Assembly: GCA_002269645.1 (NCBI GenBank) | Contig: NIVC01000712.1 | Coordinates: 248,001 to 312,000, forward strand | DNA length: 64,000 nt | Direction of reading: 5' to 3' | Source: Macrostomum lignano | Taxonomy: Eukaryota | Shown here: positions 1 through 64,000 of the stretch, in pieces | How positions within the stretch are numbered: the first letter of the stretch is position 1 | How the letters are laid out: each line of letters starts with the position of its first letter | Made by a program: the position numbers and the translations under genes | Notes under the pieces: model-generated | Database searches by the model: none | What the model saw: the letters and a program-made list of their open reading frames with translations, nothing else | Told to the model about the DNA's origin: nothing

Positions 1-1423
1 TCTTCAACCCCGACATAGTTGACGAGGTCAATGGAGCGAAAATGGGAAAGAATCTCCGCCATGCTTGGGCTTCGATGCGTGCGAGGTTTTGGCCGTGTCT
101 TTGCTCTGTATTTTTGCTAGTACACAATTTGATAGTAGAAATAATATTTGCCGTTGGCTTGGTGCTGTCTAATGCTGCAGTTCTACTTGACTGGCAGGGG
201 CTCTAGCGCTTTTAATAACGCGCGAATGGAGGGTTAGGGTGGGAGTGAAGAGAATAGAGGCAGAGAGAAGCACAGGGTCACAGGCTGTGCACACAAAGAA
301 CTTGCCTGCCCGTTAGCTTGTGAGATCCACGCAACCAACCTATGTCGCAAAAAAATACGCACAAAGCAATGGCCGTCTGGCCTCATTCGTTCCGTTGCAT
401 TCGAGCACAATATACTCGTAGGCGTTAATAAAGGCGACCAAATGATGCAGACAGACTCGCAATTTAGTCAAAGGCACAGGACACTTTTTTATAATTTGTG
501 CTCCGTTTAAAACAACAATTTATTTAACGTTACACAGAATACATCCAAATAAGGAAGCGGTGCAGGGAGCCCTATATACTTGTATTGGTTGGCTGATGGG
601 TACATTTATCGCAAGACAAGATACCTTATGGAGGTACGCAGAACAGTTTTAACAGTTTAAAGACAGCTCGAGAAAACGAATGAAAGACAATGCTAATGCC
701 GTATGTACAGTCAGTACATTTGCGCATCAAACTTACGTTAGGCTCGCTAGAGCAGAATGCGAGATTAACGCTTTTGGAAAATAAAATCTCGAAGCCAGAG
801 AGCTCAAACTGACAGTCACGTGCTCATATCTTATTAAGCACGGTCAGGAAAATTTCACATGGTTACTCCAATCTGGCAACCAAAATTACAAATCTGCCAA
901 TCTTTCTGCAGCTGGGGGTTCAATCTGGGTTATCAACTGCTAACAGGGTGCAACTTCCGTGCACTGAGCATCAACGCATAAGAGAAGCTATAAAAATAAT
1001 AATATCGTCTTGAATGAACACACAGCCATGGCAATACTGTCGCAAGTGAGTCTTATCTGCTTGTTTCAGTTGCCAGATAAAGTGTTTAAGTGTTCGGAGC
1101 AGCCCTATCTAATAGCTAGCTAAAATGTGCATATCGCACTTACAGCGTCAATAAATATATTAATTCAGCCATTCAGTTACTTTATTAGGTGAATTAAACT
1201 ATAAGCTTCTACGCTCGTAAGTGTCAATTGCTAGTCAGTGTAATTTAGTACCCCCTAATTGATAGTAAGCTTTCTAAGTTAGTAAGCCTTTAGGTGTGCA
1301 CTGATAGTGTCTGTGGCTTTGTTAGCTGAAAAAATAGCTGACACTACATGTCGCAATTAGCGACCCCGTTGGGGTGGCAACAAAGACTGAAACAATTTTT
1401 TTTTAATAAACTACACGTAGCTT

Positions 1424-1668
1424 CTGACCTCTCAGCAATTCCCCGTAAGCCTTGACATCTCAGAAATTCCCCCCATAAGCCTTGACAACTCAGCAATTCC
1501 CCCGTAAGCCTTGACATCTCAGCAATTCCCCCCAAGCCTTGACATCTCAGCAATTCCCCCAAGCCTTGACATCTCCGCAATCCCCCCGTAAGCCTTGACA
1601 TCTCAGCAATTCCCCCCAAGCCTTGACATCTCAGCAATTCCCCCGTAAGCCTTGACATCTCAGCAATT
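1424..1668. repeat. 28-29 bp minisatellite (CCTTGACATCTCAGCAATTCCCCCGTAAG), ~8 copies
   Basis: Tandem units are directly visible; they explain the repetitive ORF 1344..1658. Confidence 0.95.
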
Positions 1669-2252
1669 TATGTTTGACATGACGCTTATTTTAGTTTTGA
1701 TTTGACGCTTCTGTTATTTTTGAAACATTTGGAGCGTTTTTTTTCCAGCACCATCAACTTAATTGGCATTTCTCAAAAGATGCTGAAACTCTTCTGTAAC
1801 TCTCTTCACGATCTTGTAGCAGATATTCTTCCCAGAGAGTTGATGTTGCTGTCAACTCGCAACGCAACAGGATCGGTGAAAATTTCTCGCCTACTTAAAA
1901 ATCAATTCATTAAAGCACTTGAGGAGAGTAGAAGCTGTATTGCACTGCCAATGGCTTGGGATGCAAGCAGGTGCTGAAGACTCAGACAGCCTGTCAGTCG
2001 TATTACTCAAGCAGACAGTACCAGACGAACAGGTGAAAGAACATGTTTTTTATTCAAAACTCAATATTTATTGCGACGCTCGTCTTGCTGATTCATCAGG
2101 AGCCGAGGTTCCCAGTTTGACTTTATTTAGTCGCGTCTGGTGAACGGCCGGAACTTCTTGCACTTGTAAAGCCCTCTGCAATTCAATATTCTGTGCTTGC
2201 CGAAGCTCATAAATTATTGAAAGCTTGGAAACTGGCTCAAAGAAGCTACCGA

Positions 2253-2975
2253 ATGGTGCTTCTGCTGCTGCTGCTGTTGAGCTCACCCGGTGTGTCCTCG
2301 GGCCAGGTTTACCAAGCTATGTCTGGCTTTCTCTGCATCCGGCCTGGGTTTACCGGAAGCGAGCCTCGAGCCAGGTCCGACATCGAGTGCTCGCTACTCT
2401 GCAGCAGGGAGCGGCGCTGTCAGGCGTTCAGCCTGGCTGATGGTCCGTGCCAGGTGTTCGTGTTCGACAAGTGCAGCAAGTCGGTGAAGGTCTGCGGCTG
2501 CTCTAGGAGAGGCCAGGTGTTCGTGAAGCAGCAGCCGGGACTCGAGCCGGGCGCGCTGTGTCCGTCCGACTTCGGAGGCGACCACTGCGGAGTGAAGTAC
2601 AAGCTGCTGAATGATACCAACACCTGGGCAGTGAAGAGACAGAGGTGCGAGTCGGAGAGCGGTCTGGTGATCATGGCGGACGTGACTGACAGCGCCGACC
2701 TGGCTGCCATCGGACAAGTTTTCAACACAAAGGCTGGCAGCGGCCCCACATGGCTCGGCGGCTTCCAGACTCCGGGCAGCGTGGAGCCCAACGGAGGCTG
2801 GCGCTGGGTGGCCTGCAACATCAGCTTTGACGCCGGCCTATGGGGCAGTGGAGAGCCTGACAACTGGGGTGGCATCGAGGACGCAATTTTACTGCGTGCT
2901 GCCTTCTTGGGAGACGGCGCGCAGGCAGACTCAAACGGGGCTGGCCTGTGCGAGTGCCTGTCGCCCTTTGGCTGA
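2253..2975 (+). CDS. Secreted PAN/apple-like + C-type lectin domain protein, 240 aa, intronless
   Basis: ATG at 2253 opens a signal peptide (MVLLLLLLLSSPGVSSG). PAN-like Cys pattern SDIECSLLCSRERRCQAF...C. C-type lectin motifs: C..TW...RQRC, WLGG, WRW, W-x-x-GEPDN, terminal LCE. Confidence 0.85.
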   Translation: MVLLLLLLLSSPGVSSGQVYQAMSGFLCIRPGFTGSEPRARSDIECSLLCSRERRCQAFSLADGPCQVFVFDKCSKSVKVCGCSRRGQVFVKQQPGLEPGALCPSDFGGDHCGVKYKLLNDTNTWAVKRQRCESESGLVIMADVTDSADLAAIGQVFNTKAGSGPTWLGGFQTPGSVEPNGGWRWVACNISFDAGLWGSGEPDNWGGIEDAILLRAAFLGDGAQADSNGAGLCECLSPFG

Positions 2976-4700
2976 GATTTGCCAAGAAGCGAGGATTCGA
3001 AAAGTTTTAAGTCTGAGCAATGATTTAGTTTGGTACTGTTGAAGAAGTGCCGACTTTTATAGATTACAAACTTTATTCGAATTTTGTTGCCTCGTTCGGT
3101 AAACAGTCATGAATCAGTGTATGTCCACGATCAAAACTAATCCGAATATAAAATACGACCCGTGGAATCTGATAGCATTAAAAATATCTTAATTTCTTGC
3201 TTTGTTCATTCTAAATGCATTTTTAAATGGATTTGACTTGGCAAAAAATAGTGCCTTATCTTATAATAGACTTTCGTAGCTCTGATAGAAGTACTGGACA
3301 ATAAGTAAATAGAGCCCGGAATTTCTTACTGTGAGCGACTGCGCCTTGTTGATTTCTATGGCGTAATTTCCCTGTTTTTATGTCTATGGTTAAAACCTAA
3401 TATGTTCATAAGAAGAGCAAGCGTATGATCGAGACATACATTCTTAATCCACTCGTGGACTACACTGATGAATTCGTTGGCATCAAACGGACATCGACAC
3501 CGTGTTGGCTGCAGGAGAAGACCTTAGTAACCATATCATAAGCTTTCTTCGGTCTTGTCAAAGGCGTCAGGGACTACCTCAACTCCTGCAAGTACGAAGT
3601 CATCGAAGACACTTGAGAGAGACAAGTGGGCTAGTTTTTACTACACAGATCACCGCCAGATTCCCTCACTTTCCAACGACGGTGAGTGTTGACGTAGTGA
3701 CGGTCAGAACCACCTGTGGGCTTGTTTTGTAGTCCGGACTTCAAAGTAATCACGGACTCAATAGATGCTGTCATGAAGATTTCAACCGAACAAGGCAACG
3801 GCTTAAAGCGCAGGAGTGCTTCCATATCTAAGAAGAAGCCCAAGTTTGGGATAAACAGCTAGCTTGGCCGCTAAATACGAGTAAAAGCCATTGACTATCA
3901 TTGCGAATAAGAAAGCTTGAAACTTGACTAAAAGCTTCTTATTGCGGGAATTATGGGAGCTACATATCATGCTCGTGCCCGGAAATTTTTAACTAGACTC
4001 GATGTGTTGTCAATTTCTTGGAGCCCATTGACAAAAGCCTCTAGATCCAAGGTCTGCTCCACAGTTGGACCGGTGTTTGATAAAACTCCAGAAGATGTGT
4101 CATCACTGAACACATAAAAAATACCTCTCATTTTGCCGATGTAAAGCCCGGAAATCTCGTCTTCTAATAATTTCTGATAGTTAATTATTGGAAATATTTT
4201 TTATAAATGACTTCCTATATGTGTCTTCCATTTTCTCCTCTTTCCGTGTTTCCCTTAATTTCTGTCTTGAAAGTTTTCATGATGAAAATTTGTCTATGGA
4301 CGTGTTGTTAGAAGGCACCCCAACGGACGCTAGCAGCGGGTAATACGCTCGTATCTATGGTAAAAAGCCTACTAGCAATACAATCGTTACTCCTCCCCTC
4401 CTTTGCGGGCAGAAATGGGACGTTCCGAGGTCACCTAACTCCGTGTTCTACTATCTGCCACCTTAGTGTCAAAGGAGGGATAGCAAGGGAAGGGTAAAAG
4501 TTCAATTTTGTCATCAACCACGCTATACAACATGCAGATCTATTGGGTTTTCACGTGTCCCATTGTGTTCAAGGGCAGACCCAGGGAAGCCGGGGGAGCC
4601 AGCAAAGTGAATTCAATCCTCTGTAAGTACCCAGTGATGACGTGAGTGAGGCTTACGAAAAAATGCAATGAATGAGTTCGAGCCTGCAACAGTTCCATCA

Positions 4701-8301
<3,601 letters not shown>

Positions 8302-9460
8302 CGAACTGTTGTTTAGTCCACAAAATTATCTATACAAATGCAATAATTTAGTTTCGATAAGGATTGATTGAAACTGACCATCAGCTAGTTTAGGCTAGCT
8401 ATATAAGTTTAGGCTACGTACAAAAATCGCTAAAAATAAGCTTTGGCAACCGCTGATCGCTGAACCAACACAGTCGCTGTTCACTTCTCTCTCCCTCTCA
8501 AGCCTGCATGCTACGAGCGTAGATTTCTCAGTGGAATAGTAGAGAGGGTCTAGCTGCAGAACAATCAGGATTCAGAAGTGCACGACAGGGAGAGGGAGAG
8601 AGAGACGGGAGGAACGAGAGGTGGCTAGAATCGGGGAAGAGAATTTCTCTCGCCCAGTACAGCATAGTACAGTACATGCACACAGCTAAAACGAATTGAA
8701 TTTACGAAGCCAATATTGGTCGGGTTTGCATTGTACCGCTGCAGAGCGAAGGAGGAACAGCGGATGTGCAGTAGCAGTGCACTGCAGATTTATGGGAGAA
8801 AAACTAGTAAGAGTTCGAGCTTCAGTACCTAAACGGCATCGCAATGCCTGCTGAATCAATAAGTGGCTGGATTTTTTTCAAATCAGACCTAAAAAGGCTT
8901 ACAGCAGCAACTGCTCTACATTTTAAATGAAAGATGTCAATTTTACATGACTGCAGTGAACAAATCTTTGCTTTCTAAGTAATTTATTCCATACGGTATA
9001 TTATTATTATCATCATTATTATTATTATTATTATTAATATGCAATACAAGCTGCTGAAAATGTGGCCAAAAGACTAAAACTCTACCTGTAATCATTCAGC
9101 TAACACACACACACACCGATGTCGCTACTCTAAGTAGCACTAAATGTATAATATCAAACGTGCGTTAATGTTGGCGTTCAAATTATGTTTATATGACGAA
9201 AAATGGACATTAGTATCGGGGAATCTGGAAGAAATACAATGTACTGAAAGTTATTGTCTGTTAGGATGCCATGCGAGAAAGTATAGGCTTAATGGAGAGA
9301 TGAAGTAGGTTGGTTGTCAGCAGAGATTTTTGTTTCAGTTGTGAGTTTCTATGAGACATGGGGAATGCTGACTCAGAAGTGTGTGGAGAGATTGATAGAT
9401 GAAGGATGCCGCCGTGGAAAGTAGGAATATAATATGTATCACGAGTGACAACGAAGGCAG

Positions 9461-10932
9461 GACACTGGGTTGACAAGGAAGGGGAAGACACTGGGGTGAC
9501 ATGGAAGGGGAAGACACTGGGGTGACAAGGAAGGGGAAGACACTGGGGTGACAAGGAAGGGGAAGACACTGGGGTGACATGGAAGGGGATGACACTGGGG
9601 TGACAAGGAAGGGGAAGACACTGGGGTGAGAAGGAAGGGGAAGACACTGGGGTGACAAGGAAGGGGAAGACACTGGGGTGACATGGAAGGGGAAGACACT
9701 GGGGTGACAAGGAAGGGGAAGACACTGGGGTGAGAAGGAAGGGGAAGACACTGGGGTGACATGGAAGGGGAAGACACTGGGGTGACAAGGAAGGGAAAGA
9801 CACTGGGGTGACAAGGAAGGGGAAGACACTGGGGTGACATGGAAGGGAAAGACACTGGGGTGACATGGAAGGGGAAGACACTGGGGTGACAAGGAAGGGG
9901 AAGACACTGGGGTGACATGGAAGGGGAAGACACTGGGGTGACAAGGAAGGGGAAGACACTGGGGTGACATGGAAGGGGAAGACACTGGGGTGACAAGGAA
10001 GGGGAAGACACTGGGGTAACATGGAAGGGGAAGACACTGGGGTGACATGGAAGGGGAAGACACTGGGGTGACAAGGAAGGGGAAGACACTGGGGTGACAT
10101 GGAAGGGGATGACACTGGGGTGACAAGGAAGGGGAAGACACTGGGGTGAGAAGGAAGGGGAAGACACTGGGGTGACAAGGAAGGGGAAGACACTGGGGTG
10201 ACATGGAAGGGAAAGACACTGGGGTGACAAGGAAGGGGAAGACACTGGGGTGACAAGGAAGGGGAAGACACTGGGGTGACATGGAAGGGGAAGACACTGG
10301 GGTGACAAGGAAGGGGAAGACACTGGGGTGACATGGAAGGGGATGACACTGGGGTGACAAGGAAGGGGAAGACACTGGGGTGACATGGAAGGGGAAGACA
10401 CTGGGGTGACATGGAAGGGGAAGACACTGGGGTGACAAGGAAGGGGAAGACACTGGGGTGACAAGGAAGGGGAAGACACTGGGGTGACATGGAAGGGGAA
10501 GACACTGGGGTGACATGGAAGGGGAAGACACTGGGGTGACATGGAAGGGGAAGACACTGGGGTGACAAGGAAGGGGAATACACTGGGGTGACAAGGAAGG
10601 GGAAGACACTGGGGTGACATGGAAGGGGAAGACACTGGGGTGACATGGAAGGGGAAGACACTGGGGTGACATGGAAGGGGAAGACACTGGGGTGACAAGG
10701 AAGGGGAAGACACTGGGGTGACATGGAAGGGGAAGACACTGGGGTGACAAGGAAGGGGAAGACACTGGGGTGACATGGAAGGGGAAGACACTGGGGTGAC
10801 AAGGAAGGGGAAGACACTGGGGTGACAAGGAAGGGGAAGACACTGGGGTGACAAGGAAGGGGAAGACACTGGGGTGACATGGAAGGGGAAGACACTGGGG
10901 TGACAAGGAAGGGGAATACACTGGGTTGACAA
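9461..10932. repeat. 26-bp G-rich minisatellite (GGAAGGGGAAGACACTGGGGTGACAW), ~56 copies
   Basis: Highly homogeneous tandem array; it explains the three overlapping Pro/Ser/Cys-rich ORFs on the minus strand. Confidence 0.99.
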
Positions 10933-12401
10933 GATGACAGCAAAGCATCATTGAAGAGAGAAACAGAATGTCTGAATGAAGTATTTAGGAGAAGACTTAG
11001 CTGCATAGGGAACAGAAAAAATGGAATAGCAGACTCCTGTCTGAATTCTGTAAAATTTGCTTTAATAATCGTACGTGCTACAGCATACTGTTGTGCTACG
11101 AACTTCATCCGCTGCGAAGAAGATGGGGATACAGCAGTTAAAATTGAAATTTTCAGTCCAGCACGTCACTAAACCGTATATAGCGAGTGAATTAAAACGT
11201 TCGTTCGCTAAGAAAAACTTGAGCCGCACACCCAAAAGCAAAATTCATAGCAGACAGCAGCTAAAGTAAGCTTGCTGCTGTCTGCTTGCGCAGAGCGCGC
11301 TGCCCTTCCTCGCTAATAGGGTTCGGAAACTCGATCAGCTGCAGCGCGATGAATCAGCAAAGCCAAGAAGAGGATCCAAACGCTCTGCAACGTGTACGCT
11401 CTCGCTCGGAGATTCTTATCCTTCTTAGCTAACGCGACCAACGCGAGCCGGGGCGCATATATTGCGATATCGACCTGCACACTTGAACTTCCTCCCCCAA
11501 GAAAACTTGGGTAGCTACATAGGACCGCCTTCTAGAAGGTGATACGCAGGAATCGGCATGACAAACTTTGGGGCTCTCTCTGCGGAGAGCGCAATATTTC
11601 GCCAGAATTATCGGGCAAGCGGAAGCAGATAAGCGGCATATCATGCATGCAGTCAGCTTTCTTCGACGTTCGTTATGCGCCAGAAACGCGAGATCTGTTT
11701 TTTCTCCCCTCTCCAGCCGGTCTGCAGTCTGGCTATTCCAGTCGGGAAGCGGTGGGAACCGAAAGTTAAAGGGGGTTCCCCGGCTGGGAAGCTCTATTGG
11801 CGCGTCGGACATGGAGACAGACAGGCCGACAGTCAGACGGACAGCAAAAGAGAGATAGACGATAGAGTGAAATAGACGAAGAGAGAGGAAGAAATGAGGG
11901 TCGTTCGGTGTCTCCTTCTCGTCTACAATGCGCAAGCGGGGCCTTAGAAAGCATCAATCAATAATATACTTTCTGTTCCAACGGAGGAGGGCTTCGGGGG
12001 TGGGGCAAGGGTAGGTGTGTGAAGACCCGGACGTAGACCCGCCACTGATTCCGCAGCAGAAACAACAGCAGCAACCATCAGTGAAGGAGCCAACCAACAG
12101 TCGCCAGATGGCGCTGCGACCTCTGCCGCACCGCCCCTCCTGTTCCACCCTTACCCTCTGGTTTCTCTCCCTTACTCTTCTACGCACTGCGGTCACAGCA
12201 CAGCTGTGCACAAGCTAGGGCAGAGAGACAGCTGCAGAGGATTGGGGTGCCAGCGGAAGAGGATGAGGGTAGCACCTGGCGTTGCCAGGGGCGGTGGCGC
12301 AGACCAGATATTCGACAATAAAGCTTGGCGGTTGAAGTCGGACAAAACGCTGCTGCGGCGTACTGAGACGATAGCTCGACCGCAATTTGCAAGCATTTGC
12401 G

Positions 12402-13390
12402 ATGGACGCCGGAACTTTTTCCTGCGTGAACTGCAACAAGTCGCTCACCGGCCATCGGTACATACTGCGCGACGAGAAGCCGCACTGCATCCAGTGCTAT
12501 GAGCAGGTGTTTGCCAACTCGTGCGAACAGTGCAAGGAGAAGATCGGCTGCGACTCCAAGGTGAGAAGGAACAATGAAGAATTTACTTTTTGAAGCATTA
12601 GAATTAGTTGACTTGATTGTTTTTTTTATTCAGGACTTGTCGTACAAGGAGCGCCACTGGCACGAGCGCTGCTTCAAGTGCTCGGCCTGTAGCGCCAGCC
12701 TAGTGGACAAGCCCTTCGCCACTAAGGATGACGCTCTCTACTGCTCAAACTGCCACGACGAGAAGTTTGCCGCCCGATGCGACGGCTGCAGCAAGGTGTT
12801 TAGCGCCGGCATGCGCAAGTATGAGTACCACGGCAAGCAGTGGCACGAGGAGTGCTTCCTCTGCCGCGAGTGCCGCCAGCCGATCGGCAGTCGCTCGTTC
12901 ATCCCGCGCGACCAGGAAGTCTGCTGCGTGCCTTGCTACGAGGAGAAGTACGCGCAGAAGTGCCGCAAGTGCACCCAGGTGATCAAGCGCGGTGGAGTCA
13001 CGTACAAGGGCGAGCCCTATCACAAGGAGTGCCTGGTGTGCACCAACTGCAACACGCAGTTGGCCGGACTGAAGTTCACCAGCAAGGAGGACAAGCCCTA
13101 CTGCGCCGACTGCTACGGCCAGCTGTTCGCTAAGAAGTGCTGCCGCTGCAGCCAGGCTATTACCGGTAAGATTTCACTAAGGTTGTCATGGCTACCAAAC
13201 TAAAGATTGAAATTCCAAAAAATACTAGCAACCCCCGGTCGCAGGTTTCGGCGGCTGCAAGTTTATCTCGTTCGAGGAGCGGCACTGGCACTCGGACTGC
13301 TTCGTGTGCTACAAGTGCTCGGTGAACCTGGTCGGCAAGGGCTTCCTGACGGATGGCGACGACATTCTGTGCCCGGAGTGCGGCCGCTAG
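12402..13390 (+). CDS. FHL2: Four-and-a-half LIM domains protein (FHL2/Limpet-like), 278 aa, 3 exons
   Basis: Exons 12402-12560, 12634-13165 and 13245-13390, GT-AG and in phase (837 nt). Half-LIM followed by 4 LIM domains, with FHL-typical DLSYKERHWHE, KFISFEERHWH and GFLT..DILCPECG. An in-frame TAG lies upstream at 12372. Confidence 0.95.
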
Positions 13391-14789
13391 GGCGGCCGAC
13401 CAGAGATAAAGATGATGAATAGCTGGAGCAAAAGCAGCTTTCATATCAGCTTCTTCGGCGGTTGCTTTTTACTTTAACTCATAACTGTCCTGCCTACCTG
13501 CCCGAGCTGTCACCAGACACCGGCTGCCACAAGACCAATCCCTCACTGTCCTCCTGTTCAAATCTAGTCGTGAGCGAGAAGGATCAACATTGATCAAACG
13601 CGCGCTGTCTTGATGCTTAATAATGCATGATGAATGGAACCGGACCCACTCGCTTAGCAATAAAATTTAGCAATAATTGAAATTCTAATTCTGAGTATAG
13701 TAGCTTACTGCTTATTCTATTATTAAAACTTCTGCTCGGTTAGAAACAGTATTCATAAAATCCTTCCAACAGAAGCTGCCCCATCGCCAATACTGTATGA
13801 CACAGCCCTAGTCATTTCTCTGCCTTAATAAAGCCCGCGCATTCGGCAAACACACAATAATTCTATGATGAATGCCGGCCCTATTTATCATTAATAAAAC
13901 TATACTAAATTATAGCAATATTATATACTAACAGCAAGGTGGAAAACATAATATGGTCTAATTTTTTCCTTCATTTTGCTACAGTGCAGCTTATGGATTG
14001 GGTACAGTTACCTGCTTATACACAGGGCCGGGAAAGCTTCGAAAAAATGACTTTCATTTTCAGGTCGCACACCGACCTAAGCCAGAACTGACTGAGGGCA
14101 GCAGCTGGTGGCATTCGGTCAAACGCTGGGACAGGACAGACGCTATAGCTATGTAGCCTTGCGGAGAATAACACGAAGATAGACGCTTCCGCTTTACATA
14201 ATCAAAGCGAAGAGACTCGCTCGCGCTTATGCTTTAGGGATAAAAATGGCACGACTTTATAGGGCCGAACAGAGAGGTAGAAAGTTTCTTTCAAGTACGG
14301 TGCATACATAAAGCATGAAAGATGCATGCGGCAATATATTAGAGTCTGGCACTGTGACCTGGCACCAAGATTTTCAAGAATTTGGCAAGCAGCAACTGCA
14401 CTATACAAAAAGCATATGGAGCCTACCGTGACAAGAGGTGAAAAAAGCAGACGCTAATCGATTCTAAATGGGTTGTAACAAACTTTTTGAGCGTTCTCCA
14501 CAACTTGCCTAAGAGAAATTTCTATAATGCTGCATGGGGGTATATAAGAGTAACCAATGTCCGCTATCGCTCAACGATGACCTAAGATGACTTCCCAGCA
14601 TGATCAACGTCTCATCATTAATTTGTGAATCTATAATTTTCTGCTTCAAGCTGGGAGACACAGCAGCTGAGGAGCATCACAAGCTGAGCCAGACATCTGG
14701 CGAGACATACTTCGTACAAATCTAAGGAAAAGGCGTTCGGGTCGCCCTCCTGAGCTTGATCTTCAGCAGCTCACTTGAGTTGGTTTGGA

Positions 14790-15335
14790 GTGAAGCTTGT
14801 GTTGGTTTGGGGGCGATGCTTGTGCTGGTTTGGGGGCGATGCTTGTGCTGGTTTGGGGGCGATGAGGGAGATTCCTAAGGATGAATGGGGTAGAATCCTA
14901 AGAGGCAATAGGGAAGATTCCTAAGGATGAATGGGGAGAATCCTAAGAGGCAATGGGGAAGATTCCTAAGGATGAATGGGGAGAATCCTAAGAGGCAATG
15001 GGGAAGATTCCTAAGGATGAATGGGGGAGAATCCTAAGAGGCAATAGGGAAGATTCTTAAGGATGAATGGGGAGAATCCTAAGAGGCAATGGGGAAGATT
15101 CCTAAGGATGAATGGGGGAGAATTCTAAGAGGCAATGGGGAAGATTCCTAAGGATGAATGGGGGAGAATCCTAAGAGGCAATGGGGAAGATTCCTAAGGA
15201 TGAATGGGGGAGAATCCTAAGAGGCAATGGGGAAGATTCCTAAGGATGAATGGGGGAGAATTCTAAGAGGCAATGGGGAAGATTCTTAAGGATGAATGGG
15301 GGAGAATCTTAAGAGGCAATAGGGAAGATTCCTAA
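14790..15335. repeat. Three to four 23-bp units followed by ~10 copies of a 46-bp unit (GATTCCTAAGGATGAATGGGGGAGAATCCTAAGAGGCAATGGGGAA)
   Basis: Tandem units are directly visible. Confidence 0.93.
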
Positions 15336-16104
15336 GAGGGATTGGGAGCTCGGGGATAAAAATGGCATCGGATTAGGTTCTTAAGAGTGAACTGAAGATG
15401 GATTGTGTGGAGTTTAGAGAGCCCAAAAAATAAAGTTATAACAGAGGATGTAACGGAGGTTAAGGGCACCCTGAAAAAATGAGATCGAAAAATCCCACAG
15501 AATAAAGTAGTGAGAGTCATTTAAATTGACGAAGATTTAAAACAAAAAAATAAATTACAATGTCTGTTTAATTTTAACGCACCATTCAAAACAGCAGACA
15601 GAATTGGTTTAAACAATGTGTTCTTTTTATTAAATTGTGTATATTTGGCAGGCACAAGCAGAAACAGTAGGTACCAAAACTTACGAGTACTGCACTATCT
15701 TGGAGGGACATTGAATAACGAACGGTTATTTCTTACACGGGACAAGTTGTTTTAAGTAAACCTGTTTTTTGAAGTTAATGTACTGACCAAACTTCTCGCA
15801 TTAGAAGCACAAACAGAGCAATGTTTATATCTCGTAAACAGAACACGCTGAGAATTTGTGGGAGTTGAGAGAAAAAGACACGTGTCTAACAGTCAATCAT
15901 TCAATACTTGCAGCAAAAATAAGAACCCAACCAGAAATGACAGAAGCAGTCACAGTGAGCATTAATTCAAGAGAGCAAAAATGAATAGAAACTTACGTTA
16001 AACATTATTGAATATAAAACTTGTTCTTGCTTCAAACAAACCAAAGTGATAATTTTGAATCATTTTGACAAAATGACGAGTGGAATCGATGATATGGATG
16101 ACAA

Positions 16105-16470
16105 GCCTGAAGGACCTGAAGGGGGCGGCGGTACTGAAGACAGTCCAACTGAAGGACCTGAAGGGGGCGGCGGTACTGAAGACAGTCCAACTGAAGGACC
16201 TGAAGGGGGCGGCGGTACTGAAGAAAGTCCAACTGAAGGACCTGAAGGGGGCGGCGGTACTGAAGACAGTCCAACTGAAGGACCTGAAGGGAGGACGGCG
16301 GTACCAAAGACATTCCAGCTGAAGGACCTGAAGGGAGATGGTACTGAGGACAGCTTAAAACTGAAGGACGGAAAGGAGGGCGGCGGTACTGAAGACAGTC
16401 CAATTGAAGGATCTGAAGGGAGGGCGGCGGTACTGAAGACAGTCCAACTGAAGGACCTGAAGGGAGGGCG
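16105..16470. repeat. 42-bp minisatellite (GAAGGACCTGAAGGGGGCGGCGGTACTGAAGACAGTCCAACT); shorter array in copy B at ~18330-18520
   Basis: Tandem units; copy B lacks exactly 4 units (56 aa difference between the two antisense ORFs). Confidence 0.92.
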
Positions 16471-16783
16471 GTGTCGAGGACTCGTCCGAGAACCTGAAGA
16501 AATGGCGGAAGAGCTTACAGAAGGGTTAAACAACGGATTACCACTTCAACAAAGTCAGCAAAACTAATATTGATAATAGCGACTATTGTTTCCAATACAG
16601 GTCGAAAAAGACAATTCACTTCACACTAAATCTTTTGTCAGAAGCAAATTTGATGTACTTTTAAAGTACTCAAATTTAATTATAGAGACAAAAAAGCGCT
16701 AAGCTTACTCAAGAGACAAGCTGCCCAACAGAAAAAACTAATTTTATCTTTGTCAGGATGAATCAGAGCTTTCACACCTGGAT

Positions 16784-17141
16784 TTAGAAATCGTTCTGCA
16801 TCTTTGCGTCGCTATAATAGGCATTCAGATCGCGATTCAAAGCCGAGCCGGTGTTCTGCATATAGGCGTCCAGTTCTCTGTCCAGGGCCTCCTTGTTGGC
16901 TGCGGACCCGCCGCCTCCGCCACCACCGCCGCCACCGCGACTTCCACGACCGCCGCGACCGCGGCTGCGTCCACGCTGACCGCCGCCGCCTCCGCCGAAG
17001 CCGCGACCGCCGCGGCCGCCTCCGGCGCCGAAAGTTAATCGAGGATATCTCGGAGGGCCGCCGCCGCCTCCTCGACGTGGCCCGCCGCCGCCGCCAGCAG
17101 CGAAATTGGCGGCAACTGCGGACCGGTTCAGGCCGCCCAAC
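16784..17141 (-). CDS. CHTOP: Duplicated CHTOP terminal exon (possible alternative last exon)
   Basis: Intact acceptor (ctcccag|G), open frame, RGG tract and FoP-duplication motif KEALDRELDAYM...LNRDLNAYY. One amino-acid difference and two synonymous differences from the 18840-19197 copy. Confidence 0.6.
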
Positions 17142-17174
17142 CTGGGAGCCAAGTAGGTGAAAATCCACTGTTTG

Positions 17175-17467
17175 CCTTTGTTGGTTTGGGGCGATTCTCG
17201 TGTTGGTTTGGGGGCGATTCTCGTGTTGGTTTGGGGCGATTCTCGTGTTGGTTTGGGGCGATTCTCGTGTTGGTTTGGGGGCGATTCTCGTGTTGGTTTG
17301 GGGGCGATTCTCGTGTTGGTTTGGGGCGATTCTCGTGCTGGTTTGGGGGCGATTCTCGTGTTGGTTTGGGGGCGATTCTCGTGTTGGTTTGGGGGCGATT
17401 CTCGTGCTGGTTTGGAGGCGATTCTCGTGTTGGTCTGGAGGCGATTCTTGTATTAGTTTGGGGCGAT
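17175..17467. repeat. 23-bp minisatellite (GTGTTGGTTTGGGGGCGATTCTC), ~13 copies, at the duplication junction
   Basis: Tandem units visible. Confidence 0.95.
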
Positions 17468-18839
17468 GAGGGAGATTCGTAAGGATGAATGGGGGAGAAT
17501 CCTAGGAGGCAATAAGGAAGATTCCTAAGGATGAATGGATGAATGGATGAATGGAGCTCGCATAGCTCGGAGGGATAAAAAGGCATCGGGGTAGGTTCTT
17601 AAGAGTGAACTTAAGATGGATTGTGTGGAGTTTAGAAAGCCCAAAAATTAATGTTATAACAAAGAGGATGTAACGGGGGTTAAGGGCACCCTGAAAAAAA
17701 TAAGATAGAAAAATCCTACAGAATACTTTAGGGAGAGTAATTTAAATTGAGGAAGATGTAAAACAGGATATTAAAATACAATTTCTGTTTAATTTTTAAA
17801 CGCACCATTCAAAACAGCAGGCAGAATTGGTTTAAACAATGTGTTCTTTTTATTAAAATGTGTTTATTTGGCAGGCACAAGCAGAAACAGTAGGTACCAA
17901 AACTTGAGTACTGCACTATCTTGGAGGGACATTGAATAACGAACGGGTATTTCTTACACGGGACAAGTTGTTTTAAGTAAACCTGTTTTTGAAGTTAATG
18001 TACTGACCAAACTTGTCGCATTAGAAGCACAAACAGAGCAATGTTTATATCTCGTAGACAGAACACGCTGAGAATTAGTGGGAGTTGAGAGGAAAAGACG
18101 CGTGTCTAACAGTCAATCATTCAATACTTGCAGCAAAAATAAGAACCCAACCAGAAATGACAGAAGCAGTCACAGTGAGCATTAATTCAAGAGAGCAAAA
18201 ATGAATAGCAACTTACGTTAAACATTATTGAATATAAAAACTTGTTCTTGCTTCAAACGAACCAAAAGTGATAATTTTGAATCATTTTGACAAAATGACA
18301 CGAGTGGAATCGATGATATGGATGACAAGCCTGAAGGACCTGAAGGGAGGACGGCGGTACCAAAGACATTCCAGCTGAAGGACCTGAAGGGAGATGGTAC
18401 TGAGGACAGCTTAAAACTGAAGGACGGAAAGGAGGGCGGCGGTACTGAAGACAGTCCAATTGAAGGATCTGAAGGGAGGGCGGCGGTACTGAAGACAGTC
18501 CAACTGAAGGACCTGAAGGGAGGGCGGTGTCGAGGACTCGTCCGAGAACCTGAAGAAATGGCGGAAGAGCTTACAGAAGGGTTAAACAACGGATTACCAC
18601 TTCAACAAAGTCAGCAAAACTAATATTGATAATAGCGACTATTGTTTCCAATACAGGTCGAAAAAGACAATTCACTTCACACTAAATCTTTTGTCAGAAG
18701 CAAATTTGATGTACTTTTAAAGTACTCAAATTTAATTATAGAGACAAAAAAGCGCTAAGCTTACTCAAGAGACAAGCTGCCCAACAGAAAAAACTAATTT
18801 TATCTTTGTCAGGATGAATCAGAGCTTTCACACCTGGAT

Positions 18840-21570
18840 TTAGAAATCGTTCTGCATCTTTGCGTCGCTATAATAGGCATTCAGATCGCGATTCAAAGCC
18901 GAGCCGGTGTTCTGCATATAGGCGTCCAGTTCTCTGTCCAGGGCCTCCTTGTTGGCTGCGGACCCGCCGCCTCCGCCACCACCGCCGCCACCGCGACTTC
19001 CACGACCGCCGCGACCGCGGCTGCGTCCACGCTGACCGCCGCCGCCACCGCCGAAGCCGCGACCGCCGCGGCCGGCTCCGGCGCCGAAAGTCAATCGAGG
19101 ATATCTCGGAGGGCCGCCGCCGCCTCCTCGACGTGGCCCGCCGCCGCCGCCAGCAGCGAAATTGGCGGCAACTGCGGACCGGTTCAGGCCGCCCAACCTG
19201 GGAGCCAAGTAGGTGAAAATCCACTGTTTGCCTTTGTTGGTTTGGGGCGATTCTCGTGTTGGTTTGGGGCGATTCTCGTGTTGGTTTGGGGGCGATTCTC
19301 GTGTTGGTTTGGGGCGATTCTCGTGCTGGTTTGGGGCGATTCTCGTGTTGGTTTGGGGGCGATTCTCGTGTTGGTTTGGGGGCGATTCTCGTGCTGGTTT
19401 GGGGGCGATTCTCTTGTTGGTTTGGGGGCGATTCTCGTGTTGGTTTGGGGGCGATTCTCGTGTTGGTTTGGGGGCGATTCTCGTGTTGGTTTGGGGGCGA
19501 TTCTCGTGTTGGTTTGGGGGCGATTCTCTTGTTGGTTTGGGGGCGATTCTCGTGTTGGTTTGGGGGCGATTCTCGTGTTGGTTTGGGGGCGATTCTCGTG
19601 TTGGTTTGGGGGCGATTCTCTTGTTGGTTTGGGGGCGATTCTCGTGTTGGTTTGGGGGCGATTCTCGTGTTGGTTTGGGGGCGATTCTCGTGTTGGTTTG
19701 GGGGCGATTCTCTTGTTGGTTTGGGGGCGATTCTCGTGTTGTTTTGAGGGCGATTCTCGTGTTGGTTTGGGGGCGATTCTCGTGTTGGTTTGGGGGCGAT
19801 TCTCGTGTTGGTTTGGGGGCGATTCTCTTGTTGGTTTGGGGGCGATTCTCGTGTTGTTTTGAGGGCGATTCTCGTGTTGGTTTGGGGGCGATTCTCTTGT
19901 TGGTTTGGGGGCGATTCTCGTGTTGGTTTGGGGACGATTCTCTTGTTGGTTTGGGGGCGATTCTCGTGTTGGTTTGGGGGCGATTCTCGTGTTGGTTTGG
20001 GGGCGATTCTCGTGTTGGTTTGGGGGCGATTCTCGTGCCTTTTTGGGGGCGATTCTCGTGTTGGTTTGGGGACGATTCTCGTGTTGGTTTGGGGACGATT
20101 CTCGTGTTAGTTTAGGGCGATTCTCGTGTTGGTTTGGGGCGATTCTCGTGCTGGTTTGGGGGCGATTCTCGTGTTGGTTTGGGGGCGATTCTCTTGTTGG
20201 TTTGGGGGCGATTCTCGTGTTGGTTTGGGGGCGATTCTCTTGTTGGTTTGGGGGCGATTCTCGTGTTGGTTTGGGGGCGATTCTCGTGTTGGTTTGGGGG
20301 CGATTCTCGTGTTGGTTTGGGGGCGATTCTCGTGCCTTTTTGGGGGCGATTCTCGTGTTGGTTTGGGGACGATTCTCGTGTTGGTTTGGGGACGATTCTC
20401 GTGTTAGTTTAGGGCGATTCTCGTGTTGGTTTGGGGCGATTCTCGTGCTGGTTTGGGGGCGATTCTCTTGTTGGTTTGGGGGGGGGGATTCTCGTGTTAG
20501 TTTCAGGGCGATTCTCGGGCAGGTTTGGGCTGAATAATTACTAGACTTGTTTTATAATGACGTTTCATAAGACCAGAATTACCACACTGTTCTACTAGCA
20601 GTAGGACAGACCTAACTGGTAAATTGTATTAGCAATGATTAAATTCATAGACTGCTAACCTAGAAGTTATCCTTCCTCGTCCTCTGAAACCGCCCCGCTG
20701 CTGACCGTACGACACCGACTGGAAGCCGCCTCTGCCGCCGGCTCCGGCGCTGCGACGTTCAACTCGACCGTCCTGAACTCCGCGCAGGCGCTGGTCGTAC
20801 ATGAAGCCGTCGCCGCCTCCTCCGCCATTCAAACGGCGGGAGCCAGCGAAACCGGCGCGACCGAACGAAGTTGGTCCAGCTCGTTGCTGCTGGACCTGTT
20901 GCCGACCTTGACGGCTCTGCAGCTGCGTGAATCTGCATTGAATTGGAGAATATAAAATAATAACATGTACTCAACTCACCATGGTGGGGCAATGATAAAG
21001 TCAAGGACAAAAGAGTTTAATGAAGCTTCAAATTGGGCGATGGTGACTACTGAAGGTTCAGTTGGGGTAATGGTGACTACTGAAGGTTCAGATGGGGCGA
21101 TGGTGACTACTGAAGGTTCAGTTGGGGTAATGGTGACTACTGAAGGTTCAGGTGGGGTGATGGTGACTACTGAAGGTTCAGGTGGAGTGATGGCGCCTAC
21201 TGAAGGTTCAGGTGGAGTGATGGCATCTAGTGAAGGTTCAGGTGGGGTGATAGTGACTACTGAAGGTTCAGGTGGGTGGTGGCATCTACTGAAGGTTCAG
21301 GTGGGGTGATGGTGCTTGCTGAAGGTTCAGATGGGGTGATGGTGACTACTGAAGGTTCATGTGGGGTGATGGTGACTACTGAAGGTTCAGATGGGGTGAT
21401 GGTGACTACTGAAGGTTCATGTGGGGTGATGGTGACTACTGAAGGTTCAGGTGGAGTGATGGCAACTACTGAATGATCAAGCAAGGTGAATAAGAACAAG
21501 CATACCTATCATTTAGAGTCCTGCTTGTACCATCGCCTAGCTTAACTTTAACAGGCAGTCTACCAGCCAT
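18840..21570 (-). CDS. CHTOP: Chromatin target of PRMT1 (CHTOP/Fop) homologue, 231 aa, 3 exons
   Basis: Exons 21570-21506, 20932-20660 and 19197-18840, GT-AG and in phase (65+273+358 nt). N-terminus MAGRLPVKVKLGDGTSRTLNDRFTQL matches the CHTOP KVVL...SLNERFT box; central RG/RGG tract; C-terminal duplicated LDxELDAYM motif. Confidence 0.9.
19235..20520. repeat. 23-bp minisatellite (GTGTTGGTTTGGGGGCGATTCTC), ~55 copies, in CHTOP intron 2
   Basis: Tandem array; it explains the many repetitive plus-strand ORFs. Confidence 0.99.
21036..21473. repeat. 30-bp minisatellite (GGTGACTACTGAAGGTTCAGGTGGGGTGAT), ~14 copies, in CHTOP intron 1
   Basis: Tandem units visible. Confidence 0.95.
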
Positions 21571-23685
21571 TGTTTAGGTTGGGTGTGAGCTGCCCACTGG
21601 AAAAAGAGAATTATATTTTATCATAAGTAAAATAATACGTAGCAGACAAAAGCCTGATACAAGCCAAATAAATATTTATATAATTTTACACATTATGTAT
21701 ATAACATATGTTAAAAAATTAAGAGCAAGACAAGAACTTTTTAACTTGTAATATAATGTTCAATATATATATTTCTTAATGGCCAATGTTTTACTATCAT
21801 ACATTCTTATTGATTCTTATTTAATCATAAAAATCAAAATTTGTCATTTTTTAGATAAACTGAATTTTAAACTATTGTTTCACTTAATCTTAATAGCTAG
21901 TTCTTTAATATAAATCTTAACTCATTACTAGAAAATTTGGGATGGGATTTTTTATTTGCAATAGAGTAATATTATTTCAAAAATAATAGAGAAATTGTAG
22001 ATTTCTTGAATCTACCCTTCCAATCTAGTTATATCTTCTAGTGTTTAATGTTATATTCTGTTATTTTATACATTTTTTATTATACAAGTACAAACATTGA
22101 GAATCTAAGATACTATACCAGTTAGTTACATAGCATGTAACAACTATATGGCATGTTTCAATAGTATCAATATATTTTAGCAATGCCATTAAACACTTTG
22201 TTATGCAACTTGTGCTTCAAATACTATATTTCTTAACTATTAGATTAACCAAAAAATGACAATTACCATTCAAAATTTTATATAACAATCAATCTGTTAC
22301 CAAAATAGATAGGCAATATAAACATAGATAAGAGATATTAAACATTGCTTGATACAAGAGGTATCCAAAAAGTAGTGATACTTTTGCTTATATACTCAGA
22401 GCTTTACTACATACTTAAAAATCAACAACTTTAATATTGTTAAAAAGCAGAAAAATCTGCTTTAATGTGACAAAAAAATCATCCTTATACATTGTTTTAA
22501 AAATAGTTATTACTGTCTATTTGAGCTAAGGTGATCTATACACTTACAAAAAACTTTACAATCAACCTTGATAAATAAATTGCCATGCAACTTATTGCCT
22601 TGGCTCTGTAAATAGTAAATCTCCTATCCACTTTTTCCAATGGTCTATAATGCATAAATTGTATGTTGCTACCCTACCTTTGAATATGTACCTATAACTA
22701 TTGGTTGAGCTAGTCTTAAAAAAGTAAACACTTGTGCAACAAGAAGAAAAGCTGGCAATGCAAAGACTTTTTGGCACTCATTATTTGCACAGTAACAATG
22801 TAAATATTACTGTTGTTATTTACATGGTAACTAAAATAAATACTATAGTTTTATATACTCTATAGTGCTAGTGCTTAAAGTTATAAAATAGTCCAGTTAT
22901 ATTTGACTACAAATCTATCCTCTTGAAGGCAAATGAGTTGCATTCTCATTTTTTCCTTTGAAACACTCTTTGCATTACTAATAATAAAAGCTAATAAAAA
23001 TCCCATATACTAAAAATAAGTTTGTCAGTATTTATCTATGTGATCAATTAGAGAAAAAATGGCTCAACCAATTTTGTTCAAACTTTGCACCATTCAATCA
23101 AATTTTTTTGTGACAGTATATGCATTTTAACTAAGAAAGTGCTCAATGCTAAAGGGATTAAATATTTATAAAAAATGCTTTTTCAACTTGAAATATATTG
23201 TAAGAATGCTAAAGAAAAAATGATTGGTTTAATTCTAGGCTATAAACATATAAGTCATACCAAAACTTCATTTATTGCCTTTAGTTAGTTTAAAATCATT
23301 ATGAAAATAAAGATATAAGGACAAATATTGAGTAGTCCCTGATAAAAAATAATTATTAGGCCTATATTTATTTCAATTACTGTGTAAATAACCCTAGCAA
23401 TATTTACAAAATACTATGCAAATAATGATTGCCACGAATTTTACCATAGATAAAACAGCATAGCTTATATGCTTGTAAAATGTTACTTCACTTGTTTGAT
23501 TTATATTTAGTTATTTATTATAGCTCTAAAGCTTTATAAACCTATAACTTAAGGCATATTAAAAACTCAAAAAGGTTAATTATATAGTTTTTTGTAAATA
23601 TATAAACCACTCTACTTAAAGAAATAGGTATAAAAAACAAAATATACCTATCCTAAATTTTTATCTTCAAAGGCCTATCTATAAG

Positions 23686-24175
23686 GTAACTGGTCATTTT
23701 GCCCATAAACCATTTTGGCCATGGACCATTTTGCCTCCAATTAGCCTCTGACTGTTTTATACTTTATCATGGTTTTACACTTTGTGCTTTGATTCTAAAT
23801 TTTGGTAACAAATCTTATACTTTTAGTATTTCTGGCTTTATCTTGCTTGTAACCGAGAAACCCTTTCTCACCCTCTGATTATACAAATTGGCTTTAATTG
23901 TTGCACTTTTGAAAGGAATAACTTTAAAAAAACTTGTAATAATTCACAATTGTAATAAACAAAAATTGCAATAATGTAATAACACAATTGTTGTGTCAAC
24001 AATTCAGATCATATTTTATTACACATTAAAACTAAAAATTAGCATTGAAAAAAATAAAGATACATGTATGGCTATATCTCTAGTTAATACATAATCACCA
24101 TTTTGGCCAAAGCACCCATTGCCAAACTGGTTTATGGGCGAAATGGACTAGGGGCAAAATGGTCTGGGGGTGAAA
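23686..24175. mobile_element. MITE-like element with inverted subterminal repeats (Mutator-like)
   Basis: TCATTTTGCCCATAAACC at ~23690 is inverted relative to GGTTTATGGGCGAAATGG at ~24128, with repeated (G)GCAAAATGG motifs. No TSD found. Confidence 0.5.
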
Positions 24176-24196
24176 TGTCCATGGCTGAAACGAATA

Positions 24197-25186
24197 CAGG
24201 CCAGTTTGGTAACAGCAAAGACAGTTCAGTAACATATTCAAGACAGTTCAGTAACATTTTCCAAAGACAGTTTGGTAATGCCAGAAGACGACCATGTATG
24301 CATTGCTAAGTTTTTATAAAATAATGATGCATTTTATTTATTAATACATAGTTTTTTTACAATAATTATGATAGAGGTGCAATATATTTTGAGAGACACA
24401 TAGACAAACACTGTTATAATTCATGCAACCATAACAATGCAGAGTTAGTTTATTTCAGAAGTTGGTAACTTTTGTTTGGATTTTTGTGATACACGGAGCT
24501 TGTCTACATTGATTTGAAAACAAAAGCAATTTGCAGAACATTTATGAGATACTGTAGCTACACTAAAATACAATTATCACTTGTAAAGTATGTATAATAA
24601 TAAGAACAAAGTAAAAAAATATATTGAAGCAAATATGACTCATACATGTACATAAAAGTTACAGCTCATTCAAATACAAACAATTACACTGTAGCACAAT
24701 GTAAAAAATGTAAATATTCATGCATTGTTCACAGTTACGCAATGCTCATAAAAGCAATTGGTCACTTGGCAACTACATACTTGGCCGCAGCACTTAGCAA
24801 TTGAGCTGCCATTTTGGTGCCTGTCTGGTACTTGGACCAATAACGCATCAGCTTGGCCTCCTTGGTGCGCTGGGCAAGCCTCTGGTAGCGGCTAAGCTGC
24901 TCCTGAGACACCAGCTTAGCGTGAAGAGTGGCTACCCTCGCTTCATTGTAAAGGAGCGAGGCAAGCTTGTAGAAGCCCAGGTTGCCACTCCATGCCCTTT
25001 GGTTGAGGTGATGATGGTAGCCTTCAGGCCCATTGTTTGTTCTGATGTTGGCAAGTTGGCAAGTTGGCTCACTTGGGAAAGAACTTGGAAAAAATCCACG
25101 GGAAGTCAAATAGCACTTTAGTATGGCTAGCTACCATGATGCATTCTATGTATTGTTTATTCACCATCCTCTATCAGTCTCTCCTA

Positions 25187-25232
<46 letters not shown>

Positions 25233-26159
25233 GTCTCTCTTTTTCTATTCCATTAGCTTTGTCTAATCCCACTCTTTTGAATTTCTGCTTCAACCTCTGG
25301 GACAGTGAAGTTGAAAAAAGACAACAACAGCCTGGTATAAAATTCTATATCAAATCTACATTGATATTCATTTCATTTTCATAGATAATGGAAATATGAC
25401 CAAAAAGTGTTCAAGATCATAGAAATTCAATAGGGTGCACTTTTTAAAAATAAAATTATATATGCATTCACAAAAATACTTCAAATATTTCTTGCAATCA
25501 TGGTGCGCATGCCATATTGCGGAAGGTTTTCTGTGTACGCAGGACACATTTTTATTGAATTTTCAATTGTATGGCAACAGATTTTAAATGTACACCAACT
25601 TAAAAAATGGTAAAAAAATCAATGAATATTTTAATTTAAACTTAAACTACAAAAAATTGATAACAACATGACGATTGTTGTGATAATTCCAGCAATTAAA
25701 ATGATTGGTAAATGAGAAAATAGTAGCAGAAAAAATGGTTTTTGAAATAACTTAACACAGAAAAAGCACGAAAAAATTCTTTATATTAATTTCTACACCA
25801 GTTGCCATACACCACACTGTATGCCATACTGTACACAGCCATGAAATGTACGCTAGTGTATGCCACTGAAATCAAGTGTACGCTGGAATTTTCTGGCATA
25901 TATCCCACATCCACAAAATGGTGCACATGGCATTGGTGAGTTCAAAAATGTTGTTAGTTGCATTCAATATAACAAATTTAAACATGCGAATAATACCTGT
26001 TGATATATAAATTGATAGTATCTAATTGACTTATTGTAATTTATTTATGCTACTTACTCTCAATAAGCTTGTTACTGAATCGTCCACAACTTGTTACTAA
26101 ACTGTTCTTGGTGTTAACAAACTGTCTGTTATCAAACTGTCTGTTACCAAATTGTCCTG
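24197..26159 (-). mobile_element. Deleted Mutator-like (MULE) DNA transposon with a transposase C-terminal relic (24762-25109)
   Basis: Terminal IR CAGGCCAGTTTGGTAACAG / CTGTTACCAAATTGTCCTG (17/19), with inverted subterminal GACAGTTYRGTAAC repeats at both ends. The relic peptide has RTNNGPEGYHHHLN, the RTNNxxEGxH motif of invertebrate MULE transposases. Confidence 0.7.
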
Positions 26160-26295
26160 TCCTCGCTAAAATGGTTTGGGGGCAAAACAACCAAAATTCA
26201 TCTATAAAAGATAAAGACTAAAATATAGAATAGATTAGGTTAGATCTAGGATCTAAGATCTAATACTAATAGATCAGTAACTATTGAACTAATTA

Positions 26296-26771
26296 GTTAT
26301 AACCCATAGTCCGGATCATGGCAGGCGTACGCCGGAGTGAAAATTCGTGTCTTTTCAATTTTACGCCGACATAAAGTTCAAAAAACTTTTATGCCAAGTC
26401 AAAAGTTGTTTATACGCCAACTTTTTAAAGAATTTGTATTTTTTAAAACTTAAAAATAATTATTTACTTGAAAACGGCTGATTTTTTCCAAAAACTAATA
26501 TTCTTTGTTTTAAATTTGTTTTTCTTGTAAATTTCGTTAATATTTTCTGTTTTGTTAACCGTTTATGTTCAGAAGAGCTTTGGTTAATTGATATTTAATT
26601 ACACGATTGCATCAGCCCTGAACTTTTCTATTTCTTGTACGCCAGTTGTTTACACTTCATGTTGAACCTGAATATTCTATACGCCAAATGTACGCCAAGA
26701 TTGTCAGCGAGTGCAAAATTACGCCGGAAAATTCCGGCGTAAAGGCCACCTTCCGGACTATGGGTTATAAC
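26296..26771. mobile_element. MITE, ~476 bp, with a perfect 20-bp terminal inverted repeat
   Basis: GTTATAACCCATAGTCCGGA (26296-26315) and TCCGGACTATGGGTTATAAC (26752-26771); internal repeated TACGCC motif. Confidence 0.85.
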
Positions 26772-28496
26772 AAATGATAAATAATGATCATAGGCATAAA
26801 CATTCTAATTGATGCTATGCAATATGCTAATTAGCATTAATTTATATTTAATTACTAATTATTAACTTAAAAAAACAAGATTTTTCGATTTTAAGGATAT
26901 AGTTGTTTTTTAATTAGAATGCAAATCTTTTAATTAGATTTTACTAGGTAATTTTATTCAATAAAGATAAAAAACAAGCATTAAACCTTTGAAAGCAACA
27001 GCCTATTTATTTTGAAATTTGAGTTTATTATTATGTTATTGACAATTGTGCATGAATTACAATTTAATCTTAATATATATATAAGAAATAATATATATAA
27101 TATATATATATTTATCTAATAGGCTTTTCTTTTTTGGCCCATGAATTGCTACATATTTAATTGGTCTAGGTCCTATATTTTATAAATGTAGGGGGCCTGG
27201 GTCGCTGAAACTCAAAAAACTTTTAATTAGGATCCTAAATTTCCATTTTTCCTAGGACTAGGTCTAGCCGTCTAGGTCCCAATTGTCATATAGAAAATAG
27301 AAAGCACCATGAGTCTTCACTTTATTACTACTTACTTACTAGGCCTAATACAACGTTTAGAATTCTAGATAATTTTATTTATTAAATTTTAGTACCTTGG
27401 ATTATGTAGGCCTAGTATAAATGGATAAAATAAATTCTTTTTCAAAAACTGTTGAATTCTAAGAAATTGATCAACGCTGAAAGTTTGGATTTCATTTTCG
27501 GTTTCGCAAGTCTGCTGTGGTAATGGGGCTACCATGTTGTTTCTGACCCTTTTTGGGTGCCATATCGAAGTCCCTTTGCAAGTAATTTTTTATGTCTTAT
27601 TTCCATAAAAGGTCCAAACAGTGAAATTTTGTTATAACTTCCATCTCCATCAATACACCCGGATCCGAAGCTGCGGAAGCTTCAACTCAAACTGGGGCGG
27701 AGATCCGAAGGCGGAGAGGGAACTGAGCCTGCCCACTGAAGTCCTAGCTCAGGATAGTCTAGATGGATCGGGCAGGACAGGAGGGGAGGAAGTGGAGATG
27801 GAGGAGGGAGGCTAATGGGAAGACTCCCATCGAACCGCGGACCTCCACTACAACTACTGTATATGCTCGCGAGGCGGCAAGAGGCAACCGACAGTTTTCA
27901 TAACCAGGAAGGACGCACATATGGGTCTCCGCCAGGAGCGTCTCTACCTCTGCTAAACAGCGCGAGCTCCGGAAAGTTTGCAGTCAATCGAGAGCGAGCT
28001 TCCTTCCGTGGGCCTCGTAGTAGTGATGCTGACAACCTAAGGCCCCCGGACGGCACCGGCTTTACAGCTATCCTGGGAGCTCTGAGGCCCGCTGATGCGG
28101 CGTTATCCACACGAAAGCTTCGAATCAACGTCGTCTTTGGAAGCTTCGCATATCCGATCTACTGCACGTGCCCTCTCCCCGTGGCAGCTACGTCAGCTAG
28201 CGCGAGCAGGGAATTGGTGGGACTCAAAGCGGGTAGCAAGGCTGAGCAGGCGCGGCGGAGCCGTGCAGGGGGGGGGGGCAGGGTGGGCATGCAATTGATG
28301 AGGACGCACTTTTTTCCAAATTTCACGCTCGCACATGGGTTCCAACAAACTTGCTAGCCTACTAACAGCAGGCTATGGGCGTTTTTTTCCTCTTTTGTAT
28401 TTTTTCTAGAATTCATACTAGTAGGACTTCTGTAGCTATATTAATCTGCCATACTTGTAGTTATAATAACATAGGCGCGGTTTTTTGCTGCTTTTG

Positions 28497-28880
28497 GGTC
28501 ATAAATCATTGCGTCTGAGCTGGTCTGACAGCTACTATCTGCACCTCGCTCAATGCGGAGGCTGGCGCCAGATGGTCTGAGAGGATAAGGGCGGTGGCTT
28601 TTCTCTTATCATTTTGACAGGCCATCAAGATTTATGAGGTCAGGGCCTATTGTTCGTGTTCACTCAAGCGTGTGACAGCTTTGACAGCTATGTGTTTAAC
28701 CCCTAAAAGTAAGTTGGGATTAGCGATTAGCGGTTTCTCTTCATTATCCTCACTTTGTATTTAATAAGAGCTTTCTAATGTATATTTTTTCATTAATTTT
28801 TGTCATTTCTACGCGAAAGGTCATAAATCATTATGTAGCGATTTTGAGTGATTTATGACCACACCTGTCGTATTTTTATG
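28497..28880. promoter_or_regulatory. Candidate Hox/TALE (Pbx-Hox + Meis) cis-regulatory module
   Basis: TGATTTATGACC at 28497-28508 (rev), 28819-28830 (rev) and 28849-28860; variant AGATTTATGA at 28628. TGACAG at 28526, 28615, 28673 and 28682. Confidence 0.5.
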
Positions 28881-28934
28881 GCCCCGAGGAAACTGATAGG
28901 ATCTCTTGGTCATGTGAGTTTGGGTGGCAACAAG

Positions 28935-29045
28935 CTCAGCCAATCAGAAAATTCGACGTGCGTTATAACAAATCGGCTCAGCCAATCAGAATCGAGGTGT
29001 TCCATTATAACAAACTGCTGTCCAGTTGGCGGCTATTTAAACCGT
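28935..29045 (+). promoter_or_regulatory. Tandem CCAAT boxes followed by a TATA-like element
   Basis: CTCAGCCAATCAGAA...TTATAACAAA occurs twice at 42-bp spacing, followed by CTATTTAAA at ~29033. Confidence 0.4.
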
Positions 29046-29899
29046 GTTTTTGGCCCGCTCGGACCCAACCTGGTGCCGCTCTCTGGAACCTCCTGCTCCG
29101 CCTCCTGGGACTTTGGCCTAACTTAGACCTCCCGGAGCTTGACCGTCGTCTCTTGATCCCCGGATCGCGACACTCCCCGTCATCATCAAGGACGAATTCC
29201 CCCGGTTGTCAGCAGCAAACATCAAGGTTAAGATCATCACCTGCTGGCTATCTGCGAAGGTTGTGACATCAGCATCATTCCGGGTCCACAGCTGCGAAGC
29301 ACTAAGCCGATTCGGTCACTGTGGATTACCTGGTCTCCGGCTGTTGAGTTTCTGATTGGTTGGGTGAGAGGCTACCTGGACTTGCTTGATTGGGTGATCC
29401 CTTATCTGTCCCCTATTTCAGTAGCTGGATTAGGCGCACACTTTTGCTCATTTTGTTCAGCAGTGCTGTTATCGAGGCAGAAATCACTTAATAATACTAT
29501 TAGTAGTCTGAAACTCCAATTCAATCTGAAATGTGAAGTGATTTAAGGAGAAGGTTAAATCTGACAGTTATTTTTATCGGTTCTTACTTCTTTGTTCGCC
29601 GATGGCACAGATGAGTGGCTAAGCAAGTAGGCGCCGGTCACAGTGGAACCAATGGCAAGGCAGTTCTCAGTCGATCAATCTATCAAATCAGTGAGCAAAA
29701 TTGCCAATAGTGCAAAATCGGCGCTAGAGATGTACTCTGTGCACTCTAGGTTCGCCAAGCGGCTCGGATAATGAATCAGGCGGTCCCCGAAGACAGGCGT
29801 TTACCTATTATCCACACTTGGGATCCTGGGACTTAGGAGTTTAGAATCTTTACCAGCTAAAAGATTCCCCTATGCTGAGTCTGTTCCAGCACTAGACTG

Positions 29900-30900
29900 C
29901 TGAGGAGGAGCCCATGGATACCGGTGACCCCGACCCGAATATCATGGTGAGCGCCGAGGAAGAGTAGGAGGCCTCAACGCCCGATCTGCAGGGAACCTGG
30001 TGCTTGCAAATCAACACCAAGCACTGTGTGGCGGCGTCAGTCTTCCTGGTACGCAAGACAGAGCAACAGCTTTCTGACCTGGCCTTGATACAGGAGCCTC
30101 GTTGACTAAAGGTAAGCAAAAAAGGTACCATCTGGCTACCACCGCACTGTTTTTGCATAGCGGACTCTCAGCCTCGACCAAGATCTCTGATCTCTGCTGT
30201 TAATTTTTTGAGACATGGATGAGACCTGATTTCTCGACTGCGGACATCTGTATTGTCCAAATCAATAGCCTTCTTCCTAATAAACCCACTCTTGTAGTAT
30301 CCACCCTGTGCGTCAGAGCTTCGCCGAAGGAAGCTCAGTGCGGTAGAGTTAACTTACTTTTCACTCGAGAAGCAAGCAGCTCCTCGGGCCCTCTGCTGTA
30401 GCACTACCAGCTTTGAATCTTCGAATTCGACTACAACGTCCATCTCATCGGGCTGGCGCAAGGTAACATCATGTATGCAGGTGAAGCTCAAATGTATCAT
30501 GGGCCACGCTGGTTTTTTCGGCAACGAGTCTGCTGACCTGCTGACCAAGGCTGGCCTCCCCCAGCGCGCTTCTGGGAGCGGTCCAGGGGTCCCCATCCCC
30601 ATCTCGGTGATCAAAGCTTCCGCGTCAGGGGCTGAGCAGGACTCCGAGCATCTCCACAGATGGCACACGACACTTGGAATTTCAGGCCATCCCGTACTGC
30701 TATCCCCTATCCCTCTCCGTCCTGCGTAGAGCCCCCTTAGGCTCAACCGCAGGTAATCGCAGAGGCGTCAGGATATGGCTCTCTCTTCTCTTGCCAACGT
30801 TTTCTTCAGGGCCAGGTATCTGAGGAGCGATGCCCCTTCTGTCGCTCAGGCAAAGAGAACGCTAAGAACTTTATTTTTTTGAGAACCACGACGGCAGGGC
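29900..30900 (+). mobile_element. Degenerate, internally deleted non-LTR retrotransposon (I/LOA/R1 group): APE endonuclease, RNase H and C-terminal Cys relics; no RT
   Basis: Endonuclease motifs CLQINTKH...LALIQEP (30001-30098). RNase H QAAPRAL and VKLKCIMGHAGFFGNESADLLTKAG (~30370-30560). CPFC...E at ~30830. Multiple stops and frameshifts. Confidence 0.75.
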
Positions 30901-31895
30901 GGCCAGCGCCTGCTAACTGCGACGCATCTGGACCGCTTCCACCGCGAGAAATTTTCGGCGGCTGGCTTCAGAAAGGTTTCCTTCTCCACACAGCCTGCGC
31001 AGAGGTGAGGCGACCTGGGCTGCCTTGCTGGGTCTCCCAGTGTCCGACATCATGCGTATAGGAGACTGGATTGGAGTGATGCCGTGCAGCGCTACCTGCC
31101 TCAGTTTCAACAGGCTGCTGAGGCTACGATCTCCTTTGCTGGTGGAGTGGCCGCGCTCTTTTAATTTTTCTGTCTTCTCTTTTTTATCCCTGACTGCTTT
31201 ATTTGGGTTTTGGAGGCCGCTTCGCTTTGCTTTCGCTCTCGCTTTGGCCAATTTGCCGTCTTCTGCTTTCGTGGGGGCTGGTCACTAAATCTGCGACTGC
31301 TCGGTTTTATCAGGGCCAGGCTCACTCAGCTCGGGCGAAACCCACTTTGCCCGGACGCTTGCCCGGTAGCTCAGAGGTTGATTTCTTCTCCACTGAAGTT
31401 TGGGAGAACCGTGCTTTAGGCGAGAGCGACGGGTCCCCCCGAACGACATCACTTCTATGGGAGGATATTGTTGCTCGCCAGGGGCTAGCGGAATGGGCGG
31501 TCTGCGCTTTCACGCTGCATTCACGGGTCAATCCCATCCTGCAAAGTCAGCTAAGTCAAGTAACTCAAGTCATTGTCGCGACGTAAGTTATGGCTAGTAG
31601 GGAATCATTTATTTAATTAAACGTCCTCTTACTCTGCTAAAGCAGACCGATAATTCATTAGTTTAATTGATTCGATTTGGAAGCAAAAGCCACCACCAAG
31701 AAAGTACATGTACAGGGCAGGGACCCAGACACGAAGCAGAGGGTAGAAGGCAGATATGCGAGCTGTCCTCTGACATTAAAATGAAGGCAGATATGCTGTC
31801 CTCTGACATTAAAATGGGGGCAACGCAACTGGTTGCGTATGGAATAGCTAGGTAAATTAAGAAAAGGAAATTATTCCTAACTACTAAAAACTAGG

Positions 31896-32008
31896 AATCT
31901 AGAAACTACAAAAAACTGGGAATCTACGAGCGTAAAAACTACAAAAAACTTTGAATCTAGAAACTACAAAAAACTGGAAATCTAGAAACTACAAAAAAAC
32001 TGGGAATC
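31896..32008. repeat. 25-bp minisatellite (GAATCTAGAAACTACAAAAAACTGG), 4-5 copies
   Basis: Tandem units visible. Confidence 0.85.
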
Positions 32009-33014
32009 GGGCAACGCCAAAACCAGAAAAAAGGTTTATTATAGGGTGATAAAAACACCCTCAAAAAAAATTCATATAATTTGTTCCGCGAGAAAATTGA
32101 ATACAAAATGAAAAAAAACCTTAAAATAAAACACTACGAGCTAATCCAAGTGTAGATATTTTTGGCTTCTGAATGATTCATAAATGAAACGTAGTGATAA
32201 CTTTTAGTAAAAGTCTTTCTGAAAACTCTTATAATTAATCAATTCGATTTGTAAATAAAAAAATCTGAAGTAAAATGTATCTCAGTAATTCATTTTTTGA
32301 GTGTGCATGTATCATGTACAATATAAAAATATAACTAAAGAACTTTGCGGTAAATTAGTAAGGATTAATAAAAAAGCTATACCAAATGGCAGATAACGGA
32401 AAATATGTAAGAGAAGTACGAGCTAGCTATAAGTAGAAGGTTTAATGATCTTTTACGACGAATAATTAATATATAGCGATCTTAGCTATCTTTTTAGTAA
32501 ATATTCTATTAAAGAGTGAACACTACAAGCGTATTAGCCTCGACAGATCTTACGAGCTTTATGTGCAATTTGTGTGTACAAAAGGCTATTTACTTTCTAG
32601 TCCTTTTGTTTTTTTAGGTTGCAAAATGGTTTGCGACGTCACCTTTGCTGTTTGGTAACAACAAAAATTTTTCGTAATAGCTAAATTTCTAAGTAGCTAA
32701 TCGGTAAAGTTTTATCTGGATATTAAATTCAATGAAAACTAGCTAATTCACGTTTTCAAAATAATCAAAGCGGAGCATTTTTAACTCTAGCTATTCCTAA
32801 AACCGACTTATGTATAAATACTTTAACGTCAACTTCTGAGTTCTGAAGATATCAACAGACGACTCGTATATCAAAATGGAGTAACGTTAAAAAGACCGGT
32901 TAAAACTAAAGCTCGCGTTAGTAAACAAACTCAAAATAGCTGTTTAGCACACATGTAGCTCGCAAAAAAATAATGGCTATAGTTGTTGGGAAGAATTAAT
33001 CCACTCAAAAACCT

Positions 33015-36000
33015 TCACTCGTTAGCCCAGGCAAAAACCACTGACCAAAGACTGCAGGCGTGCTTGCCTTCCAGTGAGCTGGGCAGATCCTGGAATGCAA
33101 CCTCGTACACAGCGTCAAAATCTGCCATCTGGTTGAGGGGGTGCTCCTGCAGGCTGGTTGGCAGACTGCGCAGCTCCAGCCGAATAAGACGATGCAGCAT
33201 CTCTAATAGAAGGCTGCGCTTGTTCTTCAGCCCAGGTGGCAGCTCTTGCAGTTGTTCTTGACTCAGTGGTTCAGCCTGTTCGGTATCGTATGGTTCAAAG
33301 CCGTCCTGCGCCAACTGTTTCCAACGTAAATGGTCAAGTGACATCCACAGCAGACGCGTGTGGGCAATGGTCACTTGGCGCTTTAGGGCGTCTGTCGGTA
33401 GGCCGCTATCCATGTGCAGCGTATTTTGCATAAAGTCGTCAAGCAGTTGACTCGGATTCGAAGGCGTCAGAGAAATTAAAAAGTTGATAACAACCTTCAG
33501 CGAATCGTCCAGCAGAGCAGTTAGAATTGGCGTCGGCAGATTGCACTGCAGAGCATTCTCTAATACATTGTCCTTTTGTTCAGTCTGTTGAAAAGGAAGT
33601 GTAGCAATGACAAAGTGAGAGGGGAAGCTTAGTGCTCTGATGTATTTAGATAGGCTATTGAATTTCGAAGCAAAACATCATCTGATTTACTAAAATTGAA
33701 TTAAATCTAATCATCCATGCTTAAGTTAAGCTCGTAGTATTTTTGGCTTATGACTATACAGTATGACTAAAATCAATAAGTGAAGCAAATAATATCTGAC
33801 CTGTTTTACACCAAAACGGTCTAGCTGCTTAAAGATCTCCATTAGATTGAAATCCTCGTTGTACACCATCTCAGGCAGGTAGCCACAAATTCTGGGCCGG
33901 CCGCGAACGAGTCGCTCTCTGAGCTGCTGCTGCAGGCCTAAGAAGTTGTACGTAACTTCAGTACTTGCTCCTTGCTTTAGTGAGTATGAAGAATTGGCAA
34001 GTAGCATTGGCTGCAGATCTCTGTCTGGATCGCAAACAAAAACACTTGCTTCGTCGATCAAACCAATCTTAACTGTATCTGGTTCGGAATTTTCACACGC
34101 ATCAATGACAGCGTTGTGCGCGTCAACAAGCAGTTGAATCAAACCAACTATGCATCGGCCCCACGGTTTGCGGTGCGGCAGCAGAGCAGCTGATGGTGTT
34201 TGTGAATCGAATCGAATGCTCCATTTTTCCACTGGAAAAGCAATCCACGACCAGCCATCCTGCTTCTGTTGCAAAAACCTGGCAGCTCTGTCTGCCAAGA
34301 GTTCATGCAATTCGTTCCATACTTCAACGAATATTTTTACTGCCTCTGAGCGACGAGTCTTGTATTGTCCAACATTTCGAAGCTTCATCTTTTTAGCTTC
34401 CTTTAGTTCACGGTTGTGTTTCCACTCGGAAACAAGTTCTTTTGCTAACTTAACCAGAACTGGAAGATGTCCACATGCTTAAGTATGTGCTGTCGTGCAA
34501 TAACCTCCTTAACTAGTTGGTAACGACCTTGTTCCTCTCCTCCGAGCTCAGTGAATGAGTGAGCAGCACTTCGTATGCTAATTTGCTGTCGATATCGCCA
34601 CAGCAGTCCGATTTCTTGCCTTGGCTCCATTTCAGAAGAAGTCTCGTGCACCAAGCGCATAATATTTGAGGCAGTTCTGGCGCCATCGTCCTGGCTCATC
34701 ACGCGATTCGACTCGCGAAGTTCAGATGAAAGAGATTCAACAATAGGTTGCAATAGGTTCCTGTAAATTTCATCTTCGAATTCCCTCCTGTCCTTATCTT
34801 TTGTCAAATCAAAATTTCTATTGACACTTTGAGAAGCACCAGCTGTAGCCAGGCGCTTCAAAACGAGATGAAGCGCATGGAATGCGTCCTCAGAGCTTCG
34901 ACCTGTCGCATCACAAAAGAGGTGCAAACCAACTTCAAACTCCTCTCTTCCGACATCCTTAAAGTGTTTTCTGCTGCCTGTTTCCGAGTTCGAATCGTTT
35001 CCGAGCTGTAGAGCAAGACCCATCATCATTCGCATCAAAGCGACTCCGCAACTCGGAAGGTTGCGCACCGGCTCCGGAATGCCGGTAGAAACAAAGCCCT
35101 TGCTTGTTCTATCCCCGGCCGTGTATTGCTCATTGCCATCTTCAGGTCTGTGATGAGTGCCGCCGATTTTGCTTCCACAATCAGGACACGCACTAGTTTC
35201 CATAGGGAGTTTGCACTGCAGCATTAATAATAAAATATTGGGTGGTTAAAAATGATTATTTCACTTTAATCGTTAGTAAACAAAACTTATACTTTCAGTA
35301 CCTCTCCGACGAAATACAGGTGTCCCTTCGGGCATTCTGGAAAGTAACATTTTTATAGCTTAGTTTAAACTTCAGTTTGTATTATTTAGCTACGGTGGAA
35401 TTTCACTGTACTATCTTACGGAAAGCTGCAGTCTTTGACATGCCAATGTCAACATTTGTCATCACTTCAAATAGAGTATCATGTGGCATCGCTGGTAGAT
35501 ACCATTTCTCGTAGTTTTGCCTCAGGGAAGACAAAAACTTTGCGTAAATTGAATTTCGACTCGAACTGTGTATCTCGTAGGCCAGGTGAATAAGTAACAC
35601 AGATTTGTGTGCCTCATTTTCTTTCGTTTTTCCCAGTCTCTCCAGCTGCGCGTAGCACTCCTGAAATAAGTTTTCAAACTGCTTTGCGTATAAATGGACG
35701 AGCAAACTATTTTGAATAATATTAAACTAAAACAGAAAGGAAACATACACGTTCGAACTAAAACTATAGAATTTCCCCATCATTAATTTACTCTTTGCCT
35801 GAAACCTCAGCGCCCGGACACCAAAATAACCTATTCGAAATGTAAATATTTCATGGTTAATAGTGCCAGAAACCCATGCTAGATCAAGCGGCAGACTTCT
35901 TAAGGCTGGGGAACAAGCCAAGGCACTTGCTTATACATGTAGTTTAAGCCAGGTGCTTAGACAAACATGCAAAACAAAAATTCCTTAAATGTCCCGACAA

Positions 36001-39000
36001 ACAGTCTCGCATATATAGAGACCCGGAAAGTTATTTGCCCTGACCCACGGCTTTGCTAACTAATTATTTAATCAGTCATTTAACTGATAAACTCGACCCC
36101 TTTGATTTCGTTGTGGGTCAGGCTCAGGTTAAGTATATAGCACGAAACTCTCCGGCGAAAAAGCTATCGGCAGCCGAACTGACAAGATTTCCATATTAGG
36201 TTAATATTGTGAGTATCTTGGTGCAACGCCTTAGGCGACATCGTCCCTCAAGAAGCGGTGCGGCAATTCTGCCCATTCTGCCAATTCCGATAATTCCGGT
36301 AACTCTTGAGCACATACGAGTGCGCGGATACGGCATATGTATGTAGCATGCAGTTCACAATTAATAGGTGTCTGCATTCCACCAACTTACCCTTGTGCCC
36401 TTTGACATAAGCTTCAGCATGTGTTTTTCGCATTCACTCAACTTCTTTTTGTTTACTTCCCCCTGAAGCCGGAAGTTAAATGTAGCGACAACGAGAGCAA
36501 TAACAGCATTTGAATCTCTAACGGCAGACGGCGTCTGAAATGGTTTGTTAAAAATATACTATTAGTTTTTATATCATTATTATGTCTTAAGCGTGACGAA
36601 CTTGCAAACGAAATAAAATCTCTAGTGCCTATTAATGTGACGTAAAAGCTTAGCACATCAATGAGTAAACTATACCTCGGACTTGAAGTCTCCAGTTAGA
36701 TATAAATTCCAAAGATACTGTTTCAACCCCCTGTAGGCTTCCGAGTGACTATGCAGTAAGTCGGGCGCCCACGTTCCATTGTCCATTTGGTGCAGCTCAT
36801 TGTTGTAGGCCTCTGCGAGACACGGGTCGGTCTGAATGCGCTGCAGGGTGGCGCAGGTTCCACCTGCCATGCATAAGCAGCGCAAAAAGTAAATCCTAGA
36901 CCACCTGTGCTCGCTTAGCGTACGAATTAGGATAGTCGCATCGTCGGTACTCAAAAGATTTCGGACCGTTCCTTCGGTTGCTAATTCAGCTAAACGACAG
37001 GCCAACCTGAGCAGATCCACTCGCCACTCAGCCATCGCCTGAAGCTGAGGAATTAAAACCGTCTCGACAGACTCACTATTGGGTAGCTCAACCCTAGGCA
37101 TTGACAAGTTAACAACTTTATTTTTGGCTTGTTCCATGGCAACGGAATCCTCGAGGCAATTTAGTAAAATGAGTCGAAGTTCAGATCTGAAGATGAAATT
37201 GAAATGGCAAAACATTGATAGACTTAAAATTACTACAATATAGTAGTACTGGCACTCGAAAATACAAGTATGCAGCTTACTTGCTTTCCGCACCGACTTT
37301 CTCATCGGCGCCAAGGATGTGCTCCTCTAATCGTTGAACCACCTGGTCTGAGTTGTAGCGCATTAACTGCTGCAGCACGAACGACCTAAACATTGGCGAC
37401 TCATCCTTGTCGTTACTGAAGTAACCCATGACATTCCCGTCACCACCAGAGCGGGTTACGTAGCTTAGAAGATGATTGCACAGTTCTGAATCAGGTGGCT
37501 GACCTTCAACAAAACACAACGTTGAAACAACTTCCATCACAAATGAGTTGCATCGATCTTTAAACTTCACTAGTACATCCGGCTTTTCATTGTTAATTGT
37601 ATTAGGATCAAACGGAGTTTGACATTTTATGCAGACAAACGGCGCGCTCTGGATGCACTTGTCCCTGCATTGGTCACACAGTCGATCATTGCATGGCAGG
37701 CGGGTTAGGCTGTCAGTGCGGTTTGTGCACTGTGAGCAGGTGTCTGTTCTGGAATGCAGTAAGTTTGGTTTCGAGTAAAATTTTAGCAAAAAATGGCGCA
37801 AGTTTGGGTCGTCAAAATTCTTTAAACTTTATATACGAAGTAACTTTATTACGAGTACTACTAAGTGAAAAATAGAACTAAACTCTGAATAGTACAACAG
37901 GTCCTTAGACCATAACACTCGCACGGCCTACTATGGTAAAAAATTAAGCCTTACCCCATGGAAAATTCAAGCAATTCCTCTCGATTTTTCTCAAGAAACT
38001 TTTCAATTTCTTCGATTCCAGTTTTATCTTGAAATTTCACGGCTGCAGAGGACCACAAGCTCTAAAAAGTAATCAATTTTAAGAGTTTATATTATGATAC
38101 TAGAATGACATACAGTTATCAATGCGAATATTAAAAGCAACAATTTTTTTAGTTTTAACCTACGTTCCATAGGCGAATGGGTTTTATCGTTGACTCATTC
38201 AGCTCTTCATTGTCGAAGGGCATCGTTACATTTCGAAGAAAGAGGGCCACGCAGTTTATCTTGTCCCATTGCAACTGCATTTGCGGATTTTCCAGCTCAG
38301 CTAGGAGTCGCACGATAATTGTCCTGGACTTGTCCACCCTGGACAGCCACTCTTTTCTTTTTTGTGCTTTGTTCAATTCGTGACGAGATTTCTCGAAGTG
38401 TTTGGCGAATGCATTGAAAAGTTCCTAAAGCGGAAGTGAATAAAAAGATTTTGACTGCTGTTGTATTTAACTTCAATTGGTTTCTTCCGGTTTTAGTGAT
38501 AGCCTAGATATTAATTAGTTCTAATAAGTTTTCTGGCATGTCTTGTCTTACAACAAATTAGTTCTTACCGATGGTAAGTCTTGAAAGTTCTCAACTTTTT
38601 TTAGGTTCTTGGCCAGGTCGCCAATCCGCTGCGTTAATTTCACGAATATGTTTACATGCTCAATGTGCTTTTTCAGCGATTTAAATGCCTGAAGAATCGT
38701 GTCTGCAAGAGTTTGCTCCTTACGCTGCTCTTTTAACACACTTTTCACTGTCTCCTGCAAAACTGCTTGCAACGCGACCACATCGGAACTTGTGATTGAA
38801 GACACACAAATGTGCAGGATGTCGTGACAGAAAGCTTCAAGTAAGAAATCCGAACTCTTTTCTTCGGCCAGTGCCTGTCCCATAGGTGAATCACGGATCG
38901 ACAGATTTCCAGCATTGCTTTGTTCTTCAAACTTTTCCAGCCGCTTAACTATCGCCCAAGAAAACGGAAACTGGGAAGCGAAGTGATGCCCATCCGCTGC

Positions 39001-42000
39001 TGAGCTCGGCACCTCCACGCGCGCCTGTTCAACTGGTCCGACTTTCACGAAGTTTTCGATTGTCTCGTCAAACATGGCAGCGTGTGGAGCCAGCTTCAGC
39101 CATAGGGCTCGGGTCTCTTCACGCTGGTAGTTGGCCAGATTCTCGTCCGTATCGGCAAAGGCTATAAAGCTGGCCAGAGCTGGTGCCGTCTTTCGTCTGA
39201 GCAGACGCCAGGTGCTCTCACTGAAGGATTGGAAGGGCTGCTTGTAATTATTTCGAGTCGTTTAAAATTTAAGGATAGCTACTTTTCTAGCTCAAAACTT
39301 TAGACCTTTCATTTTAAACCTATGATACAGATTTGAAAAGGTTAGGTATATGTTGGATCCCTAAGGCCGGTTTACACTATCAACGGGCCAAAGAGTGCTC
39401 AAACCAATTTTAAAATGGGTTTGAGACACTTTTACTTAGATTTGAGAAATCTTTGGCCGATGCAAAATGGGCAGACGTGCAGGCTACGAAGTTGCACTGC
39501 GTAAAGTCGACCTAAACGAATTAACACTAAAACGATAAAAGGAGCATACAAAAAGCCTTGAACAGGAGCCCCCTAACAGCCCCTTAACAGCAGTCACGAT
39601 AGCAAGTTGGACTCCGGTGGTTGGTAATGGCAATCCAATGATAAATAAAAAGAAGAGAAGGTAGAGCGAAATACACGGACGAGTTTCGCGAGGTTGATCA
39701 CCAATAGTGTTAATTTCTGCGCTTTTGTTCAATTCACAAGTCTTGAGCACGAGCCATATATTATAATCAGTAGACCGATACAGTAAGCTATAGTAAGATT
39801 CTCCAGCAAATAGAATTAAGTCAAAATGCTGATGGGTAAAAATGTAAAAATGTGGTTCAATTGGGCGTTAATCTAGATACAGGCTCGATGAAAACTTACA
39901 TAAAAGTTCCAGCTTCTTTGACTTTTCTACTCGATGCAGCATCCTCGGACAGCCAATTTTCCGGCGAAATTATTGACCTAGAGTTTTCGTCCATCGTTCT
40001 TAAAGCCTTGTGCAAAAATACTCGAACAGTTTGTAGGAAATCTTCATCTAAAAGTTAGTTTAATTGGATATGCGTGTTTTTCTTACCAAACAATTTGAGT
40101 TTATTTACTACTTCCCCATAACAAATAACGAAAATCCATGCTCTTACCTTTAAGTGCATTAGAGACGGTCTCGTTTCTATCAGTAAGCTTGTTCCCCTTG
40201 CCTTGCTTTTCTCTTAAAATGCTTAAAGCTGGAAGAAGGGTCTTCTGAAGCAGTAGTCGCAAGTTTACCGGCGCTTTTATTCCGAGCATGAGTTCTTGAC
40301 TGCCCACTGCAGGTAGTTCAGGAATTGGCCTTTCAAAGAGCTCAGGAACAGTAAGCCTATCTAGCATCGGAATGTTAATTCTGTGTGAAGAAACGAGTTC
40401 CTCGATGTGCACGCAGTGCCACAGGCCACAATCGAGTCCATTAAAAGGGTTAGAGTGCGATCGAATCAACTTGATGATTAAAACAATTTGCAAAGATGTT
40501 GAATCACTGCTGGTTTTGCCTGACGTGGGTTCCATGTTTCTCTTTTCGGCTAAATACATTTCTTCGATGTTAAACTTGACACTAGACACGACCTTCTGAA
40601 AATTCTGGTTTTGCTGCAAGCCTTCGTACTGCAGTATGAGTAGACCTTCGCTGGTCATGCATTTGCGTAGAAATTCTTTGAACTGCAGTTCCGTCTCAAA
40701 CTGACTGATGTTTTTATACGTGGCACCCTTGAAGATAGGCATCTGACTGAGTGTGGCCTGTTCATTCGCGCCAAGTATGCTATCGTAAGTCGTAACTTGA
40801 AGGAACGGCTTCTTTAGCTTGTAGTTATTGAGGAAGGATGCAAGGCACCCGAGGCCATTTTCTTCATAGTAAGAATTCAGAATACCAGCCTTTTCGTCGC
40901 TCAGAGAAGTTGACGCAAGCCGTATCAGGCTATCAGGCGTGGCGGTAGACAAAACCCTGCGCTTTACGCTGTCAAAGTCACAGTTTTCGTCGATAGCCAG
41001 AGAGGGGATGACATCGTCATGGTAGCCCACAAATGACCATGACAAAGCGCTGTCTCCTTTCTCCTCCTGAGAAAGAAATCTGTTCATCCACTCTTTAAAC
41101 TTTTCACAGAATCCCAGCATATCAGGCTCCAGTATTGTTCTCCACGTGAGCCGGTGCTTTTCAAGTCGATTCAGTAGCGGTATTGGAAACAGATCTTGCA
41201 CTGTTTTGCCATCGGCTATGACAATTATTCTAAAGTCTGGATGAATTTTTGACTTTAGTCGGTGCGTACCTAGTCCAATGTCAACAAAATAATCTTGACC
41301 CAGCTTTTCATAACACAGGTTCAAAACGTCGTAAAGGGATTCATACAAATTTTCTAGGTTCATTAAAACAACTGTGCCTCCCCTTTCCATGCACTGCTTT
41401 ATGCGGTTGATGTTCAAACAAATGACAGAATAATCTTGATCTTTAGGAAAGCTACTACCGAACAAAATATGCAAATCCTGCTCTGCGAGGAGACGTTTTA
41501 AAACCTTGAAGCCAGATGCGTTCTCTGTAATAAACAAAATATATCGTTGGTCTGGCCCAGTGGCTTTCAGGGCGTCTTTTATGATCAAATTTGAGTCGAT
41601 AAAAATTCTGTCGCTACGAAGGATCTCATCGAAGAAAAAATGAGTTGGATCAAAGTCTTCCAATCCACTAAAGTTTCTTTGTAAGCAATAAGCCACGTCA
41701 ATGTCTTTGAGTTCAAGCCGTGTGTCTCTGGATTTCTGAGCTAAATGTTTTACTGCACTAAAGTAGTCCCGCAATCCAAAAAACTCGCAGTTTAATCTAC
41801 CCCCGTTGAAAAGTAGATGGAAAAAGTCTGTCAAATTACGCAGGTTCTTGCTTTCTTGTACAATCGTATCTTTGCAAATGCCTTTTGCCGTTTTTAAGAG
41901 GTCCGACTTCGTTGGCACATCACGCAGTACGAACAGGCCTCGGTTCATCTTTGCGGGGTCTAAAGCCCAGTTTGAGATGCCAATGAATCCAATTCTCTCA

Positions 42001-45000
42001 TGAGCAAGACCAGGAAGGCTTGGTCCGCCATCCAAGTCCATCCGAACTCCGTCTTCGAGAAGTGAATGCAAAACCTTTAGAGACATTTGCGGTGTGTCCT
42101 CAGCAAGACCAATTTCATCAAGTACTACGACAGAAACGTAGTTTTCTGGATCGGATTTCTCTATTTGCATTTTTGCACTCTGCTGAAACAGCTTTTCAAT
42201 TCCATCTGATGTGGACCACGGCGAGCACTGAAATGAGAGCATGTGCGTGTCTGGGAGCTTTTTGAATGCACTTCCTCTGGAGTTCTCACCTTTCATGTTA
42301 TTCTTGACTATAGTTTTTCCTAACGACTTCGAGCTTCCCGGCTTTCCAACAACAAATAAAGGAATCCGCAGGCAGATGCACATGGTCATCATGTACACAT
42401 TTTCTCTCAGCGCCTCATTGTTGGCTACGTAGTCCGGAAGCAGATCCTTTCCATTACAAAGAAGTCGCGATTGAAATTCTGCTATAACTTCTTCGATAAT
42501 ATTTGGTCGGAGATGATTTTCTAGCTGTTCACTTATTGTCAGCAAGTACCTTTCTTTTTTACTACTGGGTAGCCGACTTAAGTAGCACGAAGCTAGGGTC
42601 ATGATCAAATAGCGATCTGTTTTGGAGAGTGACACAGTTAGTTGGTCAGAGCACTCCTCCTCAAACAAATCTTTGGAAAGCCAGTCATATATTAAGATCA
42701 CCCTCTCAACGTCTCGTAAGGAAACGAACTTTGTCTCATCCGTGGCATTGCGCATGAATTTTTGTGACTCGCACACTGCATTTGTTAGGCGGTTTCTGTG
42801 CACTTCACTGAGTCCGTTTAGGCCAGTATCGATCATTCTGACTACGTACTTACGCTCAGCATCTTCGGACAGATTTCCAAAATCCCAAAGGACGCTGATA
42901 AGTGAAAGCGGAAGCGGTTTGACCCGGTACACGAGGCATCGCATCGGAATGTTTCCGAATTTGTCAACGGTTTCTTCTTTCCTCACTCGATAACCCAGGC
43001 CACTGCTCTCCAACCTCTTGATTGTTTCCTCTGAGTGCTTGCGATACGGATTGCAAGCTGCGACGCACCTTAAGCCGTGCTCAAAATCAATCCTTCTGCC
43101 TTTGATGCGCCCGTCCATCATGATTTCTTTGATTAGTCCGACATAGCTCGTTGTGTTGATCTCATCGAAGAAAAGCACTGTGTAAGGTGATTTGTTTCCA
43201 AGCACGGAAAAATTTTTCTCAGCTAGAACTTCCGCTTCAGAGACTGCCTGCTCGATATCACCAGCGGTAATTCCACCATGAACTTTTAAAATCCGAATAT
43301 TATCGATGTCATTTCGAAGTGGTCGCATTATTTTCGCTAGAAAATCAACCAGCTTAGTTTTCCCACAGCCAGTTTCTCCCATAATCACAACAGGAATTTT
43401 GCATCGGAATCTCATGTAAATGGCCAGAATTTTCTTTACATTGTCCATGGTTAGCTCGTACGAAGAATCAAATTCCGGAAGCGTTTCCAGATTTTCGTTT
43501 GAGTCATTAAACCCAAAGACATTCCTAATTCGAATGATCTTCTCGCATTGTTCAAGCTCTTCAAAATCGTCGTCTAGAGGCACTCCCTGATTGAGAAGGC
43601 TTTGCCTAAGCTGTTTCGACATGATACCTTTTTTGAGTATTTTGCCTGTGTTTAAATCTACCAGATTACCGTTGGCGTCAATTTTGAAGCCGATGAAGGT
43701 AAAACTGTCGCTGTCCTGATTAAATAGTAGCAGCGGGTGGCTCTCCTGCTCCCAATGCCGTTTGAGTTGAAAAGATTCAATCTCGCAAATAGGCTGTGAA
43801 CGGCCGTCGTCGTGCCGTCTCTCGCTCTCATCGTCAATGTCAAGAGAGCGCGTTGAAAAGTCTTTTGACATTAAAAGTAAGCAGTCAACGACAAACTTGC
43901 GAAAACCGGGAAAGTACTGCTCTGCAGCAGTGCTGCAAAAATATGACGACTGAAAAGCTTTCATTTGAGCCTGCAAAAATTGTGCAAAATTATTCAAATC
44001 CGACCAGGATGGGTTATTGATTCCGCAGTTTAAGAGGAGCTGGTCAAAGATTTGTGCTACTGGGAGCTGACCACCATCTGCTTCACCACGGTTAATTCGA
44101 TTTCCATCAGAGAGAAAATCAGATAATGCACCAAACGTTTTCAGACGTTCTTTAAAAACTGGCTTCCAGATAGTTTCGGGTTCGGCCCGTTGGATTACTT
44201 CCAAAGTTTCTCTTGGTGTTAGGCACTCAACTTTGGGCAAAAACGGCAGTACATGAAAGCTGGTGTTAAACAGCGTGTTCTCAGAATGCTCTAGCAGGTA
44301 CAGCTCATTGGTTTTTCGCCGCCAGACTACTCCACGTGAATCTACAACAGCGCCAAAAAGGGCAAGCTGGGTTATGCAATAGTCGAATCCTGTTTGTACT
44401 TCCCGCGCAATATCCAAATAAAATACTGTCTTTCCATTTTTACTTTCGAGTTGAAAAACTGACAGCAATTCGTCCACGCACAGATGATCAGTGTTGCAAG
44501 CAAATACTGCTGGAACGCTTTCCTCCTTGCTCCAAGCGAAATGCTCACACACCAGTGACTTTCCCATGCCAGAGCGGCTCGATGTAATCCAAAGAAAGTC
44601 GCTATTCTTTGGTTCTGCCTTCTGCAGAGTTTTTTGAGAAAACTTTTTAATCTTTTCCGCATCTGGCTCCATTGGAAAGTCTTGTTCGTACGGTCTAAGA
44701 TAATTGCAAAATGGAAATTGGCTCTGATTTGCAGATGAAACAAATACGAAGAAGCGCGAGTTCACAGTTCCATCAACTGAATCAATAAGCTTACTAAACA
44801 TTTCTTCAGCGACAACCGAAATTTTGTACGTCAGTTGTTCCGCGTTTAGGATTGTGTAAACTGAATCTCCACTGGGGTCAAGCAGAGCCCTATGGAGGAA
44901 CACGGCTAGCTCTTCTTCACTTGTGCCATCGTGGCACAGTAGGACGTCTTCAAACTGTGGAAGGCGTTTGTATGCAGTGCGAAACAGCTGCAGAGCTAAG

Positions 45001-46349
45001 GACAGATGATTCTTGGCTTCAAGACAGAAAGTGATGGGTGCTTTTTGGTTAAAGAGTTGCTTGAAATTTTCGTTTGCTTTTCGTGTCCGTCTTAAAGACT
45101 TTGCACTTGTAGACAATAGCTCAAGAAATAGATTGACGTCCCCGAAGCTAAGGAAGTCTTTGTAGGACGAACGAATGTTTTGCAAATAAATCTCCCATAA
45201 TTTTTTGAATGCTTCATGGGCTTTTGCACCTCCAATATCTGCAACGTTGAGTTCTTCATCAGCAGTTTTCCAGTTATCTCTCTCCTGGGAGTCAGCGGGA
45301 GTTAGTTTATTTTTCTCCAGTTTGCTGGCCAGATCAATAGCTTTGGGCTTTAAGACATCAAGTGGCTCTTCAGGGCTTGTATATCGAAATAAAATCTTGA
45401 TCGTCTTGCTAACTATATCTTCATTGTAGCCCTCGTCCTCCAGTGCTGCGCACACTTGGTCATGCTTATTTCCTTCCTGATCATCTTTATTCGAGTGAGT
45501 TCGTTTTGCCTTTTCCAGAACTGTGTTATCCACTGTTTGGTTAAAAAGCTCTGCTGTGAAATCAGGGTGGATGTACTGAAGCAGGTCCGAAAGCTCCCTG
45601 TCAACAGTGTCGACTGGATTGGCTGACAAAAACAATGGGGCTAAACGCTTCTGTAGATATTTTATCTGCCTTAGTGAGAAGAAGTTTAAGAAGTAATACT
45701 CTCTCCTCAGTTTCCACACTTCTTCTTTCCACTGCGCGAGGCAGTCCAGAAAGCAATTTGAAATCTTTGCCAATCCATCCCGTAGATTGCAATATTTTGA
45801 AGAGATCTTTTTGTGCGGATTGCAAAATCTAAGCTCGATAGTCACGTTGTCTTTTTGGGTTTCTTTTTGAATCTCCTGTGATAGCGGCAAAAAGACGTCA
45901 ATTGCAATCTGCTCGCATAGAACACAGCAATGAACTTGAAACTGTTTATACACTTCGACAAGGCTGAATATGCTTTCAGTGAGGCCAACAAACTCGCGTA
46001 GTAAATACCTTTTTTCGAAAGTTTCGCCTGCAATAAGCATCAGCTTGGACTGCAAGTCCTTGATGTCGCTCAAGTCGTACGTTTCTGTCACCTTTCTTTC
46101 TTCGGTTTCTTCCACTTCTACATGTAGTTCGAAGTGGTCGTCTTTGTTTACCAAGCAACCGATCCTTAGTTGTCCCTTGCACGTCATTATAGCCTCGATT
46201 TTCTTTATTGTCGACTTTTCAACCGACCCTTGGTTATCTTTAATCGCTCGAATCCAAGAAAGGCGCTCTGCTGTTTCTTTCAGATCGCTTATAATAGCAG
46301 GGTTTTCAGGGGGAGAGAAGCCAGAGATCAGGGGGAGAGAAGCCAGAGA
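33015..46349 (-). CDS. RNF213: RNF213/mysterin-like AAA+ ATPase-E3 ubiquitin ligase (~3550 aa from M46187; 5' end missing; one frameshift, so possibly a pseudogene or an assembly error)
   Basis: Exons: ~46300-40148, 40047-39900, 39220-38569, 38424-38164, 38061-37955, 37748-37281, 37186-36676, 36534-36391, 35726-35420, 35336-35302, 35215-33801, 33584-33015. All internal junctions are GT-AG and in phase. RNF213 motifs: TSSRSGMGKS, IMGETGCGKT, FFDEINTT, VGKPGSSKSL, VLDEIGLAE, NWALDPAKMNRG, GTF, RING, LLNCLEDS, YLPAMP, RZ finger CPKGH...GEC...CPDC...IGG..H. Confidence 0.95.
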
Positions 46350-46560
46350 TCAGGGGGGGAGAGAAGCCAGAGACCAGGGGAGTAAAGCCAGGGATCAGGG
46401 AGGAGAGAAGCCAGAGATCAGGGGGAGAGAAGCCAGGGATTAGGAGTTAAGCCAAGGGTCAGGGGAGGGAAACTGGGGATCAGGAGTGAGAGAAACCAGG
46501 GTCAAAGGGAAGGAATTCAAGGGTCAAGGAAGAAGCCAGGGTCAAGGGACGAAAGCTAGT
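46305..46560. repeat. 22-bp purine-rich minisatellite (GGGGGAGAGAAGCCAGAGATCA), degenerating rightwards
   Basis: Tandem units abut the 5' edge of the RNF213 open frame. Confidence 0.9.
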
Positions 46561-47021
46561 GCTAGGGGAAAGGAGAACTAAGGAGGGACAATAAGTCAAG
46601 GATCAGATATTTTTAATAAAAATATTGTAGGCTTTTTTTTATTAGACTAGACTAATTTTTTATTAGTCTAGGTCTAATGGTAGGCCTAGATACATGTAGT
46701 AGATAGATAGAAAAACAAAAAATTTAAGCCTCTGATCTAGTTAGCTAAATCTATTAAGTCAATAAGCTAGGCCTAGTGCTTATGTTTAATAGGCTTTTAC
46801 ATACATATGGCTGTAGCTAAATAATAGAATTGAATTGAATTGAAGCCTTTTCAATAACTGAATAAAAGCAGCTTATAAGTTGCCTCTTATAATATTAGAC
46901 CCACATTTATGTTTCAAAAGGCATTTATATAAATATTAACATGGCTAAAAATCAAATTTAAGGGACAAAGAGCTTGTCTAAGTTCTGTATAGTAGGTCTC
47001 AAATCATGCAATAATACCAGG

Positions 47022-47320
47022 CATACATGCGCAACAGTCGGCCGAGTCGGCCGATCCGGCCGACCGATTTGGCGGCCAACCAAGTAAGTCGCAAAAATGC
47101 CCACCCAAAAAAATAACCAAATAGTAGTACTAAGTAGCTGACGAGGCATTTTGGATTAATAACACAGTCATAGTTACTCCTGCCGTTTACCTAAAGTTGC
47201 GTTAATTTTGCTTTAGGGTTTTTTTTACATGTAAGTCGCATTTTTGGCCAAAAACTACGTCGCATTTTTGTTAAAACTAAGTCGCATGGCCGACCGAATT
47301 TCGGAGGTTGCGCATGTATG
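47022..47320. mobile_element. hAT-type MITE, 299 bp
   Basis: Perfect 14-bp TIR CATACATGCGCAAC / GTTGCGCATGTATG and a perfect 8-bp TSD ATACCAGG (47014-47021, 47321-47328). Confidence 0.93.
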
Positions 47321-48552
47321 ATACCAGGCCCAGGGTCAGGCTTATATTAACTGTATTAATAATTAACTGACAGGCTTTAAACTATAGAACAAAATACTAA
47401 AGCAAGCACAAAATAATACACAAGAAGTTTAATAAAAGCTCCTTTCATTTATCATGTACACGGAGCCTTCACTTGTTCAGTCTAGTGCATTGGCCAGCAC
47501 AGCAATGCACAGTAGGCCCAGCACAACAAATTATATGCCTTGGAAGCTTTTGTTGAACGTTGAACACAGGAACCCTTCTTCCTGTAAATTTTGTTTTCAA
47601 ATTACATGCAAGCGAATTAGCATTAACAACATCAATTTTTCTACTGCAAATCGTTAATAAAAAAATAACACCTGTGAAAGCTTTCAATTAATTGATACAC
47701 TCCCATTTGATGGGAGTTGTCGGGCTGGACGCGTTAGTCAACGTAAAGTTTGAAAAGAAGTAAAAAGTTAATTATGCACGCGTTCGGTTTTTCTTGAAAT
47801 TCAAAGTACAACTGAAGATTAAGATGTTGTCAATAAAATACAACAGTAGTGCCAACACATCAGTATTCATTACAACATAACACAAGTTTTGCTTTGTGCT
47901 ATATTTTTTGTTATAAATTTGCTGCAACCCCAATATGCGCAATTCTTATTGGTTCACACTGGGAGCATGCTTCGGGTATAGCTAGCTACGGAGCACAGGA
48001 GCATGCTCCAGCCCCTAGCGGACTAGTCAAGTTAGAGCATGCTTCGTCCTAGCTAGCTAGGCACCCTTAACTGATGATGACCGACCTGGCCCACTCCCAG
48101 TGCTATGACTTTTGCCACTAAGTAAAAGTAAAAGTAAAAAGAGTTGAAAGCACTGCTTCAAGAATCACCTAATCTAAGAAGATTACCTTGGATTTTTATT
48201 TTTACCAAGTGGCAAATTCAACAATTTAGATTGTTGAATTATTTTGCACTAAAACATTAGACTCGTTAGTTAGAGTTTGAGAGCATCATGGACATGTCCT
48301 TAATAAGTGCAATACGCATAAGTCCCTCCGCCTAGTCCAGATCCTGTCACTTATGCTAGAAACTTGGTGTACAGGATCGAAGTTATTGGGTGGGATTGGG
48401 AATAATGTTTTCTGGGGTTCACTTCACAAGATCAGGATTGGAATTCAGGAATAAGAATCAGGTCTTTTAGTGTACTGTACTGTAGTTTGTTGGTCTGTAG
48501 AGAAGAATCATATATTATACAAAAAATAAGCAATGTAAGATGAACGATTAGG

Positions 48553-48736
48553 CCTACATGCGCAACCTTGTGAATGTGATTCACCTGGCCATTTCTATTG
48601 GCAACATACACATGTAAGTTGCTATTGGCTGAGACTGAGAGCAGTCACGTGACTACTATTCCGTCCAATAGCGACTTACATGTGTGTGTTGCCAATAGAA
48701 ATGGCTAGGTGAATCCTTAGGTTGCACCCAAGCATG
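48553..48736. mobile_element. Palindromic ~175-bp hAT-type MITE, copy 1 of 3
   Basis: Same left terminus as the 47022 element; near-perfect internal palindrome; homologous to 49771-49942 and 53948-54119. Confidence 0.85.
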
Positions 48737-48844
48737 CTTATAGCAACAGGTATTACCAAAGTTAAACAAATATATGGATTATGGTCTAAGATCAAAAGGT
48801 AAACATGACAATTGACAATGGATGCAGTTTTGTAACCAACAAAG

Positions 48845-49430
48845 GGTCTGCGGTCATTTCGTCTGCCGCCTTTTCGTCTGCCAAAGAATTTTAGCAGACG
48901 AAACGACTTTTTTATTTATGTTTATTTTGGTTCACTTATTTAGTATTTTCATGTAGGAAATTAAAATAAATTAGTATAAGCAACTTTTAAGTATGTTTTC
49001 TTATTTATATTGATACATTTTGTTTTTCTTCATAATCTACGAAACCTAACTAACCTATATAATACTTTCGACGCATCGATGCGAAGTTATTTGTGCATTT
49101 AAGCTACTTGTATTCGTGAATAAATTGCATGAGTTTACATACACGAAAAAAAAGAAAGTTGGAAGGAAACTAAACGGTTGGAGATATTTGCTTCTGGCTT
49201 TGTGTATTTAAATGCAACATATTAGCTCCGGAACTTTCAGAAAAATCCTAGCATTATAATAAATTATAATTAATAAGACATTTACATTACACTTCCATGC
49301 GAAGCTTGATGACATAATTAGTTATTACGATTTATATATTATATATATTGGCAGACGAAACGACTATATCGTATATTGGCAGACGAAAAGGCGGCAGACG
49401 AAAAGGCGGCAGACGAAATGACCGTCAACC
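48845..49430. mobile_element. Non-autonomous DNA transposon (Mutator-like), 586 bp
   Basis: ~35-bp TIR (GG..CGGTCATTTCGTCTGCCGCCTTTTCGTCTGCC), subterminal GGCAGACGAAA repeats, and an 8-9-bp TSD (C)CAACAAAG. Confidence 0.88.
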
Positions 49431-49665
49431 CAACAAAGTAATGAGGTAATTTAACATGTAAAGTATAAATTAAAACAATATGAATTTAAAATAGTCAATA
49501 ATTCTACAAATTATAAATCAAAACTCAAAGTCCTATTCTCAATTCTTTTTCAAGGTTAGGATCTTAAAATCTAATAAAAATCCAATTTCCTTTAAATTGG
49601 GCCTAAAAGATTAGTCCTCCCAAGTCTTTAAGATTGGGATCCCATCTCCCATAGTTGGTTTAGTA

Positions 49666-50545
49666 TCTAGTCAATCTGGTGATAACAAGATCTGGTAACA
49701 AACAATCTTAGCAATAGTCCATTCAGTGATAGTCAATTTGACAACAAGTTATAGTGTAGTATGAATAAAACATACATGCACAACCTTGGGATTCACCTAG
49801 CCATTTCTATTGGCAACATACACATATAAGTTGCTATTGGCTGAGAGTAGTCACATGACTACTATTCCATCCAATAGCAACTTACATATGTATGTTGCCA
49901 ATAGAAATGGCCAAGTGAATCCCTAGGTTGTATCCAAGCATGGAGTAAAAGCTATTAAATCAACAATTTAGCATTTATAGACTTACTGTTTTTATAAACA
50001 TTAAATTTTGTTAATATTTATCTATGCAGAATTTGTTAAATTAATAGAATAGGCCCTTGTTATAAATATATATTGCATTTTTTGTATTTTTAGCATGGAA
50101 AAACTAGCCTAGGCAAGGCAAATGTATGAAAGTTGCAATGCAATTATATTTTTGGTTCTTTGATTCTAAAAGATTGTTAAAAAGAAAAATAAACTTAATG
50201 ATTTATTGTTTAAAAGCTATATATTTGTCTAGTTTGTGCATACAGCAACAAATAAATGAGGTTTAATTTATATAGGACATACACATTAAGTATTTCTATT
50301 ATATTATATAATTAGAAAAGTTTAACTTAGAAGGTAAAATTTATTTATTTTATATTTATTTACATTAGAACTCAAAATATCCTAGATAATTAGAATAAGA
50401 GCACTGTATATATAATACATTTAAATGCAGTCCTAAAATCTATAAAATCTATAAAAAATCTATTATTAGATTGTTTGTTGCCACTTCGACTATTGCTAGC
50501 CTAGATTGTCTGTTGCTAGATCATCTTGTTACCAGATTGACTAGA
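49666..50545. mobile_element. Degenerate inverted-repeat element (~880 bp) hosting a nested hAT MITE
   Basis: TCTAGTCAATCTGGT...TAGCAATAGTC at the left end is inverted at 50488-50545. No TSD found. Confidence 0.55.
49771..49942. mobile_element. Palindromic hAT-type MITE, copy 2 of 3
   Basis: Homologous to the other copies; 7/8 TSD GAATAAAA / GAGTAAAA. Confidence 0.88.
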
Positions 50546-52102
50546 AGGCTAGAAGCGGTTGGTTTTATGCTTAGAGTTATGAATTTTTATCATTTATATT
50601 AGACACTAGACTTACATTAGACTTAGGCCACATGTCTAGCATAATAGACTTTCAAGGATAGTGGCAAGATCTATAAATGCAATGCAGCAATCAATTATAA
50701 CATAAGATTGTCTTCTCCTATTGCATTTGGTCTAAGCATGCCTTCTTGAACTTTAGGTAGATAAAATAGTTATAGTTTCAATAGGATCATCATTTTGTGT
50801 CTATAGAGGTTTTTGATGATGCTGATTTCAAATTTGAGCTTCATATTTTATAGCTTAAAGCCAACCACCGGTGTATGGGGAATAAGGGTTTTAGGGTGGG
50901 GAGATTTTTCATGGGGATTGATTTTATATACCTAAACTTCAATAAAGATATAGGGGTCTAATGAAGATTAGATAGATATAAATTCAGAAACTGAGAGGGT
51001 GGGAGGGCAAGTCTTAGAGGGGGGCTGACAACTACCAACAACTGGGACACAGGGAATGTGTGATTTTAGGATGGGGAGAATCTTCATGGGGATTGATTTT
51101 ATGTACCTAAACTTCAATCGAGGCATGGAGGTCTATTGAAGATTAGGTAGATAAATTTGGAGACTGAGGGGGGGGTCCCAGGAAGAAAATTGAAATGAAG
51201 CTTAAAGTAAAAATTCAACAATTTATCAAAAACACAACCATGGAAAAAATTATAATCCTATCAAAACTATTTGATATTAGCTGCTATATAGTTACCTTCA
51301 GAATGGAGACTATGCAGATTAGTTGAAATTACAAGTAAAGAATGCATGGCTAGTAGTAATCAACAATAAGAACAATAGCGAATCAAAAAGCAGGTGGTAA
51401 GGGGCAGGTGGCAAACCATTAGTCAGCATTTTTTAAAAAAGTAAACTGACGTGGCACTCTCGCTGCACTATAACAAATTGAGTGAAAAATTAGAATCTGA
51501 ATGTTTTTTTAGAATGAATTCATCAAGTTTAGGAAAATAAGAAACTTTTCAGATTTAGTTATATAGATTTACATTAGAAAGTTATGATTCTAAAAAATTT
51601 CAACTTTCAAACATAATTCTCCAAAACTGCTTGGATCAGATTACCACTAGTTACATAGGAGATTAACAAATCAAGCTCCTATTATCTCTGAGGGTAATTT
51701 TTTGCAGTTTTTTTGCTTTATTATCATTTTGGATAGCCTCTAAGACTCTGGCAAGTTTCAGAAAAATTGGAAAATTGGAAGTATTTTATTATGTACCTAA
51801 AGTTCAAGAAGGCCCTAAGCATTGCTTGTTTTCTTCCATGTCAATGCCAATATATAAAAACATGCAAAAATATGTTGAATAACATTTTTTCATTTTTTCT
51901 TGGGGATAGAAAGAGCAATGTGATAGATAATATTAGCATGGCATGAAAATTTCTGCCTAGTGCAAAATTAGGGAAAACTAGTGCATTAAGCCCCCTTGGG
52001 GGCATTCAAATTTAAAATCCAAACATTAAAAGCAAGAAAAAATTGTTTCTTGAATATTTAAACCACTTCCAAATTGATTTTTTCTTTGTTAGAAATTTTA
52101 TA

Positions 52103-52388
52103 TATACTTAGCAACATTGAAAAGTTGCCACTCTATGCACCAATGAGCAATTTCTCTTGGAATATTCTGCAATAAAAGATACAAGAAAACTGATTAGGTA
52201 GCTTTAATCCATTCAACAAAACCCTTGCACACTATACCCCCCACTTCATTTCTCAACTCAAGTCTACTGTGGCATAGCAAGTTGCATCACTTGCAAAGAT
52301 TGAGAGACTTTGCTTGCACTCTCAAAAGTGGCAACTATAGACAGACAAAATCTTCTGTGATGGCAACTTTTCGATGTTGCTAAGTATA
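52103..52388. mobile_element. MITE with a 28-bp terminal inverted repeat and TA ends (Tc1/mariner-type)
   Basis: TATACTTAGCAACATTGAAAAGTTGCCA vs its inverse at 52361-52388 (27/28). Confidence 0.75.
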
Positions 52389-52644
52389 CGAGCTATAAGC
52401 ACACTATGGCACTAAGCCCCCAATGGTGGGCATTTAAATTAAAAATTCTTTAAAACCATTAAAAACTTTGTTTTTCAAACATTTAACCCACTTCCAATTA
52501 GTATAAATTTTATATACCAATTTGCTAAATGAATCTGAATTAATTAGGAAGAATGAATTAACTACTGACTGCGCCCCATTTGTAACTGTGCCACTTTGTG
52601 TTGTATTCATAAAATAAGACAAACAAGATCAGAGCAGTTTAGGA

Positions 52645-52839
52645 TAGTAGTTCTCAACCTTTTTAGGCGACCCTAATTTATTCACTTGCATCATTTTTTA
52701 TGTTTGTAACCCCTTTTATAATCAATATAATGTATCATAAAGTATAACATACTTGCAAATTTCTTAGTGCTACTACAACCCCTAGAAAATGGTCACATGA
52801 CCCCATTGGGGATTGCAACCCACAGGTTGAAAACCACTA
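52645..52839. mobile_element. hAT-Charlie-type MITE, 195 bp
   Basis: TIR TAGTAGTTCTCAACCT / AGGTTGAAAACCACTA, Charlie-like (CAGTGGTTCTCAACC); 7/8 TSD GTTTAGGA / GTTTAGGG. Confidence 0.82.
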
Positions 52840-53947
52840 GTTTAGGGGGTTGATAAATTTCAGGCCAGCTTTTTAACCTTCCTCCTATGCACCTACTCTT
52901 TTATCAATTGTGTATCAGACTAATTGGTTATAAACAATAATAAAATTCAACAACCACAAATTGCCAGCCTGCCATGCAAAGGGTCATAAAACTTCTTTAG
53001 TGTTATTGTGAATGTACATCCTACATTGTACATTGGCTAAGGAGAGGCCTAAATAGTTAAATTAAACAATTAAATTTAGCAATGGTGCACCTATTGAAAG
53101 CATTAAAAAATAATTTTTTGAATATTTGAACCACTTCCTATTCAAATTAGTAACAAAAAATATTATGCATGATCCCCGAAAAAGTTTAAATTTTTAAGCT
53201 AATTTGAAAAAAAGAAAAATAAATAAACTTGACAATTCTCAAAATCATCAAGACAAATAAACTGACTGACTGATTGACAGACAAATAGCACAAAATTAGT
53301 ATATATGTTCATAACATTATATTAGGGAATTGATGTGTATTCTATGTTAATATATATATTTTATTCTGACATCTTTGCTATTTTGTTTATGGGCTGGGCC
53401 TGTCAAGCTAGATGCTAAAGGGCCACAGGAAAAGTAAAAGGAAATAAAAAGGAAAAACCTTGGCTGCTCAAATATGCGGGATTAAAATTGTCTATGATAA
53501 TCTCATCATAAAAGTTTATATGTCAAAGGATGTAACAGGAATCATATTATTGTTTTTATGCTAGCCATTTATATCAAATAACTTTTTCTATTACTTCTTA
53601 CACTACGCATTTACACTAAGGCTATTCTTTGAACTTTTGCCAGACACTAACAAAACAGACTATGGCAAAGGGCTGCCCATTTGACCTCTAATAGCTATAG
53701 CCATGGGCCTGTTGATTTGTCATATCGCTATCAGTATTAAAATTATATGTTACTATAGTTTATTAGATATGTTATCAAGTCTATTAGTCACTTAGACAGC
53801 AATACATATTGGTAATAGAATCAGCAATGAGTTTATTGAAAAAATCCTTACATGTAATAGGTACGAGGGGTGATCAAAAAGTTCTGAAAGTGACAAGTCA
53901 CAACTCAGTGTTACAGTGGCCGAGGTGTCTACATGTCTACGAGGTGT

Positions 53948-54119
53948 CATACATGCGCAACTTTGAGAATCACCCGGCCGTTTCTATTGGCAACACATAC
54001 ATGTAAGTCGCTATTGGCTGAGAGCAGTCACGTGACTACTATTCCATCCAATAGCGACTTACGTGTGTGTGTTGCCAATAGAAACGGCCGAGTGAATCCC
54101 AAGGTTGCGCCCAAGCATG
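53948..54119. mobile_element. Palindromic hAT-type MITE, copy 3 of 3, inside the mariner 3' end
   Basis: Homologous to the other copies; central GTCACGTGAC; no clean 8-bp TSD. Confidence 0.88.
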
Positions 54120-54133
54120 GTGTCTAATCAGTG

Positions 54134-54894
54134 TCACATTCCCTCAAAGTACTTTCCACCACCATTTATGCACCGTCGCATGCATTTGTACCATGTCTGA
54201 AAGCGGTCATGGTACTTCAAAGATAGTGTACCCTGTAGAGCTGAATGTACCATTTGGGCAAGGTCTTGTATGTGTGAAAATGGCCTCCCAGAAATGACGG
54301 ATTTGATCCTTGGGAACAGCCAAAAGTTGCACGGTGCTAGGTCTGGAGAGTAGGGTACATGGGGCAGCAGCTTGGCCCCCTTCTGCTCCAGGTACGCCAT
54401 GGTTGAGGCCGCTCTGTGTGGTGCCACATTGTCATGGTGCAGCAGGAGTCGAGGTCCATGCCTGGTTCTTGCACGTTCCTGCCGCTCCTGCAGCACGCCT
54501 AGCAGAACAGTGTCTGTGTAGTACCTGGCAGTCACTGTGGCACCCGCTGGAAGGATATTCACGGATACAACACCCTGAAAGTTGAAAAAAATGTTGAACA
54601 TCTGCTTCCGACTGCGGAATCTGGTCTTCAGCACCTCGGGCCTCGGGCTCATCTTCTGCACAGGCCACAACATCTTTGGTCACGGATTTCTGGGGTTGGC
54701 CAGACCTCAGTTCATTGTTGAAGCTGTCCCAGCCTTCTAAGAAATGACGCAGCCAGCGGGCAACCATGTCAAATGATGGAGCAGAGTCAGCTGAAACATT
54801 CACCAGATTCACCAGTATGAATCTCAGTTGCTTTGCAACCAAGTTGCATGCGCATAAAGATGTAGAAGCGAACACTGTCTTTTGATGGTTCCAT
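54134..54894 (-). pseudogene. Mariner transposase pseudogene
   Basis: N-terminus MEPSKDSVRFYIF...VARW...RSGQP; frameshift; internal deletion removing the first catalytic Asp region; LLHHDN; PYSPDLAPCNFWLF with the third catalytic D changed to N; YFEG end. Confidence 0.93.
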
Positions 54895-56130
54895 TAGCTA
54901 CTGAAAACACATGGAATATATACCCAGTCAAAGCAAATACGTCGCCGCGACGTTGCTATCACGTCGCAAAAGTACGTCGCCAACCAAGCCATTTTGTCGC
55001 GCCGGGCGACGTCGCCATTACGACGTCTGGCGATGTCACATTTTCGCGTTATGGCGACGAAGCAGCGACCTCAATTACGAATGCTTTAGGAAATTGTTTT
55101 GACAATGTTCGAGTATCTATTGCAGGTTAAATTATCTTCAGCGAGCTTGGCATTGATACAAATTATGCCCGAATTTTTGCAATTTCAGCATCTCTATTGT
55201 TTGCCTACAGTTGGGTCGAATAGAACGCTCGTACTACGTACTAATAGTACTACTCAGCCGCTTCATGGAGCGGCAATAAATTACAAGCCTTGAATAAATA
55301 AATGAAGTGATTGGAAAACTTGCCAACATGATTGCATGATGGTGAAATAACACTAAAACACAATAAGGACTGTGAGATAGGGCACCGTTTGTATAATTCT
55401 TAGAAATCAATTTCCCGCGAAAATTTAACATTTTGTTTAACTTTGCGTAAAATTTATTTTAATGCACCAATTGTTTAACTGCACCGAAAAATAAAGGTTT
55501 TAATGAAGTCGCGGAAGTTAAGAGTAGCAGAAGTTTTACTATAAATACACGAGAGAAAGAAAGGAGAAAAGCAACGTGTTCTTGGTACGTTCAGAATAAA
55601 GAAAGCTTGAGACTTAAAGTGTTCGTGTTAAAGTGTTATTTGAAGAAGTATTGTGAAAGAGAAGTGAACAGTGTGAAATAGAAAGGTGCTGTACATCTAG
55701 ATCCACTGGTAAAGCCCTAAGACGGACTGAAGGTTGAACTGAAGATTGATTAAAGAGTAATAAAGACAAATAGAAAGTGATAAAGACAGATAAAGAGTGA
55801 CAAAGACGAATAGAAAGTGATAAAGACGGATAAAGAGTGCTTACAGAAGTAATATAGCTAAGACATAAGTGAAAGTAATTAGATAAATAAGGAGATAAAT
55901 ATCGGCCACGTGATATAACGCTACCATTTGAAAGTACATAAAGTGAACAATTTAAGAACATACTAAAAGACAGTATTTGAATAAAATAACTTTGATAACA
56001 GCAGTGAGATTATAAAGGACCTGTAACAACTTTGGTGGCATTATTAGAAAATTATTAGTAACAGTTAGTAAGATTATAATTATAGTGAGAGCCCTAGGAC
56101 AACTGCATCAAGGTTGCTGGCTCCATGTGT

Positions 56131-57949
56131 CTATGCCGACCCGGAGTTACCCTGACCAGAGTGGCTGCGCTCCGGGTCCTTGGCGTGCCTCAGCTGGTTT
56201 TTGGTTGCTGACTCGATGTCTTTTTCGGTCATTTTGATGGACAGCATAGACGCCCCGCGAACAACCAGCCACAGGGGTGTGGCCTGAAAGGCTAGTTTGC
56301 CACGCTTGCCACGGAAGCTGTAGCGGCTCGCAGTTGCTGGCGTCAGAAGCCTCCGGATTATACGGCTCACTACTTCTTGAACGTTCGAGCCACCAACGTT
56401 GGCCAATTGTCGTTCCTTCAAGATACAAGAGAAATTGAAGAATAGTATTGTAGTAAGTATATTATATTACAGTATAAGAGCAAACTGAGTCCACAGAAAA
56501 AAATCATACAGCCTAAAGGAATGCAGCAAGAATTAATTTTTATTTCTAATTGCAAAGTCTGAAATGGACTATGTCCTATAATAGTAAATGAAATGCTCAC
56601 CAGATTTTCGCGATTGGCCTCAATGTCGACAAACTCGCTTAGTTCTCGAACGTCTTCCAATGAGGCACATGGCAGCTCAACTGGCAGGGAAATGTTGATG
56701 CCTCTTCGCGACGTTACAAATGCAACGGCGCGTTGAAGCTGGCCAACTTCTTGACGAATTGCAGTGAGTTCTCTGAGAACGGTACGTTCAAAACCTAGTT
56801 AGTGTACGAAATCGAATAAGCCATGTAAGTGTTGTGCACGATAGAACAGAAGATAAGCAATCGTGCAAAATCATTTGAACCTTACCAGAATTAGAATGCT
56901 GCTGAGTTCTGGTGGGTCCCATTGCGAAGCCCGGTTGACGCGGGCCTAAAGGACAAAAGACAACATTTGCATTTGCAGCAGAAATAAAACAAATATATTG
57001 TGACTCACGAAATCAAAAGAAAAATAATTTTAGGCACAGAAATATCACTGCAACAAGTAAATATAATTTATTACTGTTAGACATAGGCTCCACAGAAGAA
57101 TTTTGAACAGTATTTGTCCTCGTCGATTCAGGCCGTAAATGCAGAGAACTAGAGCCTGGAGCCGGTGAGAAAACTGCACTGCCAGCACAGCTTTCAGACA
57201 TGGCATCTCGCGCTGCAACGGGTGATGAGCACAATGCAATGTCCATTGCAAGGGAAATAACAATTAAAACATCAATTTAATGGGTAAAATAGGGCCAACC
57301 TGGTGGCTGAGGTGAATTGCCAGCACAATTCTGCAACTGAGAAAATGATGCTGCACGAGCAGAACTGGACTGCCCTCCCAGAATTGGATGACGTAGATCT
57401 ACAAGGCAAATTGACATACAACCAGTTGCTATATTACTTCTAACTTAATCAACGCTCTTGTGACAGATATTTTACATACTTGCACTTTATTTGCACTTGC
57501 AAATAAGTACTTACCCTTTTTCGGCAGGAAATGGTGGGACATCAAAGACAACCTCCGTTTCGCTACTGCCTTCAGCTTCCAAGTCAGACGCATCCTTTAT
57601 AGAGGTCCTACGGCGCTTCCTTGTTGTCGATCTGTTGTCCTGCTCATGCATGAATCGTTTAGGGGGGTGTTTTGGCCTACGCCCCTCGTTCTCAGGCTCT
57701 GTGTTTACATCATCTATTCCTTTTTCAGCTCTCATTAGCCTTCGTCTAGCAGTAGCTTCATCTGGAGCACAGGACATGAGCTTGCAGTCATGGGTTTCCC
57801 AAGACTTCCGGCATAGCATGCTGAGACCGAAGTCGCTTAATTTCAGAGGCGGGACAAACGGGCCACCTGCAGCGCTTTTGTCCAAGAAGCCAATTCTCAC
57901 TTACATACTCTACAATCTCCTCTTCAAATAAAACGATGTAGAAATTTGC
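56131..57949 (-). pseudogene. EnSpm second ORF (multi-exon, DUF4806/BEN-like C-terminus), frameshifted
   Basis: N-terminal FYIVLFEEEIVEYVSENWLLGQKRCRWP; basic/acidic linker; coiled coil with LPCASLEDVREL; C-terminal LANVGG...IIRRLLT...YSFRGKRGKLAF...LRHAKD. Confidence 0.7.
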
Positions 57950-57976
57950 CTGGAATTAACAATGTTTGAAATTCGC

Positions 57977-59849
57977 TCAGAGAAACATTGGAACAAGAAG
58001 AACCTTGCCATTTATAGGAATTCCACAATACTTCTTGCTAACTTCTGACAAAGGAATAAAGTAGACTGCAGTACCCAAATTGGAAACAAGAAAAATGGAG
58101 ATCTTTGTTGAAGCCATTGGGTAGTAAAAATGGTTCCCGGACATTGTACCTGTGACATGCAAGGGTTGTTTGCTGATTGACAATAAGAACATTCACTATT
58201 TTTAATAAGTTACCATTGGAATCCTCAATATTGGAATCTTTTGGCAATGAGGAGAGACGAAAGCAACTAGTACAAACAGAGTGATATTGATCAACCATAT
58301 CAGGGTGGACATCATGAGGTATAGGTCCTCCAAAATGTTTGTGCAGATACTTCACTTGGCCCACTGGTGAACTAGGAGCTTCTTTTACTGTGGCATCCCA
58401 TTCTGCAATCCTATTGCAAACTTGCTCCAAAGGGAGATATGGTGAACGGACCATGCTCTTTAACTTCTGCATATAGTTCTCAAACTTAAATGCTGAAAAA
58501 CTGTCCAGGGGACCATGAACCTGTACATCTTGTGCTAGGTGCAGCAGACTGTGTATGTTGTATGTAAGGAATTGCTCACCAAATAGCTCAATACAACTTG
58601 ATACAAAAGAATTAAGTAAATCATTTGCATAATTTGATAGTGCATTGCAAGTGACAGGATTAGCAAGTATGGCAATGGCAGTACTCAGAAGAAGAAAATT
58701 CTTGTACCATTTAATTGGAATTGATGACTTAAGTGCTACAAGACCAGAGAAGAGCATAAACGAACGGAATTATGTTGCCTTCCAAAATTTCAAATTATTA
58801 AGTCCACAAGGCCGCCGTGAAAACTCAGAAGGAAAGAATGGTGACATGAGAATTAGCTTTTGGCTAATCTGTGTGACAGAAAGTCCAGGTAGCCTATGTG
58901 GCAAAGTTCCAGCTGTCCATTGATATAGTAGACGCTTCATTGCACCAAGGCAAACCAAGTGCATATAGTCAAGTGGAAATGCATTGATCATGTTAATCTT
59001 TAAAGAAGTCAAAGGAGACAAACCAGAATGGTGATCATCATCATGCTGCAATCTAAATGAATTGTCTGTCCTCAAAGGTGCCCCAATATCATTTAGAATT
59101 ACATGGCCAACATGGGTTCCATACACAGTGCATCTTTCACATGCTGCATATCCACTATGACCCTTAATGCATTTAATAAAAGCACGTGCTGGTGCATCAC
59201 AAATAAATTTAATGTCAACTAACTCTTCTACTTCCTTCAGATCATTTATTAGCTGCCTTAGGAATTCCTCAATTGGAGGCTTGCCTATGCCATAGTAAAG
59301 AGCAATGACAAAAGGTTCAATATTTCCAAAGGCACCAATAATAGGCCAGAATTCCTCTCTAGTACTCTTGTTGATAGGAAGGCCATCAATGCTAATTTGA
59401 AGTTGTTGTTTTCCTTGAAACACTGGAATAAGGCCATTGATACACTTTAAACCATAGTAGGCAAACTTTTCATTTCCAATGGCTTTGAAATTAACTGTTT
59501 TTGGTGTTTTTAATAGTGTTTGGCCTGTCCGAGGAAGGAATGGAAAAAAGACCACTAGAATCTTCAAAAGAGCAGTAAGAGCACAAAGTGTTACTTTGTA
59601 GGTTATTGCCCATTCTTTAAGTTTTGTTGGAAGAGAAAGGCTAGCAGAATCAGTAGATAAAGAAGTACTAGCTGCATCATCAAAGTAGTCACTAAAGCTT
59701 TGTTGAGATTGACTTGGTATAACCTCAATAGATTCTTGCTCATTGGCAACATCTGCATCACTATTGTCCTTATCAATATCATGCATTAGCAACTCAGCCT
59801 TTCTTTTAACATGACGTTGTATTGTCCTTTTACTTGCAGTTGAATCCAT
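57977..59849 (-). pseudogene. EnSpm/CMC transposase with one in-frame nonsense codon and one frameshift
   Basis: Motifs ISIDGLP, CDAPARAFIKCIKGHSGYAACERC, PLDYMHLVCLG, WKAT*FR (TAA at 58772-58770 in place of the consensus E), YNIHSLLHL, SAFKFEN. One extra T at ~58135 shifts the last ~50 codons. Confidence 0.9.
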
Positions 59850-61325
59850 AATAAAAATAACAAGGTACAACAATTGATTTATTATGATTTAGAAGATTCA
59901 GTAGCTGCAATAGATTAAGTTATTAAAGAAATACATTATAAATTTCTATTATAAATTATATAACATAAAAATACATAAAATTCCATACAATAAATGTTAG
60001 TAGAAAGCAAAAAGGTTACAAAAATTCCAAATAAATTTTCAATAAAATAAAGCATCATTAAGCTAATTTAGCTTAGCAAAAGCCTAGGTTTTAGAGATAG
60101 AGACAGGATATACAAATTGTATTCTATGTCTAACCAAGGATATAATTTGGATAATTAAGATACATTTAAGACTTACCTTTGAAACCAATTTACTCATTTT
60201 TAAGATAGGCCTAGGCCCTAGATTTTTTAATTCAATTTTATATTTATCTTTAACTTTGGTAACTTTAGATTTAGACTTCAGTTCTTAACTTAAACTCAAT
60301 GTATTATAGTATATAGGAGTTCCCTGCTAAATTTAATTAAACTATAGTTAAATTTATCGAATACCATTGTTGTACACTTTTCATATGCCTACTTGTTTTG
60401 TTGGGTTTACCTAATGTTTTCTGCAATATGTCTAATAAAGCCGCTAGGGCCTAGGGGTCTATTGGCATTGCTACATAATATATAACTAGCATATTTATAA
60501 TTAGCAAACTGAGGCCTAGCTAATAGACCTAATGATCTATGCCTAACTAGTGCTAGGCCTATTAAACTAGGCCAATCAATTGAATAGATGCTTGAAATAT
60601 ATCTTCAGACAAAATATATCATTATCAACCATCTTTAAATGGGTAGATTCATGTCTGTCTATAGGAACAAAACTACAAAAATATAGTATTTTCATGTATG
60701 TAGGCCAATGCAATAAAAACTATTTCATTGACACAAATATAAGGCTTTATAGCACAAAAATAGATTTGCTTTATCAAGTAATCAAGGTGTATTACAGTAC
60801 ATTGTGACTATCTACTATTGTATTTTATTTATTATGTACAAAACTAAAATGCACTTAATATAGTTACGTTATGGACAATTCACACACAACACTAGATGCA
60901 GCCGCAGATCATTGTAGATTCAGTTTCAGAAAGCGAGTCTTTATTGAATAATTTGCAGCTCTAAAGTGGCAATATTTCATACTATACTTTGATCAATTCA
61001 CTATTGTTAATGAAGCTAAAACAAATTAACAAAAAGCTTACGTTTATAAATTATAGACACAGTTTAAAACAATTGTGTAGATAATATTTTTGTATTATGA
61101 AACAGTATCTATAACAAGAATATTTCTAGCAGTGTACTTAAAATTTACAAAATAATTAATGTCGAAAGTGACGTCGCTGCGACCAATAAGTGGCGACCAA
61201 TTTTTGCCCGCGACGATGGCGACTAATAGCGACGACATGGCGACGTCGCAGCGACGTACAGCCTTGTCTGGGTATGGCTGTGAAATTTGACTGGAGCACA
61301 TTTGGAAGCCAAAAATGCATATAAA

Positions 61326-62309
61326 CCCTGTAAAAAATTCGGCTGCTTCTTCGGCGGATTTTTTTGTGCAAAATAGGAGTGGAATCTACCGAAATCCCCC
61401 CCTATCTTGCAAGAGTTAAAGAAACCATCCAGGAAGCAGCCGATGTGATCATAAATTGTGCGGAAACCGCCGAAAAATCACCCGAACCAGTGGCCCATGG
61501 GATAACCAGAGAATTATTTACGTTTGATTCCTCGGCGGTTTCTGAGCATGGAATCTTCCGAACTGGAGGATTCTTTGGGTGATTCCTCGACGGTTTCTAA
61601 GCATGGAATCTTCCAAACTGGAGAACCCTTTGGCTGACTACTCGGTGGTTTCTAAGCATGGAATCTCCCTGAGGATTCCCTCCAGTTCGGGTCTCACATC
61701 ACAATTATGACATTGATCATAGCATCTGGCCCAGACCGAAAGAAATCAATCAACTAATATTTTAAAGAAGACTAGCAGAATTCACAGACAGGTACGCAAA
61801 ATCTACCTGTTACGCAAAAAGAGTCATTATAGAGATTTTATTTTTATTATATTTCGTTATATTTGCAACTGCATGTACCTTTAATATAGTTGAAAAAATG
61901 GCTGCATAAACTGTAAGTAGTAAAATATGTGAGTAAACGGTTGGCGACAGAAAATGGGTTTTTACTGCACACGATAATCTACGTGCAAATAAGCAAGCAA
62001 AAGCAATAAATTACAGACTCGTCGCACACAAAAACATAAGCCTAGTTCAGTCAAGTAATATGAACGTACGTAATATAAAACTGCCTTAAATATTAGGCTG
62101 CTTCCTGGGTTGATTCCACTCTGTTCAGGTGATTCTTCTGTTGATTCCATTTCGCCACCAAGAAGCACCGAGAAACCGCCCAGTTAGGTAGATTCCAAGC
62201 ATGGAATCATCCGATTGGTCTGTTTCCAGCGTTCGGCTGTTTCTTTTTCTGGAAACACCGTAGATTCCAACTGGAATCACCCAAAGAAACATCCCAATTT
62301 TTCAGCGGG
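61326..62309. mobile_element. Non-autonomous CACTA-like element, 984 bp
   Basis: Termini CCCTGTAAAAAATT / inverse CCCGCTGAAAAATT, 2-bp TSD AA, inverted GGAATC/GATTCC subterminal repeats, no ORF. Confidence 0.75.
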
Positions 62310-62504
62310 AATATAGCAAACAAAATATAGCTGCATATGTGTAAGTTTTTGGCTTTTGTTGATTCTGTAACTATAAGCTATAATAAAGGCTTGCAGAACT
62401 TTTTGATCACCCCTCGTAGAGTAAACATGGTTAAGAGAGTAATTATGGTAAAGAGATTCAATATTATTATGCCCTCTTATTCTTACAACACTGCAATTAA
62501 TTCC

Positions 62505-62640
62505 CCACAGTCTTGTTATCTGAGCAATTCCCCTACAGCCCTGGCATCTGAGCAATTCCCCTACAGCCTTGTTATCTGAGCAATTCCCCTACAGCCTTGT
62601 TATCTGAGCAATTCCCCTACAGTCCTGGCATCTGAGCAAT
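62505..62640. repeat. 28-bp minisatellite (CTTGTTATCTGAGCAATTCCCCTACAGC), ~5 copies
   Basis: Tandem units; related to the array at 1424-1668. Confidence 0.92.
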
Positions 62641-62921
62641 GTAACTGAGCATTCTCATTTGAGCAAATAGCTTATAAAAATAGCCTTTAGCAATATGTGG
62701 CAACACAGCGTGTTTCGTACCTTGTAGCTATAAATAGAACCCATAAATTTCGCAGCATTGTGCAACTTACATTGGGACTGTGGAAAAGAGTACAGTACAG
62801 AAATTGTTGTACATTCTGCTGTGGCTATAAAAGCACTCTCATTGCTTTCATACACTCGATGCTTTGGTCAGCTAACAAGGTATCTGAAACTTGCTAAACT
62901 CTCCAGCCACCGTGTTAAGCA

Positions 62922-63410
62922 ATGGCTACAGGAAGATTCACGTTCTTCTTCACCAAGGAGTCGCCATTTAGTCAGTTTTATCCTTGCCAGTTCAAAGTTG
63001 ACGGCTGCACATTTAGCTGCGCAGAGCAGTACATGATGTACCGCAAAGCGAAGCTGTTCAACGATCACGCGACAGCCGAGGCTATCTTAGCTGCGACTAA
63101 GCCGGCAAAAATGAAAGCCCTCGGCAGGCAAGTCGACGGCTTCAATGACGACGTGTGGAAAGAGCACAGATGGGAGATTGTCCATTCGGGTAACATGGCC
63201 AAGTTCGGCCAGAACCCGGAGCTATTGCGGACACTGTTGGACACGGAGGGCACCACACTGGTGGAGGCGGCCCCTAACGACTGTATCTGGGGCATTGGCC
63301 TAGCCGAGTCAAATCCTGACGCCAGGGATCAGGCAAAGTGGCGCGGTTTGAATCTGCTTGGCCAGATTCTTACTCGGGTGCGCGAGGATCTGAAACCGAC
63401 TGTTGCTTAA
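62922..63410 (+). CDS. ybiA: NADAR/YbiA-family N-glycosidase (ADP-ribosyl hydrolase fold), 162 aa, intronless
   Basis: Motifs FSQFYP, AEQYMM..KA.LF.D, KALGRQV..F...W, KFGQN, LVEAAPNDCIWGIG, GLNLLG.IL..VR. TATA-like TATAAAAG at ~62825. Confidence 0.95.
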   Translation: MATGRFTFFFTKESPFSQFYPCQFKVDGCTFSCAEQYMMYRKAKLFNDHATAEAILAATKPAKMKALGRQVDGFNDDVWKEHRWEIVHSGNMAKFGQNPELLRTLLDTEGTTLVEAAPNDCIWGIGLAESNPDARDQAKWRGLNLLGQILTRVREDLKPTVA

Positions 63411-63529
63411 ATCACTCTGGGATACTTCATGACTCTGTGGCTGTATCACTTATCGTAACCACAGTTCCAAGGTTAGTCCTAGATCTGAGATGCTCACTTT
63501 AGTATAACAAATGGGATTTTCTAGAACCA

Positions 63530-63715
63530 GTTAAGTCTAATAATGAGATCTAATGAGATTATCAGGTTCTCAGTACAGTCTAAGGGTGAGATCTAATGAG
63601 ATTCTCAGTTGAGTCTAAGGATGAAATCTATTGAGATTTTCAGTTCAGTCTAATGATAAGATCTAATGAGATTCTCAGCTTCTCAGTTCAGTCTAAGGAT
63701 GAGATCTAGTGATAC
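63530..63715. repeat. Degenerate ~35-40 bp tandem repeat (GATCTAATGAGATTCTCAGTTCAGTCTAAG)
   Basis: Repeated TCTAATGAGAT and CAGTCTAA motifs. Confidence 0.7.
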
Positions 63716-64000
63716 TCTAGATGTGTCGATATTTAAGCATTATTATTTTGTTAAATTTTATTTTACTCGTAAAACCTTTCCTACTCTAGAATTTTGTTTA
63801 TTTGCGTTAACTTTGTTTAAACACAACAGCAACACAGCTACTTTATAAAGTGAAATAAAACATTTATACTTATTTTAACTCTTGGATTGTATATCTATCT
63901 TGCAAATTTACATTCACATTTGCTGTGATGATGACATTCCTAGCTAATAAACAATTTATCTAATCAGTTGTACAAGTTCTAAAACAGACTTCTTATTGCA

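Follow-up and report, generated by a model that had tools for sequence, protein, structure and literature searches.

A member of the RNF213 (mysterin) family that is truncated at its 5′ end and frameshifted as assembled, and that has a near-identical sister copy intact in the region shared by both, is very probably what lies on the minus strand at positions 33015-46349 of the window, i.e., of the whole stretch of 64,000 nucleotides analyzed here (NIVC01000712.1:248001-312000). The window copy as assembled is unable to make the full protein; each of its two lesions may be genuine, as may both together, or one of them may have arisen in assembly. The source organism is a flatworm, as the preliminary description had thought probable, namely Macrostomum lignano, and the window is identical to contig NIVC01000712.1 across 28,098 bases. 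The interval already carries the GenBank annotation BOX15_Mlig004148g1, and UniProt entry A0A1I8G8T5 ("RZ-type domain-containing protein") is an older ML2-based model built largely from the window locus. The gene was on deposit before this analysis, as a hypothetical or "RZ-type domain-containing" protein, and finding it adds little that is new; in the literature, RNF213 was not found mentioned alongside Macrostomum or a flatworm. In practical terms, our work provides a corrected gene model together with a warning about the truncated and frameshifted state of the window copy in this assembly.

Gene model and domain architecture

The gene model comprises 12 exons and 11 introns on the minus strand (Table 1), all of the introns (11/11) being of the GT-AG type and 83-730 nt long. 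It encodes about 3,570-3,580 residues that are colinear with mammalian RNF213 and correspond to the 3′ portion of an M. lignano family member. A stop-free frame of 2,083 codons (46349..40101, minus strand) serves as the large first exon up to a GT donor at 40148, and exons 2-12 follow downstream, the last ending in a TGA codon. Apart from the stop induced by the frameshift described below, no stop codon occurs in 10.7 kb of coding sequence. The preliminary description had counted 12 exons and had placed the whole ATPase core on a single exon of more than 6 kb. Both statements hold, as one large and 11 further exons are found, and the 6.2-kb exon covers AAA1-AAA6 according to its PDB match. PAA78029.1 (P0016), the GenBank product of the window copy, has the same introns as the present model. 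The GenBank models of this copy are fragmentary, consisting of a 5′-partial model of 1,910 aa and an internal fragment of 202 aa, which would be compatible with weak or ambiguous transcript support.

Table 1. Features of the RNF213-family gene in the window (window coordinates).
Feature	Position	Strand	Remarks
22-bp minisatellite	46306..46444	.	unit TCAGGGGGAGAGAAGCCAGAGA, about 6 units; adjoins the point where homology begins
Exon 1	40148..46307	-	6,160 nt homology-supported, frame open to 46349; part of linker and whole six-unit AAA ring
First in-frame ATG of exon 1	46187	-	downstream of conserved coding sequence
AAA3 Walker A, GETGCGKT	43356..43379	-	model aa 991-998
AAA3 Walker B, LFFDE	43161-43175	-	motif alignment
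AAA4 Walker A, GKPGSSKS	42324..42347	-	model aa 1335-1342
AAA4 Walker B, VVLDE	42114-42128	-	motif alignment
Exon 2	39900..40047	-	hinge region
Exon 3	38569..39220	-	E3 module
Exon 4	38164..38424	-	E3 module
Exon 5	37955..38061	-	E3 module
Exon 6	37281..37748	-	carries RING-like finger
RING-like finger	37622-37738	-	C-x2-C-x11-C-x-D-x2-C-x2-C-x11-C-x2-C, exon 6
Exon 7	36676..37186	-	E3 module
Exon 8	36391..36534	-	E3 module
Exon 9	35420..35660	-	E3 module, as far as the start of the RZ finger
Exon 10	35302..35336	-	35 nt; first half of RZ finger, CPKGHLYFVGE; zinc ligands Cys2913, His2917
Exon 11	33801..35215	-	second half of RZ finger (ends 35150), then E3 module; contains the frameshift
First codon of exon 11	35213-35215	-	predicted nucleophile Cys2924; CPDC ligands and His2945 follow
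Missing base	34471..34472	-	window CATGTG-GACATC, sister CATGTG-C-GACATC (His-Val-Arg-His)
Exon 12	33015..33584	-	C-terminal domain, TGA at 33015-33017; readable only with the exon 11 frameshift bridged

When the large exon was compared with PDB sequences using phmmer, only RNF213 chains matched (E = 7.9e-275), residues 395-1953 of the query aligning with residues 1803-3428 of mouse RNF213, which correspond to AAA1-AAA6 (domain limits of the mouse protein from PMC7311170). The spliced downstream part aligned in a single stretch with mouse residues 3518-5099 (E = 1e-62; E = 1e-72 against the human protein), and this match spans the hinge, the E3 module, the RING, the RZ finger and the C-terminal domain (CTD). 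The nearest proteins outside M. lignano carry the names rnf213-alpha-like or rnf213-beta and come from a nemertean, molluscs, fishes and a shark, the AAA3-AAA4 identity to fish and shark RNF213 being about 47%. Judged by its sequence, the gene is a real member of the RNF213 family, in agreement with its initial designation as RNF213/mysterin-like. Both catalytic Walker A/B pairs reported earlier are present and align with their counterparts in the RNF213 proteins of fish, shark, amphioxus and a nemertean; AAA3 and AAA4 are predicted to be competent for ATP binding and hydrolysis. Dynein heavy chains and midasin, whose AAA rings have an active AAA1 and are accompanied by a stalk/MTBD in dynein and by a MIDAS domain in midasin, were considered and rejected, as the AAA3 unit gives only weak AAA_5/AAA_7 matches in Pfam and no such PDB chain was matched at E≤0.001.

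The RZ finger of the spliced product reaches 63.7 bits with Pfam PF20173, for which the cut-off is 27, and its motif, C-x3-H-x6-C-x8-C-x2-C-x8-H, has exactly the human spacing. In alignment with the human residues C4505/H4509/C4516/C4525/C4528/H4537 (PMC11549300), all six key residues (6/6) are kept, i.e., four zinc ligands, the nucleophilic cysteine and the general-base histidine, so that the finger was rightly called intact at the outset. The RZ active site is also kept in every M. lignano paralogue tested. The RING-like finger sits at the homologous position with seven of eight ligands and carries Asp (C-N-D-R-L-C) where canonical RINGs and human RNF213 carry His. The same Asp variant is found in the M. 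lignano paralogues P0005-P0009 and P0170, and none of the Pfam RING models matched the window product at E≤0.01. CTD-homologous sequence is present in exons 11-12, out of frame in the window copy and in frame in the sister copy. The E3 scaffold, RZ finger and CTD can be rebuilt as homologous sequence, as had been claimed, with the frame broken before the CTD.

The other RZ-finger protein is ZNFX1, an SF1 RNA helicase with its helicase core upstream of the RZ finger. The RZ finger (PF20173), which defines the link between RNF213 and ZNFX1 (PMC11549300), is shared by the window protein, but a helicase domain was not found in it: helicase families are absent from the Pfam scans, and ZNFX1 chains are absent among the PDB matches. 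Compared with mammalian RNF213 (mouse 6TAX/6TAY/7OIK; human 8S24/9G08), the window gene is colinear from the linker to the C-terminus, with a common order of six AAA units, hinge, E3 scaffold, RING position, RZ finger and CTD, and with identical or near-identical Walker A/B motifs in AAA3 and AAA4. It differs from its mammalian counterparts in having few introns and one 6.2-kb exon, in lacking the N-arm (with its CBM20 domain), in the frame being broken before the CTD, and in belonging to a multi-copy family, whereas mammalian RNF213 is represented by one or two genes.

The sister copy and the two lesions

The sister copy, BOX15_Mlig006754g1 (PAA73448.1) on NIVC01001011.1, shows 98.36% DNA identity to the window from 46307 to 31783 and beyond, i.e., over at least 14.5 kb. 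All exons (12/12) are colinear in this copy and the exon-intron structure is identical; its reading frame is open across 3,569 codons, neither lesion occurs in the shared region, and its GenBank model has 3,554 aa. It differs from the window copy at 43 amino acids in 3,568 aligned codons, its RING and RZ exons being 100% identical to those of the window copy; it has an intact Arg codon at the frameshift site and an in-frame 3-nt deletion of its own (one Ser). Its exon 1 runs at least 1.3 kb further in the 5′ direction, and additional exons lie up to 9 kb upstream. The two copies are probably homeologues of a recent genome duplication, of which the copy on NIVC01001011.1 appears to be the reliable functional gene. 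Given that the window copy is truncated and frameshifted as assembled, experiments should target BOX15_Mlig006754g1 or full-length paralogues.

The part of the window copy that is homologous to the sister locus and all relatives starts at about 46304-46307, exactly at the edge of the 22-bp minisatellite, beyond which pyrimidine-rich repeats continue to about 46600 on the gene strand; the satellite tract at the break measures about 140-300 bp. An in-frame stop (46350-46352) lies within the minisatellite, position 46349 being simply the next base and not the start of the gene, and no start codon is found upstream of the conserved coding sequence. As homology stops at 46307, the window copy lacks its start codon and no fewer than 508 codons of the N-terminal part. 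Upstream of this point, minisatellite and transposon-rich DNA stand in place of the 5′ codons, the start and the further exons, whereas in the sister locus coding sequence crosses the break point uninterrupted (...VVRKVK followed by ENPAIISDL...). Extrapolation from the PDB alignment puts the homology start at about mouse residue 1500. The N-terminal arm of RNF213 corresponds to residues 1-1290 in mouse and contains a CBM20 domain in human. The N-arm and a complete linker are thus lacking in the window copy, but not in the M. lignano family (P0170 has 5,501 aa).

The missing 5′ end was sought in the whole window on both strands and in 9.4 kb beyond the window end. Within these limits, no missing N-terminal exons were found by tblastn with the N-termini of seven M. 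lignano paralogues and of nemertean, amphioxus and crinoid proteins, and no trace of the missing 5′ part was found by blastn with 11.9 kb of the sister locus. We infer that the 5′ truncation is real. The sole matches to the paralogue N-termini, at 17168-17434, fall on a non-coding 23-bp satellite. Inverted repeats that might mark a MITE were sought upstream of the minisatellite, and a single weak pair was found. An intron at the 5′ break was also considered, as an acceptor-like TATAAG is located at 46288-46293; it is unsupported, because coding sequence continues across the equivalent point both in the sister copy and in paralogue P0003.

These observations also bear on the possibility, which we entertain tentatively, that the window copy is an N-terminally shortened working variant, in which a new 5′ end or trans-splicing near 46288 would allow the use of the ATG at 46187, the N-arm would be dispensed with, and the frameshift would be an assembly error or a minor allele. 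The 6.2-kb exon and the downstream exons are open and under constraint, a pyrimidine-rich tract followed by TATAAG directly precedes the conserved sequence, and trans-splicing concerns 38.8% of M. lignano genes (PMC5730564). In addition, P0003 is annotated with a Met just 245 residues upstream of the same point, and the RZ-dependent activity of the mammalian enzyme resides in its C-terminal modules (PMC7311170, PMC11549300). However, coding sequence in the sister copy extends across the putative acceptor without a break, a start at the ATG at 46187 would forfeit conserved residues encoded upstream of it, and the low dN/dS (see below) could be explained by gene conversion.

The second lesion is the absence of one base in exon 11, after which the frame of the window copy ends at a TAG (34445-34447). 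Owing to this 1-nt deletion (34472/34471), the final ~410 residues, among them the CTD, are out of frame, and the GenBank product ends 255 codons (247 native and 8 frameshifted) after the RZ cysteine, so that it has neither the CTD nor the last part of the E3 module. The initial picture of a whole gene was not confirmed, the N-terminal part being absent and a frameshift separating the RZ finger from the CTD. All paralogues read through the frameshift site, those of M. lignano with a conserved Arg. The older-assembly model A0A1I8G8T5 is window-type at all C-terminal diagnostic sites, yet the Arg is present. We regard a fixed lesion as a less likely explanation of the frameshift than a polymorphism or an error in the assembly. 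A tiny intron rescuing the frame was rejected, since the two frames overlap by less than 35 nt, compared with 83 nt for the shortest intron of the gene.

It is highly doubtful that the gene is complete and fully functional, and that both lesions are artefacts of Mlig_3_7, the one at 34472/34471 being a consensus indel and the one at the 46307 minisatellite a misjoin. The Arg codon of the ML2-based model, which is window-type in its C-terminal half, speaks for such an explanation, as do the 11 canonical introns, the otherwise stop-free coding sequence, the dN/dS of 0.19 reported below, and a genome so repetitive and redundant that it is hard to assemble (PMC5730564). A misjoin would nevertheless be unusual here, as the satellite is far shorter than the long reads expected for such an assembly. 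Moreover, the 27 kb upstream of the break hold ordinary genes with annotations of their own (NADAR, Sec3) and nothing of the missing 5′ coding sequence, and the deposited annotation itself stops at the frameshift TAG.

Divergence between the two copies

The exons of the sister and window copies differ at 114 sites, 67 synonymous and 47 non-synonymous, which gives a dN/dS of 0.19 and disfavors the window copy being a long-standing pseudogene. Polarized amino-acid changes number 12 in the window copy versus seven in the sister copy, with no significant excess in the former. Codons 3000-3499, with 12 synonymous and 16 non-synonymous changes, show a higher dN/dS. The divergence is patchy, stretches with 0-2 mismatches per 500 bp alternating with others that have 12-23, introns included; gene conversion or consensus mixing may thus lower the dN/dS and mask recent decay.

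A young pseudogene, having lost its 5′ end by rearrangement after the duplication and acquired a real frameshift since, with weak or no transcription, is an explanation that we consider rather unlikely. The window copy has two independent disabling lesions and the sister copy none, its GenBank models are fragmentary as opposed to the single 3,554-aa model of the sister, and its frameshift falls within the block of greatest divergence (23 mismatches per 500 bp), which also has a higher dN/dS. Conversely, neutral evolution since the duplication would predict about 130 non-synonymous differences, as estimated from the counts, versus the 47 observed. The low pairwise dN/dS, the non-significant excess of derived changes and the intact Arg codon that the other assembly shows for a haplotype of the window type also argue against decay.

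Paralogues, relatives and proposed function

An exhaustive homology search returned 829 representative clusters at E≤1e-30. In a neighbor-joining tree, built from one 568-column block and without support values, the M. lignano sequences form one clade of at least four lineages, the P0005 group being a further lineage; this clade is sister to the other metazoan RNF213s, and fungal homologues fall outside. The preliminary description had called for reciprocal similarity searches with a phylogeny and for a paralogue count. The window protein falls with RNF213 (again by neighbor-joining without support values), and its gene represents one of the M. lignano paralogue lineages, which number at least four or five. 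These arose within the Macrostomum lineage, and at least one of them, that of the window gene, is present as two 98.4%-identical copies. Mab-21 (cGAS-like), EF-hand and ankyrin domains on M. lignano paralogues were discarded: they are UniProt names of clustered fragments, and Pfam searches were empty at E≤0.001.

Mammalian RNF213 carries out E2-dependent, RING-independent ubiquitin transfer, including the ubiquitylation of LPS. By analogy with the mammalian enzyme, ATP binding at AAA3/AAA4 would gate the E3 module, ubiquitin would pass from a cysteine-reactive E2 to the RZ residue Cys2924 by transthiolation, and His2945, acting as a general base, would transfer it to a substrate that need not be a protein. 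The biochemical activity, substrates and immune role of the M. lignano gene may likewise resemble those of mammalian RNF213; the preliminary description had suggested a putative invertebrate defense pathway based on non-protein ubiquitylation. A bolder proposal, to which we assign a low probability, is that the species' own RNF213 radiation (at least four or five lineages, the RZ site kept in all paralogues tested, several Asp-RINGs and maybe N-arm-less forms) would constitute a diversified cell-autonomous defense that ubiquitylates non-protein microbial surfaces without an interferon system. M. lignano is a transgenic, RNAi-amenable flatworm model. Its expanded RNF213 family, with the RZ site kept in all paralogues tested, offers a tractable invertebrate system in which to ask whether RZ-dependent ubiquitylation of microbial surfaces is older than vertebrate interferon-driven immunity.

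Invertebrate homologues of RNF213 are not new. Annotated RNF213-like genes exist in a nemertean, in molluscs and in a crinoid, and amphioxus, fungi and a ciliate have relatives. For bivalves, an immune role had been hypothesized before: their RNF213 homologues were reported to be PAMP-responsive (PMC7430831), and also to be expanded and to have a link to LPS ubiquitylation (PMC9993606). The invertebrate rnf213-alpha-like proteins, from Lineus longissimus (XP_064634464.1), Mizuhopecten yessoensis (XP_021359260.1), Haliotis rubra (XP_046556283.1) and Anneissia japonica, belong to the same family and have the same architecture as the window gene, with 44-50% identity in AAA3-AAA4, but the tree separates them as a clade from the M. 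lignano paralogues. The RZ motif of the Lineus protein is spaced as in the window gene; this protein is the only one of them checked for the RING, which is canonical C3HC4 there, unlike the Asp variant of the window gene.

Gene structure and family identity of the window copy

The RNF213-type gene of the window includes 2,083 codons without a stop in one frame of the minus strand (window 46349-40101), and splicing of 12 exons, separated by introns that are all of the GT...AG type and 83-730 nt in length, leads to a product of 3,584 residues with one frameshift bridged. Both the 12 exons and the single exon of more than 6 kb proposed in the preliminary description are present in this model. The best protein matches of the gene are all from Macrostomum lignano, the source that had been guessed to be a flatworm. 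Window 24445-52542 and the 28,098-base GenBank locus of NIVC01000712.1 (Mlig_3_7, GCA_002269645.1) are the same sequence, which places the window at record positions 248001-312000.

Coordinates of the exons of the RNF213-type gene and of neighbouring features in the window
Feature	Position	Strand	Remarks
Exon 1	to 40148	-	stop-free frame from 46349, used to GTAAGA donor at 40148
Exon 2	40047-39900	-	
Exon 3	39220-38569	-	
Exon 4	38424-38164	-	
Exon 5	38061-37955	-	
Exon 6	37748-37281	-	
Exon 7	37186-36676	-	
Exon 8	36534-36391	-	
Exon 9	35660-35420	-	
Exon 10	35336-35302	-	
Exon 11	35215-33801	-	first codon is RZ Cys2924
Exon 12	33584-33015	-	TGA at its end
22-bp minisatellite	46306-46444		related pyrimidine-rich repeats to about 46600
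Very large tandem arrays	6377-7256, 9445-10933, 14858-15347, 16107-16472, 17179-17467, 18331-18528, 19235-20529, 21021-21473		
Innexin exon	4704-5507	-	PF00876, E=1.5e-43
Exon with three LIM-domain matches	12565-13200	+	PF00412, E=5.6e-32
Mariner-type transposase remnant (PF01359) and transposase-associated DUF4218 ORFs	54137-54893, 58041-59888	-	
NADAR-domain gene	62922-63410	+	intact, single exon, 162 aa; PF08719, E=1e-53; GenBank-annotated
Sec3/exocyst gene	starts just past window end		NADAR and Sec3 region: 11273-20489 of L004, the locus reaching past the window end

The PDB matches of the large exon are RNF213 chains only (E=7.9e-275), and its residues 395-1953 pair with mouse RNF213 1803-3428, that is with the AAA1-AAA6 core as delimited previously (PMC7311170). 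The spliced downstream part aligns in a single stretch with mouse RNF213 3518-5099 (E=1e-62 for mouse and 1e-72 for human), taking in the hinge end, E3 module, RING, RZ finger and CTD. Assignment of the window copy to the RNF213 family, as first suggested, is secure. Catalytic competence in mouse RNF213 is confined to AAA3 and AAA4; both units of the window copy keep their Walker A and B motifs when compared with fish, shark, amphioxus and nemertean RNF213, so that the two catalytic pairs noticed earlier are indeed there. The RZ finger, split by intron 10 (...FVGE / CKLP...), likewise stands, scoring 63.7 bits after splicing against Pfam PF20173 (cut-off 27). Its motif C-x3-H-x6-C-x8-C-x2-C-x8-H has the same spacing as that of human RNF213, formed by C4505, H4509, C4516 (nucleophile), C4525, C4528 and H4537 (general base) (PMC11549300).

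At the RING position, the window copy carries a finger with seven of eight ligands and Asp in place of His (C-N-D-R-L-C), for which no match was found among the Pfam RING models. Since mammalian RNF213 does not need its RING for RZ-dependent activity (PMC7311170, PMC11549300), this variant is no argument against function. The M. lignano paralogues P0005-P0009 and P0170 share this Asp with the window gene (C-x-D-x2-C; window 37622-37738), and the canonical His is kept in paralogue P0165 and in the nemertean; to judge from these alignments, the C-x-D-x2-C finger is a conserved variant in M. lignano RNF213 paralogues.

The residues and the domain order needed by mammalian RNF213 are found in the window copy. 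By analogy with the mammalian enzyme, whose substrates include the lipid A part of LPS, the E3 module would be switched by nucleotide binding at AAA3/AAA4, a cysteine-reactive E2 would hand ubiquitin to RZ Cys2924 (model numbering), and His2945 would aid ubiquitin transfer to the substrate (PMC7311170, PMC11549300).

The window gene is already deposited publicly, although uncharacterised. GenBank covers part of it as BOX15_Mlig004148g1, labelled 'partial' (PAA78029.1, 1,910 aa), with the introns of the present model, and holds a second gene call inside exon 1, an in-frame internal fragment of 202 aa; both models are fragmentary. UniProt A0A1I8G8T5 ('RZ-type domain-containing protein', from the older ML2 assembly) shows 100% identity to the C-terminal 1,517 residues of our model. 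This older WormBase/UniProt model and A0A1I8JAH1 contain spurious introns within the 6.2-kb exon, and both are mosaics mixing diagnostic residues of the window copy and of the sister copy described below (25/7 and 9/7, respectively).

The sister copy, and the 5' truncation and frameshift of the window copy as assembled

The 90% cluster of PAA78029.1 also holds PAA73448.1 (BOX15_Mlig006754g1, 3,554 aa), encoded on NIVC01001011.1. This sister locus, L003, and the window share 98.36% identity between window positions 46307 and 31783 and further into the 3' flank. L003 has all 12 exons in colinear arrangement and no stop in its frame across the 3,569 shared codons. Similarity starts exactly at window 46307, the edge of the 22-bp minisatellite. 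The L003 coding sequence crosses this break point without interruption (...VVRKVK/ENPAIISDL..., break at the slash) for at least 508 further residues, among them a block, MIYLGDSGD...KKIE.F, also kept in other paralogues and in a crinoid RNF213, and more exons lie up to 9 kb upstream. L003-type 5' coding sequence was not found in the whole window, on either strand, or in the 9.4 kb past its end, where a NADAR gene and a Sec3 gene are located. The first ATG of the window copy lies at 46187, conserved coding sequence reaches further upstream and an in-frame stop (46350-46352) falls within the minisatellite; the conserved protein thus has no start codon in the window copy. Because the minisatellite at 46307 is short, ordinary annotated genes lie beyond it and no N-terminal sequence occurs within 27 kb, the 5' truncation is probably real. 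The mariner remnant and DUF4218 ORFs belong to the AT-rich DNA standing in place of the 5' part of this copy.

The frameshift corresponds to one base missing at window 34472/34471 in exon 11, where the window reads CATGTG-GACATC and L003 CATGTG-C-GACATC (His-Val-Arg-His); in the C-bearing form the sequence of the site is CATGTGCGACATC. As assembled, the frame stops at TAG 34445-34447, where the GenBank product also ends (...HILKHVDIFQFWLS), so that about 410 residues are lost, namely the last part of the E3 module and the entire CTD. M. lignano paralogues and nemertean and shark RNF213 read on across the site, and its Arg is conserved among the M. lignano paralogues. The ML2-based UniProt model is of window type at every diagnostic site of the C-terminal half, including the flanks of the frameshift, and has the Arg, so that this inbred line has yielded an intact haplotype of window type. 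The frameshift is more probably an indel of the assembly or a polymorphism than a fixed lesion. The "intact" RZ finger first described stands, but the window copy as assembled is not intact, since it lacks its 5' end and is frameshifted; the reported C-terminal domain exists as homologous sequence that is out of frame.

The exons of the two copies carry 114 differences, 67 synonymous and 47 non-synonymous (dS 0.029, dN 0.0056, dN/dS 0.19), against approximately 130 non-synonymous differences estimated if the window copy had been neutral since duplication; of the amino-acid changes polarised with paralogues, the window copy has 12 derived ones and the sister 7, not a significant difference. These values argue that the window copy is not an old pseudogene. 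Note that divergence is patchy between window 46307-31783 and L003 11809-26307, with either 0-2 or 12-23 mismatches per 500 bp, introns included; the divergent blocks are window 42307-41308 and 35315-34318, and the frameshift sits in the most divergent one. Such a mosaic points to conversion of one gene copy by the other or to mixing of their consensus sequences during assembly, either of which would also keep dN/dS low.

The RNF213 family in M. lignano and beyond

An exhaustive HMMER search with AAA3-AAA4 as query returned 3,743 representative proteins at E<=0.001, including 829 at E<=1e-30. The nearest matches are other M. lignano proteins (51-65% identity), and the relatives in this species include full-length proteins of 5,501 and 5,325 residues and others with RZ fingers; the exact RZ motif is kept in every M. 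lignano paralogue tested. The next tier, at 44-50% identity, consists of rnf213-alpha-like and rnf213-beta proteins of the nemertean Lineus longissimus, the molluscs Mizuhopecten and Haliotis, fishes and a shark, together with unnamed Lottia and amphioxus proteins. Remoter relatives occur in Glomeromycota fungi and one ciliate. RNF213-like proteins are hence not confined to animals: the fungal P0011 (Funneliformis geosporum) combines CBM20, AAA and RZ domains, as does human RNF213, and P0142 of Tetrahymena malaccensis (7,271 aa) has 32% identity over AAA3-AAA4.

In a neighbour-joining tree of AAA3-AAA4 (without support values), the M. lignano proteins form one clade of at least four lineages, sister to other metazoan RNF213s, and the P0005-P0009 group adds one more lineage. 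The phylogeny proposed as a check in the preliminary description favours RNF213 membership, and the M. lignano set is a lineage-specific expansion. At least one lineage, that of the window, exists as two near-identical copies, in keeping with the duplications in the genome of the sequenced line, where blocks of >=95% identity amount to 180 Mb (PMC5730564).

No paper treating RNF213 together with Macrostomum or flatworms was found in our literature search. Several RNF213 genes of the Manila clam show a strong response to LPS, peptidoglycan and poly(I:C) (PMC7430831), and an expansion of RNF213 has been reported from symbiotic bivalves of the deep sea in a paper that refers explicitly to LPS ubiquitylation (PMC9993606); the suggested defence role of invertebrate RNF213 is therefore already in print, putative at the biochemical level. 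The original observation is largely confirmed. The window gene adds a new member, as yet uncharacterised, to a known family; its interest is modest and lies chiefly in drawing attention to the expansion of RNF213 in a flatworm that serves as a tractable model.

The satellite-rich region of the window

The tandem arrays, among them (AACT)n, a 26-bp unit x57 and a 23-bp unit x56, have periods mostly not divisible by 3; they are the cause of a strong GC skew and of pseudo-ORFs, which stay open in several frames of either strand. The 'extensin-like' N-termini of M. lignano RNF213 models in UniProt give spurious tblastn matches to these arrays, suggesting that the models translate satellite DNA. 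The innexin and LIM exons represent ordinary animal genes beside this region.
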